DNA from: Candidatus Zipacnadia bacterium
GTDB lineage: Bacteria; Armatimonadota; Zipacnadia; Zipacnadales; UBA5352
Assembly: GCA_029820945.1 (NCBI GenBank)
Contig: JALGUJ010000003.1
Span: forward strand, 6,873-70,872
Length of the DNA: 64,000 nucleotides
Direction: 5' to 3'
In this document: one piece after another, positions 1 to 64,000 of the stretch
Numbering within the stretch: position 1 is the first letter of the stretch
How the letters are laid out: every line of letters begins with the position of its first letter
Made by a program: the position numbers and the translations under genes
Notes under the pieces: model-generated
Database searches by the model: none
What the model was told of the DNA's origin: nothing
The model's input: only the letters and a program-made list of their open reading frames with translations

Positions 1-1
1 C

Positions 2-340
2 GTGACGGAGTACCTGGGACGCCGGGGGCACGAGGTGGCCGTGACTGAAAGCGCTGAGGCCGGCCTGGAGATGGCACTGGCCGACAGCTACGACGTGATC
101 ATCTGCGACATGCGGCTGCCGGGCATGAGCGGCGAGGACTTCTGCGTCAAGCTCCTCGAGCAACGGCCGACCGCCGCCGATCGGATACTCGTCGCAACCG
201 GCGACCTGCTCAGCCCGCAGACCCAGGCCTTCTTCGATCGCACGGGCCTGCCGCACATCCACAAGCCCTTCCAGCTCCAGGACCTGGAGAGGATCATCGC
301 CGACGTGATGGCGGGCCGACGCGTGCGTTCGGGCTCGTAG
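2..340 (+). CDS. Response-regulator receiver domain (5'-partial; probably the C-terminus of a hybrid sensor kinase)
   Basis: YDVIICDMRLPGMSG (phospho-acceptor Asp), ATG (conserved Thr), HKPF (conserved Lys-Pro); the frame is open at the window edge. Confidence 0.85.
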   Translation: MTEYLGRRGHEVAVTESAEAGLEMALADSYDVIICDMRLPGMSGEDFCVKLLEQRPTAADRILVATGDLLSPQTQAFFDRTGLPHIHKPFQLQDLERIIADVMAGRRVRSGS

Positions 341-370
341 TCGGCGGCGCGGCCCCCCACGCCAGCGGGC

Positions 371-2467
371 TCAGTCACCGACGCTGAAGTTGACCGTCTG
401 CTCGTTCACCACCACGTCGCCGGCCCCCAGCAGTCGGGCGGTCACCGAGTAGCTGTCGGCAATGCCGATAAGCAAGACCCTCAGATTCACCTCATTGCCG
501 GCCTGCCACGTCCCGTCGTTCGCGGCCACGGCCGTGCCCTCCGCCAACTGGCCGGAGAGGAAGGCCTCCCGGTACCGGACCAGCCAGTGCACTCGCGATC
601 CTGCCGGCGCGGTGCCTGCCGGCGTGATGCGCTCGGCCGTCCGCGCCCCCTGCGCGGGCGTGGTAATGGCGAACGGGATCTCGGCCGGCGGCCGGATAGT
701 GAGCCGCTGGGGGATCTGCGCATCGTGCACGGTGCCGTCCGCGGCGGTGAAGTGAAGGGTGACGAGGACGTTTTCGGCCCGGTCGCCCTGCTGGACGGTG
801 TAGCTGCCCACGTAGGTAGTGGTGTCCGGCTGACGCTGCATCGGGACGCCTCGCCGCACGTCGCCGATGTCGAAGCTGGCGCCCTGGCCGGCCTCGGCGA
901 CGGTCATGGTGACCGTCAGCTCATCGCCGGGGACGAGCGGTGCCTGTGCGCTGTGCTGCCCGGTGAGGATGCCGCCGGCGGCCTGCGCCTGAGTCGTGAA
1001 CTGCCACGTCTGCGTGGCACGATTGCCGGCCAGGTCATACACCTCAACGGTGACGCTGTGCACGCCCCGGGCCAGCTCGTCAGGGCGGTAGGTAATCTGG
1101 GTGGCCGTGACCTGCGCATCGGCCGTCACGTCGCGGCCGTCGAAGGTCATCGTCACCCTTGACCGGTCGATGCCCGCCGGCCCGCGGTCCGCGTAGCGGG
1201 CGTTCACGGTGGGCCGCGCCGCAGTGACGGTCGCGTTGCGCGCGGGCAGCATCTCCTCGATGCTCGGGGCCGCCGTGTCCACGGTGACGGGCGTATTGCT
1301 GTCAACGGCATCGGACTGCGCCCCGCCGGCTTCCAGCCGGGCGGTGAGGTGGCGTCCGGCGATCTCCATGCCGTTGGGCACGGTGAACGACGTGGTGTAG
1401 ACCCCCGGCTGGACCTCCGGGAGGGCGGCGGTGAGGCCTGTGTCCGCAAGGGCGACGTTGGCCCGGGCGCCGGCGCTCCCCAGGACCGTCAACTCCATCG
1501 TCTCGCCGGCCGCCAGGGGTCCGTCATAGCGCGGGATTACGAAGGCGGCGATGGTCGGCCGGTCGGAGGCCGGCGGCTGAGTGTTGCCCGGCCGCTGTGA
1601 GAGGATGCCCCAGACCTCGTTGGTGCTCGGGTTCAGGCGCAGGATGGCGGCCTCGCCCACCACGCCGAGCAGATGCAGCACCCCGCCGTCGGAGCCGTAG
1701 GCCCGAATGCCCGCGCCCACGCCGAAGGTCTGGCCGGTGTCGAGGGTCAGTTGGTTGCCGGAAACGGCCGTCACCGTGCCCAGCGCCTGGGCGTAGCCGG
1801 CACGCACCGTCTGCGCCAGGCCATCCGGGTCGAGCCCGAGGTCGAGAAGGTCGCCGGGTTCGAGGTCCGAGGGCGCGACGCCACTGGGAGTGGCGTCCCG
1901 GCGCCCGCGGGTGAAACGGGCGTCCCGCGCGGCCTGCACCTGCTGGAGTGCGACCTCGCCGATCGGCCGCACCAGAAGCGTGTCGCCCTCGACGTCCAGG
2001 AATGTGGCGGCCACGTGTCTCAGCTCCACGGGAGGCTCGGGAGATGTGAGCACGAGGCTCAGGGCCTCCCTGTCCCAGTTCACGTGGAAACCAAGACGTC
2101 TGGCGGTCTCCGGGCCGGGCACGTAGGGCACGCCGTTGAGCGTCTGCACGGCCCATGGCGCGTTCTCGCGCTCCCCGTTAACCAGCACCCAGCCGCGGTC
2201 ACGGACCATCTGAATCGTTGCGCCGCGGAACCTGACGTCCAACTGCAGCGTATCATCGGACCACGTGACGTCCGCGCCCAGCGCGCGGAGGAACGACTCC
2301 GCTGGCAGCATCGGGAAGACCATGTCAACCATGAGGATCGGCCCGTCAAAGGCCATGGGCTCCCCATCAAGCGTAACCTCCACGTTGCGGACGTTGGGCT
2401 GGCCGAAGCAGGCGGTGATCGAGAAGGTGAGGACGGACACGATCAGTGCGCCTCTCGCGCGTGCCAT
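371..2467 (-). CDS. Secreted protein with copper amine oxidase N-terminal-like (stalk) domain followed by beta-rich/Ig-like domains
   Basis: ATG at 2467 after a GGAGG RBS; signal peptide MARARGALIVSVLTFSITACFG; stalk-like LRALGADVTW...NGVPYVP...LGFHVNWD; Ig-like GVHSVTVEVYDLAGN. Confidence 0.7.
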   Translation of the reverse strand: MARARGALIVSVLTFSITACFGQPNVRNVEVTLDGEPMAFDGPILMVDMVFPMLPAESFLRALGADVTWSDDTLQLDVRFRGATIQMVRDRGWVLVNGERENAPWAVQTLNGVPYVPGPETARRLGFHVNWDREALSLVLTSPEPPVELRHVAATFLDVEGDTLLVRPIGEVALQQVQAARDARFTRGRRDATPSGVAPSDLEPGDLLDLGLDPDGLAQTVRAGYAQALGTVTAVSGNQLTLDTGQTFGVGAGIRAYGSDGGVLHLLGVVGEAAILRLNPSTNEVWGILSQRPGNTQPPASDRPTIAAFVIPRYDGPLAAGETMELTVLGSAGARANVALADTGLTAALPEVQPGVYTTSFTVPNGMEIAGRHLTARLEAGGAQSDAVDSNTPVTVDTAAPSIEEMLPARNATVTAARPTVNARYADRGPAGIDRSRVTMTFDGRDVTADAQVTATQITYRPDELARGVHSVTVEVYDLAGNRATQTWQFTTQAQAAGGILTGQHSAQAPLVPGDELTVTMTVAEAGQGASFDIGDVRRGVPMQRQPDTTTYVGSYTVQQGDRAENVLVTLHFTAADGTVHDAQIPQRLTIRPPAEIPFAITTPAQGARTAERITPAGTAPAGSRVHWLVRYREAFLSGQLAEGTAVAANDGTWQAGNEVNLRVLLIGIADSYSVTARLLGAGDVVVNEQTVNFSVGD

Positions 2468-2664
2468 TCTGCGGCCACCTCCATCTGCGCACGAACGACT
2501 CGTGCTCTTCACGCATATGCCCTTCGCCGCCGCCCATGCGCGAACCTGCATGGGGCCCCGGACACGGCGCTGCGGTTGACGGTGATGGGCGCGGGTGGTA
2601 AGCTTTTCCGGCGTTGCCGCGCCACCCTGGTGCCGAACACCCGCCGAGCTGGGGGTCGCACACC

Positions 2665-5235
2665 GTGCCATCGCTCACCACCGAGTTCATCGGGCTCTCG
2701 CTGCGAAGCCCGATGATTGCCGGCTCAGCAGCCATCACCAAGGACCTCGAACAGATGCGGCGAGCCGAGGACGCCGGCGCGGGCGCCGTCGTCATGAAGG
2801 GCTTCTCCGACATCGTTGAGATGCGGACCTCACCCGCCCCCCGGTACCGCATCATCGAGCACGAGCTCGCCGCTCGCGACGCATTCACCTTCTACTCCTA
2901 CGAGCAGGCCAGCGCCTTCGACGCGCACGAGTACGCCGAGGAGGTGGCGCGCGCCGTCGAGGCGCTCTCCATCCCCGTCATCGCGAACATCGACTGCCAG
3001 ACGCTCGAGAGCTGGCTCGAGACCACAGCGATCATCGCCGAGGCCGGGCCCGCCGCGCTCGAGATTAACGTCTCCTGCCCGCACGGCTCGATCGCGTTCA
3101 GCGGCCAGGACGTGGAGCGACGCATCCTCGAGGTCGTGGCGGCGGTGCGGAAGCAGATCTCGCTCCCGCTCGTGGTGAAGCTGACGCCGCAGCTCACGTC
3201 ACCGATGAGCTTCGTCGCGGCCATCGAGGAGATCGGCGTCGAGGCCGTGACCATGTTCAATCGCTTCACGGGCCTGGAGGTGAACGTCGAGTCCGGACGG
3301 CCGGTCATGCATGGGGGCTATGCCGGCCACGGCGGGCCATGGTCGCGCAACTTCGTGCTGCGCTGGGTGAGCGCCATCGCGCCCACGACCTCGCTGCAGA
3401 TCAGCGCCAGCGGAGGCGTCTCAGAGCCTGAGCACGCGCTCGCCTACGTGTTGGGCGGCGCGGACACCGTCCAGGTCTGCACCGGCATCTACATGGAGGG
3501 CTGGGACATCCTCACGCGGCTCAACGCTCAGCTCCTCGAGTTCATGGTGCAGCAGGGGGTCGAGACGCTCGACGAGATCCGCGGGAGCCTCACCGACCGC
3601 ATCGTCGCGCTGGAGGACGTGGACCGCCGGCACCTGATTGTGGCGGAGATCCAGCCCCGGGGCACGCCGCCCTGCCGGTGGGAGTGCCCGATCAACGAGG
3701 ATGTGCAGGGCTACCTCGACCTCATTGCCCAGGGGAAGTATGACCACGCCCTGCGGCTGATCAAGCAGAACCACCCGTTTCCAGGGGTGCTGGGTCGATG
3801 CTGCCACCACCCATGCGAGACGGCCTGCACGCGTAGCGAGGTGGATGACCCGATCGCGATCGCCGCGCTGAAGCGCTTCGCGGCGGACCACGGCGGCCGC
3901 TACCTGCCGGAGACACCGGCACCGCCCGCCTGGGAAGACGAGCGGGTCGCCATCGTCGGCGCCGGTCCCGGCGGACTCACGGCCGCGTACCGACTGGCGC
4001 TGATGGGCTACCGCTCCACGGTCTTCGAGCGACTACCGGTGCCAGGCGGCATGCTGTCCGTGGGGATCCCCGAGTATCGCCTGCCGCGCGCGGTGGTCGA
4101 GCATGAGATCGGGGAGATCGAGTCCCTGGGCGTAGAGATTCGGACCGGCGTGTCGATCGGCCAGGACCTCACTATCGACGACCTGCGGGAGCAGGGCTAC
4201 TCGGCCGTGCTGCTGTGCGTCGGCGGGCACCGGCAGCGCAAGCTGGGTGTGCCGGGCGAGGACCTGGCGGGTGTCATCGATGGCGTGAGGCTCCTGCGCG
4301 AGCACAACCTCGGCGAGGACGTCGCGCTCGGCCCCCACGTAGTCATCATCGGCGGCGGCGACGTCGCGGTGGACAGCGCCCGGGTGGCCGCCAGGCTGAC
4401 GGAGCGCGTGACCCTCGTCTACCGCCGGCGCTTCGAGGACATGCCGGCCCGCCGCGAGGAGGTCGAGGAGGCGCTGGAGGAGGGTGTGGAGCTGCTCGAT
4501 CAGCTTCAGCCAACCGAGATCCTGGGAGAGGACGGGCGGGCGACGGCGGTGCGCTGCGTGCACACGCGGCCCACCGCGGCCGGCGTCGATGGGCGCGTGG
4601 GCTTCGGGCTGATCGAGGGCTCGACGGAGACCATCGACTGCGACACGGTGGTGGTCGCCATCGGCCAGCTTCCCGACATCGCATGGCTCAAGGCGTTGGG
4701 CCTCCATAAGTTGTGCTCGGGCGACAGAGTGGCGGCCGACCCCGAGACCGGTGCAACCTGCGAGGCGGATATCTTCGCCTGTGGTGACTGCGTCACCGGT
4801 CCTGGGCCGCTGGTCGAGGCGGTGGCGGCGGGAAAGCGAGCGGCCTTCACCATCGCCGCCTTCCTGCGCGGTGAGGAGATGGCGCCACCGGAGCCGGCGC
4901 TGGAGCCGGTCGAGCCCGAGGACGTGATCCGCGACAGCGAGCCGATCGTGCTGACGCGACGCCAGCGCATGTCCCGGCGGCCGGCTGAGCAACGCGTTCG
5001 CGACTTCGACGAGGTCGCGCTGGGCCTCCCCGAGGAGATCGCGCGGGCTGAGGCGCAGCGCTGCATGGACTGCGGGCGGTGCGGGAACTGCGGTGACTGC
5101 ATGCGCGTCTGTCCGTGGCGAGCCATCGAGCGCGTCGATGATGTCATGCAGGTCGATCCGGAGGCGTGCGATAGCTGCGGCCTGTGCGTGCTGATCTGCG
5201 CCCAGAAGGCGATTGAGCTGGTGGATCGGGGGTAG
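2665..5235 (+). CDS. Fused dihydropyrimidine/dihydroorotate dehydrogenase-like flavoprotein: FMN barrel (PreA-like) + FAD/NAD(P)H Fe-S module (PreT/GltD-like) + 2x[4Fe-4S]
   Basis: GTG start at 2665; barrel motifs EINVSCPH, VVKLTPQ, ISASGGV, VQVCTG; GltD-like PCRWECP, LGRCCHHPCETAC, IVGAGPGG, IIGGGDVAVD, FACGD; C-terminal CGNCGDCMRVCP and CDSCGLCVLIC. Confidence 0.85.
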   Translation: MPSLTTEFIGLSLRSPMIAGSAAITKDLEQMRRAEDAGAGAVVMKGFSDIVEMRTSPAPRYRIIEHELAARDAFTFYSYEQASAFDAHEYAEEVARAVEALSIPVIANIDCQTLESWLETTAIIAEAGPAALEINVSCPHGSIAFSGQDVERRILEVVAAVRKQISLPLVVKLTPQLTSPMSFVAAIEEIGVEAVTMFNRFTGLEVNVESGRPVMHGGYAGHGGPWSRNFVLRWVSAIAPTTSLQISASGGVSEPEHALAYVLGGADTVQVCTGIYMEGWDILTRLNAQLLEFMVQQGVETLDEIRGSLTDRIVALEDVDRRHLIVAEIQPRGTPPCRWECPINEDVQGYLDLIAQGKYDHALRLIKQNHPFPGVLGRCCHHPCETACTRSEVDDPIAIAALKRFAADHGGRYLPETPAPPAWEDERVAIVGAGPGGLTAAYRLALMGYRSTVFERLPVPGGMLSVGIPEYRLPRAVVEHEIGEIESLGVEIRTGVSIGQDLTIDDLREQGYSAVLLCVGGHRQRKLGVPGEDLAGVIDGVRLLREHNLGEDVALGPHVVIIGGGDVAVDSARVAARLTERVTLVYRRRFEDMPARREEVEEALEEGVELLDQLQPTEILGEDGRATAVRCVHTRPTAAGVDGRVGFGLIEGSTETIDCDTVVVAIGQLPDIAWLKALGLHKLCSGDRVAADPETGATCEADIFACGDCVTGPGPLVEAVAAGKRAAFTIAAFLRGEEMAPPEPALEPVEPEDVIRDSEPIVLTRRQRMSRRPAEQRVRDFDEVALGLPEEIARAEAQRCMDCGRCGNCGDCMRVCPWRAIERVDDVMQVDPEACDSCGLCVLICAQKAIELVDRG

Positions 5236-5319
5236 CCCGGCCGCCGTCCGCCCATCAGGATCCCAGGGACTACCCCCGACGCGACAGCGCCCCCAATCCG
5301 TTCAGGAGGCCCGGAGGGG

Positions 5320-5790
5320 CTAGCCCGGCCACTCGCCGGAGAGGACCCGCTGCCAGCGGTGGACGGCGCGCTCCTGGAGTTCGGTCTGTATCGAGCCCGG
5401 ACGCACGCGGCGAACCCGGTCGATGGCCTCCTCCGCCCCCATGCCCCTGCTGACCAGGTAGCAGGCGATCATGGTGCCGGTCCGCCCGAGCCCCGCGAGG
5501 CAGTGCGTCCCCACGCCGACGCCGCCGCGCACCGCCTGGTCGACGAACTCCACGTAGCGCTCGATCTGCTCGGTCTCCGGCGGCGTCATGTCCTCCACGG
5601 GCAGGTGCAGCACACGGAACCGCCGGGCCGCCGCCAGCTCACGCGGTAGCTCCTCCGTCAGCGACACGATGGCCCCGATGCCCTCCTCCGCGAGGAAGTC
5701 GAGATCGCGGAGGGCCAGAGCCGAGAAGGCCGCCAGCTCGCCCTCGATCACCCAGTCCACCTGGTAGGCCCAGGCACGGTCATTCGGCAT
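5320..5790 (-). CDS. Dual-specificity protein phosphatase (PTP/DSP, CX5R family)
   Basis: HLPVEDMTPP acid loop, HCLAGLGRTG P-loop, VRRVRPGSIQTELQ. Start MPNDRAW at 5790; the longer track ORF upstream is shadow sequence. Confidence 0.9.
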   Translation of the reverse strand: MPNDRAWAYQVDWVIEGELAAFSALALRDLDFLAEEGIGAIVSLTEELPRELAAARRFRVLHLPVEDMTPPETEQIERYVEFVDQAVRGGVGVGTHCLAGLGRTGTMIACYLVSRGMGAEEAIDRVRRVRPGSIQTELQERAVHRWQRVLSGEWPG

Positions 5791-6700
5791 CGGATTCGTG
5801 CTGCTCCTTGGAACGCCTGGCGGCCTCGGCTGCGAGCCCGTCGGCGCGCTGGTTCTCCTCGCGAGGCACGTGTACGCAGTCAAACTCGTCGAGCCTGGCA
5901 ATGAGTTTGCTCGCCCGGCGATACAGGGGTCGGAGATGCCCGGCCTTGACGCGGTACTCTCCGGTGAGCTGTCTGACCACGAGCTGACTGTCCATACGCG
6001 CCTGCAGCCGGCGGACGCCCTGTCGCTGGGCCTCGTGCAGGCCCATGATGAGCGCTCGGTACTCGGCGACGTTGACGGTCGTGGGCGGGAGGGGCACCGA
6101 GCCCTCCGCGAGCGTTTGCCCGGTAACGGTCTCCAGCACAAAGCCTGCTCCGGCCGGACCGGGGTTGCCCAGCGACGCCCCGTCGGAGTAAAGCACCGCC
6201 TCGGCCACCTCGCCCGCCCGCGGCTGTCGCTCCAGCGAGACCTCCCGTGCGCCCTCGAAGCGCACCGTGCGACAGGCGCCGCGCAGAGGCTCCAGCCCCT
6301 CCGTGACCCGCGCGACGACGACTCCAGGCCGCCACCCCTGTGGCGTGAGCGGACGGCCCCGGTCGCCGTAGAAGACCGCCACCGTCGCGCCGGTGGCGCG
6401 CGGCTCGCCCCCCAGGTCCTCCTCATCGACCGGGGGCGGCAGCAGCAGCACCTCGCCCGGCGCGGGCCGGTCGGTCTCGTTCTCGACCGGGATCTGCCCG
6501 CCCCGCGGCTCGCCGTGGCGCTCGGGCACGTGGACGATGACGGCGGGGCCGGCGTAGATCGCGTGCACGGCTCTTCCCACGAAGGGCGTCGCGAGCAGCC
6601 CCCAGAGCAGGTCCGATGCCCCGGGGGCGGCATCGTCGCAGAGCCGGGCGCGGGCCTCAGTCTGCAGGTCGCGAAAGCTGATCCGGATCAGGCGGCTCAT
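5780..6700 (-). CDS. rnhA: Ribonuclease HI with N-terminal cyclophilin-like (DUF3830-like) domain
   Basis: C-terminal YSDGASLGNPGPAG, NVAEYRAL, RMDSQLVV, HVPREENQRAD (D-E-D-D intact); N-terminal AVHAIYAG...IPVENETDRPAPGEVLL...VFYG resembles DUF3830. Confidence 0.85.
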   Translation of the reverse strand: MSRLIRISFRDLQTEARARLCDDAAPGASDLLWGLLATPFVGRAVHAIYAGPAVIVHVPERHGEPRGGQIPVENETDRPAPGEVLLLPPPVDEEDLGGEPRATGATVAVFYGDRGRPLTPQGWRPGVVVARVTEGLEPLRGACRTVRFEGAREVSLERQPRAGEVAEAVLYSDGASLGNPGPAGAGFVLETVTGQTLAEGSVPLPPTTVNVAEYRALIMGLHEAQRQGVRRLQARMDSQLVVRQLTGEYRVKAGHLRPLYRRASKLIARLDEFDCVHVPREENQRADGLAAEAARRSKEQHESDAE

Positions 6701-7709
6701 CGTCGGTCCCGACGAGGGGCTGCGGGGCCTCGGGAGCAGCGAACAGCGGCTGTGCCTCACCGCTCGCGGCGCGGGCGGCAAGCTGCGGCTCGCCGATGGC
6801 CTCAGCCATCATCGTCAGGTCGAAACCCTCCTTCCGCATGCGCAGGTCGTAGTAGATCAGCACGGTGCCCACGATCTGGATGGGCTGCAGCAGGAGTTGG
6901 GCGGCGGCGGACAGCGCGCTGAGCACCGCCTGCGTCACACCGAAGGGGATGCCCTGCACGAAGTACGCAGCCGCCTGGGCCGGCCACACGACGATGCCGG
7001 TGAGCATGACCACGAACAGCCACAGGAGCCCGAGTGAGACCAGTATGCGCCAGAAGTGCCCGCCTGTGAGCTCCCAGCTTCGTTGCAGCGCGTGGATCGG
7101 CCCCACCTCCTCGAGGACGACCGCGAGCGGACCGAAGAAGAGCTTGATCACAATGACCAACATCACGTGGACCATGACCAGCGCCACGATGACGCCGAGG
7201 ACCACCGCCGCGACCGGCGCTGCATTGCCGCCGAGGGAGGCGGCGCCGGCAATGAGCAGCGCGGTCGGGATGGTCACTGCAGTCACGACCACGCCGACGA
7301 CAAGGGCCGTGAACAGGGCGACGGCGATCAGGCTCGGCCAACGGCGCAGCGCGAAGGCGTAGGCGTCGGCCACCGAGGTCTCGGCGCCGAGGTAGTACTC
7401 GGCTACAGCCTTGGCGATGGCGGCCTGCACCAGGGGCATCGACAGCCAGAAGAGGATGACCAGGAGCCCGTAGGCGGCGAGGCCGACAACCCCGAAGCCC
7501 CGGTCCGGCAGCGGCCCGGTGACGTCCAGGCCCTGGAACACCAGCGCAGCGGCAACCACGTTCAGAACACCCAGAGGGACGTAGACCACCGCGCCGATGC
7601 GCACGATCCGCCCGAAGTACCGGGTGTACAGCCGCACGATGGCGTCCAGCAGGTCGGCCAGGTTCAGCGGCTTCAACTCGAATACCGCATCCCGTGCCTC
7701 GTCAGACAT
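6657..7709 (-). CDS. Integral membrane protein (GDPD-membrane-domain/DUF7544-like)
   Basis: LKPLNLADLLD start, several hydrophobic segments, ALQRSWELTGGHFWRI, LIYYDLRMRKEGFDL. Confidence 0.7.
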   Translation of the reverse strand: MSDEARDAVFELKPLNLADLLDAIVRLYTRYFGRIVRIGAVVYVPLGVLNVVAAALVFQGLDVTGPLPDRGFGVVGLAAYGLLVILFWLSMPLVQAAIAKAVAEYYLGAETSVADAYAFALRRWPSLIAVALFTALVVGVVVTAVTIPTALLIAGAASLGGNAAPVAAVVLGVIVALVMVHVMLVIVIKLFFGPLAVVLEEVGPIHALQRSWELTGGHFWRILVSLGLLWLFVVMLTGIVVWPAQAAAYFVQGIPFGVTQAVLSALSAAAQLLLQPIQIVGTVLIYYDLRMRKEGFDLTMMAEAIGEPQLAARAASGEAQPLFAAPEAPQPLVGTDDEPPDPDQLSRPAD

Positions 7710-7712
7710 CTG

Positions 7713-8744
7713 CTAGTCACCCCCTGCGACCAACACATTCTCGCCCGCGCCGCAGATTCCTGTTCCGGCGGGCACAGACCCGTCCTCCTCGACGATGACG
7801 TGCCGCAGATCGCAGCCATTCCCGACGCACGCGCCAGGGAAGAGCATGGCCTGCGACACCGTGGCGCCGTCGCCCACCGAGGCCCCGGCCATGACGACCA
7901 CGTTCGGGCCTATCCGCGCATTGCCCACGACCGCGTCGGGTCCGAGAAGTACCGGCGGAATGAGCTCGGCTCGCGGCCCAAGCCGGGCCTCCGGATGGAA
8001 GAGGAGCCCGGAGTGGGAGATGTGGCTGATGATCCGGGCGGAGACGGCCAGGGCGGTGCCGGGGCGCGCGACATCCGACCAGTAGCCCTCGACTACGCAG
8101 GACCTGATGGTCACGCCCTGTTCGAGCATGGTCTGGATCGCGGACGGCACCTCCAGCTCCCCACGTTCGGACATCTCCGTTTCGTCCAGTATGTCCAGGA
8201 GCTCGGGCCCGAACACGAAGAGACCCGCGTTGTTGAAGTTGGTGCTCGAGGTGCCACGCTCGGGCTTCTCGATGATGCGCGTGACGCGGCCGTGCTCGAC
8301 GTAGACCGCCGCGCCCTCCCAGGGGTCATCGACCCGGTTGACGGAGAGGATCGCGTCCGGCTGCTCGACCCGGTAGAGGCGCATCAGGTTGCGGTAGTTG
8401 TCGGGCGGGATGATGATGTCTCCCCACCCGAGCACGAAGCGCTCGCGGCCGATGAAGTCGCGGGCGAGCAGCACCGCCGCGCCCGTGCCGCCATAGTGCT
8501 CCTGCCAGACGTAGTGGAGGCGGCAGCCCAGGCGCGTGCCGTCGCCGAGGCGCTCCTGGATCTGCTCGCCGAGGTGGCCGATAACCAGGCAGATGTCGCG
8601 CACGCCCGCCGAGGCCAGGCCGCCGACGATGTGCTCGATGATGGGCCTGCCCGCGACCGGGACCAGCGGCTTGGGCCGTCTGTGGGTGAGGGGGCGCATC
8701 CGCGTTCCCTCGCCGGCGGCGAGGATGACGGCCTTGAGGCTCAT
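7713..8744 (-). CDS. Sugar-phosphate nucleotidyltransferase with C-terminal hexapeptide (LbH) repeats
   Basis: AVILAAGEGTRMRPLT...PKPL, IIEKP, RGELE, YWSDV; ATG at 8744 overlaps the upstream stop (ATGA). Confidence 0.9.
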   Translation of the reverse strand: MSLKAVILAAGEGTRMRPLTHRRPKPLVPVAGRPIIEHIVGGLASAGVRDICLVIGHLGEQIQERLGDGTRLGCRLHYVWQEHYGGTGAAVLLARDFIGRERFVLGWGDIIIPPDNYRNLMRLYRVEQPDAILSVNRVDDPWEGAAVYVEHGRVTRIIEKPERGTSSTNFNNAGLFVFGPELLDILDETEMSERGELEVPSAIQTMLEQGVTIRSCVVEGYWSDVARPGTALAVSARIISHISHSGLLFHPEARLGPRAELIPPVLLGPDAVVGNARIGPNVVVMAGASVGDGATVSQAMLFPGACVGNGCDLRHVIVEEDGSVPAGTGICGAGENVLVAGGD

Positions 8745-9970
8745 TGTCCGGTCACCTCCAGGTGGTTGCGGGCGGCGCGCCTGGCGATGCTGCCGCGCAT
8801 CTGGCGCCAGGCCAGGTAGACCGCGGCGGCCACGGCGGCGAAGACGAGCGCGGCCATGATGTAGGGCTCGCGCAGGCCGAGCACGTCCGCGACGAAGCCA
8901 CCTGAGAGCGGCCCGAGGAAGACACCGCTGCCGAGCACAGCCTCGTGGATGCCGGTTCGCGCGCCGCGGGAGACGGCCTGGCCCTCCAGGCTGTAGTAGA
9001 GGCTCGAGACGTATGTCACGCCCGCGCCCATGCCACCGAGGGCGAAGGCCGCGGCGAAGGACCACGGGGAGCGCGCGAAGTAGGCCAGCAGCCAGGCGCC
9101 GCCACCCGCTCCCAGGGCGACCATCAGCGGCCACAGACGGTACTGCCAGCCCGAGCGATTGCGCAAGTAGGCGAACATGGCGAGCTGCCCGGCGAGGAAG
9201 GTCGCCACCGTCGCGCCGATCGTGGACTGGTGCAGGCCCATCTCGGTGCCGAGCTTGGTGAAGACCACGATGTTGAGGCCCCGGCCGAACCAGCTCGCGA
9301 AGTTCGCGATCCAGGCCAGATGCAGGAAGCGCCGGGCCACGTCGCCGTCGGGGCGCTTGTGATCGCGCTCCTCGGGCGCCTCCTCTCCCCCACCCTCCAC
9401 CTCATCGGGGATGGTCTGCAGCAGCACGAGCAGGCCGAGGACCAGGGCGGCGGCGATGGTGAAGGGAGCGCCCGTTCCCAGATGCCACGCGACGCCGGCC
9501 AGCACGGGGCCGCACATCAGCCCGACCGTCCAGGCGATGTTGAAGCCGCCGATGTTCTGGACCAGGCGCTCTCGGCCCCCCACCGTCACCTCTGACAGCC
9601 AGGCCTGCAGGGGCGGCCAGAACATGGCGATGGCCGAGCCCGAGAAGGGCAGAATGGCGAGAAGTTGCAGCGGTGAGCTCGCCTGCGTCATCGACAGCCA
9701 GGCGATGGCGCAGACCAGACAGCCGACGCTCACGAGCAGGCGCCGGCCCAGGTGATCGGAGAGACGCCCGGTGACGAGGCACAGGAGTGTGTAGGCGAGC
9801 GGACTGATAGTGCCCAGCCAGCCGAGGACGCTCGGGCGTGCCTGCAGATGGTTGCCGAGGAACTGCACGCCCATGCCCATCATGGCCACGGCCAGGTCCA
9901 TGACGAGGGCCGCGATGAGGATGCGATGCACCGGGCTGAGCCGTGGAGCCGGATTTGGCCCGTCGGTCAC
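8741..9970 (-). CDS. MFS transporter
   Basis: Motif A GRLSDHLGRR; about 12 hydrophobic segments; GTG at 9970 overlaps the upstream stop. Confidence 0.88.
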   Translation of the reverse strand: MTDGPNPAPRLSPVHRILIAALVMDLAVAMMGMGVQFLGNHLQARPSVLGWLGTISPLAYTLLCLVTGRLSDHLGRRLLVSVGCLVCAIAWLSMTQASSPLQLLAILPFSGSAIAMFWPPLQAWLSEVTVGGRERLVQNIGGFNIAWTVGLMCGPVLAGVAWHLGTGAPFTIAAALVLGLLVLLQTIPDEVEGGGEEAPEERDHKRPDGDVARRFLHLAWIANFASWFGRGLNIVVFTKLGTEMGLHQSTIGATVATFLAGQLAMFAYLRNRSGWQYRLWPLMVALGAGGGAWLLAYFARSPWSFAAAFALGGMGAGVTYVSSLYYSLEGQAVSRGARTGIHEAVLGSGVFLGPLSGGFVADVLGLREPYIMAALVFAAVAAAVYLAWRQMRGSIARRAARNHLEVTGQ

Positions 9971-10746
9971 GAGTCCGCTCCTTCGTCGCCCGACCGATCG
10001 CAGGGCAGGCAGAGCCCCTCGCGCATCCGCCGGTAGGCGAGAGCGGCAAGGTGCTCGAGGTTCTCGATATCCGCCGCGTTGTAGCGCACGAGCAGGTCGA
10101 GCGATTCGTCGCGGCCGTGGCAGTACTCCCGCCACAGGCGCACCGCATCCCAGCCATCCAGCCCGGCGACATCACCGGGACGGTCGATCCCGACCCTCGT
10201 CTCGATGGCCTTGAGGCCCCCGCGCAGCCCGATGCGGCGCAGCACGTGCATGAGGTCGAGATGCAACTGATCGAGCTGAAGGCCGGGGAAGCGGCGGCGG
10301 AGGAATGGCAGGTCGAAGCTGGAGCCGTTGAAGGTCACGATCATCGAGTACCCTGCGATGACCTCAGGGAACTCGTCGAGGTTGTCGCCAGCGATGAAGC
10401 TGGTGGTACGCGAGCCGTCGTAGAGGCCGACCACGGTGACCGTGTCCGCACCGCTGCAGCCGGTGGTCTCGATATCGAGGTAGGCGGTCCTGGGGCGGAA
10501 GTCGGCCCAGGCGCGCCACTGCTCGGAGCTGCTCAGAGCCCGAGCGAAGTGGCGGTGGTCGCCGCGACGGAGGCTGTGCAGTGACTCCTCGATCAGGCGG
10601 CATGTCTGGCCCCATCGCGCGGGCGAGAAGCCGCCGGGAGAATGGGCATTGAGGGCGCGAGGCCAGGTCAGGATCCCCTGCTCCCACAGCGAGCGCTCGG
10701 TGGCGGGGCCGATCCCGGGAAGATGAACGAAGGTGTGCTCGAGCAT
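9967..10746 (-). CDS. RNase H-like (YprB/RNase_H_2, DEDD) predicted exonuclease with N-terminal HhH-like motif
   Basis: HLPGIGPATERSLW, AYLDIETTG, VTFNGSSFDLPFL, GGLKAIE, YNAADI. Confidence 0.85.
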   Translation of the reverse strand: MLEHTFVHLPGIGPATERSLWEQGILTWPRALNAHSPGGFSPARWGQTCRLIEESLHSLRRGDHRHFARALSSSEQWRAWADFRPRTAYLDIETTGCSGADTVTVVGLYDGSRTTSFIAGDNLDEFPEVIAGYSMIVTFNGSSFDLPFLRRRFPGLQLDQLHLDLMHVLRRIGLRGGLKAIETRVGIDRPGDVAGLDGWDAVRLWREYCHGRDESLDLLVRYNAADIENLEHLAALAYRRMREGLCLPCDRSGDEGADS

Positions 10747-10750
10747 GGTC

Positions 10751-11806
10751 TCAGCCGAGCACCTCTCGGAGGGCATCGCAGACGCGCCTGGTGTCCTCGC
10801 GGGTGACCTGCACGTGCGTGACGAGGCGGATGGCGACGTCGCTGCGGCAGATTGCGAGGATGTCGTAATCGGCAAGGGCGCGACAGAGCGACGGGGCGTC
10901 GAGGTCCTCGCGGCGCACCTCCAGGTTGACCATGTTCGTCTGGACGGTCTCGAGATCGACGTCGATGCCGGGCAGCTCGGCGAGAGTCTCGCCGATCGTC
11001 CTGGCGTTCTCGTGGTCCTCGTGCAGGCGGCCGGGCGCGGTCTCCAGAGCCACGCGGGCGGCCGCTGCCATGACGCCCGCCTGGCGCATGGCGCCGCCCA
11101 CCACGTTGCGCACGTGGCGCGCCCGCTCGATGAACTCCCGGCTGCCACAGATCATCGACCCCACCGGTGCGCCGAGGCTCTTGGAGAAGCAGAACTGCAC
11201 GCTGTCCACGGGCGTCACGAGCTCGGCCGGCTCGACGCCCCGCGCCACCGCCGCGTTGAAGATGCGGGCGCCGTCGAGGTGCACCGGAATGCCATGGCCG
11301 TGGGCGACATCACACAGCGCGCGGGTCTGCTCGACGGTGAGCGCCACGCCGCCGGCCATGTTGTGCGTGTTCTCCAGCTCCAGAAGGCCGGTCGCGCCCC
11401 TGTGCACGTTGGAGCCGTCGGAGATGGCCGCCTCGACGGCCTCCGGGCTCATGACGCCGCGGTTGCCGGGGATGGTGCGCGGCAGCAGCCCGCAGATGGC
11501 CGAGATGCCGCCACCCTCCCACAGGTATACGTGGGCCAGGCGTTCGAGGATGACCTCCTGCCCCGGCTCGGTCAGGCTCTTGATGGCGACGAGGTTGCCC
11601 ATGGTGCCGGAGACGACGAATAGGCCGGCCTCCTTGCCCAGGAGCTCGGCGCACATCTGCTCCAGACGACTGACTGTGGGGTCCTCACCGGCCTTGTCGT
11701 CGCCGACCTCAGCCTCGGCCATGGCGCGGCGCATCTCGTCGGTTGGGAGGGTCTTGGTGTCGCTGCGCAGGTCTATGGTATTGGTGCCAGGGATGGGCAT
11801 TTGCAC
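10751..11806 (-). CDS. ltaE: Low-specificity L-threonine aldolase (PLP)
   Basis: [42 protein letters not shown] (PLP lysine), GGAMRQAG. The start may be ATG at 11800. Confidence 0.93.
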
Positions 11807-11829
11807 CGGGCCTCCTGGTGGCCGTCAAC

Positions 11830-11863
11830 AGAGAAAACGGCCGCGGACGGTGCTCCGCGGCCG
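11830..11863 (-). terminator. Intrinsic terminator-like hairpin
   Basis: Minus strand: CGGCCGCGGA-gcaccg-TCCGCGGCCG (perfect 10-bp stem) followed by TTTTCTCT. Confidence 0.7.
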
Positions 11864-11883
11864 CACATTCGGCTCTCGCAGAA

Positions 11884-12528
11884 CTATATCTTGCGCGGTC
11901 GCAGCCGCGCTCGTCTGACCAGGAACGCGACGAAGCGGTAGGTCGGATAGCCGACGAGACAGACGAGGAAGACGATGGCGTCCCAGCGCACGGCCTTCGC
12001 CGTGGCCTTTACCTCGTATTCCTCCTTATCCGCGGTGAAGCTCCACACGGCGTGGCGCCCGTCCACACTCGCGGCGGGGCTGGTGCTCTCTATCGTGCCC
12101 GGCATGGTCAGGCGGTACTCGAACTGAGTCACCGGTGCGGCGGCCCGCTCCCTCTCGTTGCCGAGGAAGTCAACCTTGATGGTCTCCTGCCAAGTGTAGT
12201 AAGTGACGAATGAGAGGGGTCGCCGGACGATGTCGTATGCGACCGCCTGCACGTCATGGCCCGCCGCGAGGTTGTGCTTCTGGGTGCTCCGGTAGACCTT
12301 CACGCTGTCGGTGGACATCTGCACGCCGTCGCCGTGGTAGCCGCGGGTCATTTCCCCCGCCCACTTGACCAGCTCCTCACGCAGCGAGCTGTCACCGGAG
12401 ACCTGCACGCGGCGAACCCCCGAGAGGTCCCCGTACATCCTCGTGGTCACCACGACCTGGTCGGAGTTCAGCAGCAGGACGAAGGGAATCGTGATCAGCA
12501 GTGACGTTCGCGGTGCTCTCGTCACCAT
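11884..12528 (-). CDS. Hypothetical membrane-anchored protein (LppM-like beta domain possible)
   Basis: ATG at 12528 after GGAGGAGG; N-terminal hydrophobic stretch, FEYRLTMPGTIESTS, C-terminal TM helix with basic tail. Confidence 0.6.
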   Translation of the reverse strand: MVTRAPRTSLLITIPFVLLLNSDQVVVTTRMYGDLSGVRRVQVSGDSSLREELVKWAGEMTRGYHGDGVQMSTDSVKVYRSTQKHNLAAGHDVQAVAYDIVRRPLSFVTYYTWQETIKVDFLGNERERAAAPVTQFEYRLTMPGTIESTSPAASVDGRHAVWSFTADKEEYEVKATAKAVRWDAIVFLVCLVGYPTYRFVAFLVRRARLRPRKI

Positions 12529-12544
12529 CCGTCCTCCTCCACGC

Positions 12545-13228
12545 TCAGAAGGTGACCTGCTCATCGTCCTCTTCGTCCGCGAACAGCTCCGGGTCGTCCG
12601 CCAGATCCGCTGTCTCCTCCTCCGCCGGCGGCCCCGCGTCCTCCGGCTCCTCGAACTCGATGTCGTCCACGAATGCAGTGGCGTCGGGCCACTGCTCCTG
12701 GGCGTCCGGAGCCTCGGAGTCTTGGTCGGCGAGCTCGGCGGCGGCCTCCTCGGCGGTCAACTCCTCCGCCGCGAGCGCTTCCTCCTCGGCAAGGGCCTCC
12801 TCATCGAGCAGCGCCTCCGCCGCCACGAGCTCCGCCACCGCGACCTCCTCCGCCGCGGCCTCCTCGGCGGCGCGCGCGCGCTTGGCGCGCACCTCCAGCA
12901 GCCAGGCGGTCACCATGCCGAGCAGGAAGAGCACCACGAAGACAACGGCCCTGGGCGCATCGAGGTAGAGGCCGAAGAAGTTGATGCGCAACGGCGCCCA
13001 ATTGCCGATGATAAACATGACCAGGACGAGCGCCAGCAGAGTCCATCCGAAGGTGCGCCAGTCCGGTGCCGGCAGCCGGATCCTCTCCACCGCAGCGCGG
13101 CATCGCTCGATCGTCCTGGCCACGAGTCCCGGCTTGCGCGGCCCGGCCGTGCGTGCCCCTTCCTCGCGTTCGCCCGCCTCATGAGCGGCCGCCATCCGGT
13201 CCTTGAGCCCCGCATCCTCGTTCGCCAC
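12545..13228 (-). CDS. LapA/DUF1049-like membrane protein with long acidic Glu/Ala tail
   Basis: Two TM segments with FIIGNWAPLRINFFGLYLDAP...LFLLG; low-complexity tail AEEAAAEE...EEDDEQVTF; GTG at 13228 after GGAGAGAGGAG. Confidence 0.7.
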   Translation of the reverse strand: MANEDAGLKDRMAAAHEAGEREEGARTAGPRKPGLVARTIERCRAAVERIRLPAPDWRTFGWTLLALVLVMFIIGNWAPLRINFFGLYLDAPRAVVFVVLFLLGMVTAWLLEVRAKRARAAEEAAAEEVAVAELVAAEALLDEEALAEEEALAAEELTAEEAAAELADQDSEAPDAQEQWPDATAFVDDIEFEEPEDAGPPAEEETADLADDPELFADEEDDEQVTF

Positions 13229-13272
13229 GAAGGCACTCCTCTCTCCAACGGGCCGTACAGGCATGCCGGAGC

Positions 13273-13302
13273 ATTATAGGGCGGCGCCTTCGGCCGAGTC
13301 AA
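13273..13302 (-). promoter_or_regulatory. Sigma70-type promoter for the minus-strand gene run starting at 13228
   Basis: Minus strand TTGACT-N18-TATAAT. Confidence 0.7.
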
Positions 13303-13438
13303 GCCAGTGCCCGCCGGGGGGCCATCCTCCGGTCGCGGGTGGCGGGCGAGGGCCAAGCAGCGATTCCCGAGAAGGGAGCCCCGGCGTCTGCGGTGAAACC
13401 CAGCGCGGTCCGGCAAGCAGTATGACTGGAGGCCCGAC

Positions 13439-14542
13439 ATGACGTCGCGAGAGCGGATGCTGGCGGCCTTTCGCATTGAGGAGACCGACCACTTCCCGAT
13501 GTACGTGCGGGGAGTGCGAGTCTGGGACCAGCAGTGGTGCGAGAGCCGCCACGAGAGCTACCGGCCGGTCATCGAGGCCGTGCGCGAGCACGGTGACTAC
13601 GAGGTGGGCTTCGGGCTGGGCGGCGGGCCGCTGCTGACCGCGCACCCAATCGAGAGCGAGAGCACGAGCGAGGACGTGGGCGACTGGATCATCCAGCGCA
13701 CCACGATGCACACGCCCGCCGGCGACCTACACGCCGCGCGCAAGATCAGCACGCGCGGCCTCCCGGGCCTGCAGGTCGAGTACTTCGTCAAAACCCTGGA
13801 GGACCTCGACAGGCTGCTGTCGGTGCCTTACGAGCCCGTGCGCCCCGACCTGTCGCGCTTCTTCGAGCTGGATGAGGAGATCGGCGACGACGGGATCGTG
13901 ATGTGCGCAATGCCCGTGCCGATCTACAGCCTGGCGCTGCTCACCGGCTCGGACCTGCTGGCGGTGTGGTCGCTCACCGAGCGGCAGAGGGTCAATGAGA
14001 TGGTGGAGGTCTTCCTGGAGCGCACGCTGGACATGATCGACCACGCCATCGCCGGGGGCGTCGGACCGATCTTCTGCAGCCTGGGGGAGGAGTTCATGAC
14101 GCCGCCGCTGGCGGGCCCGCGCGACTTCCGGGAGTTCGTGGTCGAGCCCGGCCGCCAGATCCGCGACCGCCTGCGCCAGGCCGGGATGCTCCGGCACATC
14201 CACTGCCACGGGCCACTCAACGACATCCTGGAGGAGTTCGTGGAGCTGGGCGCCAACTGCCTGCACCCCATCGAGGGGCCGCCGCTGGGCGACGTGCCCT
14301 TCGAGGACGCCAAGCGGCGTATCGGCGACCGCGTCTGCCTGGAGGGCAACATCCAGATCGGCGACCTCTACCACGATCCGACCGACGTTCTCGTCGAGAA
14401 GGTCAAGCGAACCATCGATGTCGGGGTCCCGGGCGGAGGGTTCATCCTCTGCCCCACCGCCTCACCCCACACCGCCGAGCTGACGCCGCAGACGGTGAAG
14501 AACTACGTCGCCATGGTTCAGACCGCGGCCGAGATGTGGTAG
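13439..14542 (+). CDS. Uroporphyrinogen decarboxylase (URO-D/MtaA-like) family protein
   Basis: MTSRERMLAAF, HIHCHG, LHPIE, LEGNI, GGGFIL. Confidence 0.85.
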   Translation: MTSRERMLAAFRIEETDHFPMYVRGVRVWDQQWCESRHESYRPVIEAVREHGDYEVGFGLGGGPLLTAHPIESESTSEDVGDWIIQRTTMHTPAGDLHAARKISTRGLPGLQVEYFVKTLEDLDRLLSVPYEPVRPDLSRFFELDEEIGDDGIVMCAMPVPIYSLALLTGSDLLAVWSLTERQRVNEMVEVFLERTLDMIDHAIAGGVGPIFCSLGEEFMTPPLAGPRDFREFVVEPGRQIRDRLRQAGMLRHIHCHGPLNDILEEFVELGANCLHPIEGPPLGDVPFEDAKRRIGDRVCLEGNIQIGDLYHDPTDVLVEKVKRTIDVGVPGGGFILCPTASPHTAELTPQTVKNYVAMVQTAAEMW

Positions 14543-14552
14543 CCACCGCCGC

Positions 14553-15218
14553 CTATCGATCGCCCTCCCGGACCTCGATGCGCGGCGGGGCCCAGCGCAC
14601 CTCCGGTCGGGGGCGGTTGAGCTCCTCCTCAGTGCGCAGGTCGAACTCGGCCATCTGCTCCAGGCCATCCACGGAGAACTGGCGCAGCAGGTAGCCGCGC
14701 AGCGCGTAGATGAAGTCACCCTCGGCGCTGAACTGCAGGTGCACCGGCACCATGGCGGGGTCCGGGCGGCTGAGGGCCTCTCCCGGGCCGGCCTCACCGC
14801 CACGCTCCTCCTCAGCGCGGAGGTCAACCTGCGCCTGGAGCTGCAGGTCGTCGGCGGCGAGATACTGGTAGAGCATCCAGCCGCGGGCGACGTAGACGTA
14901 GTCGCCCACCACATGCATTTCGGCCGGGACCATCTCCGGACCGGGCGGGATGCGCCGGAACTGCCCCGCCCCGTCGCCGGCGATGGAGATGACGTAGCCC
15001 CTCGCGCCGGGGCGCTCGTGAGCCAGCTCCCGGAAGTGCCGGGCGCGCTCCCGCTCCAGTCGGGCCTGGTCGCCCTCCGGGCCCTCACCGGCCTCGGCCG
15101 GCTCGCGGTCGGCGTCGGCGGCCTCGGCCGGCTCGGCGTCACTCCAGGCGCCGCAGGCAAGTGCGCACACCAGCAGTGTGAGCATCAGCAGCCTCGTAGC
15201 ACGGCAAGCCGTCAACAT
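14553..15218 (-). CDS. Secreted hypothetical protein with two ~45-aa internal repeats
   Basis: Signal peptide; repeats PEMVP..GDYVYVARGWMLYQY..DDL..QVDLRAEEE and PAMVP..GDFIYALRGYLLRQF..DGL..EFDLRTEEE. Confidence 0.65.
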   Translation of the reverse strand: MLTACRATRLLMLTLLVCALACGAWSDAEPAEAADADREPAEAGEGPEGDQARLERERARHFRELAHERPGARGYVISIAGDGAGQFRRIPPGPEMVPAEMHVVGDYVYVARGWMLYQYLAADDLQLQAQVDLRAEEERGGEAGPGEALSRPDPAMVPVHLQFSAEGDFIYALRGYLLRQFSVDGLEQMAEFDLRTEEELNRPRPEVRWAPPRIEVREGDR

Positions 15219-15237
15219 GCCACTCCTCTCCTTCGCG

Positions 15238-16023
15238 TCAGTCAACTATGTCGCGCAGATACGCGAGGTTGTAGTTACCCGCCTCCAGCGGGTCATCGGT
15301 CGGCGGGGTCTCCAGGATCAGCCAGCCGTCGTACCCGATGTCGCGCAGCGTGTCCACGCACAGCGGGATGTCCACGATTCCGTCACCGAGCAGGTCCGCC
15401 TCGCGGTCCTTGACGTGGACCACGCCGATTAGCTCGGCGAGGTACTCGATCTCGGCCACGGCATCATTGCCGAAGGCGCAGGCGTTGCCGATATCGTAGT
15501 AAGTGAGCACGTTCGGGCTGCTGACGCCGTCGGTCAGGCTCTTGAGGTCCTCGGCCGACTGGCCGCAGCCGCGGCCCACGTTCTCGAGGCAGAGGCTGAC
15601 TCCCGCCTGCTCGGCCACGGGTGCGATGGCCCGCATCTCGCGGATCCAGCGCGCCTGGCACTCCTCGTAGCTGATCTCCTCCTCGGCCGGCGTGACGGGG
15701 ACGAGGATCCACCGGGCCCCGAGGTCGGCCGCCGCCTCAATGCCGGCGGCTAGCAGATGGCGGGCGGTCTCGAGCAGCTCCTCCCCGCTGGCGGCGGGGC
15801 TGTACTGCCAGAGCGCGCCGATGCACAGCGACGGCACCTCGACCCCCGTCTTCTCCGAGAGCGCCCTGATGCGCTCCCGCCCCGCCTCCGACAGCACGAG
15901 CTCATCCTCGTACTCGGCGCGGATGTCGAGCTCCACGCCGTCGAAGCCTATCTGCGCGGCCTGCTCGAACAGCTCGTCCATCTCCGGGAAACCCATCGAT
16001 CCGTTGCGAATGCCGATCTTCAT
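15238..16023 (-). CDS. Sugar phosphate isomerase/epimerase (xylose-isomerase-like TIM barrel)
   Basis: GFDGVEL, LCLENV, YYDIGN, VHVKD, GYDGWLILET. Confidence 0.9.
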   Translation of the reverse strand: MKIGIRNGSMGFPEMDELFEQAAQIGFDGVELDIRAEYEDELVLSEAGRERIRALSEKTGVEVPSLCIGALWQYSPAASGEELLETARHLLAAGIEAAADLGARWILVPVTPAEEEISYEECQARWIREMRAIAPVAEQAGVSLCLENVGRGCGQSAEDLKSLTDGVSSPNVLTYYDIGNACAFGNDAVAEIEYLAELIGVVHVKDREADLLGDGIVDIPLCVDTLRDIGYDGWLILETPPTDDPLEAGNYNLAYLRDIVD

Positions 16024-16117
16024 ACGGTCATCTCCTCATGCGACCCTTCATTGCGACGGCCCAGCGCCCACGCTTGCCGGGCGCCGGGCCGCGTGTCACG
16101 GATAGCCGTCCGGAACG

Positions 16118-17248
16118 CTACTTCGACAGGCCCACCGGCTCGCGGAAGCGATGGGCCAGATGGCGCAGATGCTCACCGAACGTCTCGGCGTCGGCGATGC
16201 CGCCGTGCTCCCACACACCGACGAGCCAGGCGTGATAGCGGTTCCGGTCCGACTTCAGCCGAACGACGTACGCGTCGTCCTCCTCGGGCAACACGTCCCA
16301 GGTCAGGAACCACTCGGGATCGAAGATGACGGCCAGGCCGGTCTGCCCGATGATGTCGGGCTGCTGGCCGATCAGCCCCAGGATGCCCTCTGACGCCGCG
16401 CCCAGGAAGACTTCCGGGTGAGGGATGCGGCGGACGCCCAGCCCGAAGGGGCCGCCTCCGGGACGGAGCTGATCGACCTCGAAGCGCGCGTCGATGAAGT
16501 CATGGTGCGCGTAGACGAAGTAGCGGATCACGGCATTGAAGACGCCACCCGGCGGTGCCTGCCAGCCCGCCACCGTCACCTCCAGGCCGGCGCGAACGGG
16601 GCCGTCGCACAGCTCGCGGTACTCGTACCCATCGTTCTCGCTGGCCAGAGGCCGGCTGTCGCCGATGATCGGCCCGCCGAGGCCCATGCTGCTCCCCACC
16701 AGCAGGTAGTCCACGGCGACGGGGTTGTCCTCGTGGTAGTTGACGCCCTCGAGGTCGTCAAGCGACAGGCGCCAGGCCTCGGGGCGCTTGCCGTAGAGGT
16801 CCCACTGCAGCGAGCCGGGCAAGCCGGCCGGGGCGTAGATGCCGTAGAGCCCGAACCCCATGCGGTCGGTGTCCAGGGCCGCGTAGCCGTCGTATCGCCA
16901 GCTCGTGCGCGCGTCGGCCCGGTCGCCTGAGCCGGACCACGACCGGGCTGCATCGACCCAGACCCGCAGGCTCTGCTCGGGCGCGAGATTGAGGATCATC
17001 ACGAGCTCGTCGCCCACTCCGTCGCCGTCGAGGTCATCGATCTGAACGGGGATGACGGCGCCGCCGGGCAGCACTCCCTGGACCGTGCCGGGGGCCAGGG
17101 CCTGGCCGAGCAGGGAGGCGGGGCCTACGCAGATAGCGTTGGGCCGCGGTGCGTCGAGCGGATTGGCTGCGATCAGGGTCACGGGCTCCGTGCCCCCCGC
17201 CGCCGCGAGCGCGAGAATGCAGGCGAGGACGCTGCACGTCCTGATCAT
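16118..17248 (-). CDS. Secreted DUF4861-like protein
   Basis: Signal peptide MIRTCSVLACILALAAA; NPLDAPR...PVQIDDLDGDGVGDEL, DLYGK, YHED..VDYLLVGSSMGLGG, GPVRA. Confidence 0.65.
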   Translation of the reverse strand: MIRTCSVLACILALAAAGGTEPVTLIAANPLDAPRPNAICVGPASLLGQALAPGTVQGVLPGGAVIPVQIDDLDGDGVGDELVMILNLAPEQSLRVWVDAARSWSGSGDRADARTSWRYDGYAALDTDRMGFGLYGIYAPAGLPGSLQWDLYGKRPEAWRLSLDDLEGVNYHEDNPVAVDYLLVGSSMGLGGPIIGDSRPLASENDGYEYRELCDGPVRAGLEVTVAGWQAPPGGVFNAVIRYFVYAHHDFIDARFEVDQLRPGGGPFGLGVRRIPHPEVFLGAASEGILGLIGQQPDIIGQTGLAVIFDPEWFLTWDVLPEEDDAYVVRLKSDRNRYHAWLVGVWEHGGIADAETFGEHLRHLAHRFREPVGLSK

Positions 17249-17559
17249 GCGAAGCCCCTCCCGGTAGGCACCGCTGCCGGCCCATTCGGCGACGACAAGG
17301 GTCGCGCCCTCGACCCCGAGGACGCAGATCCTCTCCGCCTCGTCGATGTGCTCGCCAGCGGGCGCCCGAGGTACAGAAGCAGGGCCGTGGCGACCACGAA
17401 GGCGGCCCACGGCGCCCACACCACGCCCGGCAGCAATGCGGACAGAAGGGCCGCCACGAAGCACCCACCTCCGACCCAGAGCATGAACAGCGTCCCTGAG
17501 AGCAGGTCGATGATCAGCGCGATTACGCCGGCGATGATCCAGATGCCGTAGGTCGCCAT
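17245..17559 (-). pseudogene. NfeD-like gene with internal deletion/frameshift
   Basis: N-terminal TM part WIIAGVIALIIDLLSGTLFMLW...LLYLGRPLA; the NfeD C-terminal signature EHIDEAERICVLGVEGATLVV starts near 17355 in a different frame; the central OB-fold strands are absent. Confidence 0.6.
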
Positions 17560-17587
17560 CTCCTTACCTCCCCGTAGTCCTCTGGCC

Positions 17588-18643
17588 TCAGAACGTCTTC
17601 AAGGTGGCATCCAGCCTGCCGATGAAGGCCAGCGAGTAGGCCTGAAAGAACACGCTGACCGGCAGCATCAGGCAATTGGCGATATACGAGACCACGGCCA
17701 TGCCCAGCCCGACGACGATGACGGCGGGCACGGCCAGGTAGACCATGGAGCCGGACATCGATGCACCGAAGGCGCCCACCGCGGCGAAGAGGCCCCCCAG
17801 CGACAGGGCCGGCAGGATAAGCAGCAGCGCCGCCACCATGCCGACGATCCCCGCCACGAAGCCAGCGCCGATCGCCAGCAGCATCCTCAGCACGTAGAAC
17901 AGCACGACCTCCCAGAACCTGCCGCGCCACGCCCGGCCCACCAGGCGCCAGCCCGCGAAGACCCCGCAGCCTCCGGCGTACATCGCCGGCACCAGCAAGT
18001 CCTCCGTGAGCGCCAGCAGAAGCGCGAATCCCAGCACCGCCACGAATCCTGCCCCCAGCAGCGCCAGTATCCCGCCGACGCCCAGAGCGGTCGGCAGCAG
18101 CTCGCCGCTGCCCAGCATCCCCCCGCTGGCGACGAGGGGCACCACGGCCAGGGCCACCATCAGCAGTCCCACGAGCCCGATCGCAAGGTACCAGCCCATC
18201 AGGGACAGGCCCTCACCCGCGTGACGCCGGGTAGAGGCCCCCAGTGCCGGCTCCGCCGGCGCCGCCACGCAGTCCACGAACACGAAGCGAAAGACGCTGC
18301 GGATGTACAGGACCGCCAGAGAGACGACTATCCAGATGAGCAGCAGCCCTATGGCCAACACGGCCAGGTTCGCCAGGTTGTCGCCGAACCATCGCAGAGC
18401 GTTGCCCACGGCCTCGAGCGCTTCGCGGCCACCAAGCACAGCGCCCGGCCCCTGCTCCGCACCTGATGACGGCACGGCGGGCGGACAGCCGTTGAAGCCC
18501 GCCGAGCCCTGCAGCACTGACGCCCCCAGCATGGCGACGAAGCCGAACTTCAGCCACCTGGCGGGGTCGAAGCGCTCGAAGAGCAACTCGCGCGTGCGCC
18601 CCCATGCGTCCCGTATGCTGTCAGTGACTATGGAGCTGTCCAT
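17588..18643 (-). CDS. Integral membrane protein (DUF7544-like)
   Basis: DAWGRTRELLFERFDPARWLKFGF, YIRSVFRFVFVD, many TM segments, VFFQAYSLAFI. Confidence 0.7.
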   Translation of the reverse strand: MDSSIVTDSIRDAWGRTRELLFERFDPARWLKFGFVAMLGASVLQGSAGFNGCPPAVPSSGAEQGPGAVLGGREALEAVGNALRWFGDNLANLAVLAIGLLLIWIVVSLAVLYIRSVFRFVFVDCVAAPAEPALGASTRRHAGEGLSLMGWYLAIGLVGLLMVALAVVPLVASGGMLGSGELLPTALGVGGILALLGAGFVAVLGFALLLALTEDLLVPAMYAGGCGVFAGWRLVGRAWRGRFWEVVLFYVLRMLLAIGAGFVAGIVGMVAALLLILPALSLGGLFAAVGAFGASMSGSMVYLAVPAVIVVGLGMAVVSYIANCLMLPVSVFFQAYSLAFIGRLDATLKTF

Positions 18644-18727
18644 GTCGGTTGGGTGGGGCGGCGCGACCACACTCAGATTAGCCGTGCTCCGGCCCGAGAC
18701 CTGCTTCCCCCGCTGCAATTCCACGGC

Positions 18728-18756
18728 TTGACAACCGACTCGGCGGGCGGTATCCT
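18728..18756 (+). promoter_or_regulatory. Sigma70-type promoter for the DHDPS-family gene
   Basis: TTGACA-N17-TATCCT, 40 nt upstream of ATG 18797. Confidence 0.7.
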
Positions 18757-18796
18757 GCGGGCGTCATCCCAGAGCGGCTGAGGAGGCCCGTTCGCC

Positions 18797-19735
18797 ATGC
18801 TGGAGGCCTACCACCTCAAGGGCATCGTCCCCCCAACGACCACGCCGCTGACCGAGTACGAGACCATCGACCGCGACGCCGTCGGCCGGCTCATGGACTG
18901 GTTTGTGGACGCCGGGGTGACCGCAGTTTTCGCCCTCGGCTCGTCCGGGGAGGGCCCCGGGCTGACGCGTGAGATGCGCCTGGAGATGGTGGACGCGTGC
19001 GCGGATGCTCTCGGCGGGCGCCTGCCGCTGCTGGCCGGCGTCTCGTCTCCCTCCTTCCAGGAGAGCGTGCTGCAGGCCGGGGAGGTCGCGGAGCGCGGGG
19101 CCGACGCCGTCGTCGCGACCTGCCCCTACTACTTCCTCTACGGCCAGCAGCAACTCTTCGATTACTTCACCGCGCTGGCCGACGCGAGCCCGCTGCCGCT
19201 GCTGGTCTACGACATCCCCTCGCGGAGCGACAATGAGCTCGAGATCGACACGGTGCTGCGGCTGGCCGACGACGAGCGGATCGTGGGCCTCAAGGACAGC
19301 ACCGGGAACATCGAGCGCGGCATCGGCATCGTCAACGCCCTCGGCGGCCGGGATGACTTCGTGATGATGCAGGGCTCGGAGCGGCTCCTGGCCCCGGCCC
19401 TGCTCATGGGCTACCAGGGCGCGGTAATGGGCATGGCCAACGCCTGCCCGAAGCTGTGCGTGGCGCTGCACGAGGCGGGCACCGCGGGTGACGTCGCGCG
19501 CACCCGCGAGCTGCAGGAGACACTCAACGGCGTCTTCCCCTACTTCTTCGCGGCCGAGCCGGGCACGCGCAACGTGGGCAGCATCGTCGGCGCCATGAAG
19601 ACCGCACAGGAGCTGCAGGGCCTGTGCAGCCGCCGGCTCCTCTTCCCCGCCCGCCCGATCAGCGATGGAGACGTGCAACGCATTAAGGCCTACCTCGACC
19701 CCATCGCGGAGGCCGGCTGGATTGAGTACGCCTGA
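18797..19735 (+). CDS. Dihydrodipicolinate synthase/N-acetylneuraminate lyase family aldolase
   Basis: LGSSGEG, VYDIP, VGLKDSTG (Schiff-base Lys). Context suggests a catabolic paralogue rather than dapA. Confidence 0.88.
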   Translation: MLEAYHLKGIVPPTTTPLTEYETIDRDAVGRLMDWFVDAGVTAVFALGSSGEGPGLTREMRLEMVDACADALGGRLPLLAGVSSPSFQESVLQAGEVAERGADAVVATCPYYFLYGQQQLFDYFTALADASPLPLLVYDIPSRSDNELEIDTVLRLADDERIVGLKDSTGNIERGIGIVNALGGRDDFVMMQGSERLLAPALLMGYQGAVMGMANACPKLCVALHEAGTAGDVARTRELQETLNGVFPYFFAAEPGTRNVGSIVGAMKTAQELQGLCSRRLLFPARPISDGDVQRIKAYLDPIAEAGWIEYA

Positions 19736-19763
19736 GCCGCAACAGCGGGGGCCTCGCGACGCC

Positions 19764-22520
19764 CTACTCCTGCAGCGGCTCGATCGCGACGTTGTCCAGG
19801 TAGAAGATCCCCTCGCCATCGGCGATGCTGGCGAAGACCACCCGCTCCAGGCGCCGGAACTGCGGAGACGCGTGCGGGACCTGCAGGCTCACCGGCTCCT
19901 CTCCCTGCACGGTCACGGTCATGGGCGTCGCGCCCGGCGCATCCGCGCCCAGCGTGAGCAGCAGCTCGATCGTCACCCAGGTGTCGAAGGGGAGGCGCGC
20001 CAGCGCATCCTCCCGCGAGCGCAGCTCTCCCTCCTCCGTGATGGTCAGCATCGGGCCGCTGAAGTACTCCGTCTCACCCGTGTCTGAGTACTGCCTGGGA
20101 TCGACGTAGAGCCTCGGTGGCGTCTCGGCGCTGAGGCGCAGGTCGAAGCTGAGCCGTACCGCGCCCTCATCGTGGTCGAGGGAGTAGTAGATGCGCGGCA
20201 GCCAGATGGCCCGCAGGTCGGGCGCGTCCGAGACCTTCAGGCTGTGCTCTCCGCCGGCCGCCTGCTCATCAGTGACCCTGATGCGCGCCTCGCCATCCTC
20301 CATCGCGTCTCCGTGGCGTGGCTTGCGGCCGACCACGTCGATCTCGAAGTCCTCCACCACGGGCCGCGGCGGCTGCGTGTAGAGCAGCGGCTCCTCGCGC
20401 ACCACGCCCTCCTCGATGTCCACCGGCCAGGTTGCCCGCAGATCGTCCTCGTAGCAGCCGATGCGCTCCACCGGGATGGCGTCGAAGCCCAGCGCCCAGC
20501 CCGGCGAGTCCTGGGCGAGGCGATAGTCATCGGCCTCCGGGTCGATGAACCGGGGCGGGGCCAGCGCCGACCCCTCGTCGAGGCCGTAGGCCATCCACGC
20601 CTCCCACGTCCCGAACTCCTCGGCCCCGTAGCCGAGCGAGACCATCGCGGGGCGTCCGTGCGTCCAGACCAGGTTGCGGGTGATCGCCAGCGAGCCGTCC
20701 ACCCACTTGGTGCTGCGGTAGACGAGCGCGCCGTCGATGTCGTGCACCAGGACATTGCTCGCGAAGACGTTGCCGGAGATCGGCGTGTCCCGGATCGGCG
20801 CCTGCTCCAGAGCCGCGATAGGTGCGTCTACCACGATGTTGCCGCGCACGATGTTGTCGCTGCCGCCGTGCAGCATCACGCCGGCGCGGCCCACGCGCGC
20901 GATGATGTTGCCCTCGACCGTGGTGCCGCAGGTGAAGTCGTCCAGGTAGACGCCCCAGGAGTAGTAGGGCGACTGGAAGGTGCGGCTGGTATAAGGGTAG
21001 CCGTAGCCGATCGTGTCGAAGATGCGGTTGTGGCGGATGATGTTGCCCCGCAGCTCGAGGTTGCGCTGGCACATGCGGATGGCGCCGCCGTCACAGGTCT
21101 CGAGCATCGTCCGGCGGATGTCGTTGAGCTCCGCGACGTTGTCCACGCCCTTGATGAAGATGGCATTGCGCGGCGCGTCATGGAGCGTGTTGCGACTCGC
21201 CGCGTTCGCCTCGCCCCAGAGGTTGATGCAGGCGCAGTCCTTGTCGTAGAGCCCGGTGTTGCGTACGTGGTTGTTCTCCGCGGCATTGCGGTCGCCGTAG
21301 AGGAAGATGCCGTCCGAGCCGCAGTCACTCACGTCGCAGCCCACCACGCGGCACTCGACACAGGGGTCGTTGAAGAGGATATTCTGGCCGCCGCCGGCCA
21401 CGCCGCCCGAGAAGCCCTCGGCAAGCGTGACGCGCGGGTTGCCCACCTCCTCATGGGCGCTGGCCACGGCACCGAGGTTGATGCCGACGTTGCCGATGTC
21501 GCGCACCGTGCAGCCCAGCACCTCGGACTCCCGTGCCCCCGTGAGGACGATGCCGTTCTGGCGCGACTGTTCCACCGTGAGCCCGCGCAGCACGATGTGC
21601 TCGACCGGGGCCGGCTGGGGCGCGTCCTCGGGCAGTGGCGCGTCGTGGCGCCCGCCGCTGAATCCGACCTTGAGGTACTCGTGCGGATACGGCAGCGCGC
21701 CGCGAACCTCGATGATCGTGTCCAGCACCGGGACCGTGACGTCGCCGTCGGCGGGAGCGGCACCGTCGGGTGGCATGAAGTACAGCCGGTCGGTCTCGTA
21801 CTCCAGGAACCACTCACCAGGCGCGTCCAGCGCCCCGAGCAGGTTCTGCACGAAGTACCGGTTCATGCGCTCGAAGTGCCGCCGCACGCGGCGGGTGGTG
21901 ATGATCCGATGCTCGCGATCGACCTGGGCGATCGGGGTCAGGGCGAAGTTCCAGCCGCGGCCGAAGACCGTCCAGATCTCGGCCTGCGAGATGTCCTCCC
22001 ACGCGTCGAACGGAATGTCGCCCTCGGCGTAGATGAGCTGCTCGAAGGGCCGCGGTGCCTTGTCCCACACGTAGATGAAGCCGCCGGTGCGGGGGTGCTC
22101 GGGGTCGAAGTTGGGGTGGCGCGCCAGGTGCTGGCGCTTACCGCGGTAGAAGAGCTGGTGGAAGCGCGCGCCGCCCAGCCCCTGTGCGGGGAGGTCGGCC
22201 ACGTAGATGCCGTCGCGCCAGGGCTCCCAGCCGGTCACCGCGCGGGAGCCGCGGATGACGACCTCCGCGCCGGGAGCGGCCGCGATGGTGGTCGGAGCGT
22301 CGGCGCTCCCGCTGTGCTCGGGCGTGAGGCGAAGCGGCTCGGGCAGGGCGTACACGCCCGCGCCGATGAGGAGCGTACCGCCCGGCCGCAACTGCGCGGC
22401 CGCCTCGCAGACCGCTGCGCCCGAGGCGAGGGGATCCTCGGCCACGGACTCAACTCGACGTTCAACGGCGTGTGCCACGCATGCTACCAGCAGGAGCACG
22501 ATCAGCAGTGCCGCCCGCAT
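19764..22520 (-). CDS. Secreted right-handed parallel beta-helix protein (GH141/lyase-like) with C-terminal beta-sandwich
   Basis: Signal peptide; QLFYRGKRQHLARHPN, RYFVQNLLGALDAPGEW, DGGAI, WGVYLDDFTCG, PRFIDPEADDYRL. Confidence 0.8.
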   Translation of the reverse strand: MRAALLIVLLLVACVAHAVERRVESVAEDPLASGAAVCEAAAQLRPGGTLLIGAGVYALPEPLRLTPEHSGSADAPTTIAAAPGAEVVIRGSRAVTGWEPWRDGIYVADLPAQGLGGARFHQLFYRGKRQHLARHPNFDPEHPRTGGFIYVWDKAPRPFEQLIYAEGDIPFDAWEDISQAEIWTVFGRGWNFALTPIAQVDREHRIITTRRVRRHFERMNRYFVQNLLGALDAPGEWFLEYETDRLYFMPPDGAAPADGDVTVPVLDTIIEVRGALPYPHEYLKVGFSGGRHDAPLPEDAPQPAPVEHIVLRGLTVEQSRQNGIVLTGARESEVLGCTVRDIGNVGINLGAVASAHEEVGNPRVTLAEGFSGGVAGGGQNILFNDPCVECRVVGCDVSDCGSDGIFLYGDRNAAENNHVRNTGLYDKDCACINLWGEANAASRNTLHDAPRNAIFIKGVDNVAELNDIRRTMLETCDGGAIRMCQRNLELRGNIIRHNRIFDTIGYGYPYTSRTFQSPYYSWGVYLDDFTCGTTVEGNIIARVGRAGVMLHGGSDNIVRGNIVVDAPIAALEQAPIRDTPISGNVFASNVLVHDIDGALVYRSTKWVDGSLAITRNLVWTHGRPAMVSLGYGAEEFGTWEAWMAYGLDEGSALAPPRFIDPEADDYRLAQDSPGWALGFDAIPVERIGCYEDDLRATWPVDIEEGVVREEPLLYTQPPRPVVEDFEIDVVGRKPRHGDAMEDGEARIRVTDEQAAGGEHSLKVSDAPDLRAIWLPRIYYSLDHDEGAVRLSFDLRLSAETPPRLYVDPRQYSDTGETEYFSGPMLTITEEGELRSREDALARLPFDTWVTIELLLTLGADAPGATPMTVTVQGEEPVSLQVPHASPQFRRLERVVFASIADGEGIFYLDNVAIEPLQE

Positions 22521-22544
22521 GGTCGTCTCACCTCTCGAGGGTCG

Positions 22545-23603
22545 CTACCCTGCCGCCTGCTGCCGGGCGCGCTGGAGAATCGGGTAGTAGATCTGGTAGA
22601 TTCGCTCCAGAGTGGCCGGGATGTCGATGCCGAACTGACATGAGGCGGCGCACTCCTCGCGCAGCTCGCAGGTCGCGCACTGCTCGATGGCCTGCAGGTC
22701 GCGGTCCCAGCCGCGCTCGAGGGCCTCCTCGATCCCGTGGCGCTGGTAGAGCAGGTCCATGATCATCAGGCGGCTGATCTCCACGCCCTTGGGGCACTCG
22801 TGGTGGCGGTAGCAGAGCCGGCAGTAGTGGGGGAGGCGCGCCAGGCGCATCTCGTCGAGGATCCGGTGTTCCTCCTCGCTCAGCGGCTCGAACGGCTCGC
22901 CCAGCGCGGCGTTCGCCTCGATCTCGAAACGCCGCCACATGCCGGGGACGGCGGTGTGTACGCCCTCCTGCGAGAGCACCCAGCGTAGCGCCAGGTCGGC
23001 GTGGGCGGCGAGCAGGCATCCGCCCAGCGGCTTGAGCACGGCGACCCCGATGTTGTCCCGACTGGCTCTGGGCAGCACTTCATCCACCATCCGGCGGTTA
23101 ACGTAGTTGAGCATGATGAGCACGACGTCCACCAGGCCGGTCTCGAGGCCGGACATGATGACGTCGGGGTTATGGCCGGTGATTCCGATGAAGCGGATCT
23201 TGCCCGCATCGCGCGCTTCGTCCAGCGCCTCGAAGGCGCCGCCGGGCGCCAGGCACTCGTCCAGGTCCTGCGGCTGGTGCAGCTCGTGGCACTGGTAGAC
23301 GTCGATGTAGTCGGTGCCCAGGGTCTGGAGGCTGGTATCGATCGCCTCTGCCATCTCCTCCCTGGTGTGCGACAGGTCTCGGGAGCAGATGATCACCTCA
23401 TCGCGCCGCCCCTGGATCGCCTCGCCAAGGCGCTCCTCGCACCTTGTGTAGGCGCGGGCGGCGTCGAAGTAGTTGATTCCCAGGTCCATGCCGAGGCGGT
23501 ACAGCTCCACCGCCTCCTCGCGTCGCGGCCGGCGGATGGGGATGCCGCCGAAGCCGATGACCGATACCTCGAGTCCGGTACGTCCGAGTGTGCGCGTCTG
23601 CAT
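22545..23603 (-). CDS. Aldo/keto reductase with C-terminal Fe-S-like cysteine cluster
   Basis: LGRTGLEVSVIGFGG, GINYFDAARAY, SLQTLGTDYID, GKIRFIGITGH; C-terminal CRLC...CP and CATC...C...C. Confidence 0.9.
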   Translation of the reverse strand: MQTRTLGRTGLEVSVIGFGGIPIRRPRREEAVELYRLGMDLGINYFDAARAYTRCEERLGEAIQGRRDEVIICSRDLSHTREEMAEAIDTSLQTLGTDYIDVYQCHELHQPQDLDECLAPGGAFEALDEARDAGKIRFIGITGHNPDVIMSGLETGLVDVVLIMLNYVNRRMVDEVLPRASRDNIGVAVLKPLGGCLLAAHADLALRWVLSQEGVHTAVPGMWRRFEIEANAALGEPFEPLSEEEHRILDEMRLARLPHYCRLCYRHHECPKGVEISRLMIMDLLYQRHGIEEALERGWDRDLQAIEQCATCELREECAASCQFGIDIPATLERIYQIYYPILQRARQQAAG

Positions 23604-23674
23604 TCGTTCGTGTCCTCTCTGTCCCAGCGCGCGGTGCGCGCTGTTCGCCTGTGTGAGTGTCACAATGTTCGGTG

Positions 23675-26600
23675 CTATGGTGCCACCTCCACGAGCATGC
23701 CGTCACCTGTGCCGAGCGCGATTGCGTTCCCGGCATCGGCCGCCATTGCGCTTATGCGCGAGCCCAGGTCCACGCCCTTGACGACGTCGCCCGTGGGGCT
23801 GAGATGATACGCGTGCCCGCTTTCGAGGCCAACCATGAGCCCGCTCGGTACGACCTGCAGGCCCGTGATCGCAGCACCGAACCTGCGCGAGTAGAGCACC
23901 TCGCCGGCGGCGGAGATGCACACAACCCATCCGTTCGCCATGCCGGCCACGACCTCCACGCCGTCGGCCGGGGCGAAGTCGCCGACCGCCACGTCGCGGA
24001 TGAAGTGACTGCGTGGCCTGGCCGGTCCGAAGGCGCGCTGCCAGCGCACGGTGCTGCCGTCGGCCGTGAAGGCGCGGACGTCATTCCAGTGTCCCGTGTG
24101 AGCGACGACGACCTCCTGCACACCGTCGCCGTCCAGGTCAACGGCGTGCAGCGAGCCGATGCCCTTCTGCATCCACGCCTGCATGCGCGTGGCGCCCTCG
24201 GCGACGGCGGTGTAGGCGCCATTGGTGACAAGCGTGCGGTCCGCGTCCAGTACCGAGACATTGGAGTATCCCGCGACGTGCTTTCCCACCAGCACCCTCG
24301 GCCCCTCTGGGTGCTGCAGCAGTGCCAGCTCCCGCACGTCGCCCCACTGAATGGGCACTCGGGCCAGCAGTTCGCCACCAAGCGACCAGTACTCGACCGT
24401 GCTGGGCCGGCCGACCACGATCTCAAGCTCGCCCGCGCCGGTCACATCCGCGACCATCAGCGAGAGAATCCCCGGCTTCCGCTGCGGGTCCGTGAACCAC
24501 GGGGCCTCGTAGCGGTCCCCCACCTTGAATGTCTCTGAGACGTGCGACGGGCGCTCCCACACCAGATCGCCGCCGGCGTCCCACGCGCGGAGCATGTCGT
24601 CATCCCCACCGCCGACCACGCGCACCTCGCCGGGAGCATCAGGCGGCAGTGCCTCCAGCGCGTTGAGCTTCGCGGGCAGCTCCAGGCTCCGGAACGGCGC
24701 CTCCTGGCCGTGGCGCACAAGATGCAGGGCGGGCTGCTCGGTAGCCGCCCAGAGCACCTCGCCCGCCTGCAGGACATGGGTGACCGGCGCGCCGAGATCG
24801 ACCTGCCACTCGGGCTCGAGCTCCTCGAGCGCGGCGACCTGCGGCGGCTCGGGGGCCGCCGGAGGCTCAAGACGCTCCTCGAGCGACGAGAGCGCGGCCT
24901 CGATCCGCCCGGCGACATCCTCCCGCGGTGTCGCGCCCTCAATGACGTGAGTGCCCGGCGGGATGCGCAGCGTCACCAACACCGCATCATGTGGACGGTC
25001 CACCTCCGCCCCATCCAGCGTCGGTCGTGCATCCTCGGAAAGAGCCAGCGCAAGCTGCAGCTCCTCGTCGGCCTGCAGGTGCACGGTGCGGTCCTCCAGC
25101 CGCCACACGAGCGAGACGGGCCTCGTGGCGTCAACCAGCACCCGCTCGCCGGTGAGCGAGCTCCCCCCCATGAGGCAGATGACGTCCGGGCCGATCAGGG
25201 AGAGCGCGCCGCGGAGCTCCAGGCCGCCTTCATCGGCCGCAGCGGTCATGAAGGGCCCCGCGCCCACGACGCCGCGCAGGTCTCCGGTGATCAGCGCCGC
25301 GCTCTCCCCGACCGGCAGCATCCCGATGCGGAACTGGCGCGCGCTCTCCTCATGGTAGATGACGTTCACGAACCCGAGCGTTTCGTCCTGCGCCAGCTCC
25401 ACGTTGCGCTGCTGGTTGAGGATGCCGCCTTCGATCGAGGTCATCGCCGGTTGCGCGCACACAAATGTGGCGTGCATCCCGCCGGCGTTCTGGCCGCCGA
25501 ACACGCCGTCGGGCGCGAGGATGCCCGGTCCCATGGGCCTCCAGCGGCAGGTGACCTCGAACTCACCGGGCTCGCGCGCGGTCACGGCGTCGGCCACGAT
25601 CGCGAACTCGTCGTCCACCCACAGGAGGTCGCGACGCCACGAGGAGAACGCCTCGTCGGGGACCGTGCTGCGCACCCACGCAATGCCGTCGAGCGCGACG
25701 GCCGCGTCAAGGCGCGCGGCCTTCGGCACCCGGAGTTCGCTCATGCCGTCGCGCAGGATGGTGACCATATTCTCGTAGCCGTCCAGCGCGAACCGGTCGG
25801 TGAACCGCAGGTACTTGATGGACGAGACGTGGTGGGGGTTGCGCCCGCCGCCATCGAAGCCGTCCAGCAGCAGATAGCCGTCATCGGGGCCGAGGCCGGT
25901 CCGGTAGCTGAGGAATTGGTAGCCCTCCGCCGCAGTGAAGGGCGCGCCGACGCGATCGGCGTGCGGCTGAGCCAACGGCATCACGGAGATGCGCCCTATC
26001 AGGTCACTCGGCGGGGCGACCTCGATCTGCGGCCCCGGCCACCATGACTGGCCGATGCGGAAGCGGTCCATGTCGAAGCCGGCCTGCCGCACCAGCCAGG
26101 CGTAGCGGCCGTCATCGAGCAGCCAGCTCGCGCGGTGCATCAGGCTCAGCGTCTGGCAGCGATTGCTCTGTTCGTGCGCGCGGCCCGTCCATAGCATCTC
26201 CTGTGAGCTCATCATGGTGCGCGCGTTGCCGCTGTCCACGTACGTCTGTGGATCGGCCAGATGCCAGTACTCCAGCACCGGCTCGATCGAGGTGTTCACC
26301 CAGCCCAGGGTGTCCAGCTCCCCCCAGGTGGGATGTTGCAGCCACCAACTGAAGGCATCGCGCACGTTCTGGAGGCGGGTCTGCCACCGGGGAGCGGGGT
26401 AGTACTTGGCGAAGTAGCGGCTCCCCGTGTAGATGCAGAGCAGGTCGTAGGAGCCGTGGCGGCTGGTGCCGCGCGGCGGTGAGTAGTCGTCCTCGGCGTC
26501 GATGAAGTCCTGATGCGCGCGCAGCTCATTCGTGATGCGCAGCCGCGTCTCGTCGTCGAGCAGCGGGCTCTCCTCGACCAGGTCCCAGATCATATCCATG

Positions 26601-27937
26601 ACGTGCGCGCGGTAGTGGTAGTTCTCAACCAGCGGGTGCAGCATCGAGTAGAACGCCTCGCTGGTCCGCACCTCGACGGGGACGTCCTCGGGGTCGGGGA
26701 GAGCGAGTCGAACGAACTCGCGAAGGTACTCCTCCTCCCCGGTCATGTAGTAGAGGGCGGCCTGGATGGAGATGGGGTTCCAGCCGAAGTAAGTCGTGGG
26801 GGCGTAGCCGTAGCCCGTGCCGTCGGGGCGCTCGCGGTAGCTGTCACGCCAGCCGTAGACGGTCTCGCCGATCTGCGGCGGCTCCAGGCCCTCGCCCAGC
26901 TCGATCTCCATCAGCCAGCCGAGGCTGAGATCGCCGTCGTCGGGAAGCAGCTCCGCAAGCCGCCGCGCGGCCTTCAGGACGCCCTCATCGTCGCTGCCGC
27001 CGACCAGGATGACGTTGTGGCCGGTGGCGTAGGGGTTGTGCAGGGAGCGGACGACGAAGCCGCCGGCCCCGGGGTACTTGAGGTCGAGGTACGTATAGTA
27101 CTCGCGGTAGAGCTCGTGCATGAAGCGGGAGGTCGCCATGTTGCCCAGGACGATGACCGGCCGCTGCGCCAGCACCTCCTGGCAGGCCTCGGCGTCGCCG
27201 AGCACCGGCAGCTCACAGCCCGCCGCCCGGCGCACGGCCTCCTGGATCGCGGCGACCGCCTCCTCGTAGCGGCCGGCCCGCGGCGCCACGATCGCGGCAA
27301 CCGGGTCTCCCTGGTTCACCAGCGGCGTCACGATGCACAGATCCTTAAGCTGGGTGTAGGGCCGGTGGCCCTCATCCCCGGCGACGAGCCGGACGGCGTC
27401 CACGAAGAACACGTAGGTGCCGGTGTCGCCCTCTGGCGGTCGCCACGCGAGCTTGAGGCGCGCCGGATGGCCCTCCACCGGCTCGAGCCCACCCAGTCCC
27501 ACGCTGAGCTCATTCCAGGCCCCCGGCTGCGGCTGCCTGAGGGCGCCTGCACTGACCCTCTCGTCGCCCTGATACAGTGACAGATTGACCGTGCCCGGAG
27601 GCATGTCGGCCGCCTCGGGCGGCACCCAGACCTGCATCTGCAGCAGGGGGAACTCGAGGGCCGACGCGTCCAACGGCAGGTCCAGCGCGAGGGCGGGCCA
27701 CCAGGGGTTCTGCGGATCGAATGTGACCTCCACGCGCAGCGACTGCTCTCCCTCCGCAACGACCTCCGTGCTCGATCCTGTGGTCAGACAGACGTCCCCG
27801 CCATCTCCCCACGCGGCGAAGGCACTCGCCTCCCGGCCGTCAGGGATCAGCACGCGCGTCTCTTGAGCCATCGCCTCGGATGGTGCTGTGAGTACCACGA
27901 GCAAGCAGATCAGGAGCACAGTGGATGGCAACTGCAT
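23675..27937 (-). CDS. Very large secreted multidomain protein (CBM-like, GH N-terminal-like, heparinase II/III-like region, C-terminal FG-GAP-like propeller)
   Basis: ATG at 27937 after GGAGG; signal peptide; AAIVAP...ELPV, PGAGGFVVRSLHNP, FLSYRTG...YLLLDG, DVTGAGELEIVVG, DLDGDGVQEVV. Domain calls are tentative. Confidence 0.65.
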   Translation of the reverse strand: MQLPSTVLLICLLVVLTAPSEAMAQETRVLIPDGREASAFAAWGDGGDVCLTTGSSTEVVAEGEQSLRVEVTFDPQNPWWPALALDLPLDASALEFPLLQMQVWVPPEAADMPPGTVNLSLYQGDERVSAGALRQPQPGAWNELSVGLGGLEPVEGHPARLKLAWRPPEGDTGTYVFFVDAVRLVAGDEGHRPYTQLKDLCIVTPLVNQGDPVAAIVAPRAGRYEEAVAAIQEAVRRAAGCELPVLGDAEACQEVLAQRPVIVLGNMATSRFMHELYREYYTYLDLKYPGAGGFVVRSLHNPYATGHNVILVGGSDDEGVLKAARRLAELLPDDGDLSLGWLMEIELGEGLEPPQIGETVYGWRDSYRERPDGTGYGYAPTTYFGWNPISIQAALYYMTGEEEYLREFVRLALPDPEDVPVEVRTSEAFYSMLHPLVENYHYRAHVMDMIWDLVEESPLLDDETRLRITNELRAHQDFIDAEDDYSPPRGTSRHGSYDLLCIYTGSRYFAKYYPAPRWQTRLQNVRDAFSWWLQHPTWGELDTLGWVNTSIEPVLEYWHLADPQTYVDSGNARTMMSSQEMLWTGRAHEQSNRCQTLSLMHRASWLLDDGRYAWLVRQAGFDMDRFRIGQSWWPGPQIEVAPPSDLIGRISVMPLAQPHADRVGAPFTAAEGYQFLSYRTGLGPDDGYLLLDGFDGGGRNPHHVSSIKYLRFTDRFALDGYENMVTILRDGMSELRVPKAARLDAAVALDGIAWVRSTVPDEAFSSWRRDLLWVDDEFAIVADAVTAREPGEFEVTCRWRPMGPGILAPDGVFGGQNAGGMHATFVCAQPAMTSIEGGILNQQRNVELAQDETLGFVNVIYHEESARQFRIGMLPVGESAALITGDLRGVVGAGPFMTAAADEGGLELRGALSLIGPDVICLMGGSSLTGERVLVDATRPVSLVWRLEDRTVHLQADEELQLALALSEDARPTLDGAEVDRPHDAVLVTLRIPPGTHVIEGATPREDVAGRIEAALSSLEERLEPPAAPEPPQVAALEELEPEWQVDLGAPVTHVLQAGEVLWAATEQPALHLVRHGQEAPFRSLELPAKLNALEALPPDAPGEVRVVGGGDDDMLRAWDAGGDLVWERPSHVSETFKVGDRYEAPWFTDPQRKPGILSLMVADVTGAGELEIVVGRPSTVEYWSLGGELLARVPIQWGDVRELALLQHPEGPRVLVGKHVAGYSNVSVLDADRTLVTNGAYTAVAEGATRMQAWMQKGIGSLHAVDLDGDGVQEVVVAHTGHWNDVRAFTADGSTVRWQRAFGPARPRSHFIRDVAVGDFAPADGVEVVAGMANGWVVCISAAGEVLYSRRFGAAITGLQVVPSGLMVGLESGHAYHLSPTGDVVKGVDLGSRISAMAADAGNAIALGTGDGMLVEVAP

Positions 27938-28133
27938 GGCGCGGCACCTCCAATGACTCACGTGCAGCTCACGTCTGTGGCTTCGCCCGCCGAGCGCCCG
28001 AGGCCTCCCGCGCGCATCAAGCGGCCGACTAAGCCAACCCCGCGGCCCTTCCCGCCTGCACGAGGCGTGCCGGGAGGAATGACGCAAGCCCGCGTGGAAT
28101 ATCAGTCCGACGCGTGCTGGGCGGCCGCGCAGC

Positions 28134-28808
28134 GTGGCGAAGCGGCGCGCGGTCAACCCGAAGGACCGCCGCACAAGGCGCCCCAATATGCCACAGAGCA
28201 AACAGGTACCCGACCCGACATTGCTGCGCATCTGCAGATACCTGCGCATCCTTGAGCGCGCTGAGGAGCCCACCATCTCCTCGGCGGCCATCGCGGAAGC
28301 GGCCGGCGTCAACGCCGCGCAGGTGCGCAAGGACCTCTCGTTCTTCGGCGAGTTCGGCCAGCCCGGCGTGGGCTATGACGTCGAGCAGCTTCACGCCTCG
28401 CTCAAGCAGTTGATGGGGCTCGACCGCGAGCGGGAGGTCGTCGTGGTCGGCGCGGGCGCGCTGGGCTCGGCGCTGATCAACTACCCCGGCTTCCGGGAGC
28501 GCGGCTTCCGGGTCGTCGCGGTCTTCGACAACAACCCGGCGAAGGTCGGACACCGGCTCCGCGGCTACGAGGTCATTGCCTTCGACCGCCTGGCCGACAC
28601 CATCGCCGACGAGCATGTGAGCATCGGGATCATCGCCGTGCCGCGCGCCGCTGCGCAGGACGTCGCTGATGCGCTTATTGGCGCGGGCGTGATGGGGATC
28701 CTCAACTTCGCTCCGATCACGCTGAAGGTCCCCGACGAGGTCACCGTGCGCAACGTGGACCTGACCCTCCAGCTCGAGACCCTCTCCTACCACCTCGAGG
28801 TGGACTGA
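28134..28808 (+). CDS. rex: Redox-sensing transcriptional repressor Rex
   Basis: ISS...AQVRKDLSFFGEFG..GVGYDV wHTH; VVVGAGALGSAL Rossmann fold; GILNFAP. The start may be ATG 28188. Confidence 0.95.
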   Translation: MAKRRAVNPKDRRTRRPNMPQSKQVPDPTLLRICRYLRILERAEEPTISSAAIAEAAGVNAAQVRKDLSFFGEFGQPGVGYDVEQLHASLKQLMGLDREREVVVVGAGALGSALINYPGFRERGFRVVAVFDNNPAKVGHRLRGYEVIAFDRLADTIADEHVSIGIIAVPRAAAQDVADALIGAGVMGILNFAPITLKVPDEVTVRNVDLTLQLETLSYHLEVD

Positions 28809-28814
28809 CCGGCC

Positions 28815-30761
28815 TCACACCAGCAGCACCGCGTAGGTGTCAACATCGAGCACGTTGAGGGAGCCATCGCGGATGGCCTCGGTCCGCACATGCTCGTCGG
28901 GCGTCAGCAGCTCCATGTCAGGCCAGTATGGCTTCAGCCAGACGGCCAGGCGGATGTTGATCGGTGCGGCGCGATTGGTGTTGGCGTAGTTGAGCAGGTG
29001 GACGGCTATGCGGTCGTCGAGGGTGCGGTACGCGCCGACGCCGATGTACTCCCCCGCCGAAGCGACGACGGGAAGCCCGCGTGGAAGCGCGCGCAAGACC
29101 ACGGTCTCGATCTCCTCGTGCGCCTCCGGCAGGTAGGGGTAGAGCGGGCTCACCCTCCCCTCAGGTCCGGCGGGCGCGCGCTCGGGAGCGTTGGGCAGGT
29201 GGACGACGCGCTCGTGATCGTAGAGGTCCGCCAGGGCATCCACCGGGCGCTCGCGGTAGTGCTCGTCGAAGCGCCCCGGCTCTCCGGTGAGGAGCAGCAC
29301 CCCGCCGCCGTCGAGGTGCGCACGCAGCGCGGCGACCTCCGCGTCGCTCAGCAGCCGCTGGTTCGGCACGCAGAGCAGCTCCACGTCGAACTCCGTGCCG
29401 CCCTCGATCCCCAGGATCACGTCGAACGGGATCTGATGCTGCAGCAACACCTGCTCGAGGCCCTGCAGGTGGGCGAGGGCGATCTCGCGGTCAAAGTCGC
29501 AGGACGCGGGCGCGTAGAAGACGCCCACGTTCGCCAGCGACCTCGAGCCGACGTAGAGCTCCTCGTGCTCGGCGAGGAAGGTCATGTACCGGCGCAGAGC
29601 CGGGCCGCGCTGCGGGTCCTGGTAGAGCGTCCGGCCCTCTCTCCCCCAGGGCCGGTTGGCCCAGGTGGCGGGGAAGGGGTGGCCGCCGTAGCAGGCCGAC
29701 TCGGCGATGGAGAGCTTGACCTCCTGCGGGGTCTGCGGCGCGCGGTAGCCGCTCTCGTCGCGGATCCACGCCGTCACGAAGGTCGGCACATCCAGCGCCG
29801 AGCACTGCTTGATGTGGCGAGCGCAGCAGACCAGCCGCCCGTCCTCCTCGACCCGCGGCATCTCGTGGCTCTCCGAGGTCGCCAGGTCGAGGTAGTCGCC
29901 GACCCAGGGCATGATGCGATCGCGGTCCGGCCGGCTGAGCTGGGGGGCGTGCGGGTAGGTCGCGAAGATCGCGTCCTCCTTCACGGACTTGGCGTGCGCG
30001 TAGAGCTGGCGCAGGCGCCGGTGCATGGTCTCGCAGCGGAAGTGCAGCCATGCCTGATACATGGGATCGCGGCCGGCGATGTGTGGCGGCGGCAGCGCGT
30101 GGTCGAAGTGCGGCAGGCCGAACAGCTCGCGCTCCCGGCCCTCGTAACGCTCGCGCAGGAACTGTCTGAACGCCGCCACGCAGCGGTCGCAGTAGCACGA
30201 GTAGGTGGTCCCGTCCCACTCGACGCCGTCGAGGCCGACCTCGGTCAGCCCATGCGTGATGACGCGCTTGAGGTAGTCGATGAAGGTGTCGCTGGTCAGG
30301 TCGCCCTGCCAGCGGAAGTAGCCGCTCCCCCCGTAGTAACGTCGGGCGCCGTCGGGGCCGTACTGCACGTGGCTCTCCAGGTCCAGGATCTCGTCCAGCA
30401 TCGCCTCGGGGTAGACGGTGGTCATCTGGCAGTAGCCGAGCACGTGGATGCCGTGCGCATGGCAAAGCTCCACCAGCTCTCGCGCGCGCTCCTGCTGCTC
30501 GACCTCGGCCTGCAGGCCGAAGCCCTTGTAGTAGTGCGTGGTGATCAGGTTGATGCCCATCTCGGCCATCGCGGAGACGTGCTCCTCGGAGTGCAGGTAG
30601 TCCCACCATGCCGGCGCCCAGATCGCCCGTCCGTTGACGCCACCCGAGGTGCTGCCGGCGCGCACGTACATCTCCGGCGGCTCCCATCCGCCCCACGCCC
30701 AGCGGATCCTGCCGCGCTCGAACCAGTCCGGCAGCCGTCCCGGCTTCGTCCACGACTCCAT
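28815..30761 (-). CDS. Putative glycoside hydrolase (TIM barrel + beta-galactosidase trimerisation-like domain)
   Basis: ELVELCHAHGIHVLGY, GLDGVEWDG, CYCDRCVAAFR, ANVGVFY, HQIPFDVI, RIAVHLLNY. Confidence 0.6.
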   Translation of the reverse strand: MESWTKPGRLPDWFERGRIRWAWGGWEPPEMYVRAGSTSGGVNGRAIWAPAWWDYLHSEEHVSAMAEMGINLITTHYYKGFGLQAEVEQQERARELVELCHAHGIHVLGYCQMTTVYPEAMLDEILDLESHVQYGPDGARRYYGGSGYFRWQGDLTSDTFIDYLKRVITHGLTEVGLDGVEWDGTTYSCYCDRCVAAFRQFLRERYEGRERELFGLPHFDHALPPPHIAGRDPMYQAWLHFRCETMHRRLRQLYAHAKSVKEDAIFATYPHAPQLSRPDRDRIMPWVGDYLDLATSESHEMPRVEEDGRLVCCARHIKQCSALDVPTFVTAWIRDESGYRAPQTPQEVKLSIAESACYGGHPFPATWANRPWGREGRTLYQDPQRGPALRRYMTFLAEHEELYVGSRSLANVGVFYAPASCDFDREIALAHLQGLEQVLLQHQIPFDVILGIEGGTEFDVELLCVPNQRLLSDAEVAALRAHLDGGGVLLLTGEPGRFDEHYRERPVDALADLYDHERVVHLPNAPERAPAGPEGRVSPLYPYLPEAHEEIETVVLRALPRGLPVVASAGEYIGVGAYRTLDDRIAVHLLNYANTNRAAPINIRLAVWLKPYWPDMELLTPDEHVRTEAIRDGSLNVLDVDTYAVLLV

Positions 30762-30922
30762 CGTGATGGCCTCCTCGGCACGCTCTAAGTCGCAACACAG
30801 TCACGAGCCCCATTTCCGCGCCGGCAGGCCCGATTCCTGTCATTGTCGGCTCGCCGGCAGGGATGCGTGAGCCGACGCGAGAATACTGGCGCAACTTCAT
30901 CACGCTGCGAGGTCGTGGGATC

Positions 30923-33900
30923 ATGTCGCGTCTCACGCGATGGTTGGGGCTACTGGTCGCGCTCTCGTTGTGCTCGCCGCTTCGCGCGCAGGGCGAGCAG
31001 GTGCTGGCGAACCCGGGCTTCGAGCAGCTCGACGACGCCGGCCGACCGTCCGGCTGGCAGGTGGACGAGGGCCTGCAGGTGCTGGGCGGAGCGGACGTGG
31101 TCGGCGGCGAGCACGCGGTTCGCGTCCGCTACCAGAGCGGCCTGCGGCAGGATCTGAGGGTCCAGGCGGGTGAGATCTACCGCATTGAGGGCTCCACGCG
31201 TCGCCCGCCGGGCGAGGCGCCACTGACCGGGCGTGTCCTGATCCGCTGGCTCGACGATGACGGCGCGAAGGTCAGGGGCAACACGGACTACCACCACACC
31301 GCAGGCACCGAGTGGGCGCGCTTCACGCACATCATCTCCATCCCCGACGGCTGCACGCACATTCACCTCGTGGTCGATGGCCCCTACCAGACCGCGGACT
31401 GGTTCGACTTCGACGAGCTGAGCATGGTGCGCACCAGCCGGCTGGCCTCCATCGACACGCGGGCTCTTGAGGCGTGCAGCAGGCCCCTGAGGGCCGTGCG
31501 CGTTGCCGACTGCGGTTCCTTCGCGCTGCTCCGACTTCCCGGGTCGATGGAGGCGCCCTACGACGGCAAGGTGGAGACCTTCGCCACCATGAGCCCATAC
31601 GTGGAGCGCCCCAACCCGCACACCGAGGTGGACTTCGACTTCACCTTCCACCGGCCCGAGGAGGTCGACCTCTGCCTGATCCACACCGTCGCCGATCCTC
31701 TCGAGCGCGCGACCCTTCTCGCGGACGTTGACGGCCGGTGGCGCGAGGTCGCACGCATCGAGAACGGTCTGCGCACGCTGCTGGCGGCCAGCTTCGACCC
31801 GGTCGAGACCCGGTGCATGCGACTGCGCATCCACAAGCGGCCTGAGGATGAGACCATCAGCCTCAATGAAGTGCAGTTCTTCGGGCCTGGGACCGGGGGA
31901 ATCGACGACCTGGCGGCGCTGCAGCGGGCCCAGGCGCCGCCCCAGGACTTCGCCGAGGTGCTGGAGCACGCGAGCGGCTCGGGCGGGCCCGCCGCTGTCG
32001 CGGTCGAGGGTGGCGGTGGCGGGGAGGTGGACCTGCGGGCCGGTCACACGGTGGAGATACTGCTGCCGCGAGCGGAGACAGAGGTCGGCCTTGATCGAGT
32101 GGCGGCCAGCCTGGCCTGTGAGGGCAGTGAGCCGGGCCGCGCCGTCGAGGTCGCGCTGATGTCGCCGAATACCCGGGACCGGAACATCCGCTCCATCCAC
32201 CTCGGGGACCGCGTGCTGACGGGGAGGCACGCTCGAGGGCTGAGCGCGCCGCCGAACATCGACCTGCGGGCGTTGGCGCGCATCGTGGTGCCCCTCGTTC
32301 CGGGCGAGCAGAACGCAGTGGCCAGCATCGACGTGGACATTCCGGACATGATCGTCCGGCCGGGCGAGCGCGTGTGGCTGCGCGTCACGCCGCTGCAGGA
32401 TGAGACGGTGCTGCTGGACGAGAGCGGCGCCGCTGCGGTGGAGATACCCGCAGAAGAGGCGCTCCCGGAGTACCTGCCCGACCTGGAGCGCATTCTGCGG
32501 CGCGCCTACGCGCAGTGCTCCGAGGCGCACGTGTACGACGGCGCGCAGGGCATGCGCGAGGCGATGGCCCTGGTGCGGCTGCTACGCGAGGTGCAGGCGC
32601 TCGACCCCGACAACGAGGCCGCGCGCAGGATCGAGCACCGCATCTTCCGCACGCGCGAGCGCGTCGAACTCGAACGCCCCGGGCCCGTCGACGCGCCGGA
32701 CTGGGCGGTCTGGCAGCGCAGGCTCCTGCAGGAGTACACGCGGATCGTGCACTGGTGGATCGACACCCGCCAGATCTCGACTGGGGAGCTGGGCGGGGCG
32801 TGGGCGGACGATACTGAGCTGTCATGCGAGTGGGCCTTCCTGCCGCTGGCGACCGGGGACGAGAAGGTGCGGGACTCGCTGGCGCTGGTCGCGGAAGGGG
32901 TCTGGAAGGTCGTCGGCGAGGGCGGCTACAGCCCTCGCACGATGGACGCCGAGCACGCGGCGGAGTACGTGACGCTCTCGCAGCCGCAGATGATGCTCCT
33001 CGATTACGGGGACCCCCTGTACATCGAGCGCTGCATGCGCATGATCAAGCACATGGAGTGGTGGACGCTCATCAACGAGCAGGGGCACCGCCACTTCCGC
33101 TCGTACATGTTCAACGCGACCTCAATCGACGACAGCGAGGGCCATGACTTCGACCACGTGCACACCGCCTACGCGGCCAAGCCCGGCTTCTACGCCGCGT
33201 GGTACTCGGCGAACGAGCAGCCGCGCGGATGGCTGACCGAGTGGGCGTGGGGCTGGCACGCGGCGGCGATGAGCACAGACAAGGGCAAGCCCGCAGGCGC
33301 CATCCCGTACGACGTGCACGCGAGGACCGGTGAGATCGCGCCGTACACCGACCGCTGGGACCGCAGCGCCTACATGAACGACGGCCTCAGCCAGGTGAAG
33401 GACCTCTTCATCGGCGCGTGGGACTGGACGGGCGATCCGGCCGTCCTTGAGCCTCTCCGCTACCATCAGGGCGGCGGGCGCGCCGCGGACATGACATGGC
33501 GCATGCTCTCGGGCGATACGGCTCGCGACGAGCAGATCATCGAGAGCGCCGAGCGGATGATCGAGGAGAACCAGAGGCTGAACGGGAGCGATGAGGAGAA
33601 CTCGTGGTCGGCCTACAACATGTACAGCGAGCTCCGCTACTACTGGGCCTGGTGGGCGACCGGCGAGATGCGGTATCTGGTGGAGGGCCTGCAGGAGCAG
33701 TGCCGCAACATCGAGCGGATGCGCTGGCTCATCACCGAGGCCGAGCCCTACACCGACCGGGCGTACATCCCCGGCGACCGCCTGCTCCCCTTCATGATGC
33801 TGGGCGGCAGCGCGGGCGAGGTGCGCGCGACCTACCCCGACCTGGCGGTGAGCTGGGAACGGCTGTGGAGGCGGGAAGAGCCGCAAGCCCGGCTCCGGGA

Positions 33901-34501
33901 GGGCACCGGCACCGACGTCGCAACGCTCGTCACCGAGCGCACGGCCGAGGCATTCACCGTGCTGGCGCACTCCTTCGCGGACGCACCCCTCGCCGTGGTC
34001 ATGCGCACCTGGAGCGTCCCCGCGGGGCACTGGGCGGTCACGCTCGGGATCGATACGGACGCGGACGGATTCGCAGACGAGACGCTCGGCGAGCGCCACG
34101 TCGAGCTGTTCCGCTATGCGGCGCTGCCGATCACGCTCCGGCCTGGTGTCACGACGGTCATTACGGCACGGCTGATCGAGCCCGGCGAGGACATCAGGGC
34201 CCGAGCGGACCTCGCGATCTCCGAGCGCGACCTTCGACGCGAGGGCGATCAGATCGCGGTCACCGTGCACAACATCGGGGCGAGCGACGTGCCTGCGGGT
34301 GTGCAGGTCGTCGCCGAGGATGCCGACGGTCGGGCAGTCGAGACCATCACTCTCCCGGCGATCCCGGCGCCGGTCAGATGCGTTCCGAGCACGGTCGAGG
34401 TGCGACTCGGGGCCGCGAAGCTCGCCCGGATCAGGCTTGATGCGGACGACACCGTGCCTGAGATCACTGAGTGCAACAACGAGCTGGCGGTCAGACCGTA
34501 G
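30923..34501 (+). CDS. Large secreted protein (N-terminal CBM4/9-like, putative alpha/alpha catalytic core, C-terminal CARDB)
   Basis: Signal peptide; LANPGFE; GELGGAWADD; C-terminal ADLAIS...VTVHNIG...EITECNN. Confidence 0.65.
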   Translation: MSRLTRWLGLLVALSLCSPLRAQGEQVLANPGFEQLDDAGRPSGWQVDEGLQVLGGADVVGGEHAVRVRYQSGLRQDLRVQAGEIYRIEGSTRRPPGEAPLTGRVLIRWLDDDGAKVRGNTDYHHTAGTEWARFTHIISIPDGCTHIHLVVDGPYQTADWFDFDELSMVRTSRLASIDTRALEACSRPLRAVRVADCGSFALLRLPGSMEAPYDGKVETFATMSPYVERPNPHTEVDFDFTFHRPEEVDLCLIHTVADPLERATLLADVDGRWREVARIENGLRTLLAASFDPVETRCMRLRIHKRPEDETISLNEVQFFGPGTGGIDDLAALQRAQAPPQDFAEVLEHASGSGGPAAVAVEGGGGGEVDLRAGHTVEILLPRAETEVGLDRVAASLACEGSEPGRAVEVALMSPNTRDRNIRSIHLGDRVLTGRHARGLSAPPNIDLRALARIVVPLVPGEQNAVASIDVDIPDMIVRPGERVWLRVTPLQDETVLLDESGAAAVEIPAEEALPEYLPDLERILRRAYAQCSEAHVYDGAQGMREAMALVRLLREVQALDPDNEAARRIEHRIFRTRERVELERPGPVDAPDWAVWQRRLLQEYTRIVHWWIDTRQISTGELGGAWADDTELSCEWAFLPLATGDEKVRDSLALVAEGVWKVVGEGGYSPRTMDAEHAAEYVTLSQPQMMLLDYGDPLYIERCMRMIKHMEWWTLINEQGHRHFRSYMFNATSIDDSEGHDFDHVHTAYAAKPGFYAAWYSANEQPRGWLTEWAWGWHAAAMSTDKGKPAGAIPYDVHARTGEIAPYTDRWDRSAYMNDGLSQVKDLFIGAWDWTGDPAVLEPLRYHQGGGRAADMTWRMLSGDTARDEQIIESAERMIEENQRLNGSDEENSWSAYNMYSELRYYWAWWATGEMRYLVEGLQEQCRNIERMRWLITEAEPYTDRAYIPGDRLLPFMMLGGSAGEVRATYPDLAVSWERLWRREEPQARLREGTGTDVATLVTERTAEAFTVLAHSFADAPLAVVMRTWSVPAGHWAVTLGIDTDADGFADETLGERHVELFRYAALPITLRPGVTTVITARLIEPGEDIRARADLAISERDLRREGDQIAVTVHNIGASDVPAGVQVVAEDADGRAVETITLPAIPAPVRCVPSTVEVRLGAAKLARIRLDADDTVPEITECNNELAVRP

Positions 34502-34642
34502 CTGGCCGCTTCGGCCCCCGGCCTTTCGCTGTGGCCCCGATCCGGTTATCATGAGCCTGTCCGCCCGTCGGCGCCGCCGCGTAGAGCTCTCGCCTGCTCC
34601 TGTGGGTCGCCGACCCGATTGCTTCTGGTCCCGGCTGATGCC

Positions 34643-36493
34643 ATGAAACGAATCATCGTCGCCAACTCCGCACTCGCCTACCCCCCGCCACCCGAGAGTG
34701 TCCTGCAGCCGGGCGACGCTGTGCTGCCTCTGGTCGAGCGCTTCGAGGACGCCCTGTTCATGTCACTGCCCGGCTACGAGCTGCAGGAGCGCTTCCCCGA
34801 GTGGAACCTGGAGGTGCGGGCGCTGGCGAGGTCGCTGGGCGATCTGCTGCCCGAGTGGGTGACCCGTCCCGTGCCGGCCTGGGGGCACTCGGCATGGGAC
34901 ACCGCGGTGGATCACTTCGTCAAGTACTCCCTCGGGCCCATCCTCTGCAACGCCGAGCTTGCCCGCCAGGCCGCGCGCAACGAACCGGACGAGGTGGTGG
35001 CGTGGGAGCTGCCGCATCGTGCCGGCTGGTGGTCGGGGCGCGAGCTGGTCGCCGACGTCGCGCACGCCATAGCAGCCGAGTCCGGCGCACACCTCGAGCT
35101 GCGCACTGCGAGCTGGCGACGGGCCGTGCGGGATCTGGTCCAGCCCGGCCTCTCCCTGGCGCATGGGATCGGCTACTTCCGCCGCGCGAGGTCGGCTCCG
35201 GGGCCCGAGCCCACTGAATGCGACGTGCTCATCGCGATCACCGGGCCCACGGTCGTGCCGTTGTTCGACCGGGTGGCTCGTAGGCTGCAGGACGAGCACG
35301 ACCTGCGCGTGCAGGGCATCGACGTGCCGATCGAGGGGCCGGGCGCGATGATCCGTGAGGGTGAGCTCCCGCGCGCGAGTCTGCATGCGCTGCTCGACGG
35401 TGGCCTTCTACGCCGGGGCGCGATGGACGCCGTGGCCGGAGCGCGCACGACTGGAGGCCTGAGCCGGGCGCTGGCGGGGTTCGAGCCGCTGCGCGACCTC
35501 CCGGCGCCCCTGCGATCGGCGCTGGTCAGACGGCTGCGCGCGACGCTGGCGCGCACCGTCCCCGAGTGCCTGCTGCACGCCCGGCTGTGGGAGCGCGCGC
35601 TCGACGCCGCGCGCCCCTCGGTGTTCGCGGGTTACAACGCCTACGGCGTGCCCCTGGCGCCGGGGGTGCTGCAGGCGCGCCATCGCGGCATCCCGGCGGT
35701 GATGCTCCAGCACGGGATGTTCGGCACCTACTTCAAGGCCGGGGCCCTGCTACCATATGACGAGCTCATGGTCCTCGGCCCATACGCACGCGAGGTACTC
35801 GCCCCGCTTGCGAGCCGCCACACGAGCTTCTTTGAGACGGGCCACTCCCAGTTCGACGATCTTTGCCAAGAACCAGAGCTGGGGCGCGAAGCGGCTGCGT
35901 TGCGGAAAGAGCTTCTGAAGGAACACAAGCACCTCGTACTCGCGACCACCCAGCCCATCGAGGTGCGCCTGCGAGAGAACGAGTCACGCTGGTGGCTGGA
36001 GCTGCTGGGGGAAGCGTGTCGCGGCGAGCAGGCACTGCTGGCCATAAAGCCCCATCCAGACGAGAATGCCATGCTGGTGCACTACCGAGAGATCGCCGAG
36101 CGCATGCCCGATACGGTGCGCGTGATTCGCCACGGAGAGGTGCCACTGAGGCTCTTGATCGCGGCATGCGACCTGCTTGCAACCAGGTTCTCAACGACAG
36201 CAGTGGAGGCCGCGCTGCTCAGCACGCCCGTCATGACGGTGAACCTCGGCGGCGGGGCCGATCGGTATCCCTACGTTGACGAAGGTGCTGCCGAGGGCGT
36301 ATACTCGCCCCAGGAGATGTACCCTACGTTGCACAGGCTGCTATCCGAGCCCCAGGCCCGCCGAGGTCTGATCGCGGGCCAACGACGGTTCCTCGACCGC
36401 CACCTCGGGTTTCGGGATGGCAGAGCCACCGAGCGCATCGCCTCCCGTATCGCCCTTTGGGCCGGAGGCAAGGGCTCGACCCGACAAGGGTGA
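34643..36493 (+). CDS. GT-B fold surface-glycan protein (CDP-glycerol glycerophosphotransferase/capsule biosynthesis-like)
   Basis: MLQHG, ETGHSQFD, LATTQP, IKPHP, CDLLATRFSTTAVEAALL, DGRATERI. Confidence 0.7.
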   Translation: MKRIIVANSALAYPPPPESVLQPGDAVLPLVERFEDALFMSLPGYELQERFPEWNLEVRALARSLGDLLPEWVTRPVPAWGHSAWDTAVDHFVKYSLGPILCNAELARQAARNEPDEVVAWELPHRAGWWSGRELVADVAHAIAAESGAHLELRTASWRRAVRDLVQPGLSLAHGIGYFRRARSAPGPEPTECDVLIAITGPTVVPLFDRVARRLQDEHDLRVQGIDVPIEGPGAMIREGELPRASLHALLDGGLLRRGAMDAVAGARTTGGLSRALAGFEPLRDLPAPLRSALVRRLRATLARTVPECLLHARLWERALDAARPSVFAGYNAYGVPLAPGVLQARHRGIPAVMLQHGMFGTYFKAGALLPYDELMVLGPYAREVLAPLASRHTSFFETGHSQFDDLCQEPELGREAAALRKELLKEHKHLVLATTQPIEVRLRENESRWWLELLGEACRGEQALLAIKPHPDENAMLVHYREIAERMPDTVRVIRHGEVPLRLLIAACDLLATRFSTTAVEAALLSTPVMTVNLGGGADRYPYVDEGAAEGVYSPQEMYPTLHRLLSEPQARRGLIAGQRRFLDRHLGFRDGRATERIASRIALWAGGKGSTRQG

Positions 36494-39415
36494 ATGGCTG
36501 CGATGGGATCGACGCGCGAGACTCTCAAGGTGCTCATCGCACGCGTTTGTGGCGACTTGATGCCGGACGCCGTCCCAGACGAGGCCCGACTGGGCGATCC
36601 GGCTCAATGGGATTCGCTGGCACACGTCGCACTGATGACGCTTATAGAGGAGACCTTCGGCAGGCCCGTCGGCCCGGTGGAAATGGCGGGCCTGACATCA
36701 CTTGAGGAGATTGAGCGCTGGCTCGCACGCGCGAGCGGCGCGGAGGTGTCCTCGCCGGCGCCGACGAGGCCTGAGGTCGCTGACGCGCTCCGGTCCGTCG
36801 GCCTCGCGGCAGGGGACCTGGTGATGGTGCATGCCTTCACTGCCGCGCTGGGCATCACAGCGCGCGCAGACCGCGTCCTTATCGACGCGTTGCTCGACGT
36901 CCTCGGTCCCGAACGCACACTGGTACTGCCTGCATTCACCTACTCGTTCTGCCAAACAGGGATCTTCGAGCCTGATCGTTCACCGTCTGAGGTCGGCATC
37001 GCGGCCGACACGCTCCGTCGGGAGTACTCCGGCCTGCGCAGCCGGTGTCCTATCTTCTCCGTCGTGGCGGTCGGACCGCTCGCGCCTGAGATCGGCGCGC
37101 TGCGTCCCGAGACGACCTTCGGTCCGGACAGCATCTTCGGCCTGATGCTGGAACGGCAGGGGAAGCTCTGCGCCATCGGTGTTGGCTATGACCGGGTCAC
37201 CTTCAACCACTACGTCGAGGAGGAGCTGCAAGTCCCCTACCGCTACTGGAAGCGGTTCGAGGGGGTAATCAGGAGTGGTGGGAGGGACGAACCGGTTGGC
37301 GTCGATTACTACGTGCGAAGCCTCGATCCTGAGGCCGAGCAGGACTTCATGCCGGCACATCGGCTGGTGTCGGGCCAGAGCTTCTCAGGACATGCGACGG
37401 TGGGCGGCGCGCAGATACACTGCGCTCCCGCTCAGGACTACCATCGTGTGCTCCGAGGCGCAATGGACGCAGACCCCCTGCTGTTGCTTACTCCTCAGGC
37501 CCGGCGGCACTGGGATGGCGACCAGGCCCCACGGAAGGTCGCGGGTCTACGCGACGACCCGGGCGACGCGCGCGATGAGTTCGCGACCGCCCGAAGGCTC
37601 GCGGAGGCGCTGGCCGCGGACGGTGAGCCCGCGGAGGCGCATCGGGTATTGGTCGAGGCCGCAGCAGCCGCGGGCGACTACGCGACGCTGACCGGCGCGT
37701 GCCGGTGGGCACGCAGACTCCTGCCCGTGGCAGAGGCTAACCAAGTCGCACCAGTGAAGGTGTCCTGGACGGGCTCGGCGACGCTCCATCCGCTCGCCGA
37801 GGCCTGTGAGACCTACGTTCGCGCCTCAGGGATCATACCCGAGACGATCGTCGGTGAGTTCGGCCAGTTCCGCGGGGAGTTGGCTGAAGCCGCAAGCGAT
37901 GCGGACGTGATCTTCGTACGGGTAGCACCGGAGGCGCTCCGGCCTGAGCTTGACGGATGGCGCTACGGTGGGGGCGATCCCCAGATCGCACGTGCTGCGG
38001 CGCGGGAGCTATGTGTGCTTGTGCAGCGGTGGCTCGAGGATTGCCAAGGACACGCGGTGATCCATCTGACGACGCCGTGGCACCACTCGGCGATGGGCCT
38101 CGCGGACAGCCAGCTCGCCGACGGGTCGCGGGCAGTCGCCGCCACGTTCAACACTGAGCTGGTGGAGTGCGCAGTTGACCATGTCCGGCTTCATGTGCTT
38201 GACGAGACGCCGGTGGTGCTCCAGACTCGCGGGCGCGCCTACGACGCGGACCTGTACTACCACGCGGGCATCGACCTGTCGGGGCCTGCGATCGCAGCGG
38301 TGGGGCGTGAGGCGGCGCGATTCGTTGTCGCGACGCGTCGGCCGCCGGTCAAGTGCATCGTGACCGACCTGGACAACACCCTATGGGGTGGAACAGTCGG
38401 TGAGGACGGCGTCAACGGCCTCTCACTCGCCGGCGAGTACCCTGGCGAGGCGCACCGAGAGCTGCAGCGCTGGCTGCTGGCGCATCACAGGGCCGGAATC
38501 TTGCTCGCGATCTGCAGCAAGAACGAGCGGTCGGACGGCCTGGCGCCCTTCCAGCAGCGTCCCGACATGATTCTGAGCCCCGAACACTTCGCGGCGATCA
38601 GCATCGACTGGCGCCCCAAGCCCAGCCGCATCCTGGAGATCGCGCAGGAGTTGAATATCGGCGTGGACTCGGTCGCATTCATCGACGACTCGCCCTTCGA
38701 GCGGGCGGCGGTGCGCGAGGCTCTGCCAGAGATCACCGTGCCCGAGCTGCCGCGGCACGTATCCCGGTGGATCGAGCATTTGTCCGAGCTCCACCTTTCC
38801 GACATGCTGCTCCTGACCGAGGAGGATCGGCGGCGGGCCTCGATGTACGCTGAGCAGCGCAAGCGAGAGCACCTCGCAGAGACCGTCGAGGACATGACGG
38901 CATTCCTGAACGGCCTCGGCAGCGTGGCGGCCCTGCATTTCGATGACCCGGCGATCGTGGCCCGGACGGCTCAGCTCTGCGCCCGGACGAATCAGTTCAA
39001 CCTCAGCTCGCGGCGTCACTCCGAAGGGCAGATCTCCCGGTTCATCGACGACGAGAGTGCCCGAGTCATCCAGATGTCCGCCGGCGACCGCTTCGGGGAA
39101 CTCGGCGTAGTCGGAATCGCTATTGTGCTCGGGGCCGGAGAGACCGCTGAGCTGGATACGTTGCTTCTGAGCTGCCGGGCACTTGGCCGAGGTCTTGAGC
39201 ACGCGCTGCTTTCGGAGGCCTGGCGTGTGGCGAGCGATGAGCTGGGGGCGACGACACTACTCGCACAGTGGCTCGACAACGGTCGCAACGGACAGGTGCG
39301 CGAGTTCATGGAGGCAGTTGGTGCACACGCGGAGCACGTGACGGGCGAGTCCGTCACCTACCGTATTGAGCGCCCTGTTGACTGGCCCGAGCACATCGAG
39401 CGCGCCGAGGCTTGA
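36494..39415 (+). CDS. Triple fusion: acyl carrier protein + AAC(3)-family N-acyltransferase + FkbH (HAD-IIIC) glyceryl transferase/phosphatase
   Basis: ACP WDSLAHV; AAC(3) VMVH, TLVLPAFTYSF, SEVG, TFNHYVEE, VPYRYWK; FkbH KCIVTDLDNTLWGG, CSKN, FIDDSPFER, RTNQFN, LLSCRALGR. Confidence 0.88.
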   Translation: MAAMGSTRETLKVLIARVCGDLMPDAVPDEARLGDPAQWDSLAHVALMTLIEETFGRPVGPVEMAGLTSLEEIERWLARASGAEVSSPAPTRPEVADALRSVGLAAGDLVMVHAFTAALGITARADRVLIDALLDVLGPERTLVLPAFTYSFCQTGIFEPDRSPSEVGIAADTLRREYSGLRSRCPIFSVVAVGPLAPEIGALRPETTFGPDSIFGLMLERQGKLCAIGVGYDRVTFNHYVEEELQVPYRYWKRFEGVIRSGGRDEPVGVDYYVRSLDPEAEQDFMPAHRLVSGQSFSGHATVGGAQIHCAPAQDYHRVLRGAMDADPLLLLTPQARRHWDGDQAPRKVAGLRDDPGDARDEFATARRLAEALAADGEPAEAHRVLVEAAAAAGDYATLTGACRWARRLLPVAEANQVAPVKVSWTGSATLHPLAEACETYVRASGIIPETIVGEFGQFRGELAEAASDADVIFVRVAPEALRPELDGWRYGGGDPQIARAAARELCVLVQRWLEDCQGHAVIHLTTPWHHSAMGLADSQLADGSRAVAATFNTELVECAVDHVRLHVLDETPVVLQTRGRAYDADLYYHAGIDLSGPAIAAVGREAARFVVATRRPPVKCIVTDLDNTLWGGTVGEDGVNGLSLAGEYPGEAHRELQRWLLAHHRAGILLAICSKNERSDGLAPFQQRPDMILSPEHFAAISIDWRPKPSRILEIAQELNIGVDSVAFIDDSPFERAAVREALPEITVPELPRHVSRWIEHLSELHLSDMLLLTEEDRRRASMYAEQRKREHLAETVEDMTAFLNGLGSVAALHFDDPAIVARTAQLCARTNQFNLSSRRHSEGQISRFIDDESARVIQMSAGDRFGELGVVGIAIVLGAGETAELDTLLLSCRALGRGLEHALLSEAWRVASDELGATTLLAQWLDNGRNGQVREFMEAVGAHAEHVTGESVTYRIERPVDWPEHIERAEA

Positions 39416-39457
39416 GCACAATGTGAGCGAGCATACGGCCGGGCCCCGGGAGGCCAG

Positions 39458-40732
39458 ATGGTGATCGACCTCATCCGACGCGTATATCCGCTTAACCGCG
39501 CACTGGTATCTGACGACTACGACCGCGCGCTACAGATCGTGGGCGAGCGCCTGGAGATGACGGTTCACGAATACCCCTCCGGAGAGCAGTGCTGGACATG
39601 GCGAATTCCGCAGAAGTGGACAGTCAATGAAGCCTGGGTCGAGGCTGAGGGCGAGCGCATCATCGACTTCGCCGACCATCCGCTCCACCTCTGGACGGGA
39701 TCGCTGCCGGTGGACATGATGGTTTCGCGGGAGGAGCTTGTCGAGCATCTCGCGTGGCAGGAGGATCTTCCCGACGCCATCCCGTACCGCTTCAACTTCT
39801 ACCAGCTGACATGGGGCTTCTCGATCTCCTACCGGCAACTGCGCACCCTGGAAGCCGACCAGTATCACGTCTACATCGACACGGAGTACTCGGACGGCTA
39901 TCTCAAGGTGGGGGAGGCGACTGTGGAGGGCGAGTCTGACGAGGTGGTCGTGTTGATGGGACACCTCGACCACCCCGCTCAGGCGAATGATGGGCTGTCG
40001 GGGGTTGCGGTAGGCGTCGAGCTGATGAACTGGCTGCGCGAGCGTGACAACCACTACACGTACACCTTCCTGGTCCTCCCGGAGACCATCGGCTCAATCG
40101 CGTTCTTCAGTCACAACATGGACATCATCCCGCGCTGCCGCTGCGGCATATTCCTCGAGATGATGGGCAATGAAGGCCAGTTCGCCCTGCAGCACTCCCG
40201 GCAGCACGATGACTTCATCGACCGGGCCGCGCGGCGTGCTCTGATCGATCGCTTCGGAGAGGGCAACTTCAGCGAGGGCGCATTTCGGCAGGTCGTTGGC
40301 AATGATGAGATGGTGCTGAACGGGCCGGGCCTGAACGTCCCCACCGTGTCCATCTCCCGCTGGCCCTACCCGCAGTACCACACGCAGTTCGATAACCTCG
40401 ACATCATCTCCAAGGAGCGCCTGGAGGAATCACGCGACGTCATCAAGGATATCATCGGCATCGTGGAGCGCGACTTCGTCCCCCGACGGAAGTTTACCGG
40501 CCCTATCTTCCTGTCCGGCTACGGACTCTGGGTTGACTATAGCGACAACTTCGCCCTTAACCGCGCCATCGAGCAGGTCATGCTCTCCCTCGAAGGCGAC
40601 CAGAGCATCCTGGACATCGTGGATAAGACGAGCGTGACCTACGACGAGATCTACGACTTCGTGCAGCGCACCGTGGACCTGGACCTCGCCGAGTCCATCG
40701 GTCGAGGCGCCGACCTCGACCGGCCGGACTGA
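39458..40732 (+). CDS. DUF4910/DUF2172 family M28-peptidase-like protein with C-terminal wHTH
   Basis: PSGEQCWTWRIPQKW, PDAIPY, WGF, HLDHPAQANDGLSG, PETIGSI, YPQYHT..DN. Confidence 0.85.
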   Translation: MVIDLIRRVYPLNRALVSDDYDRALQIVGERLEMTVHEYPSGEQCWTWRIPQKWTVNEAWVEAEGERIIDFADHPLHLWTGSLPVDMMVSREELVEHLAWQEDLPDAIPYRFNFYQLTWGFSISYRQLRTLEADQYHVYIDTEYSDGYLKVGEATVEGESDEVVVLMGHLDHPAQANDGLSGVAVGVELMNWLRERDNHYTYTFLVLPETIGSIAFFSHNMDIIPRCRCGIFLEMMGNEGQFALQHSRQHDDFIDRAARRALIDRFGEGNFSEGAFRQVVGNDEMVLNGPGLNVPTVSISRWPYPQYHTQFDNLDIISKERLEESRDVIKDIIGIVERDFVPRRKFTGPIFLSGYGLWVDYSDNFALNRAIEQVMLSLEGDQSILDIVDKTSVTYDEIYDFVQRTVDLDLAESIGRGADLDRPD

Positions 40733-40884
40733 CCACGACCCGCATCGCCAGCCACCTCGCCCACCTCGCCGCGCCGCCGGCCGACTGATCCGCCACCGCC
40801 GTCGTCTCTGCGGAGGCGGCCCCGCTCCGGGCGACGAAGTCCCACGTGAACCGGGCTATCCGCAGTGCCGACGGAGTGATCGAC

Positions 40885-43245
40885 GTGAATGGCCTGAGAT
40901 CGGCTGCGATGCTCAGCCTCGTGCTGCTCGCGGCAAGCGCCGCGCTCGCCGTCACCGTGGTCGCCCCCGGAGAGGAGCCGCTGCCCGTCGTGCTCGCATC
41001 CGACGCCATCCCCGCCGAGCAGACCGCGGCGGAGGAGCTGGCGTCCTACCTCGGACGCATCGCGGGCCGCGAGTTCGAGGTCATCGTTGAGGGAGAGGTC
41101 GGCGACGGAGCCGGCATCTTCGTCGGCCCGACCGCGCGCGCGGCCGAGCTGGGCATCGACCACCGTGCGCTCGGGCCGGAGGAGTGGGCGGTCCGGACTG
41201 CCGGCGACGACCTGATCGTGGCCGGCGGGCGGCCGCGCGGCACGCTCTACGCCGCCTACCACCTGCTCGAGGATGTGCTGGGCGTGCATTGGTGGACGCC
41301 CTGGGACGAGAGCGTTCCGAGCATCCCGACGATCGACCTCGGCGAGCTCGATCTGCGCGGAGAGCCCGTGCTGCAGTACCGCGACATCTACCGCGTCTAC
41401 GGCTATGACGAGGGCCGGTTCGCCGCGCACAACCGGCTGAACCGCATGGGCGACCCGCCGATACACGCGCGGTACGGCGGGGGCATGGACTACGGACCGC
41501 CCTACCACGTGCACACGTTCTATCTCTACTTCCCGCCCGACCAGTACTTCGAGGATCACCCCGATTGGTACTCGCTCATCGACGGCAAGCGCAACGCGGA
41601 GCGCAAGCAGCTCTGCCTGACCAACCAGGAGCTGCGCGAGGCGTTCCTGGGGAAGCTCCGGGCCTTCATCGAGGAGAGCCGCAAGCAGGCGGCCGAGCGC
41701 GGCGGCCCGCCCCCTCGCGTGTTCTCGGTCTCGCAGAACGACTGGCGGGGCGCCTGCCAGTGCGAGAGCTGCCAGGCCATCGTTGAGCGCGAGGGCTCCG
41801 AGGCCGGACCGCTGCTGGACTTCGTGAACTTCCTCGCGGACGGGATCGCGGAGGACTACCCCGACGTCTACCTGAGCACGCTGGCGTACCAGTACACCCA
41901 GCAGCCGCCGACGAGCATCCGCCCGCGCGAGAACGTCATCGTGCGCCTGTGCGACACCACGAGCACATTCACGCGCGCCATCACCGACCCCGAGAACGAG
42001 CAGTTTCGCGACATTCTGCTCTCGTGGGCGGAGATTGCGGACAACCTGCGCATCTGGGACTACGCGGTGACCTACGCCCGGCCCCGCGGACTGCCGATGC
42101 CGAGCGTGCAGACCTACGGGCCGGACTTCCGCTTCTACGCCGAGCACAACGTCGAGGGCGTCTTCACGGAGCTGGAGTTCCCGGTCAGGGCGGACATGCG
42201 CGACCTGAAGGTCTGGATGATGTGCAAGCTCCTCGAGGACCCGTACGCCGACTACGATGGGCTGCTGGCGACCTTCACCGAGGGCTTCTACGGCCCCGCC
42301 GGGCCGATGGTCCGGGAGTATCTGGCCGCGCTGCAGGCCGCCTCCGAGGCCCGTCCGAGTCACATCAGCATGGGCGCGTCGCTGCCGTCGTACGGCACCT
42401 ACCTGACGCTCGAATTCGTGCGGCACGCGCACGCGATCTTCGACCGCGCCGAGGCGGCGGTGGCGGACGAGGAGACGCTCCTGCAGCGCGTTCGCCACGC
42501 CAGGATGCCGCTCGACCGCGCGACGGTGATGCTGGCGCGGCCGCTCTCGCGCGAATGGGTGCAGCGGGGGAACGACCCGGCGGAGCTGCCCTTCGAGCGC
42601 CAGGCCATCGGCGAACGCTACAGCGCAACGTGGCTGGCGGAGGTGGAGCGGCGGCTGCCCGAGTCACAGCGCGCGCAGTCGCGGGCCGAGCTGGAGGAGG
42701 AGTTGACGCGATACACGGCGCTGCCCGAGTTCGTACCGCTGCCGGAGAAGTTCGCCGACGTGCCGCCCGAGCGCGTCTTCGACTTCACCGCGGATCAGTC
42801 GCGGAACTGGAAGGACATCGTGAAGGTGGTGCGCGACGAGGAGGCGGAGAGCGGGATCACCAACCGGCTTCAGTTCCCCACGGCCATCGACACCGAGAAG
42901 CATCCGGTCGAGCGCTACGAGCTGCCCATGCCCTGGGGCCTGTACGACGTGCGCAACAAGAAGGGGCGAGCCAGCGCCCAGATCAGGGCCGAGGACGTCC
43001 CCGGGCCGGGCTATCACTGGTACCGGATGGGCAGCTTCGAGATCGGGCCCTCCTACTACCTGTACTTCTTCTGGAGCTGGATCATCCAGGTAGACATCGA
43101 CTCCGCGTGGGACGCCGAAAGGCCCGACCGGGAGTTCGAGATCTGGGCGCGGATCAAGTTCGAGGGGCCGGCCTTCCCGCACGGTGACGAGGCCGACGCG
43201 AACGCCATCTGCGTGGAGCGCGTGGTGCTGGTGGGGCAGGAGTAA
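40885..43245 (+). CDS. Secreted DUF4838-domain protein (putative glycoside hydrolase)
   Basis: GTG at 40885 after GGAG; signal peptide; AAEELASYL, RGTLYAAY...LGVHWWTP, HTF, HPDWYSL, QLCLTN, SVSQND, TLAYQYT, IWDY. Confidence 0.8.
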   Translation: MNGLRSAAMLSLVLLAASAALAVTVVAPGEEPLPVVLASDAIPAEQTAAEELASYLGRIAGREFEVIVEGEVGDGAGIFVGPTARAAELGIDHRALGPEEWAVRTAGDDLIVAGGRPRGTLYAAYHLLEDVLGVHWWTPWDESVPSIPTIDLGELDLRGEPVLQYRDIYRVYGYDEGRFAAHNRLNRMGDPPIHARYGGGMDYGPPYHVHTFYLYFPPDQYFEDHPDWYSLIDGKRNAERKQLCLTNQELREAFLGKLRAFIEESRKQAAERGGPPPRVFSVSQNDWRGACQCESCQAIVEREGSEAGPLLDFVNFLADGIAEDYPDVYLSTLAYQYTQQPPTSIRPRENVIVRLCDTTSTFTRAITDPENEQFRDILLSWAEIADNLRIWDYAVTYARPRGLPMPSVQTYGPDFRFYAEHNVEGVFTELEFPVRADMRDLKVWMMCKLLEDPYADYDGLLATFTEGFYGPAGPMVREYLAALQAASEARPSHISMGASLPSYGTYLTLEFVRHAHAIFDRAEAAVADEETLLQRVRHARMPLDRATVMLARPLSREWVQRGNDPAELPFERQAIGERYSATWLAEVERRLPESQRAQSRAELEEELTRYTALPEFVPLPEKFADVPPERVFDFTADQSRNWKDIVKVVRDEEAESGITNRLQFPTAIDTEKHPVERYELPMPWGLYDVRNKKGRASAQIRAEDVPGPGYHWYRMGSFEIGPSYYLYFFWSWIIQVDIDSAWDAERPDREFEIWARIKFEGPAFPHGDEADANAICVERVVLVGQE

Positions 43246-43272
43246 CGACAAAGCATCACAGGAGGGGGAAAC

Positions 43273-44426
43273 ATGTACAACCCGTTCGGCAAGCCTGTGG
43301 ATGAGTTGACTGAGGACGATCTGCTGCAAACGCTACCCGGTAAGCGTGAGAGCTGGATCTACGAGTATAAGGGCCCTGACAAGCTCAAGGACATGAAGAG
43401 CATCCCCGGTCCATAGCTTCGTTTGCGAACTGGCACGGGGGCTGGCTATTCATCGGCATAGAGGAAGGGGAGGACGGAGAACCGGTGCTCGCTGACATTC
43501 AGGGCATCCCGGCTGACGAGCAATGCCTCTCAGAACGTGTGTACCAGACATGTCATTCCAATCTCTCTCCTGCCCCGTACGTGAGCTGTGGCGAGATCCG
43601 ACTTAGCTCTGGGCACTGGGTGCTCGCGATCCACATCCCGCAGAGCCCGAACCCGCCCCACATCATGATGAGCAGCGGAAGAGTACACGTGCGCTCAGGC
43701 AACACGACGAACCCCGTTAGCGTGGTCAAGGACCGCGGTGAACTTGACAGGCTCTATGAAAGAGCACGTGAGAACAGGGAAGGAGTCCAAGCGCTGCTCG
43801 ACGCGCACGGAAGGGGTAGGAGCTTCCTTGAGGAGGTGGTTCAGAACGCTCGCCGCTATCAGCAGGAGGAGATCACGCCCATTGCAGCTTTCTGCCTCCT
43901 CGCCTACCCTGAGACCCGCCTACCAGAGCTCCTCGCGTTCTCGTCAGCGATTCCCCCGACTACAGACATCGCGAACCGCATCTTCAACGAGGCAGACGAG
44001 CCAGCACGAAGCTGGGCCAGGTACGTTGGTGGGACCGGCAGCACGAAGTGGCTGGACCACCATCGCTGTCAAACGATCAGCGCCCGATTCGGTAGCTTGT
44101 TCTATGTTGATCGCTTTGGCCAGGTTGCCCATGCCCAGTTCACCGCGATGCTGCACGCCCTCACAGGCAGCCCGGACCCCATATGTGCTCAGGAATGCGC
44201 CGATCAGCTAGAAGGTTTCGCTGCGGGGGTTGAATTCGTGTACCGCGAATGGGGCTACCTCGGGCCTGTAACGCTGATGTGTCGCATGCAACTTGCAGAC
44301 GGAAGTCAACGCCCGCCTGTCCAGTTTAGCGCGGCTGCACTGGAATTGGCAGACACGGCAAGATGCATCCACAACGACGTCTTGCGTGACCTGCGACGAC
44401 TCGCGGGCCTGAATGACGTCGGATAG
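43273..44426 (+). pseudogene. Schlafen AlbA_2 domain protein, frameshifted near 43404-43408
   Basis: ATG 43273 after GGAGGGG gives MYNPFGKPVDELTEDDL...RESWIYEYKG...KSIPGP* (stop at 43416). Adding one base in ATCCCCGG continues as RSIASFANWHGGWLFIGIEE, the AlbA_2 motif, into the 43485..44426 ORF. Confidence 0.8.
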
Positions 44427-44512
44427 CACTTACTCAAGGCACGTACCCCTGGGCCGTTCGCCCTGGCTCAATGATGTGCTTGGCTAGCTGGGACACGCTT
44501 GCGACGGTCTCG

Positions 44513-46783
44513 TTACTGCTGCAGGGCCTGCTTCATGCTCACGATCGCCGCGGCCAGCCCGTCGCGCGCCTCATCTACGGCACGCACGTCCAGCGTGTAG
44601 GGCTCATCGTTCGCGCCACGCACCGACGGCCAGCGCTCGACCAGCGACAGGGCGGCGTCAAGGGCCTCGCGCCCGACCGCAGCGGCGTCGGCCCTTCCTG
44701 CGTCCTCGAGTTGCCGCGCGAGGTCATCTGCCAGGGCCATGTACTCGTAGTCCTCCAGGCCCTCGCGGAACAGCTCCCAGCGGATCGAGTCGATGGGCGT
44801 GGGCTCGTCGGGCGCGCGCGGCGGATAGAGCAGCACGCCGGAGCTCCCGACGCCCGCCGTCCACGGGTCTTCGACCTCGCCGCGCCAGCAGACCGTGCCC
44901 CACCACGAGTAGGTGCCGTCCACCGCGTACTTGCGCAGCAGCCAGGGCCAGAGGCGGACGCGGATGGGCCGGTGGTCGGGGTAGTTCACCGCGTTGTTGT
45001 AGACCAGGATCCGGTCGCCGTCCGCCCTCGCAGCCTCGATCTTCGGCACGGCCCGGTCCCAGGAGTCGGTGTGCAGGATCCAGACGTGCGTGACGTCCAG
45101 CAGCTCCGCGGCGGGGGCGCTGACGGTCTGCGCGATGCGCAGCTCCGGCTCGACGTTCAGGAGCAGCTCGCTCAGCGCCCGGATGCCGTTGCGGGTCGGC
45201 TCGTGGTTAAGCCTGGGCTCGTCGATGAACCGCACGGTCGGCTCTTGGAAGAGATCGGCGTCCCTGAGCGCGGTGCAGAGCTTCGTGATCCAGTCGCGGA
45301 AGGGCCGCTCGAACTGCGGGTTGAGCTGCGTCAGCGCGTCGTTGGCGAAGATGGGGATGCCCTGCCACTGCGCGTCGCGGGGCATGATGTGCTCGCCGCC
45401 ATGGCCAATCCAGAGGGCCGGGAGGTCGAAGCGGCGCGCGCCCAGCTCATCGCGCATGAAGGCGAGGTGCTCGAGGTACTCCTCGAGGTCCACCGTCACG
45501 CTGTCGCCCTGCACTTGCGGCTTCGGGACCACGCCGGGCGCGCAGCGGCTGCGATGATCGTAGAAGTCCTGGTAGTAGCGCGCCAATACCATGTCCGGGT
45601 CGCCGCTCTCGCGCTCGAGCACGATCCCGAAGCGGAAGCCGGAGCGCACGTCGATGGTGGGCCGCTCGGGGATGAGGAAGTCATGTACGTGCAGGCGCAG
45701 CGGCACGGCGCAGACCTCATCGCCGGCCGCCGTCAGCGCGACCTGGCCCTCGTAGTCGCCCGGCTCCTGGTCGCGCGGCACGTGGAGTGTGAACCAGAAG
45801 CCCTGGTTGTGGCCGGCGGGGATGTCAACGGGAAGACGCTCCGTCAGCGGGTCGGGGTTAAGGCCCTTGTGACCGTAGGGGCCCATCGGCCGCTGGATGT
45901 CCACCGTCTCGATCAGGCGGCAGTGCAGGTGCTCGCCCGACAGCGTCGCGGGACCTGCCAGATCTCCCCAGGTGAAGGCGACATTGCGCGCCCCACCGGT
46001 CGGCGTAACCGCGACCTGGAAGGACTCGTACTCGCCGAGCGCTGCGGACAGCTCGATGGCCTGCAGCGGCTCGCCCGTGGGCAGGTCGCGGTCCGGCAGG
46101 ATCTTGCGGTTCTCGCTGTCGGTCCACAGGACGCCGCCCGGGAACTGCCGCAGCACGCGCGCCGTGTCCTCGATCTCCCGCGGCTTGCGGCCCACGACGA
46201 TGACGTCATCGATCCACGCGCGGCAGCCGGGCACCTCAGTCACCAGCTTGATCAGCAGCGAGACGGCCTGCTCGCCCTCAGGGGCGATGAAGTCGCCCAC
46301 GTCGGCGCGCACCCAGCCCCGCTCGTCGGCGCCGCCCACCCACTCCCCCGCCACGAACTCGCCGCGCCGGTCATGCGGCACGGTGACCACCGGCCGATAG
46401 AGCAGGCTCTCCATCTCTCGCTCGCCGACCGGATAGCGGACGAAGCAGGTGATGCGGCTGGGCCCGCCCTCGGCGCGGTAGTGCAGGCTGAGGCTGTAGA
46501 CGCCACCGGGCTCTACGGGGACCACCGTGCTCCAACCGCCGTTGAGGCCCTCGAGGCCGAGGCTCCGGGAGCCGCTGTGGGCCTGGTCATCGGCCCACCA
46601 GCCGCGCGAGTCCTGCCACGAGTAGAAGCCCCACTCGGCCGGCTCGCCGGCCGCGCCCTCCTCGAAGCTCGGGTTCGGCGCGAGGCTCTCGACCGCGGCT
46701 TCCTGCGCCCCCGCCCGGCAGCCGGCCAGCAGCGCCAGGCCGAGGGCGGCGATGGCGGCACACGCGATAGCGGCCCTGGACAT
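44513..46783 (-). CDS. Lipoprotein with DUF4091 (GH123-like) C-terminal region and N-terminal CBM-like domain
   Basis: Lipobox LLAGC; APNPSFEEG; GEYESFQV, PDPL, NQGFW, FIDEP, LLYPP, SIRWELFREGLEDYEY. Confidence 0.8.
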   Translation of the reverse strand: MSRAAIACAAIAALGLALLAGCRAGAQEAAVESLAPNPSFEEGAAGEPAEWGFYSWQDSRGWWADDQAHSGSRSLGLEGLNGGWSTVVPVEPGGVYSLSLHYRAEGGPSRITCFVRYPVGEREMESLLYRPVVTVPHDRRGEFVAGEWVGGADERGWVRADVGDFIAPEGEQAVSLLIKLVTEVPGCRAWIDDVIVVGRKPREIEDTARVLRQFPGGVLWTDSENRKILPDRDLPTGEPLQAIELSAALGEYESFQVAVTPTGGARNVAFTWGDLAGPATLSGEHLHCRLIETVDIQRPMGPYGHKGLNPDPLTERLPVDIPAGHNQGFWFTLHVPRDQEPGDYEGQVALTAAGDEVCAVPLRLHVHDFLIPERPTIDVRSGFRFGIVLERESGDPDMVLARYYQDFYDHRSRCAPGVVPKPQVQGDSVTVDLEEYLEHLAFMRDELGARRFDLPALWIGHGGEHIMPRDAQWQGIPIFANDALTQLNPQFERPFRDWITKLCTALRDADLFQEPTVRFIDEPRLNHEPTRNGIRALSELLLNVEPELRIAQTVSAPAAELLDVTHVWILHTDSWDRAVPKIEAARADGDRILVYNNAVNYPDHRPIRVRLWPWLLRKYAVDGTYSWWGTVCWRGEVEDPWTAGVGSSGVLLYPPRAPDEPTPIDSIRWELFREGLEDYEYMALADDLARQLEDAGRADAAAVGREALDAALSLVERWPSVRGANDEPYTLDVRAVDEARDGLAAAIVSMKQALQQ

Positions 46784-46872
46784 GCCTCTCTCACGCTCCT
46801 CCACGTCTCGCGAGGCGGACGGCGCATGGGCCGCGGGTGGGTCGATCTCGCCGGCCTGTACGCGCGACCGGC

Positions 46873-47829
46873 TCAGCGGACCTCGAACCGCAGAGCCGCG
46901 TCGAGCACCCAGGCCCAGAAGCCGCCGCCCTCGAGCGTCCGTCCCTCGTCCATGTTGTCGTGGAAGCTCTCCTCGGTCACGTTCAGCCGGCAGATGTACT
47001 CCCCCGGAGGCAATCGCAGCGAGCCGACCCCCGGCCGGTCAGGCTCCCACTCGCCGAAGAGGCCGATGCTCTCGATGGCGCCCGCCTCAGTCGCCTCGTA
47101 GCCGTAAGCCAGACGGCGCAACTCGTACCAGCGAGGTGGCCCGTCGCGGTACCCGCGCTCCCTCTGCCCCACCCGCCAGAGCACGTGCAGACTGCTGTCG
47201 AGCGCGAACTGGTGCTCGGCGCCGCCATGTCCATCGGTCACGAACCAGTCGAAGAGCAGGTACCCGCGCACCGAGTGCCCGGCCTCCAGATGCCGGGCCA
47301 GCTCCGCGTCGGGCACGTTCCACCGGCAGTCCTCGCACCACCAGCGTCCCAGGTGGCCGAGCTGCCAGCTCGACCAGGTCCGCGCATCCTGCGCGTTGTC
47401 CTCCTCAAGCGCGCCGCTGATGGGCTTCGCGCCCACCAGCTTGAGCTGGTAGGCGAACCAGGGCTTGAGGCCGCAAGCGCGCACAGCGCCCTGTAGCGTC
47501 GGGGCCGGGGAGTGGTACCGCACCTCGACGCGGCGCCGGTCGGCGTCGGCGTAGTCAAAGTCGGCGCGCAAGGCCTCCGCGTAGGGCACGCCCGCTATGT
47601 CGCGCCAGCGTTGCCGCTGAGGGGCGTGCATCTGCACTGGCGCAAGCGTCTCCTCGCTGGTCTCGCCGACCATGACTCTCGCCTCATCGGTGCCGGGCTC
47701 CGGGATATGCTGGCGCGGGAGGGTGGAACACCCCGCGGTCAGCGTAATCCAGACGAGGAGCGCGGCCGGCCCACAAAGAGCCGGCTGCCGCGCCCGGCGG
47801 AAGCCCCCATCTCTGTTCGTGGGACTCAT
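46873..47829 (-). CDS. Hypothetical lipoprotein
   Basis: Lipobox LTAGC; GLKPWFAYQLKLVG, GYLLFDWFVTD, LNVTEESFH; host-like codon usage. Confidence 0.6.
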   Translation of the reverse strand: MSPTNRDGGFRRARQPALCGPAALLVWITLTAGCSTLPRQHIPEPGTDEARVMVGETSEETLAPVQMHAPQRQRWRDIAGVPYAEALRADFDYADADRRRVEVRYHSPAPTLQGAVRACGLKPWFAYQLKLVGAKPISGALEEDNAQDARTWSSWQLGHLGRWWCEDCRWNVPDAELARHLEAGHSVRGYLLFDWFVTDGHGGAEHQFALDSSLHVLWRVGQRERGYRDGPPRWYELRRLAYGYEATEAGAIESIGLFGEWEPDRPGVGSLRLPPGEYICRLNVTEESFHDNMDEGRTLEGGGFWAWVLDAALRFEVR

Positions 47830-47948
47830 GGTTCATCCCCACCGCGCTGAGGACCCCGGAGGTGGCTCGAGCGCGCCCGCTGCTCCCCTGTACGGTCAGA
47901 CGCGCGAGCATGTTGCCCGCGCGTGTGCGTCACGTGAACACGCCCGGC

Positions 47949-48575
47949 CTACTCGCTGGGCTGCGAGGGAACCCAGGCAATGGCGTTATCCACCTGCTGC
48001 TCCTTGGCCCACTTCACGTGTCCGTCCACGAAGCCCCAGATGACGCCATCGTTATGCCGTTGCGGCCAGTTGTTGCCGGTGAAGCTGTTGTCGTCCGGCG
48101 CGCCGCAGATGTCGTTGCCGATGTCGTTGACGTACCAGTCACCATCGGTACCGGTCTTCCCATTGGCGCCGATCGCCTCGGGCCGCACGTCACCGCACAG
48201 CACCTTGACAGAGGGATCCCAGAAGTTCCCGAGGCCTTGGCCGGAGGCCAGGAAGCTCATGCCGTATCCGGGCCCCTTGTCCTTGCGGTCCGGGCAATAC
48301 AGGATCTGGCGATTACGCGTGTATGGGAAGATCGCGTTGTACCACTGCGAATCGGGCTCGCCGGCCGCAGCCTGCCCCGCCGGGAGGATCTCGTCGAAAT
48401 CCTGAGCGTACATGTTCATGGCGAGACAGAGCTGCTTGACGTTGGAGATGCAGGCGGCCTGTCTTCCCTTGCCCCTCGCTCGGGAGAATACGGGGAACAG
48501 GATGGAGGCCAGGATTGAGATGATCGCTATGACGACCAGAAGCTCGATGAGAGTAAAACCTGTGCGCTTGTGCAT
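47949..48575 (-). CDS. Prepilin-type N-terminal cleavage/methylation protein, DUF1559 family with H-X9-DG motif
   Basis: GFTLIELLVVIAIISILASILFPVF, ACISNVKQL, YAQDFDE, RHNDGVIWGFVDGHVKW. Confidence 0.9.
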   Translation of the reverse strand: MHKRTGFTLIELLVVIAIISILASILFPVFSRARGKGRQAACISNVKQLCLAMNMYAQDFDEILPAGQAAAGEPDSQWYNAIFPYTRNRQILYCPDRKDKGPGYGMSFLASGQGLGNFWDPSVKVLCGDVRPEAIGANGKTGTDGDWYVNDIGNDICGAPDDNSFTGNNWPQRHNDGVIWGFVDGHVKWAKEQQVDNAIAWVPSQPSE

Positions 48576-48734
48576 TGAGGACGCCTCCTTCGGCTTCACG
48601 CCCCCGAACGGGACGCGATGGTGCTGCCACCTGGAATAACAAACACAGTGCGCGCCAACAAGTTTCGCCGCGGCGCAGCAAATGCCTCCGTACGGGCCCG
48701 CTCTCGCCGCTTCGGGCGATTCGTCACGCGGCCA

Positions 48735-51449
48735 TCAGCCGGCGGCGGGCGCCGACTCGACCACGAGCGTGACATCGCAGGGATAGCGTCCCGCGCGCGA
48801 GCTGTATACCGCGAGCCCGCCCCTGTCCGCCCCCGAATCCTCAGACGCGATACGCACCGTCACGATTCCATCCGCGGCGGCCGCCGCCGCTCTCTCGGCC
48901 GAGAGGTCCACCCGCACAAGCTGCCCGTATCGCCCCAGCAGCCCGTGCATGTGTGACAGCGCGCCGCGGGAGTCGGCCGGCTGGTTCGGCAACGCGAGTA
49001 CCGCGGCCTCCGCACGGCCGATCGCTATCCGCGCCCTGGACGGCCAGCGTTCCGCTTCGGTCTGCGGCGCCCCGGCGCGCGCGCTGGACAGCTCCACGAG
49101 CAGGTGCAGGGCCGCGATGCGCCTCGGATCGAGGTCCTCGGGCAGATCGAAGCTGTACTCCACCGAGCCGTCGCCCAGTCCCGCCAGGAGGTGGACGTCG
49201 CCCTCGACCTCGCCGCGCTCGATGTCACCCTCGAAGGCGGCGTCGCAGTCGCCCGCAGTCTTGCGCAGCACGACGGCGCCATCCTGGGACGCCGCATGTT
49301 CGCCGACGACCTCAAAGAAGCAGAAGTTCATCGCCGCCGGCCTGCCCCGCCCGTCGTCAAGCACGGCCTCGACGCGGGCGAGGCCGGGCTCGTCGGGCAG
49401 CGTCAGCTCGATCGCGGCGGAATCGCCGCTAACGGCCGCCGGTCTGGTCCTGCGCACCAGGGCGCGCGCGCGGCCGAGACGGCCAGTGAAGGTGGCGCTC
49501 CAGCGCACGCGCCGGGCAAGCTCGGCCGCACGCGCGGACGGCCGCAGAAAGACCGGGACCGTCACGCGGTCGCCGGGCGCAGCCGTGCGCGCGGGCGGGC
49601 AGTCGAAGCCCACGAACAGCTCCCCGAGGATCAGCGCCGGATGGTAGCCGAACTGCTTCGGGGAGCGATCGTAGTTGTAGAGCCCGTTGTGCTCCCACTC
49701 GATGTCCGTCAGCTCGGTGTAGACGTAGCCGCAGATCTCCTCATGCTTGCGCAGCTCGTTGGTGAGGAAGAGCAGGCACCAGGAGACGTCGAGGTCGCCC
49801 ATGCGCGCTGAGATGCCCCCGTACTCGCTGTTGAGCAGCGGCTGGCCGCCCTGGCGGCTGCCGCCGGCGAAGTTGAACTGCGAGCCCGGATGCGTCTGCT
49901 CCACGACCTCCTCGATGTGCTCCCGCGCCTGGTCGTAGTCGTTGAGGTAGAAGTGCCAGCTATTGATGTCGGTGACGATGTGGTCGCGCAGGCAGGCCGA
50001 GTTGTCCTCCACAAGCCGCGTCGAGTCCATCTCGCCGGTGGCCTCATAGCACTCGCGCACCCACTGCTGTCGCTCCGGCATTTGAGCGTACTCGCGACCA
50101 CCCAGGCCCCAGGTCTCGTTGAAGAGGCACCAGGCGATGATGCTCGGGTGGTTGAAGTCGCGCGTCATGGTCCCGCGGAGGTTACGCTCCCAGCGGTCCC
50201 TCGCCAGCTCCGAGTAGCCGTCATAGCCGAAGTTGGGCATATCGCACATCAGCAGAATGCCCACACGGTCCGCCCAATAAAGGTAGCGGGGGTCGGGCGT
50301 CTTGACGTGCAGCCGGAGGAAGTTGAGCCCGGCCTCGCGGGCCAGGACCAGGTCGCGCCGGATGGCGGCATTGCTGGGATGCGTGTAGACCCCCTGCGGA
50401 TGGAAGCTCTGATCCAGCGCCCCGCGCAGATAGATTGGCTCCCCATTCAAGCGGATGTATGCCGGCCCATCCTCGCCCAGAGGGCCGACATCGACGTCGC
50501 GCATGCCGAACTGCGTGTGCACCTCGTCGATAGCCCGGCCGCCCTGCAGGAGCCGCACGCGCAGCCGGTACATGTGAGGGCTTTCTGGTGCCCAGGGGAT
50601 GGGGGCGCGGATGTGCGCGCTCAGTCGCACCTGGCCGTGATCGTCCAGCGGCACGGGGCCAAGCTCGGCCACGGTCAGGCCCGTCGAGGTGCGCACGGCG
50701 GCGGCGACGGCCAGGTCCGCGGCGCCCTCGGGCACGTGAGTTCTGACTGTAACGGTCGCAAGCCCCCCGGCCAGGTGCGGCTGCACCTGAATGGCATCGA
50801 TGTGCGCGGCCGCCCGCGGCTCAAGCCACACCGTCTGCCAGATGCCACTCGTGGGCGTATACCAGCTCGGCACCTGCTTGCCCAGCGGCTTGCGGCTCTC
50901 GTCCTGGGGGTCGTGCACGCGGATGACGAGGGTGTTCTCACCCCCAACCAGCGCATCCGTGACATCGAAGCTCACGGGCAGGTAGCCGCTCTCCGCCTCC
51001 CCGACCGGGACGCCGTTGACCCAGGCGCGCAGCTCCCAGTCCGCGGCGCCGACGTTCAGGAAGACGCGGTGGCCCTGCCACCGGGCGGGCACGATGAACG
51101 AGCGCCGGTACCAGCCAACGGTCTGCCGCGGCGCCTCGCGGTAGTTCTCGACGGTGACCGAGGTCGGGTCCAGGTAGGCCTCGCGGCTGAACCAGCAGCC
51201 GTTGCCCGCCTGTTCCCCGGTCCCCCACGCCAGGTGGCTCTCCCACGGGAAAGGCACCACGATGGTGCGCGGGAAGCTCTCTGCGCCGCTCTCGTGCAGG
51301 CCCCGGGCGGGCCCGCGGTCATCGGGATCAAAGCTGAACTGCCACGGTCCGTTAAGGTTCAGCCAGTCGATGCCGGGCCGCAGGCCACGGTGGAAGTCGG
51401 GCCGCGGGTGTTCAGGACGTGGCACAGCATGGCTGCCGGGACGGCTCAT
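48735..51449 (-). CDS. Glycoside hydrolase family 2 (beta-galactosidase/glucuronidase-like), no signal peptide
   Basis: PRPEHPRPDF, WLNLNGPWQF, SGIWQTVWLE, LRGALDQ, GLNFLRLHVK, NHPSIIAWCLFNETWG, LNSEYGG, YTELTDIEWEHNG. Confidence 0.9.
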   Translation of the reverse strand: MSRPGSHAVPRPEHPRPDFHRGLRPGIDWLNLNGPWQFSFDPDDRGPARGLHESGAESFPRTIVVPFPWESHLAWGTGEQAGNGCWFSREAYLDPTSVTVENYREAPRQTVGWYRRSFIVPARWQGHRVFLNVGAADWELRAWVNGVPVGEAESGYLPVSFDVTDALVGGENTLVIRVHDPQDESRKPLGKQVPSWYTPTSGIWQTVWLEPRAAAHIDAIQVQPHLAGGLATVTVRTHVPEGAADLAVAAAVRTSTGLTVAELGPVPLDDHGQVRLSAHIRAPIPWAPESPHMYRLRVRLLQGGRAIDEVHTQFGMRDVDVGPLGEDGPAYIRLNGEPIYLRGALDQSFHPQGVYTHPSNAAIRRDLVLAREAGLNFLRLHVKTPDPRYLYWADRVGILLMCDMPNFGYDGYSELARDRWERNLRGTMTRDFNHPSIIAWCLFNETWGLGGREYAQMPERQQWVRECYEATGEMDSTRLVEDNSACLRDHIVTDINSWHFYLNDYDQAREHIEEVVEQTHPGSQFNFAGGSRQGGQPLLNSEYGGISARMGDLDVSWCLLFLTNELRKHEEICGYVYTELTDIEWEHNGLYNYDRSPKQFGYHPALILGELFVGFDCPPARTAAPGDRVTVPVFLRPSARAAELARRVRWSATFTGRLGRARALVRRTRPAAVSGDSAAIELTLPDEPGLARVEAVLDDGRGRPAAMNFCFFEVVGEHAASQDGAVVLRKTAGDCDAAFEGDIERGEVEGDVHLLAGLGDGSVEYSFDLPEDLDPRRIAALHLLVELSSARAGAPQTEAERWPSRARIAIGRAEAAVLALPNQPADSRGALSHMHGLLGRYGQLVRVDLSAERAAAAAADGIVTVRIASEDSGADRGGLAVYSSRAGRYPCDVTLVVESAPAAG

Positions 51450-51630
51450 GATGTCACTCCCGCATCGTCGTCCGGGACCCTAACGACCCGCCGAGTGTTA
51501 GTAACGCCACTGACCCGCACCGGGGCGCGGGGCGTGAGCGCGATAGACGTTCCCCCATGCGCTCTCCGGAACCTCCTCTGGTGAAAGGCGAGGGAGAATC
51601 GCATTCCCGAGGAGGAGTCGGGGGCGCGTA

Positions 51631-51639
51631 TGATAAAAT
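51631..51639 (+). promoter_or_regulatory. Extended -10 promoter element for the wHTH/KaiC-like operon
   Basis: TGaTAAAAT in an AT-rich patch about 65 nt upstream of 51703. Confidence 0.5.
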
Positions 51640-51702
51640 GAATGTACACTGGCTCCCGATCGGTCTTCGCGGGGGTGCTCGTCGCTCCAGAGCCGGGCGC
51701 GG

Positions 51703-52101
51703 ATGGTTGCCATGGACGATCGCGTGAGACAGTTCATCGAGGAGATCGCGCAGGACCTGGTGGGTCTGGACGTCGCTCTGTTCTACCAGGCTAATCCGCG
51801 GGCGTTCGACACGGCCTCGGGGATAGCGCTTCGTACCCACCGCTCCCTGAAGGACGTCGAGCCGGCTCTGCAGCGGATGAGCGAGCGGGGCTACCTTGAG
51901 GTGCTCTCCCGCGGCGACGGCCGCTACCAGGTCTTCGCGCTATCACCGGCGCCTGAGGTCTGGCGCACGCTCTGCCACGTCAGCGAGGCCTACCACGAGG
52001 ATCCCGAGGCCCGCAAGGAGATCATCCTGATGCTGGTGCAGCGGCGGCTTCAGCGCCGCACGGCGGGGCAGAATACGGGGGGGAGTGGACCCGATGGCTG
52101 A
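51703..52101 (+). CDS. Small winged-helix-like protein coupled to the KaiC-like gene
   Basis: FYQANPRAFDTASGIALRTHRSLKDVEPALQRMSERGYLE then a beta hairpin (wHTH pattern); its stop overlaps ATG 52094 of the next gene. Confidence 0.7.
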   Translation: MVAMDDRVRQFIEEIAQDLVGLDVALFYQANPRAFDTASGIALRTHRSLKDVEPALQRMSERGYLEVLSRGDGRYQVFALSPAPEVWRTLCHVSEAYHEDPEARKEIILMLVQRRLQRRTAGQNTGGSGPDG

Positions 52102-54721
52102 GCTGGTTGGCACCGGCATCGGCGGCCTGGACACCATCCTGGGAGGGGGGCTGCGTCAGGGCTCCTGCACGCTGCTGGAGGGCATCCCCGGCACCGGGAA
52201 GACCACCATCGGCCTCTGCTTCCTCTACCACGGCGCCGCGAACGACGGCGATCCCGGCATCGCCATCACCTTCGAGCAGTTCCCCCAGCAGATGGTGGAC
52301 GATGCCGCCCAGTTCGGCTGGGACATCCCCGCCCTCGAGCGCCAGGGGCTCATGCGCATCATGTGCACCTCGCCCGATGTCTTCCTCGACCAGCTCAGCG
52401 AGGTGGGCGGGGTGGTCGATCGGCTGGTCTCCGAGATGGGCGCGAGGCGGGTGCTGATCGACAGCGCCTCGCACCTGGCCCAGATCAGCGAGGATCCGAG
52501 CAAGCTACGCGCGCTCTTCTACAGCATGATCAACGGCCTCAAGCGCGCCGGCCTGACCACGATCGTCACCAAGGAGCTCGAGTCCCCGGAGGTGGCGCAG
52601 ATCCCGTTCGAGGAGTACCTCTGCGACACCGTCGTGCGGCTCGATAATGTGATGGTGGGGGGCTTCCGGCGCCGCCGCTACATCGAGGTCGTGAAGTCGC
52701 GCGGGCAGGCCCACCGGCTCGGGCGGCACGGCTTCGAGCTCGGCCCTGAGGGCCCGAAGGTCTACCCCCGCTACCACGCTGAGGCCAGCATGGCCGCCGA
52801 AGCCTGCCCGGTGCGGAAGCTGACCACCGGCGTGGAGGGCCTCGACCGCATGCTCGCCGGGGGATTGCTGGTGGGCAGCTCGACGCTGGTGGCGGGGAGC
52901 GCCGGCGTGGGCAAGACCACGCTGGGCCTGCAGTTCATCTGCGAGGGGGCGGCCCACGGCGAGCCGGGCGTCTATGTGACCTTCGAGGAGTCGCCCGCGA
53001 AGCTCGCCTGCCAGGCCGCGGGCTTCGGGCTCGACCTCGAAGGGTTACGCGAGAGCGGCATGGTGACCGTAGTCCACGAGCTGCCGACCACGGTCCGGCT
53101 TGAGAAGCTGCTGCTGCAGTTGGCCGATGAGATCGACCGCATCGGCGCGACGCGGCTGGTCTTCGACAGCCTGACCGATCTCGACATGGCCTTCGCCGAT
53201 GAGGACAATGTGCGCGAGGCGGTCTACAACCTGGTGAGCATGCTCGCCGCCCGGTGCGTCACCAGCATCGTGGTCAGCGAGGTGCCCGAGCTGTTCGGCC
53301 AAACCTACGTCACCGCCGAGCACCTCTCCATCATCGTGGACGGCATTATCCTGATGAAGTACCTGGAACTCGAGAGCGAGATCCAGCGCGCCGTCTCCGT
53401 GCTGAAAATGCGCGGCTCCGAGCACGACACCGGCATCTGGCGCTATGTCATCGAGAGCCAAGGGATTGACGTGCTGAGCCGGTTCGAAGGCGCGGAGGGG
53501 CTGATGGTGGGGGCCGCGCGCACCACCAGCATCGCGCTGTCGGTGCGCAGCTTTAGCGAGTTCGACGAGCAGCTCAACGCCGAGCTGCTGGAGCGCTTCT
53601 CGCAGATTCACCCCAACGTCTCCCCCGTCTCCTTGAACCTGCCGTACAACCCCGACGAAGCGCTGGAGACGATCCGCACGGCGCTGCGGGCGGAGACCAC
53701 CCAGCTCTCAGTGGCACCGATGTGCCTGTACTGGACCCCGGAGGTCGTGGCGACGGGCAGGCTGCGCGAACTCGATGATCTCCTCTCCGCCGAGGAGATC
53801 GACCAGCACATGGCCGAGGTCGTCGAGCCGGGGACCGGCGATGGTCACCTCTATGGCATTCCCGCCATCGCGCTCTGCGGCGCCCTGCTGTATCGGCGCG
53901 ACCTGCTGGACAAGCACGGCTTCCAGGCGGCGCCGATCACCTGGGAGGAGCTCATCGAGCAGGCGAGCAAGGTGCTCGCCGATGAGGGTCGCGACGACCT
54001 CATCGGCTTCCAGTTCCCGGCCTACATGTATGAGGGTCTGAGCACCTCCTTCCTGACGAACCTGTGGAGCAACGGCGGCTCGGTCGTGGGCGAGGGCGGG
54101 CGATGCGCGCTCGACAGCGAGGCCGCACTGGAGGCCCTCCGCTTCATCCGCTCGCTCATACACGAGCACGGCATCACGCCGCAGACTGTGACCGGCTACA
54201 ACGGCGGGCTCGAGCCGCAGCAGGACTTCATCGAGGGCCGCACGCTCTTCCTCTATATGCTCCCCAGCGTGCTGCAGGAGGTCAACCGCCCTGACAGCCC
54301 GCTGCTGGGCAGGGCCGGGCTGGCCGGCCCGCCGCATGGGCCGCGCGGCGACCGTGGCTACAGCTTCCTGGGCGGCTGGCACTTCGGCATCCCCGTCAAC
54401 GCCAAGGCCCCCGTGGCAGCGGGGCAGTTCATCCAGTTCATGACCAGCAGCGAGGTGCAGAAGGAGCGGGCCGTGCGCGGGGGCCCGCTGCCCACCATCA
54501 GCAACCTCTACCGCGACCCGGAGGTCCTGGCCTTCAACCCCCACTATCCGATCGTCTACGAGCTAATCCGCAGCGCGCGCAAGCGCCACGAGATCCCCAA
54601 CTACCTGCAGGTCTCTCGCCTTATGCAGCAGCACCTGCATCCGGTGCTGACCGGCGACGCGGAGCCCGAGGCCGCTTTGGACGAGCTGTACGGCAAGGTC
54701 CGCGGGCTTATCGAGCAGTAG
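52094..54721 (+). CDS. Double-domain KaiC-like (RecA-fold) ATPase fused to a C-terminal family-1 sugar solute-binding domain
   Basis: CI: TGIGGLD, GIPGTGKT, ITFEQ, RVLIDS, VVKSRG. CII: TGVEGLD, GSAGVGKT, VTFEE, RLVFDS, HLSIIVD, VLKMRGSEHD. SBP from about 53530: LLYRRDLL, PITWEEL, YEGL, FLGGW, FIQFMTS. Confidence 0.9.
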   Translation: MAELVGTGIGGLDTILGGGLRQGSCTLLEGIPGTGKTTIGLCFLYHGAANDGDPGIAITFEQFPQQMVDDAAQFGWDIPALERQGLMRIMCTSPDVFLDQLSEVGGVVDRLVSEMGARRVLIDSASHLAQISEDPSKLRALFYSMINGLKRAGLTTIVTKELESPEVAQIPFEEYLCDTVVRLDNVMVGGFRRRRYIEVVKSRGQAHRLGRHGFELGPEGPKVYPRYHAEASMAAEACPVRKLTTGVEGLDRMLAGGLLVGSSTLVAGSAGVGKTTLGLQFICEGAAHGEPGVYVTFEESPAKLACQAAGFGLDLEGLRESGMVTVVHELPTTVRLEKLLLQLADEIDRIGATRLVFDSLTDLDMAFADEDNVREAVYNLVSMLAARCVTSIVVSEVPELFGQTYVTAEHLSIIVDGIILMKYLELESEIQRAVSVLKMRGSEHDTGIWRYVIESQGIDVLSRFEGAEGLMVGAARTTSIALSVRSFSEFDEQLNAELLERFSQIHPNVSPVSLNLPYNPDEALETIRTALRAETTQLSVAPMCLYWTPEVVATGRLRELDDLLSAEEIDQHMAEVVEPGTGDGHLYGIPAIALCGALLYRRDLLDKHGFQAAPITWEELIEQASKVLADEGRDDLIGFQFPAYMYEGLSTSFLTNLWSNGGSVVGEGGRCALDSEAALEALRFIRSLIHEHGITPQTVTGYNGGLEPQQDFIEGRTLFLYMLPSVLQEVNRPDSPLLGRAGLAGPPHGPRGDRGYSFLGGWHFGIPVNAKAPVAAGQFIQFMTSSEVQKERAVRGGPLPTISNLYRDPEVLAFNPHYPIVYELIRSARKRHEIPNYLQVSRLMQQHLHPVLTGDAEPEAALDELYGKVRGLIEQ

Positions 54722-54972
54722 CCTCCCCCGGGGGACATTCCAGCGATGTCCGCATGCCCACGGCGAGACCCTCGTCAGCCCTACGGCCGGCGCCGGGCGA
54801 CTGCCGCGGCATTGCTCGCACTCTGCGTCGTCTCTCCGGCGTACTGCCAGAGCAGCTACCTCTGGCACGAGATCGAGGACCTCATCACCGCGCGGGATTG
54901 GCTGACCTTCACCCGAGTCACCAAGGCGGGCTTGCCGGATCGCCTCAAGCGGCGTTGCGCGGCAGCGGACGT

Positions 54973-56055
54973 CTACTTGATCTTCACGGCCCGGCCCGAA
55001 TCGGCGGACTTGTACATGGCGTCCAGGATCTTCATGATGCGCAGGCCGTCGGTCGCGGGCGAGATGGGCTCCTCGCCCTCGATCAGGCAGTCCACGAAGT
55101 GCTGCACCGCCGTGTGCCGGCCCATGGCCTCATCGGGCTCAAGCTTGACGACGCGATCGACGGCCTCGTCCTGCTCCTGGGTGTAGATCTCGAGGGTGTC
55201 GATGGCCGTGTCGTCGATGCCGTCCACGGCGAAGACGCGCTCGAGGCTGGCGCCCGCCTCGGTGCCCATGAGCGTGGAGTAGACCCACTCACGCTTGATG
55301 CGCGATGCCCATGAGGCCTCGAGCAGGATCGTCTGGCCGCCGGCGAACTTGAGCATGCCCACCGCCATGTCCTCGACGTCGAAGGTGCCCTTCGGGTCGG
55401 GGGTGCCCCACGGCCCCAGGCCCTCCATCTGCGGCCCGAAGACCGAGTAGGTGGAGGCCAGGCACAGCTCCGGCTCGGGGTTGCCCATCAGCCACATGGT
55501 CAGGTCGAGCATGTGCACGGCCAGGTCGATCAGCGGTCCGCCGCCGGCGACCTCCTCGCTGGTGAACCAGCTTCCCCAGCCGGGGATGCCGTTGCGGCGG
55601 ATCCAGCCGCAGCGGGCGAAGTAGATGTCGCCGAATGTCCCCGCGTCCACGTGCCCCTTGAGCATCTTCGCCTCGGGGCGGAAGCGGTTGTTGAACTGGA
55701 TCATCAGCGTCAGGCCCGCCTTCTCGGCGGCGTCCACCATTCGCTGCCCCTCCCTGGCGGTGCGCGCCAGGGGCTTCTCACAGAGCACGTTCTTGCCCGC
55801 CTTGAGGCAGCCGATGGTGAGCGGCGCATGGAACTTGTTCGGCACGCAGACGCTGACGCAGTCCAGGTCGAGCTCCAGCATGTCCTCGTAGTCGGTGAAG
55901 AGTTCCTCGATTCCGTACTCCTCGCCGGTCTCCGCGAGCAGCTCCTCGTTGAGGTCGCAGAGCGCAACGACCTCGGCGTCTTCGTGGGCCTGGTAGCCCT
56001 CGATGTGATAGGTGCCGATTCCGGCGCCGATGACTCCGGCCTTGATCTTCGCCAC
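54973..56055 (-). CDS. Gfo/Idh/MocA family oxidoreductase
   Basis: GVIGAG, CVPNKFH, VLCEKP, GGGPLIDLAVHMLD, DVED. Confidence 0.93.
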   Translation of the reverse strand: MAKIKAGVIGAGIGTYHIEGYQAHEDAEVVALCDLNEELLAETGEEYGIEELFTDYEDMLELDLDCVSVCVPNKFHAPLTIGCLKAGKNVLCEKPLARTAREGQRMVDAAEKAGLTLMIQFNNRFRPEAKMLKGHVDAGTFGDIYFARCGWIRRNGIPGWGSWFTSEEVAGGGPLIDLAVHMLDLTMWLMGNPEPELCLASTYSVFGPQMEGLGPWGTPDPKGTFDVEDMAVGMLKFAGGQTILLEASWASRIKREWVYSTLMGTEAGASLERVFAVDGIDDTAIDTLEIYTQEQDEAVDRVVKLEPDEAMGRHTAVQHFVDCLIEGEEPISPATDGLRIMKILDAMYKSADSGRAVKIK

Positions 56056-56229
56056 TTCACGAGCCTCCCTGTATGCAGATGGCCTCTATCAATCGCCAAC
56101 TCGCCACCCGGACCCTTCGACGCGCGGGCGGCGTCACCTCTCCGCATCCCTGAGCAGGTGCCAACGCACAAGCCGCGAAGGATATCCCAGCCTTGGGGTC
56201 GCAGCGCCACTGCGAGGAGTGACGGAGAC

Positions 56230-58173
56230 GTGGCCCGGTACGAGACGCTCTTCTCCCCCGCCCGCATCGGCACGTTGGAGCTGCCCAACCGCGTGGTCAT
56301 GGCGCCTATGGGCACCGGCTACGCCGACGAGGATCATTGCGTGACCCAGCGGCTGATCGCCTATCACGTGGCGCGCGCGCAGGGCGGCGTGGGCCTGCAG
56401 ATCGTCGAGCACACCGCCGTCCATCCGCTCGGGCTTACCGGCGAACGCATGCTCGCGATCTACGATGACGAGATGATCCCCGGCCTGCAGGCCCTCACCG
56501 ATGCCGTGCACGAGGCGGGCGGCCGCATCGCGCTGCAGCTCCAGCACGGCGGCCGCCAGGCCAACGCCGAGGTGATCGGGCGCCGGCCGCTTTCGCCGTC
56601 CGCGGTGAGCGTACACGGGGGCGGCCAGCCGGAGAAGATGAGCGAGCAGCAGATCCTGGAGACCGTGCAGGCATTCGGCGAGGGCGCGCGCCGGGCGATG
56701 GAGGCGGGCTTCGACGGCATCGAGGTGCACATGGCGCACGGCTACCTAGGCTGCTCGTTCCTCTCGCCGCTGCTCAACCGCCGCGACGACGACTGGGGCG
56801 GCGACACCGAGCGGCGAACGCGCTTCGCCCGCGAGGTGCGGGCCGCGATCATCGAGCGCTGCGGCGATGACTTCCCGTGCTGGTGCCGCATCTCGGCCGA
56901 CGAGCTGGTGGAGGGCGGCACCGACCTCGACGAGGCGCGCCGGTTCGCTCCACTGCTTCAGGATGCGGGCTACCAGGCGATCCACGTCTCCGTGTGCATC
57001 GGCGAGACGGCGCGCTTCGCATCGGCTCCGTACTACGTCGAGCCCGGCCACCTCATCGAGTACGCAGAGGGCATCCGCGAGGTGGTCAACGTGCCCGTCA
57101 TCGGCGTGGGCAGGATCCTGGAGCCGGAGATGGCCGAGGACTTCCTGCGCGAGGGCAGGTGCGACTTCGTTGCGCTGGGCCGGGCGCTGCTGGCCGACCC
57201 CGACTGGCCGAGGAAGGCACACGAGGGTCGCGAGGGCGAGATCATCCCGTGCATCGGCTGCAACCTGGGCTGCCTGGACCGCTCCTATAGCGACGGGCAG
57301 GTGCAGTGCGCCTGCAACCCCTGGACGGGGCGCGAGGTCGATTGGCCGGGCTATCCCGGCGGGCGCGAGCCGAGCCGCACGCTGCGCGTGCTGGTGGTCG
57401 GGGCCGGCCCGGGCGGCATGCAGGCGGCGATCGTCGCCGCCCATCGCGGCCACGATGTGACGCTGTGGGAGCAGGCCAGCGAGGTGGGCGGCGCTTTCCG
57501 CCTCGCGACAATGGCGCCCGGCAAGAGCGAGCTGGCCCGCTTCCTGCGCTGGCAGGAGGCCGAGCTGGATCGTGCCGGCGTTGAGCTTCGGCTCAACACG
57601 CACGCGACCGACCAGTCGGTGCTGCAGTTCGACCCGGATATGGCCATCATCGCGACGGGCTCGACGCCGCTCGGCCCGGAGTCGCTTCCCTATGGCGCGG
57701 GCGGACGCTTCGTGCTCGCCCACGATGTGCTTGAAGGCGAGGCGGAGGTCCGGGACCCCGTGTTCGTGGTCAGCAATCGCGGAGCCGGAGCAGAGGTCGC
57801 GCACCTGCTGGCGGAGGCCGGCCATGCCGTCACGCTGCTCGAGCCCGGGGACGATCCCGCGCCGCTGCTGCCCTCGGGACCGAAGGCATTTCTGCTGGAC
57901 CGCCTCGAGGCGCTGGGCGTGACGGTGCTCACCGGTCACCGGACCCTCGGGCTCGACGCCGAGGGGGTCCTGGTGGAGGCGCCCGACGAGGCGCAGAAGC
58001 GCTTCGACCGGCCCGGCACGGTGGTCCTGGCCCTCGGTCGGCGCGCGAACGACGATCTGGCCTCGGAGCTGGAGGGCGCGCGCCTGACCATGATCGTGAT
58101 AGGGGACGCCGAGCGCCCGCGTCACGTGCAGGCGGCCGTACATGAGGGCGCACTGGCCGCACGCGACATCTGA
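56230..58173 (+). CDS. NADH:flavin oxidoreductase (OYE-like FMN barrel + 4Fe-4S + FAD; 2,4-dienoyl-CoA reductase/BaiCD-like)
   Basis: GTG at 56230; NRVVMAPM, QLQHGGR, GFDGIEVHMAHGYL, CIGCNLGC...CACNP, VVGAGPGG, IGDA. Confidence 0.9.
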   Translation: MARYETLFSPARIGTLELPNRVVMAPMGTGYADEDHCVTQRLIAYHVARAQGGVGLQIVEHTAVHPLGLTGERMLAIYDDEMIPGLQALTDAVHEAGGRIALQLQHGGRQANAEVIGRRPLSPSAVSVHGGGQPEKMSEQQILETVQAFGEGARRAMEAGFDGIEVHMAHGYLGCSFLSPLLNRRDDDWGGDTERRTRFAREVRAAIIERCGDDFPCWCRISADELVEGGTDLDEARRFAPLLQDAGYQAIHVSVCIGETARFASAPYYVEPGHLIEYAEGIREVVNVPVIGVGRILEPEMAEDFLREGRCDFVALGRALLADPDWPRKAHEGREGEIIPCIGCNLGCLDRSYSDGQVQCACNPWTGREVDWPGYPGGREPSRTLRVLVVGAGPGGMQAAIVAAHRGHDVTLWEQASEVGGAFRLATMAPGKSELARFLRWQEAELDRAGVELRLNTHATDQSVLQFDPDMAIIATGSTPLGPESLPYGAGGRFVLAHDVLEGEAEVRDPVFVVSNRGAGAEVAHLLAEAGHAVTLLEPGDDPAPLLPSGPKAFLLDRLEALGVTVLTGHRTLGLDAEGVLVEAPDEAQKRFDRPGTVVLALGRRANDDLASELEGARLTMIVIGDAERPRHVQAAVHEGALAARDI

Positions 58174-58198
58174 GACTCGTTCAACCGGAGGGACCGCC

Positions 58199-58894
58199 AT
58201 GAGCGCTGCTGTGAAGTACCATGGACACGCCTGCTTCTCGATGGCCGCCGGTGGCAGGCGCGTGATCATCGACCCGTTCATCAGCGAGAACCCGGGCGCG
58301 GTCGAGACACTCGAGGAGATCGAGGTGGACGCGGTGCTCGTCACGCACGCCCACTCCGACCACCTGGGCGACGGGATCGAACTGGCGAAGCGAACCGGCG
58401 CGGTGCTGATCGCGACCTACGAGATCGCGCTCTACTGCCAGCGGGCGGGCGTCGAGGACGTCTACCCCATGCACATCGGCGGCGCGGTCGATCTCGACTT
58501 CGCGCGCGTCAAGCTCACGGTCGCGCACCACAGCTCGTCGATCGTCACCGACGACGAGATCCACATGCTGGGGGCGCCATGCGGGTTCCTGGTCACGATG
58601 GGCGAGAGGACTTTCTACCACACAGGCGACACGGGCCTGTGCGCAGACCTTGAGCTCATCGGCAGACTGAACGAGATCAATGCGGCGGCCATTCCGATCG
58701 GGGACACCTTTACAATGGGGCTCGAGGATGGTATAACGGCGGCAAAGATGATCGGTGCAAGCCTGAACATCCCTATGCACTACAACACATTCCCGGTCAT
58801 CGCGGCCGACCCGTGCGAGTTCGTTCGCCGTGCGGAGGCCGAGGGACTCCGGGCACAGGTGCTGGAGCCCGGAGAGGAGACGGAACTTCCGTAG
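58199..58894 (+). CDS. Metallo-beta-lactamase-fold metal-dependent hydrolase (UPF0173-like)
   Basis: GHACF, IIDPF, THAHSDHLGD, AHHSS, YHTGDT, PIGDTFTMG, PMHYNTF. Confidence 0.9.
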   Translation: MSAAVKYHGHACFSMAAGGRRVIIDPFISENPGAVETLEEIEVDAVLVTHAHSDHLGDGIELAKRTGAVLIATYEIALYCQRAGVEDVYPMHIGGAVDLDFARVKLTVAHHSSSIVTDDEIHMLGAPCGFLVTMGERTFYHTGDTGLCADLELIGRLNEINAAAIPIGDTFTMGLEDGITAAKMIGASLNIPMHYNTFPVIAADPCEFVRRAEAEGLRAQVLEPGEETELP

Positions 58895-58979
58895 CCGCTG
58901 CAACGTTACAGGCAACGGACACTCCAGACATCACAGCTTTGCCGCACGGGGCCCATCGGGGTCCCGCACCCGCGACGCA

Positions 58980-59205
58980 GATCTCAACAGGAGGTGATGC
59001 AGTTGGGCGATAGAACAGACTGCACTGTCGAGGTGAAGGAGACCATGACGCGTGGGTGTGGTGTCGGCAGGTAACCTCCTGTCGATGACCGCATCCGGCT
59101 GAGGCGAAAGAATCTCGGCGAGTCTCCTCAGTTCGGCTTTGCGGTCATTAGATGCGGGCCCCGCCGCCAGACAGCCCTGTCTGCCACGGCGGGGCCTACT
59201 GATTC
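58980..59205 (+). other. Structured intergenic element: candidate ncRNA or small-peptide mRNA (ORF 58997/59003..59074)
   Basis: AGGAGGTGATGCAG extended SD; ORF (MQ)LGDRTDCTVEVKETMTRGCGVGR*; ACAGGAGGT 58987-58995 pairs with ACCTCCTGT 59074-59082; hairpins at 59085-59148 and 59157-59196. Confidence 0.5.
59157..59204 (+). terminator. Strong GC hairpin, probable terminator
   Basis: GGCCCCGCCG/CGGCGGGGCC 10-bp stem plus inner CAGACA/TGTCTG stem; only a weak U tract follows. Confidence 0.5.
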
Positions 59206-59278
59206 GGGGCGGGTGTCCGGCAGGTGGCCCATCGGAGACCGTGGAAGGTACCGGCCCATCCACGCCGCCGCTGGAGGG

Positions 59279-61222
59279 ATGAGCGTGAGGTCCGTGCGGA
59301 GAAGCCGCGTCGTCGTGCTGCTCGCAGTGCTGGCCCTCGCCCCGGCCTACGCCCAGGAGCCCACCGTTGAGGAGTTGGAGACCGCCATCAAGCGCGTCGA
59401 GGCGGCTCATAGGGAGCCGGGGGAGGATGTCGCGCGCCACGTCAACCTCGCGCTGGCGAAGCTCAAGCTCAAGAAGGCGAAGATGCTGCAGGGCGGCGGA
59501 TTCTACTTCGGGGCCAACGCCGACGAGGAGATCGCGGAGGGGATGCGGCTGCTGGAGATGCTCGAGCGCGGGGAGCTGTATCGCCCACCGCTCGGCAAGT
59601 TGGACGAGCTCGCCTACATCACGGATAACGACGGCACGGTTCAGCCCTACTACGTGCACATCCCGGAGGCCTACGACGCGGCGCGCCCCTGGCCGCTGAT
59701 CGTCTTCCTGCACGGCTATGTGCCGAGCATCTCGATGGTCGATCCCTGGCTGCTCTCGGACGAGTTCTGCGACATCGCCGAGCGCCACGGCTGCCTGCTG
59801 GTCATCCCCTACGGCCGGCGTAACACGGACTTTCAGGGCGTCGGCGAGGTGGACATCTTCCGGGCCATCACCGAGGTCAAGCGCCTCTACTCAGTTGACC
59901 CCGCGCGCATCTACCTCTCCGGAGTCTCCATGGGCGGCATGGGCGCCTGGAACATGGCGTTGCGCCACCCCGGGGTCTTCGCCGCCACCACGCCCATGTC
60001 GGGCCAGACCGACATGTTCCGCTGGTGGGGCTGGGACCCGGAGAGCATGACGCCCTACCGGCGCTTCCTGGTGGCGTGGGATAACCCCGAGGAGATGGCG
60101 CCCAACGCCCGCGGCCAGCACTTCTTCGCCCAGCACGGGGAGCTGGACCATCTCATCCCCGTGGTCGAATCGCGCTCGATGGTCGAGAGGTTGCGTTCGC
60201 TCGGGATACCCATCGATTACCACGAGTTCGCCGGCGAGAGCCACTACATCTACTGGGACACGCCCTGCTACGAGAATGCCTGGAGCTGGAGCAGGCAGTT
60301 CACCCTCGAGCCTTCGCCGGCGCGCGTGACCTTCCGCTGCTTCTCCCTGGCCTACAACCGCGCGTTCTGGCTGACCATCGACCGGCTGAAGATATGGGGC
60401 ACGCCGGCGACGGTCGATGCGTCGGTCGCCGACGACGGCGCCCGCCTGGATATCACCTGCGACAACGTGGCCGCACTGACCATCGACCTGGCTCAATGCC
60501 CCCTGCGCCCGCAGGCGGAGACCTACCAGGTGGCGGTCAACGGCGAGGAACGGGCGATCGCTCCCACTGAGGGAGCCCTGACCATCGAGATCGAGCCTGC
60601 CCCCGCGACCGGCGACTGGCCCCCGGCCAAGCGAAAGGGCCTCTGCGGGCCGGCGGAGGATGTCTTCAACACGCGCTTCATCCTGGTGCAGGGCACGGCC
60701 GGCTCGGACGAGCAGGACCTGGAGCTCGCCTCACAGGTCGGCATCTGGAGCGAGGAGTGGGACGGCTTCGCCGACGGAGCGCCGCGCGTGTGCACCGATA
60801 GCGAGCTTTTGCACGCGGAGATTGACCGGTCCAACCTGGTGCTCTTCGGCACCCCGGAGACGAACTCGGTCATCGCGCGCCTCGCCGACAGGTTGCCCAT
60901 CGAGATCGGCGACCATCGCTATGCGATCCTCGGCCGCACCTTCGAGGGCGACGACCTCGGGCTGGTGCTCTGCTACCCGAATCCGCTGAACCCCGACCGC
61001 TACGTGCTGATCTACGCGGGCGAGCTGTACGGGCGCAAGCTGTCGATCAACCACAAGCACGACCTGCTGCCCGACTTCCTGGTGTTCGACAGCTCGCGCT
61101 TCGCGACCGCCGATGCGGAGTGGAACGTCTTCGGCGGCTGGTTCGACGTGGACTGGCAGCCCAGCCAGGACCTGGCCTGGGAGGGCGACGAGGCGCCGGC
61201 TCCGCGCATTCCCGAGGGGTAA
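59279..61222 (+). CDS. Secreted alpha/beta hydrolase (esterase/peptidase S9-like)
   Basis: Signal peptide; PLIVFLHG, RIYLSGVSMGG (GxSxG), QHGELD, ESH. Confidence 0.85.
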   Translation: MSVRSVRRSRVVVLLAVLALAPAYAQEPTVEELETAIKRVEAAHREPGEDVARHVNLALAKLKLKKAKMLQGGGFYFGANADEEIAEGMRLLEMLERGELYRPPLGKLDELAYITDNDGTVQPYYVHIPEAYDAARPWPLIVFLHGYVPSISMVDPWLLSDEFCDIAERHGCLLVIPYGRRNTDFQGVGEVDIFRAITEVKRLYSVDPARIYLSGVSMGGMGAWNMALRHPGVFAATTPMSGQTDMFRWWGWDPESMTPYRRFLVAWDNPEEMAPNARGQHFFAQHGELDHLIPVVESRSMVERLRSLGIPIDYHEFAGESHYIYWDTPCYENAWSWSRQFTLEPSPARVTFRCFSLAYNRAFWLTIDRLKIWGTPATVDASVADDGARLDITCDNVAALTIDLAQCPLRPQAETYQVAVNGEERAIAPTEGALTIEIEPAPATGDWPPAKRKGLCGPAEDVFNTRFILVQGTAGSDEQDLELASQVGIWSEEWDGFADGAPRVCTDSELLHAEIDRSNLVLFGTPETNSVIARLADRLPIEIGDHRYAILGRTFEGDDLGLVLCYPNPLNPDRYVLIYAGELYGRKLSINHKHDLLPDFLVFDSSRFATADAEWNVFGGWFDVDWQPSQDLAWEGDEAPAPRIPEG

Positions 61223-61226
61223 CGCC

Positions 61227-62444
61227 TCACAGCAGGATGATCAACACCCCGCACAGCGCGGCGGCGGACGCGAAGCGGCGCCCGCGCGTCGATCTCCAGG
61301 CGAGGCCCTGCACGCACGCGAGCAGCAGCATGGCGATCCCGCTGCCGCCGCGCAGCAGCGCGAAGGCATCGCCGACGACGACCTCGAAGTGCTCGTCCGC
61401 CGCCGCCGCCATGACGATGTCCTCGTCCATCTGCTCGGGCCCGAGCCGGGTGCGCAGCCGGGTGACCCAATAGTCCCGGCCGCCCGCGAGCAGGTCGGCG
61501 AACAGCGGATCCTCCGCGCGCCATTGCGGGAAGACGCCAGCGTACTCGACCACGAGCGTCTTGCCGCCCGCGTCGGCGATGGTCTCCTCGAACCAGGCGT
61601 CGTAGTCGCGCGCGAAGTCATCGCCCGCGTAGGTGGCCGGGGCGTCCATCGGCGTGGTGTCGTAGTTGGCGCCCTGCATCCGGTGCGGGGCGATGACGTA
61701 GATCAGCACCTCGACGCGCTCCCGCGTGCTCACGCGCGAGATGTGCAGGGGGAAGATGACCTGGTCGGTCGGGAAGCTGAGCGTGATGGGCCTCAGCTCC
61801 TCCCCCACCTCATTCTGGCCGGGCGTCCCGTCCAAGCGGCCTTCATCCGACCCGGCGGAGCCATCCGCGGCCCCATCCGCGGGCGCGATCTTGAGCGCCA
61901 CGAAGAACCACTGCTTGTCCACATAGTACTGCAGCGTCTCCTCGCTGCCCCCCGGCATCCCGTATCCGTTCTGCCCCAGCCAGCTCGCCAGATCCGAGGA
62001 CTGCTCCGCGGAGAGCACCGCGACCTCGTAGTCCTCGACCCGCAGAACCTCCCAGACGACCACCCCGTCCTCCTCGCGCGGCTGCCGGTCGTCGCCCGCA
62101 CATCCGTAGAGGCCCGCCCGGCCGTAGTGACCGCCGAAGTAGCGCGGGCCGGTGATCTCGTTCAGGGCGTCGAAGACGGCGGGATCCGCGGTGCCCACCG
62201 CTTCAGAGGCGGAAATCAGCGCCGGCAGCGGGATGACCCAGGCGAAGTCGGTCGCATCGCCCTGGTAGGCGGTCTGGAGGACGATGGTCTCGCGACCGCC
62301 GTGGTCGATTACCACGGCGCGCTGATCCGCGCTGTTCGCCACTCCATGCACCACCGGGATGAACCCGCCGTCGGCCGGCGCCGGCAGGCCGCTCAGGATC
62401 ACCAGCGTGACGACAGCTCCCGTGACGTGATACCTCATCGACAT
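61227..62444 (-). CDS. DUF2330 family protein with C-terminal membrane anchor
   Basis: Signal peptide; ADQRAVV, YQGDATDFAWVIPLP, WLGQNGY, YYVDKQWFFVALKI, FPLHIS. Confidence 0.8.
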   Translation of the reverse strand: MSMRYHVTGAVVTLVILSGLPAPADGGFIPVVHGVANSADQRAVVIDHGGRETIVLQTAYQGDATDFAWVIPLPALISASEAVGTADPAVFDALNEITGPRYFGGHYGRAGLYGCAGDDRQPREEDGVVVWEVLRVEDYEVAVLSAEQSSDLASWLGQNGYGMPGGSEETLQYYVDKQWFFVALKIAPADGAADGSAGSDEGRLDGTPGQNEVGEELRPITLSFPTDQVIFPLHISRVSTRERVEVLIYVIAPHRMQGANYDTTPMDAPATYAGDDFARDYDAWFEETIADAGGKTLVVEYAGVFPQWRAEDPLFADLLAGGRDYWVTRLRTRLGPEQMDEDIVMAAAADEHFEVVVGDAFALLRGGSGIAMLLLACVQGLAWRSTRGRRFASAAALCGVLIILL

Positions 62445-62476
62445 AGTGCACCCTCCGCGGCCACGACCTGCGACGG

Positions 62477-62776
62477 TCACCGGTCAGACGACGGCGCGGG
62501 CGCCGCGGTTCCCGCGCTCTCCGGCCATCCGGCAACGATCAGCTCGCGGTCCCAGGACTCCAGGAAGCCGTTGCGCGTGTATGTCATCTCGCCCATGAGC
62601 GGATCGCCGACCGTGACGCCGTCACCCTCGGTCGCCAACACGAGCGCCACGTGGCCCACCGTTGCCGAGAGCTTCCGGCCCACGAGCGCGGGCTTCGGCG
62701 CGGCGGCGAGCTGCTCCCAGCTCGCTCTGCGCTTCGCCGACGCCTCCAGCCCGACGGCGTGCAGCGCCCGAAGCAT
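62477..62776 (-). pseudogene. 5'-truncated C39-like cysteine peptidase remnant
   Basis: GHVALVL (His), VTVGDPLMG (Asp) and FLESW present, but the N-terminal Q..CG catalytic Cys segment is absent; begins 4 nt after the upstream stop with no RBS. Confidence 0.55.
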
Positions 62777-62780
62777 GCCG

Positions 62781-64000
62781 CTACCTTCTGTGCGCCAGCC
62801 AGCGAACCGCGTTCAGGAAGACCGCCCGCTCGTCGCCCTCGGCCGCAACGCTCCCGGCGGAATCGCTGAGGATGATCTGGCCGTCGTAGATGACCCGGCC
62901 CTTCCCCTGACTGCCCGCCACCATCACCGGATCGCCGCCGGGGTCCTTCAGGACGACGGTGCCCTTGGCGCCCGGCCGGACGGTGAAGTGGTCGTAGTAG
63001 ACATGCTCGTAGCTCGCGCCCGGCTCGAGGCCCTCGGTGATGGGATGCTCGCCGGCGACGATCACCTCGTAGCTGTCCACGCGGTCGATGGACCCGCGGG
63101 CGATGAGCGGGAAGGTGGTGTCCATGCCGAACTCCGCGCGCGCGTGACCCACCTGGTGGTGGCCGAACATTACCCCGCCCCCGGCCTCCTCGACGAAGCG
63201 CTTGAGCACCTCGAAGTACTCGTAGCGGCTCACGCTGCGGCCGGAGGTGGACTGCGGGTAGAGCAGGACCTCGTAGTTGACCAGATTCGACAGGCTCAGG
63301 TCGTCGATGAACTCGGCCTCGATGTCGTCGGCGGTCTCCAGTGTGAGCATCCAGCCCTGGTGGCCGATGGCGGTGCCGCCGTCCTCGCCCGGGTTGTAGA
63401 CCGCAACCCGAACGGGGCCCTCGTGGGAGACCGGCTCGAACTCAAGCTGGGCGTCGGCCCATCGCCGCGTGCAGGCCTCAAGCGACTCGAGCATGCGCGG
63501 GAAGTCGGCATCACCGCCCGGGATCGCGGGGAAGACGCCCTCGGCGGCGCGGCGCGTGTACTTGGGGTCGTAGCTGCGCATCCGGGCGGTGATCTCCAGC
63601 ACCCGCTCCATGTCTGCAAGGCCGTTCTCCACCGCCTGCTTCCCCGCCGCGACGTTCGCCGCGACCCGCTCGCCGTCCCCATCCGCGATGGCCTGCTGCG
63701 CCAGCAGCAGGTGGTAGTGGGCGCGGGCGTAGGCGCCGAGACAGTGCGTGCGGCGCAGGTAGTAGACGAACAGCCGCTCCTGAATGTCATCCATCTCGAC
63801 ATCGAGATCGAGGACCGTGTCCAGCGCCTCGGCCGCGGCCTCGCACCCCGTCGCCTGCTCCAGCATCATCTCGGGCGTCGGCTCTAACGGCTCCAGGCCC
63901 CGCCTGCGCCGGCCGCGGTTCATGTCGTTGAACATGCGAGAGGGCTGCACGACCATGGCCGGGATGATGCCCTTGTTGAAGGCCTCGTGCATGATGGGGC
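62781..64000 (-). CDS. 3' part of a large protein with C-terminal class I glutamine amidotransferase-like/ThuA-like domain
   Basis: Frame open to the window edge; RVAVYNP, YEVLLYP, LKRFVEEAGGGVM, EHPITEGL, GKGRVIY, FLNAVRWLA. Confidence 0.65.
   Translation of the reverse strand, partial: PIMHEAFNKGIIPAMVVQPSRMFNDMNRGRRRRGLEPLEPTPEMMLEQATGCEAAAEALDTVLDLDVEMDDIQERLFVYYLRRTHCLGAYARAHYHLLLAQQAIADGDGERVAANVAAGKQAVENGLADMERVLEITARMRSYDPKYTRRAAEGVFPAIPGGDADFPRMLESLEACTRRWADAQLEFEPVSHEGPVRVAVYNPGEDGGTAIGHQGWMLTLETADDIEAEFIDDLSLSNLVNYEVLLYPQSTSGRSVSRYEYFEVLKRFVEEAGGGVMFGHHQVGHARAEFGMDTTFPLIARGSIDRVDSYEVIVAGEHPITEGLEPGASYEHVYYDHFTVRPGAKGTVVLKDPGGDPVMVAGSQGKGRVIYDGQIILSDSAGSVAAEGDERAVFLNAVRWLAHRR

Follow-up and report, generated by a model that had tools for sequence, protein, structure and literature searches.

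A fused carrier, AAC(3)-fold and FkbH protein in a Candidatus Zipacnadia bacterium as part of a candidate N-glyceroylation module

What do three closely packed genes accomplish when the middle one codes for a carrier domain, an acyltransferase and an FkbH-type loader in a single polypeptide? The genes are located at positions 34643-40732 of contiguous DNA of 64,000 nt (the window; contig JALGUJ010000003.1) from a Candidatus Zipacnadia bacterium. All are on the + strand. They encode a GT-B protein of 616 aa (P0001), a 973 aa fusion of an acyl carrier (ACP), an AAC(3)-fold domain and FkbH (P0002), and a DUF4910 protein (P0003). The open reading frames extend from 34619 or 34643 to 36493, from 36494 to 39415 and from 39458 to 40732. 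The ATG of the second gene directly abuts the stop codon of the first; the third starts 42 nt downstream of the fusion gene with a GGAGG ahead of it. The coordinates bear out the three tightly spaced, co-directional genes of the original prediction, and its motifs and domain calls, re-checked on the window sequence, were correct.

The carrier domain comprises residues 1-85 of P0002 (36494-36748). When the N-terminal 94 residues were scanned alone, PP-binding (PF00550) matched residues 11-77 with 20.2 bits, marginally under the gathering score of 20.8 (E 7e-4); a scan of the whole protein returned no PP-binding match at E 0.01. The reading as a carrier protein is drawn from an AlphaFold model with four helices (4-18, 41-55, 61-66, 70-78), the second of which begins with Ser41, and from the stretch W39-D40-S41-L42, invariant in all nine relatives. 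WDSL is encoded at 36608-36619, with the codon of Ser41, the predicted phosphopantetheine site, at 36614-36616. The genome possesses one AcpS-type activating enzyme.

The AAC(3)-fold N-acyltransferase domain follows (residues 93-345; 36770-37528). Antibiotic_NAT (PF02522) covers residues 111-321 with 109.3 bits against a cut-off of 25 (E 2.9e-31). All 46 aligned sequences and all 9 relatives have His239 and Glu242, which lie within the motif TFNHYVEE (37199-37222). The domain shares its fold and the conserved His/Glu pair with AAC(3) enzymes and FrbF: PDB chains of AAC(3) match with E 5e-13 and weaker, FrbF being among the PDB matches. It differs from the resistance enzymes in that the NCBIfam AAC(3) resistance models (NF033082 and subtypes) reach 45-78 bits, far below all cut-offs of 270-675 (top score 77.6 against 270), and in that the predicted donor is an acyl-carrier arm rather than acetyl-CoA. 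FrbF acetylates a CMP-linked amine, so that an acceptor linked to a nucleotide would not be without precedent.

Residues 346-615 (37529-38338) form a helical linker and an FkbH N-terminal domain, which resembles the N-terminal region of stand-alone FkbH; the FkbH_N family was found in relatives. The FkbH core, a HAD-IIIC phosphatase with an acyl-enzyme part, occupies residues 616-973 (38339-39412). TIGR01686 matches residues 619-946 with 265.1 bits, well above the curated cut-off of 146.65 (E 8.1e-79), and PDB 3slr matches the core with E 1e-38. D625, D627 and T629 of the DxDxT phosphatase motif (DLDNT, 38366-38380) and C894 (LLSCRALGRG, 39164-39193) do not vary among the 46 aligned sequences. 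Presumably, Cys894 is the catalytic acyl-enzyme cysteine of FkbH proteins. With a score above the family cut-off, DxDxT, a conserved Cys and a carrier partner P0002 is like the FkbH-type loaders of polyketide pathways (FkbH, Mad7/Mad8, Mad14/Mad12), and its expected product is glyceryl-S-carrier from 1,3-bisphosphoglycerate (PMC7489565). It is unlike them in that an AAC(3)-fold domain within the same chain is predicted to pass the unit on to an amine.

Is the fusion genuine? An assembly chimera was considered and is ruled out by an uninterrupted homologue of 938 aa in the sister genome G003 and by two further full-length protein clusters with 59-61% identity. The single-chain form had been called unusual. 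This holds for the ACP-first order of three domains, which was found only in the lineage of P0002 itself; it does not hold for the joining of AAC(3) and FkbH, a sign of coupling, since among the 150 best representatives 41 are two-domain AAC(3)-FkbH proteins, a common type, and two more carry a C-terminal ACP. In a tree of FkbH domains with 166 rows these 43 proteins constitute one clade with a support of 99, and the P0002 group a separate one with a support of 100. The position of the P0002 FkbH outside the common clade suggests that here the domains were joined a second time, independently of the common AAC(3)-FkbH proteins.

P0003 (39458-40732; 424 aa) is a DUF4910/DUF2172/M28-like protein and a candidate single-zinc amidohydrolase. 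DUF4910 (223.7 bits, E 2.1e-66) and an inserted DUF2172 (98.5 bits, E 3e-28) are above their cut-offs; Peptidase_M28 matches with E 2.2e-11. The protein aligns with PDB 3k9t (E 1.9e-53), and H172, D178 and H308 coincide with its zinc ligands His189, Asp195 and His324 (PMC4000134). Together with H169, E209, D283 and E284 these residues are invariant in 27 of 27 sequences. At E 0.01 the scan of P0003 gave no HTH_47 (PF16221) match, and the 3k9t alignment reaches chain residue 414, i.e., into the winged-helix part.

P0001 (34643-36493) is a candidate CMP-sugar-dependent glycosyltransferase. The longest open reading frame begins with TTG at 34619, and the 616 aa protein starts at the ATG at 34643; M9 is nearly invariant among 23 homologues. 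In the AlphaFold model (pLDDT 88.8) residues 200-620 adopt a GT-B fold, preceded by an additional domain of some 200 residues at the N-terminus. The model is equally near to UDP-GlcNAc 2-epimerases (Z 17) and to transferases (Z 15-16). The best NCBIfam matches are the BFO_1060 family (NF046086) with 44.7 bits against a cut-off of 200 and TIGR04396 with 37.7 against 125; scoring under the cut-off and with its C-terminal half only, P0001 is not a BFO_1060 member by that model. Its H479-P480 (KPHPDE, 36047-36064) is invariant, and it also has D554-E555-G556 (36278-36286); these are the HP and D/E-D/E-G motifs as defined for such transferases (PMC5420450). Seven P0001-like proteins are encoded in other FkbH or DUF4910 loci, in two of which the gene directly adjoins DUF4910.

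How do these parts belong together elsewhere? In 80 DUF4910-centred metagenome loci AAC(3)-like proteins were present in 37, NeuB-like in 27, ACP in 23, cytidylyltransferase in 15 and FkbH in 13. In the 40 loci of at least 8 kb the numbers were NeuB 24, AAC(3) 22, ACP 18 and FkbH 10. The predicted link between DUF4910, AAC(3), ACP, FkbH and NeuB is strong across these loci, and the order FkbH-ACP-AAC(3)-DUF4910-NeuB recurs in seven. Around nine FkbH-bearing loci the 80 unassigned neighbouring ORFs include 15 DegT, 6 CTP_transf_3, 6 ACPS and 5 PseB-type Polysacc_synt_2 proteins. All four parts of this cassette are present and adjacent in the window, three of them fused in P0002. The trio is a fused and reordered form of a widespread FkbH/ACP/AAC(3)/DUF4910 cassette which otherwise consists of separate genes, often beside a NeuB-type synthase. 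What is new is the ACP-first order, a graded series of forms within one family, and a trio set apart from the NeuB gene of its genome.

What is established here are the domain identities, the conserved catalytic residues, a trio that is maintained in relatives, and the co-occurrence of its parts in genomes, with one another and, elsewhere, with NeuB-type synthases. From these we infer, with a probability of roughly 0.6, that the trio is a self-contained module which swaps an N-acetyl group for glyceryl on a surface amino sugar, most likely a nonulosonic (sialic-acid-like) acid or its nucleotide-activated form, and then uses the product. The FkbH part would take glyceryl from 1,3-bisphosphoglycerate, dephosphorylate it at DxDxT and pass it via Cys894 to the phosphopantetheine arm on Ser41 of its own carrier domain. 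The single-zinc, M28-like P0003, a candidate deacetylase, would strip the sugar of an N-acetyl group. Using His239/Glu242, the AAC(3)-fold domain would then shift glyceryl from the carrier arm to the freed amine. Finally, the GT-B protein, with its motifs of CMP-sugar transferases, would attach the sugar so modified to a glycan or protein.

The acceptor is the first point to be weighed. Among the ten large ORFs scanned around the trio (22545-47829) no nonulosonic-acid gene was present. The search for neuB, pse and leg genes proposed with the original prediction succeeded in part: three NeuB matches exist in the genome and on one contig NeuB and a cytidylyltransferase are side by side, yet none is located on the contig of the window and a PseB-type dehydratase was not found in this genome (90.7% complete). 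Neither the NeuB nor the PseI model scores the NeuB homologue above its cut-off, and the sole Epimerase_2 gene is positioned among housekeeping genes. Judged by gene content, the genome can make a CMP-nonulosonate. NeuB is present in nearly all of 41 relatives, with or without the trio, and therefore does not discriminate.

Given a contig free of nonulosonate genes and a genome in which no PseB-type gene was found, the same chemistry might be directed at another N-acetylated amino sugar or at a finished glycan of the lineage, perhaps tied to adjacent exported proteins. With about 20 genes for DegT-type aminotransferases, the genome seems equipped for a rich amino-sugar chemistry, and the immediate conserved neighbours of the trio, P0004, P0005 and a DUF4838 protein, all exported or unassigned glycan-type proteins, travel with it in relatives. 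Such synteny within one family may, however, reflect simple inheritance. Further, DUF4910 copies next to NeuB in distant phyla share 45-52% identity with P0003, evidence for a single conserved class of substrate, and the best family matches of P0001 are models of the nonulosonate-transferase type. A different acceptor appears rather unlikely.

The second point concerns the role of DUF4910. According to the authors of the 3k9t structure the protein binds one zinc, does not have the usual catalytic residues of M28 enzymes and might not be a hydrolase of the common kind; it is a trimer with a winged-helix interaction domain (PMC4000134). The literature searched reports no DUF4910 activity. These properties would suit a protein which is not a deacetylase at all: AAC(3) would acylate a free amine made by the pathway, e.g., in a 4-amino sugar intermediate, and DUF4910 would edit or hydrolyse carrier thioesters, carry out another amide-bond reaction or serve as a scaffold. 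The invariance of H172, D178, H308, E209, D283 and E284 in all 27 sequences, on the other hand, fits a working metal site. DUF4910 also tightly adjoins AAC(3) where ACP and FkbH are absent, which makes a carrier-tied role unlikely. In Campylobacter jejuni the knockout of Cj1295 loses the acyl-substituted sugar (PMC3068675). We consider the chances of a DUF4910 protein without deacetylase function to be small.

The Campylobacter parallel was drawn in the original prediction and is upheld by the published descriptions. An aminopeptidase-like domain is found in Cj1295, which C. jejuni requires for di-O-methylglyceroyl-pseudaminic acid and for which a deacetylase role was proposed; Cj1296/7 is an N-acetyltransferase (PMC3068675). 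The deacetylase hypothesis has been in print since 2010. The gene cj1302 has an fkbH domain, and a strain in which it is a pseudogene lacks glyceroyl-type sugars (PMC7099621). C. jejuni NCTC 11168 therefore has, as far as the descriptions in these papers establish equivalence, a DUF4910-type protein, an adjacent N-acetyltransferase and an fkbH-domain gene, and shares with the window the idea of deacetylation followed by reacylation. In C. jejuni the parts are separate genes in a pseudaminic/legionaminic acid locus with Maf-type transferases and an O-methylated product; in the window three are united in one protein, nonulosonate genes are not nearby, a Maf-type (MptE-like) gene was not found in the genome and no methyltransferase was present among the ten large flanking ORFs scanned (22545-47829). 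Separately, both C. jejuni flagellin variants examined there carry the AAC(3)-like Cj1296/7 out of frame, and one of them produced the glyceroyl sugar (PMC3068675, Table 1); this counts against the preferred reading.

That P0002 instead feeds glyceryl-carrier units into a polyketide- or tetronate-type product, FkbH with a carrier protein being best known from polyketide pathways (PMC7489565), or that its AAC(3) domain, whose best structural relatives are aminoglycoside acetyltransferases, is a carrier-unrelated aminoglycoside resistance enzyme, is highly improbable: the ten large ORFs scanned at 22545-47829 gave no ketosynthase, FabH-like or other polyketide family match, the resistance models stay at 45-78 bits where 270-675 would be needed, and the domain is fused to ACP and FkbH, always beside DUF4910 and a GT-B gene.

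Two further systems are akin to the exchange of N-acetyl for glyceryl which we favor. In Clostridium acetobutylicum (CA_C2195-CA_C2199) CA_C2195 is the solved DUF4910 homologue, 3k9t. Its neighborhood contains an aminosugar N-acetyltransferase, an acyl carrier protein, a fusion described as 'aminosugar N-acetyltransferase + HAD phosphatase', and a NeuB-type synthase (PMC4000134, Table 2); a fusion of the AAC(3)-FkbH type was already listed in 2014. In the clostridial case two domains are fused and the carrier protein is separate, whereas P0002 has its own N-terminal carrier and an FkbH outside the two-domain clade. In Tannerella forsythia Pse5Am7Gra is a natural N-glyceroyl nonulosonic acid. 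The HP and the D/E-D/E-G motif are both present in its transferase Tanf_01245 (BFO_1060), a GT-B/TagB-like protein (PMC5420450). P0001 shares both motifs and has this family as its best NCBIfam match, yet is far under the family cut-off and carries the additional N-terminal domain. The genes for the glyceroyl group of Tannerella were stated to be unknown in 2017 and the genetic basis was called a major challenge (PMC5378307). The literature searched contained no enzymology of the FkbH/ACP/AAC(3)/DUF4910 cassette, nor any after 2017 for the glyceroyl group.

Of 18 genomes of the family, 8 keep the trio, though not always in the same form. ACP-AAC(3)-FkbH is present in G000, G003, G004 and G015, ACP-AAC(3) in G009, G014 and G017, and AAC(3) without carrier domain and FkbH in G006. 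FkbH is absent genome-wide from G009 (97% complete), G014 (96%) and G017 (83%). As read from these genomes, this is a graded series in one family: GT, AAC(3) and DUF4910; then ACP-AAC(3); then ACP-AAC(3)-FkbH. Trios devoid of FkbH, or of ACP and FkbH, mark glyceroylation as an add-on to a more general acyl-exchange core, indicate that the acyl group is not always glyceryl, and imply that no carrier is needed for the core to function. GT, AAC(3) and DUF4910 look like an older core that later acquired the carrier and FkbH.

A more detailed scenario is offered tentatively and is, in our view, rather doubtful: the core would have gained its own carrier domain first and the FkbH loader next, independently of the AAC(3)-FkbH proteins, so that a single chain makes, carries and delivers an acyl group derived from glycolysis. 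Being uncoupled from any nonulosonate cluster, the trio may act late, on a finished CMP-sugar, possibly of the neuraminic type. If this were true and the sugar of that type, an N-glyceroyl sialic acid would be formed, a compound not yet described.

The flagella and S-layers of pathogens, e.g., Campylobacter and Tannerella, bear pseudaminic and legionaminic acids with N-glyceroyl and related N-acyl groups. A single protein of 973 aa, predicted to load, carry and transfer such a group, lends itself well to direct testing, and the three natural grades, i.e., no carrier, carrier, and carrier plus loader, are ready comparisons for what sets the acyl group.

The three genes of the trio lie on the plus strand and occupy positions 34643-40732. 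The first, P0001, encodes the GT-B protein (34643-36493); its ATG at 34643 agrees with the conserved start, and the longest open frame begins at TTG 34619. The TGA stop of P0001 is followed without a gap by the ATG of P0002, the fusion of ACP, AAC(3) and FkbH (36494-39415). The DUF4910 gene, P0003, follows at 39458-40732 with a GGAGG upstream. Open reading frames and domain matches confirm the three-gene arrangement of the original prediction. The genome is metagenome-assembled (5.35 Mb in 203 contigs, 90.7% complete, 7.4% contamination, about 69% G+C), and the window is part of its contig C82. Every named homologue of two of the three trio proteins is labelled Armatimonadota.

The fusion protein P0002 contains an AAC(3)-fold domain (PF02522, residues 111-321, E 2.9e-31) and a full-length FkbH (TIGR01686, residues 619-946, 265 bits versus a cut-off of 146.65), whose core follows an N-terminal domain characteristic of free-standing FkbH proteins. 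The profile match of the N-terminal carrier domain is marginal, 20.2 bits versus 20.8. Despite this score we read it as a carrier because its WDSL motif is unchanged in nine of nine relatives and because the AlphaFold model has four helices, the second of which begins at Ser41. Alignment of 46 fusion proteins shows no variation at H239 and E242 in the AAC(3) part, nor at D625, D627, T629 and C894 in the FkbH part.

An assembly chimera, a possibility raised in the original prediction, is rejected as the origin of P0002. A relative (G003) carries a homologue of 938 aa in an unbroken frame, and a collection of 5.8 billion proteins holds two further full-length clusters of 969 and 970 aa with 59-61% identity. 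In two other relatives (G004, G015) the fusion is interrupted by contig ends only. The fusion is real. A resistance function is equally rejected: against resistance-enzyme models the AAC(3) part reaches 45-78 bits, far under the cut-offs of 270-675, and it is therefore not to be named an aminoglycoside acetyltransferase. Residues 86-250 of this domain match further open frames in each genome at about 27-39% identity (C63, C11, C69, C115 and C194 in the own genome, and each of the 40 relatives that have a match); they are presumably AAC(3)-fold paralogues. A complex prediction for the DUF4910 and AAC(3) domains scored 0.00 versus a mark of 0.32 and is uninformative in either direction.

How unusual is the single chain? 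Among 1.84 billion representatives searched exhaustively, 16,842 matched at E ≤ 0.001, and the best 150 of these were classified by domain. Among these 150, 41 are two-domain AAC(3)-FkbH proteins of 812-867 aa, two (P0068 and P0155) carry an additional C-terminal ACP, and one is an ACP-AAC(3) protein of 340 aa. The order ACP-AAC(3)-FkbH is confined to the window's own cluster within the best 150. Thus, the claim that the single-chain form is unusual stands for the ACP-first order of three domains, but not for the joining of AAC(3) to FkbH, which is common. In a FastTree phylogeny of the FkbH parts (166 rows, local supports, midpoint root; P0007, a copy of P0002, and P0028, which has no FkbH, were dropped) the 43 AAC(3)-first proteins group into a single clade with a support of 99. 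The group of the window forms its own clade outside of it, with a support of 100. This branching suggests, but does not prove, a second, independent joining event behind the window's fusion, since support at the deep nodes is weak and the rooting arbitrary. Scanning genome contigs with a profile of the fusion alignment yielded stand-alone FkbH genes for the most part, since the patterns it searched with were drawn from the FkbH part, and none of the 80 loci of this FkbH-patterned scan had an AAC(3) fused N-terminally to FkbH.

A graded picture emerges from the relatives. Among 41 related genomes, 18 of them of the same family, strong DUF4910 matches are present in eight of the 18 same-family genomes, and in each of the eight the gene order is GT-B, AAC(3)-type, DUF4910. 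Three grades of the middle gene exist: AAC(3) on its own with 255 aa (G006 and the metagenome locus L119), ACP-AAC(3) with 340 aa (G009, G014 and G017), and ACP-AAC(3)-FkbH (the own genome, G003, G004 and G015). A search of the whole genomes with the FkbH model found no match in G009 (97% complete), G014 (96%) or G017 (83%). The three grades therefore define an invariant core of GT-B, AAC(3) and DUF4910, and from these domain comparisons the carrier and loader parts would be additions to, or losses from, this core.

Exported or unassigned neighbours, i.e., P0004, P0005 and a DUF4838 protein, are syntenic with the trio in relatives, which may be simple inheritance inside one family. The flanking genes kept with the trio encode a 1212-aa exported protein without Pfam or NCBIfam match (30863-34501, plus strand), a 648-aa protein without match (28815-30761, minus strand), and an exported DUF4838/GH67N-like protein with a signal peptide (40846-43245, plus strand). 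A Schlafen/AlbA_2-domain protein (43485-44426, plus strand) and a 1551-aa frame with a weak FG-GAP match (23675-28330, minus strand) are located nearby and have no evident link to the trio.

By profile P0003 is a DUF4910/DUF2172/M28-like protein, homologous to PDB 3k9t (E 1.9e-53). Its H172, D178 and H308 align to His189, Asp195 and His324, reported as the zinc ligands of 3k9t (PMC4000134). Across 27 diverse homologues these three residues do not vary, and neither do H169, E209, D283 and E284. P0001 is less clearly assigned. The model (pLDDT 88.8) has a GT-B fold over residues 200-620, and fold searches rank UDP-GlcNAc 2-epimerases (Z 17) and transferases including BshA, TagF and TarL (Z 15-16) about equally; these searches did not separate transferase from epimerase/hydrolase relatives. 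The best NCBIfam matches, the BFO_1060 glycosyltransferase family and TIGR04396, are both far under cut-off and cover the C-terminal half only. H479-P480 is invariant and D554-E555-G556 is present, the same motifs to which Tomek et al. point in the transferase for N-glyceroyl pseudaminic acid from Tannerella (PMC5420450).

Which sugar might be modified? The proposed genome search for neuB, pse and leg genes had a divided outcome. A NeuB homologue and a cytidylyltransferase are side by side on contig C61, but no PseB-type gene was matched in this 90.7% complete genome, and no clustered pseudaminic or legionaminic pathway was found in it. The NeuB homologue reaches the cut-off of neither the NeuB nor the PseI model. 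In the stretch 6313-8909 of locus L004, on this contig, the pair is followed by a frame weakly similar to TadA/FlaI-type secretion ATPases, a likeness which may hint at the sugar-bearing structure. The single Epimerase_2 gene sits amid housekeeping genes. About 20 strong DegT/DnrJ/EryC1 aminotransferase matches are scattered over many contigs, an unusually large amino-sugar set for one genome of 5.3 Mb. One AcpS-type enzyme and a flagellin gene are present; a Maf-type transferase was not found in the genome. The presence of NeuB cannot serve as a link between trio and nonulosonates and is rejected as such: a NeuB-type gene exists in nearly all 41 relatives, with or without the trio, and therefore does not track it.

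Elsewhere the association is evident in cassettes, in which FkbH, ACP, AAC(3)-like and DUF4910 proteins are separate genes. We screened 80 DUF4910-centred metagenome loci, 40 of them at least 8 kb long, with profiles built in this analysis. AAC(3)-like genes were detected in 37 of the 80 (22 of the 40 longer loci), mostly directly upstream of DUF4910, NeuB-like genes in 27 (24), ACP in 23 (18), cytidylyltransferases in 15 (11), and FkbH in 13 (10). Seven loci have FkbH, ACP, AAC(3), DUF4910 and NeuB in that order. Judged by these locus counts, the cassette is widespread. The glycosyltransferase count of 12/80 is too high for true relatives of P0001 because the GT-B profile also caught three fusions of a WecB/PseG-like GT-B domain with a cytidylyltransferase domain, not P0001-like, in nonulosonate loci of uncultured bacteria (L130, 15344-17458; L143, 19312-21192; L154, 10824-12668). 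Among 80 FkbH-centred genome loci less sensitive single-sequence searches found an adjacent ACP in 22, AAC(3) in six, NeuB in four and DUF4910 in two. Several cassettes from metagenomes have an AAC(3)-like gene that encodes about 650 aa (L128, 5580-7544; L145, 8035-9999; L146, 8047-10020; L147, 8035-9999), a length which therefore indicates an extra domain.

The neighbours of nine FkbH-bearing loci were scanned as 80 unassigned frames (frames already assigned were excluded, as were two loci: L133 for being short and L147 for duplicating L145). They comprise 15 DegT, six CTP_transf_3, six ACPS and five PseB-type Polysacc_synt_2 proteins, 11-12 radical SAM proteins with B12-binding domains, and seven methyltransferases. 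The latter two groups hint that the acyl group or the sugar is modified further. Among 84 frames from eleven loci with AAC(3) and without FkbH (the Armatimonadota-like L116 and L119 were left out) are five class-II aminoacyl-tRNA-synthetase-like proteins and three AMP-binding enzymes, which fit as candidate alternative carrier loaders. If true, aminoacyl or other acyl groups would be placed on the sugar.

In the Campylobacter literature, Cj1295 is required for a 389-390 Da di-O-methylglyceroyl pseudaminic acid, and it was proposed to cut the acetamido group, with glyceroyl added subsequently (Hitchen et al., 2010; PMC3068675). Table 1 of the same paper lists Cj1296/7, the adjoining N-acetyltransferase gene, as out of frame in both variants, a state that fits awkwardly with the model. 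The fkbH-domain gene is cj1302, and a strain with a cj1302 pseudogene is reported to be without those sugars (Sacher et al., 2020; PMC7099621). Das et al. (2014; PMC4000134), who solved 3k9t, proposed a role in modified-carbohydrate synthesis, doubted an ordinary peptidase activity, and described a Clostridium neighbourhood that contains an ACP besides an 'aminosugar N-acetyltransferase + HAD phosphatase' fusion. For the N-glyceroyl group, Friedrich et al. (2017; PMC5378307) called the genetic basis a remaining major challenge, and in a 2026 Campylobacter study cj1295 is still among putative transferases of unknown role. Our literature search, with subscription journals outside its range, found no enzymology for Cj1295, FkbH in a nonulosonate context, DUF4910, or cj1297-cj1303.

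Glyceroyl exchange, i.e., the replacement of an acetyl by a glyceryl group on an amino sugar, is the best available reading of the trio and a candidate mechanism. The original prediction survives in this form, with every step of it hypothetical. Both the cassette and the idea of a deacetylase have been published before as hypotheses; the novelty lies in the single chain that starts with ACP, in the three-grade series, in the separation from nonulosonate genes and, probably, in the separate origin of the ACP-first chain. The chief value of the trio is that of a convenient test object for unsolved bacterial glycobiology.

Follow-up and report, generated by a model that had tools for sequence, protein, structure and literature searches.

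We find that a winged helix-turn-helix (wHTH) gene and a gene joining a double-domain KaiC to a solute-binding domain (SBP) form a conserved two-gene module in one order of uncultured Armatimonadota bacteria. The pair was analyzed in a 64,000-nucleotide stretch (the window) of a Candidatus Zipacnadia genome. The likeliest reading, to which we give about an even chance, is that of a ligand-gated KaiC switch whose output is transcriptional. The relevant features of the window are listed below.

48735 to 51449, minus strand: GH2-family glycosidase, 904 aa, divergent (Glyco_hydro_2_N, Glyco_hydro_2 and Glyco_hydro_2_C in Pfam).
51450 to 51711, no strand: shared GH2/wHTH intergenic region, 262 bp, presumed control region.
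51712 to 52101, plus strand: MarR-like winged-helix gene, 129 aa (132 aa from 51703); no Pfam model exists for this orphan family.
52094 to 54721, plus strand: KaiC-SBP fusion gene, 875 aa plus stop (ORF frame 52085 to 54721).
52094 to 52798, plus strand: KaiC CI-like domain, residues 1 to 235 (alignment to solved KaiC and column counts).
52799 to 53479, plus strand: KaiC CII-like domain, residues 236 to 462 (alignment to solved KaiC and column counts).
53480 to 53530, plus strand: A-loop-equivalent linker, RFEGAEGLMVGAARTTS, residues 463 to 479, bridging the final CII strand and the initial SBP strand.
53531 to 54718, plus strand: complete two-lobe family-1 SBP domain, residues 480 to 875, related to TMBP and MalE3 (PDB alignments and Pfam).

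The fusion gene encodes two KaiC domains followed by a complete family-1 SBP in one ORF, just as an earlier, sequence-only reading of the window had described. Its start is likely the ATG at 52094: P0001, the protein stored in the database, is 875 aa long, and that methionine is where the family consensus starts. The KaiC model PF06745 matched in two stretches (E = 7.1e-104; 346.7 bits, cut-off 26.6), making this a double-domain protein. In the remainder, Pfam detected SBP_bac_8 (residues 520 to 814; E = 6.4e-22) and SBP_bac_1 (residues 495 to 793, covering 8 to 307 of the 307 profile positions; E = 6.9e-21). PF01547 scored 76 bits (cut-off 26) and PF13416 79.1 bits (cut-off 27), which identifies an SBP fold. 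This domain starts 16 residues past the last CII strand. A hydropathy scan of the full protein revealed neither a signal peptide nor a membrane-like segment, and the highest 19-residue value (1.65) fell within the CII core. The SBP begins only at residue 480 and has no export signal or lipoprotein anchor, with no hydrophobic segment anywhere in the protein. By its sequence, the fusion protein is predicted to be cytoplasmic, as the earlier reading had proposed. A full-length monomer model reached a pTM of 0.60, with low confidence at the KaiC/SBP junction.

The architecture recurs well beyond this genome. All 78 database matches to the SBP part, which represent protein clusters from several sources, carry the same combination of PF06745 and SBP domains. 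Within the window's order, the fusion was present, either in full or truncated by contig ends, in 21 of 28 sampled genomes, so the domain-architecture search that had been proposed as a check came out in favor of a real fusion. Among the matches listed for 273 other Armatimonadota genomes, none reached the SBP part. The frame is unbroken and free of stops at 19 sites of full or nearly full length elsewhere, as it is in the window's own genome. Together with the 78 clusters, this rules out a chimeric join or stop at about position 53525. Thus, the suggestion that an assembly chimera or a mis-called ORF had joined a KaiC gene and a secreted SBP gene by error is already refuted by conservation, and we regard its chance as practically nil. 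We found no positive support for it; the source is a draft genome (203 contigs, 90.7% complete, 7.36% contamination), but GC3 is 0.92 across the fusion ORF and the SBP part has no leader peptide. Literature searches found no published description of the KaiC-SBP architecture.

The wHTH gene is a constant partner of the fusion. It lies upstream in all 20 fusion loci that have their 5' flank present, bearing out its expected conservation, and upstream of plain KaiC in none of eight loci. Its stop codon (TGA, 52099 to 52101) overlaps the fusion ATG at 52094 by 8 nt, and the two genes are therefore probably translationally coupled. This overlap had been noted for a 132-aa wHTH gene; the overlap stands, and the winged-helix fold proves to be of MarR type, but the conserved start is more likely the ATG at 51712 than 51703. 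The predicted structure (pLDDT 91.9) has the topology H-H-b-H-H-wing-H-H, that is, a winged-helix core with flanking N- and C-terminal helices. Foldseek listed about 40 PDB matches to this model, almost all of them MarR-family proteins, at weak scores (E about 1e-3). The protein shares the N-terminal helix, the winged helix-turn-helix and the C-terminal helices with MarR regulators such as PefR (7dvs) and ST1710 (3gfj). Unlike them, however, it scores only 13.9 bits with Pfam MarR_2 (cut-off 27), and the TM scores (TMq) are only 0.41 to 0.55. Weak MarR_2 matches occur in 10 of 21 wHTH members (best E = 0.0073). Among the 120 homologs listed, none has a Pfam domain, and nearly all are named 'hypothetical protein'.

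The SBP is a modular part of the system. One genome (G113) has the wHTH gene and a KaiC that ends six residues past the linker motif, a natural SBP-less form. No SBP remnant follows this KaiC, and G113 as a whole yields no SBP-like match better than one of 24% identity.

Residues 5 to 474 of the fusion protein align with cyanobacterial KaiC from Synechococcus and Thermosynechococcus (1u9i and 7dy1; E = 1.9e-72 to 5.1e-76). We took residue equivalences from alignment to solved KaiC, and column counts over 58 family members. The Walker A pairs (K36/T37 in CI and K274/T275 in CII), the Walker B aspartates (D123 and D358) and the K-x-R fingers (K201/R203 and K438/R440) are present in 58 of 58, so the motifs reported for both domains hold throughout the family. 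Since the trans-acting arginine fingers are retained, the protein probably assembles into a homohexameric double ring. The catalytic glutamates are also shared with cyanobacterial KaiC: E61 (equivalent to E77) in CI, and E298/E299 in CII, with E298 kept in 53 members. Of the 58 members, 56 have Thr or Ser at T407 (T426 equivalent), and all have S412 (S431 equivalent; codon 53327 to 53329). The fusion differs from cyanobacterial KaiC at the E78 position (residue 62), which is Gln in 45 members, including the window's, and Glu in 13. It differs further at residue 413, where T432 is replaced by a hydrophobic residue in every member (Ile in 48, Val in 9, Met in 1). The paired S431/T432 phosphosites are thus absent, and the two-site KaiC cycle therefore cannot run. 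That S412 is phosphorylated is an assumption made from homology. Scores with the NCBIfam KaiC equivalog models (NF006799 / TIGR02655) fell below their cut-offs (344.8 versus 408 and 268.7 versus 546.25).

In place of the cyanobacterial KaiA-binding tail, the fusion carries its 396-residue SBP. The stretch RFEGAEGLMVGAART (residues 463 to 477; 53480 to 53524) can be aligned to the Thermosynechococcus KaiC A-loop and occupies the same place, and the SBP begins six residues past the last aligned A-loop residue. In the predicted structure, the last CII strand spans residues 457 to 463 and the first SBP strand 480 to 482, with pLDDT below 50 at 471 to 473. The SBP does, then, directly follow an A-loop-equivalent segment, as had been read from the sequence. 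This linker is the most conserved segment of the family, with a mean pairwise identity of 66%, compared with 55% for CI, 56% for CII and 57% for the SBP. Six of its residues (R463, F464, E465, G466, G469 and G473) are invariant in all 58 members.

A precedent for a module at this site is the KaiC of Rhodobacter sphaeroides (8dba; sequence match E = 7.2e-60), which, like the fusion, is KaiA-less and bears an extra C-terminal module beside the A loop. According to Pitsawong et al. 2023 (PMC10076222), the Rhodobacter extension acts as a KaiA-independent regulatory element, which the authors term a primitive regulatory moiety. It is a helix of about 50 residues, and a 12-helix bundle of this kind lies between two hexamers in a system that works with KaiB. 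The module of the fusion, by contrast, is globular with a predicted ligand-binding fold, and the window's genome gave no KaiB match. According to the same paper, removal of the coiled coil leaves phosphorylation and nucleotide exchange nearly unchanged (PMC10076222). An extension at this site need not act via A-loop pulling.

The SBP aligns end to end with two liganded disaccharide binders, its closest solved relatives. These are Thermotoga maritima MalE3 / TmMBP3 (6dtq; E = 1e-52, query 25 to 399 of 403, chain 21 to 390 of 400) and the Thermococcus litoralis trehalose/maltose-binding protein (1eu8; E = 1.4e-48). Both serve ABC importers as exported or anchored components, and their ligands are alpha-linked disaccharides (PMC12096829). 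The fusion SBP, in contrast, is part of a predicted cytoplasmic protein, and no ABC permease or transporter ATPase genes were found among the neighbors scanned (39458 to 62480, about 10 kb on each side), in agreement with the earlier reading. YEGL (646 to 649) and GGW (760 to 762) match the same motifs in 6dtq and 1eu8, and R-x-P is also common to them. W547, Y646/E647, W762 and R831 are invariant in the family, G761 is also kept, and the domain as a whole is as conserved as the KaiC domains. The earlier assignment of YEGL and LGGW to trehalose/maltose binders therefore stands as a motif match, but not as a guide to the ligand: at the position of Asp69 in 1eu8, the window's protein has Cys544, and 57 of 58 members have a cysteine. 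D69 is named as a pocket residue of Athe_2310, the only protein for which that paper lists pocket residues (PMC12096829), and we infer its equivalence to Asp69 of 1eu8. It would therefore be unsafe to assume specificity for maltose or trehalose; the pocket may take a different ligand or none at all. Even the closest free-standing SBPs share no more than 37% identity with the domain.

The genomic context is carbohydrate related, stable and chromosomal, comprising the GH2 gene, a GH123-like gene and a GFO/IDH/MocA oxidoreductase. The GH2 gene had been described as divergent and cytoplasmic, which agrees with its minus-strand position and with an N-terminus that shows no hydrophobic leader on direct reading. 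Twelve of 17 loci have the gene, ten of them in directly divergent position across about 50% protein identity; it was not found in the other five. Its best solved relative is a beta-D-galactofuranosidase (PDB 9j6n; E = 4.6e-72), a mismatch with an alpha-glucoside ligand, the type bound by the SBP's nearest relatives. The intergenic region contains one imperfect 10-nt inverted repeat (51572 to 51581 / 51606 to 51615), and no sigma-70-like promoter was called in it. A GGAGGA-like motif is common to seven intergenic loci of the window's family, and alignment of the seven regions revealed no palindromic operator conserved among them. At one of the 17 loci (L047), a gene with Schlafen/AlbA_2 and nSTAND NTPase domains is inserted between GH2 and wHTH.

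Related proteins occur in other candidate phyla. According to Pfam, four of them (P0222, P0228, P0306 and P0346; loci L051 to L054, in Candidatus Firestonebacteria and other bacteria) consist of a single KaiC domain, an SBP and an AraC HTH, and a fifth (P0201) of KaiC and SBP. Those with the AraC HTH are among the nearest relatives of the fusion SBP, and one branch of the SBP tree (SH-aLRT 99) has the domains of both architectures on the same side. The KaiC domain of these relatives resembles CII more closely than CI (P0346 versus CII: 31.6% identity, E = 6e-38), and P0346 keeps the junction motif HFEGKEGILTG. Both architectures thus share the CII-like ATPase/SBP junction, and both are cytoplasmic by architecture. 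They differ in that the sister proteins have one KaiC domain and a C-terminal AraC HTH, whereas the fusion family has two KaiC domains and a separate MarR-like gene. Neighbors of the sister loci are mostly unannotated, and a carbohydrate-binding module occurs at one locus only. Literature searches found no characterized KaiC-SBP-AraC protein. The joining of KaiC, SBP and an HTH in one chain supports a transcriptional output for the two-gene module.

Several other explanations have to be weighed. The most serious, which we nevertheless consider unlikely, is that the protein is an ATP-driven remodeler or timer that uses neither phosphorylation nor A-loop gating, with the SBP recruiting a ligand or partner and the serine being structural. 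Many archaeal KaiC-like ATPases have been proposed to work purely by ATP binding and hydrolysis. The hydrophobic T432 equivalent, the frequent Gln at the E78 position and the low equivalog scores all fit such a protein, but an invariant S412, a Thr or Ser at position 407 in nearly every member and retained E298/E299 do not, and the high conservation of the A-loop-like linker is hard to explain in a mere tether. The near-normal phosphorylation of Rhodobacter KaiC without its extension also favors the remodeler (PMC10076222). We find it rather improbable that the SBP is a degenerate pseudo-receptor that binds no small molecule and serves as an oligomerization or docking surface, for instance for the MarR-like protein. 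The cysteine at the Asp69 position (where the role of Asp as a pocket residue rests on our reading of PMC12096829), the distance from free SBPs and the lack of transporter context would suit this idea. However, both lobes are complete, W547, Y646/E647, W762 and R831 are invariant, and conservation is as strong as in the ATPase. Furthermore, in other phyla this SBP clade is flanked by an ATPase and an AraC HTH, a position typical of ligand sensors.

A true KaiC timekeeper, either hourglass or oscillator, entrained by sugar is very improbable. It would be compatible with the two KaiC domains, their complete set of ATPase motifs and the S431 equivalent, and KaiBC hourglass systems are known outside cyanobacteria (PMC10076222). 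However, the T432 equivalent is absent, and no Pfam match to KaiA or KaiB (PF07688 / PF07689) was found in the window's genome (G000; 90.7% complete), which extends to the whole genome the earlier remark that neither gene lies nearby. Of 41 genomes in the order, just five gave a KaiB score above cut-off, and in G131 and G140 this gene adjoins a separate plain KaiC rather than the fusion. The module looks like a ligand-gated switch rather than a clock. We give scarcely any credence to a role in an anti-phage defense system with a KaiC-like or STAND-like ATPase. A weak PADLOC match to mad8 (E = 1.4e-7, none of its stretches passing separately) and the Schlafen-type gene at L047 point that way, but the match is restricted to the P-loop region, the wHTH protein and P0346 have no PADLOC matches, the L047 gene is a single insertion, and the stable carbohydrate context speaks against defense.

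Under the preferred reading, that of a ligand-gated switch, the MarR-like gene and the KaiC-SBP gene would constitute a cytoplasmic signaling module. The fusion protein would assemble as a KaiC-like hexamer whose CII face carries six SBP domains. A small molecule, probably a glycoside, would close the SBP, and closure would alter nucleotide exchange, ATPase activity and/or S412 autophosphorylation via the A-loop-like linker. The resulting KaiC state would be read by the MarR-like protein, which would control the shared promoter region and thereby the GH2 gene and the operon itself. Several results count against this scheme: the cysteine at the Asp69 position, the hydrophobic T432 equivalent, the low KaiC equivalog scores, the GH2 gene not being found in 5 of 17 loci and its galactofuranosidase-type relative, the failure to find a conserved palindromic operator, the low model confidence at the junction, which leaves the domain packing uncertain, the slight effect of deleting the Rhodobacter coiled coil, and the mostly unannotated neighbors of the sister loci. 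The observations of the sequence-only reading were confirmed as a whole, and its interpretation, a sugar-gated KaiC switch signaling through the wHTH protein, is supported in part: by the conserved architecture, the predicted cytoplasmic location and the MarR-type wHTH, but not as regards maltose or trehalose.

Coupling of sugar binding to transcription by cytoplasmic regulators is familiar from MalT of Escherichia coli, a STAND ATPase that also uses ATP, and from LacI and LysR. The latter two employ periplasmic-binding-protein-like folds as intracellular sensors, although of other classes and with no need of ATP. None of these regulators has a KaiC domain, and the analogy is functional only. 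The single-KaiC, SBP and AraC-HTH sister proteins in other phyla are new in this analysis. In the Armatimonadota order itself, the conserved pair would place a KaiC-type ATPase under the control of an intracellular ligand.

The window carries a single long open frame (52085 to 54721, + strand; third-position GC, 0.92) that encodes two KaiC domains followed by a full family-1 solute-binding domain (SBP), and Pfam bears out all three parts of this architecture, which the sequence-only reading had proposed. KaiC (PF06745) is matched in two stretches (E = 7.1e-104), and C-terminal of both lie SBP_bac_1 (residues 495 to 793; profile positions 8 to 307 of 307) and SBP_bac_8. NCBIfam equivalogs for circadian KaiC were matched over residues 8 to 496, under their cut-offs (344.8 vs 408; 268.7 vs 546.25). 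We take the ATG at 52094 as the start because P0001, a database protein identical to the fusion ORF, has 875 aa and because the Met encoded there is the first residue of the family consensus. The entire protein, SBP part included, should be cytoplasmic, as was first proposed, because no 19-residue hydropathy window exceeds 1.65, a maximum located in the CII core. The features concerned are as follows.

48735-51449 (-): GH2 gene, 904 aa
51450-51711: intergenic region, presumed control region shared by the GH2 and wHTH genes
51712-52101 (+): wHTH gene, encoding a MarR-like winged-helix protein
52094-54721 (+): fusion gene, encoding KaiC CI, KaiC CII and the SBP

The same fusion recurs across the order. 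The SBP part matched 78 of 5.8 billion proteins searched; all 78 carry both PF06745 and SBP domains, and most are 868 to 889 aa long. Databases name them 'extracellular solute-binding protein [Armatimonadota]' or 'circadian clock protein KaiC', and both names mislead. We also searched 301 genomes of the phylum, including a sample of 28 from the window's order, and found the fusion, full or cut by a contig end, in 21 of the 28. By family, it occurred in 11/11 genomes of the window's family, f1 (window's genome counted), 2/2 of f2, 1/8 of f3, 6/6 of f4 and 1/1 of f5. Outside the order, the matches listed (47 weaker ones lie beyond them) cover the KaiC part only, at ~30 to 45% identity. Among sequencing runs, two of DNA, with stretch shares of 0.11 and 0.08, and none of RNA were listed for the window; assembled pieces of 34 to 307 bases matched it, none across 53419 to 53739. 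That the fusion is an artefact of assembly, with a chimeric join, is nonetheless refuted by its recurrence in the database matches and in the genomes of the order. One contig of 12726 bases (L050; G235:C49) opens (11 to 550) with the 3' part of the fusion gene, residues 697 to 876, and closes (10664 to 12721) with the 5' part, residues 4 to 689, as would a contig that is circularly permuted or overlaps itself at its ends.

The fusion retains the catalytic residues of KaiC. We aligned it to solved KaiC from Thermosynechococcus (7dy1; E = 5.1e-76) and Synechococcus (1u9i; E = 1.9e-72) and counted residues per column over 58 family members. The Synechococcus residue numbers are in part what we take to be the standard ones, checked against the alignment offsets.

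Catalytic and phosphosite residues: position, fusion residue, Synechococcus KaiC equivalent and conservation (n = 58).
CI Walker A: K36/T37; K52/T53; 58/58
CI catalytic Glu 1: E61; E77; 58/58
CI catalytic Glu 2: Q62; E78; Q 45, E 13
CI Walker B: D123; D145; 58/58
CI K-x-R finger: K201/R203; K224/R226; 58/58
CII Walker A: K274/T275; K294/T295; 58/58
CII catalytic Glu: E298/E299; E318/E319; 53/58 and 58/58
CII Walker B: D358; D378; 58/58
CII K-x-R finger: K438/R440; K457/R459; 58/58
Phosphosite 1: S412; S431; 58/58
Phosphosite 2: I413; T432; I 48, V 9, M 1
T426 position: T407; T426; T 33, S 23

The Walker A, Walker B and K-x-R motifs initially seen in CI and CII are thus present in every member. 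From these residues, both KaiC rings look to have retained enzyme activity and one serine could serve as a phosphorylation site, and by the same alignment the cycle of clock KaiC, with its two sites used in order, is not possible for the protein.

The SBP is joined at the A-loop, the KaiC segment before the KaiA-binding tail. Alignment to solved KaiC places R463 to T477 (53480 to 53524) on the A-loop region, in agreement with the initial proposal that the tail is swapped for an SBP immediately after this stretch. The linker (residues 463 to 479) has the highest mean pairwise identity of the protein (66%; CI, 55%; CII, 56%; SBP, 57%), and R463, F464, E465, G466, G469 and G473 are invariant in the family. 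In the AlphaFold model of the fusion (pLDDT, 87.8; pTM, 0.60), CII ends with a strand at 457 to 463 and the SBP opens with one at 480 to 482. The predicted model leaves the relative placement of the domains unfixed because of its pTM and the low confidence at 471 to 473.

Among solved proteins, the SBP can be aligned over its whole length with MalE3 of Thermotoga maritima (6dtq; E = 1e-52) and with the trehalose/maltose-binding protein of Thermococcus litoralis (1eu8; E = 1.4e-48), followed among PDB sequences by the Thermus 6j9w group and SmoF. YEGL, GGW and R-x-P are common to the SBP and its solved relatives and fully or almost fully conserved across the family; YEGL and LGGW had been likened to trehalose/maltose binders, and YEGL and GGW indeed align in the comparison with 6dtq and 1eu8. 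Passages of a 2025 study (PMC12096829) give alpha-linked disaccharides as ligands of 6dtq, 1eu8 and 6j9w, and place D69, F119, W243, G278/G279 and R351 in the pocket of its own protein, Athe_2310. Asp69 of 1eu8 (number counted along the alignment) corresponds to Cys544 of the fusion, a Cys in 57 of 58 members; this Asp69 may be equivalent to D69 of Athe_2310. The SBP appears to have retained its fold and some of the pocket, and its sequence does not name the ligand.

The wHTH gene is a conserved partner of the fusion, as the sequence-only reading had led us to look for: a homologue lies directly upstream in 20/20 fusion loci with a 5' flank and in 0/8 plain-KaiC loci. In the window, its stop (TGA, 52099 to 52101) overlaps the fusion ATG by 8 nt, and a GGGGGAG stretch stands just upstream of the fusion start. 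The overlap had been reported correctly; the length of 132 aa is less likely, with a conserved start, 'MD.R', favoring ATG 51712 and 129 aa. The protein has no Pfam or NCBIfam match at default thresholds, and weak Pfam matches among 21 members are to MarR_2 (10/21) and HVO_A0114 (9/21). Its model (pLDDT, 91.9) is a winged helix with one N-terminal and two C-terminal flanking helices, for which the Foldseek PDB matches listed are nearly all MarR-family and weak (E ~1e-3; TMq, 0.41 to 0.55). ESM Atlas look-alikes, a lead only, consist of MarR-family clusters and small proteins annotated as hypothetical. A profile search gave 215 homologues; among the 120 listed, those named are 'hypothetical protein' bar one, a Pfam domain is found in 0/120, and the organism, where named, is nearly always from Armatimonadota. 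The sole matches below E = 1e-3 of the profile in PDB sequences, Photorhabdus seven-bladed lectins (lowest, 6.7e-7), were rejected as spurious because the wing hairpin ('DGRY.V(F/Y)AL...W' / 'DGR.EVFA...W') resembles the repeated lectin blade motif and each separate stretch has E > 1. Complex predictions for wHTH residues 1 to 122 with the full fusion scored 0.02 and 0.01 (mark, 0.32), which speaks neither for nor against binding.

One genome of the same order, G113, has the pair without the SBP. In this locus (L049; G113:C21), a wHTH gene (10447-10827, -) is followed by a KaiC gene (9005-10447, -) whose product is 54% identical and terminates six residues past the 'RFEG.EG' linker motif, with no SBP remnant downstream. 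A split SBP elsewhere in this genome was considered and rejected, the best SBP-like match genome-wide being only 24% identical. This makes wHTH plus KaiC the core, to which the SBP was added as a module or from which it was lost, and such gain and loss is how an input domain behaves. The CI domain of the G113 protein has EE vs EQ in the window protein.

The operon had been described as divergent from a GH2 gene, an arrangement that is common but not universal: in 10 of 17 loci (7/7 in f1; 3/6 in f4), GH2 and the wHTH gene are direct, divergent neighbours, whereas GH2 is ~4 kb off in two more and was not found in five within the stretch fetched per locus. The best solved relative of the GH2 protein is beta-D-galactofuranosidase 9j6n (E = 4.6e-72), followed by beta-glucuronidases; solved relatives span ~21 to 598 only, and the C-terminal ~300 aa (window 48735 to 49650) have no Pfam match. 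The 4-kb gap in L046 is occupied by genes for an ArsR-type HTH protein and an ABC ATPase. In L047 (genome G067), the GH2-wHTH gap holds a defence-like gene (4723-8379, +) for a 1218-aa Schlafen/AlbA_2 plus nSTAND NTPase5 protein. The seven f1 intergenic regions align poorly (48% column identity), and their sole common block is a GGAGGA(T/A)T-like motif (window 51610 to 51625; columns 265 to 275 of alignment A4), ~90 to 100 nt upstream of the wHTH start; no palindrome is common to the seven. By consensus scan, neither a sigma-70-like promoter (intergenic region) nor a terminator (51400 to 55000) was found.

Other window neighbours are GH123-like, DUF1559/N-methyl pilin-like, GFO/IDH/MocA oxidoreductase, Oxidored_FMN flavoprotein, metallo-beta-lactamase-fold and S9 peptidase-like proteins; the scanned neighbours include no ABC permease, in keeping with the first inspection. 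At least five of the six other f1 loci retain a block made up of a 318-aa protein, a DUF1559 protein and GH2. A ~476-aa protein without a Pfam family, with an N-terminus like 'GFASADITPA', occurs near the module in four loci. Coordinates are as follows.

44513-46804 (-), 40846-43245 (+), 47949-48599 (-), window: among them weak GH123-like, DUF4838 and DUF1559/N-terminal-methylation pilin-like proteins
L045:12434-13864: ~476-aa protein
L050:1730-3160: ~476-aa protein
L043:15669-16943: ~476-aa protein
L046:514-3340: ~476-aa protein, two in tandem

KaiA and KaiB were not found in the window's genome, which extends the earlier statement that neither gene is nearby. KaiB scored above cut-off in 5/41 genomes of the order. 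In two of these genomes (G131:C243:1124-2833; G140:C24:8417-10145), it lies just downstream of a separate plain KaiC, ~31 to 32% identical to the fusion KaiC part, and the two form a kaiC-kaiB pair of the ordinary kind.

Related fusions exist in other phyla. The SBP part had 8435 matches at E up to 0.001 among 1.84 billion cluster representatives; the fusion family forms two representatives at 50% clustering, and the next matches are at most 37% identical. A Pfam scan of 20 longer SBP matches found KaiC, SBP and AraC HTH domains in P0222, P0228, P0306 and P0346, and KaiC plus SBP in P0201, whose C-terminal end resembles a cut AraC domain. P0242 (AAA_22, SBP and AraC) and P0289 (SBP and AraC) equal the KaiC-SBP-AraC proteins (~730 to 756 aa) in length and layout, and P0265 is SBP plus AraC; others are SBP-permease fusions, tandem SBPs, a caspase-SBP and an LRR-SBP. 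In the KaiC-bearing proteins, the lone KaiC domain is closer to CII than to CI (P0346: 31.6% identity and E = 6e-38 vs CII; E = 2.4e-14 vs CI), and the junction motif persists in P0346 as HFEGKEGILTG. A quick maximum-likelihood tree built from 76 SBP domains (short search, LG+G4; composition heterogeneity flagged, root not placed) puts six Armatimonadota and eight KaiC- or AraC-linked rows together on one side of a branch (SH-aLRT, 99). When species genomes were scanned for the pattern, KaiC-SBP-AraC genes turned up at full length in one genome of Candidatus Firestonebacteria (L051, L053) and in two other bacteria (L052, L054), and in partial form in UBP4 and Sumerlaeales records. Ten neighbour proteins scanned around these loci, six without a Pfam family and one with CBM_4_9, showed no clear carbohydrate theme. 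Armatimonadota have a double KaiC-SBP protein and a separate MarR-like protein, whereas Firestonebacteria and others have a one-chain KaiC-SBP-AraC form. When the DNA-binding domain is part of the chain, the HTH comes last, after the ATPase and then the sensor, and this comparison speaks for a transcriptional output in the two-gene form as well.

We put even chances on the fusion and wHTH protein working as a whole as a ligand-gated regulatory switch. The fusion would form a KaiC-type hexamer with six SBP domains on its CII face. Ligand would close the SBP, and this closure, passed on by the short A-loop-like linker with its high conservation, would affect nucleotide exchange, ATPase activity and/or autophosphorylation at S412. 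The resulting KaiC state would be read by the MarR-like protein, which would control the shared promoter region. We are doubtful of a specific KaiA-mimic mechanism, in which SBP closure on a metabolite would take the job of cyanobacterial KaiA. It is likewise a tentative suggestion that an A-loop-joined CII-like ATPase and intracellular SBP lie at the heart of a so far unrecognised class of sensory regulators that depend on ATP and are spread over several candidate phyla, the hexamer acting as an AND gate that would pass ATP/ADP state and intracellular sugar level to a DNA-binding output.

Work on Rhodobacter KaiC (PMC10076222) shows that an extension at the C-terminus, beside the A loop, can be a regulatory element independent of KaiA, and that phosphorylation was almost unchanged after its removal. 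Because of the latter, A-loop 'pulling' is the weakest step of the proposed switch. A rival is an ATPase switch independent of phosphorylation, for which this result speaks and against which the invariant S412 does. The SBP might instead be a pseudo-receptor: the nearly fixed Cys544 speaks for this, the persisting pocket motifs against it. A true timer is a further, unlikely rival, with two apparently competent rings on one side and, on the other, the substituted second phosphosite and a genome in which no KaiA or KaiB was found. A defence role has also been weighed, but the only link is a weak P-loop match to mad8.

We found no description of a KaiC-SBP fusion in the literature, consistent with the initial impression that it had not been characterised; related architectures may be listed in Makarova et al. 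2017 (mBio), reportedly on KaiC-like ATPases in archaea, or in its supplements. Neither the KaiC-family ATPase nor the SBP sensor fold is new in itself; what is uncharacterised is their combination, the A-loop junction and an intracellular family-1 SBP. One survey gives KaiC homologues as 101 to 741 aa, bacterial ones ~500 aa (PMC5520375), and a review describes SBPs as extracytosolic (PMC8050422).

The fusion offers a direct, testable case of how a KaiC ring could be wired to a chemical input instead of KaiA/KaiB. KaiC is the best understood protein timer, and to our knowledge most of its non-cyanobacterial homologues have no known function. Cyanobacterial KaiC has a KaiA-binding tail, whereas in the fusion a domain of ligand-binding type takes over precisely at the A-loop, the regulatory segment. 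The SBP-less form and the KaiC-SBP-AraC relatives provide ready-made comparisons. If the proposal is true, a family-1 'extracellular' SBP domain would, unusually, be at work inside the cell.
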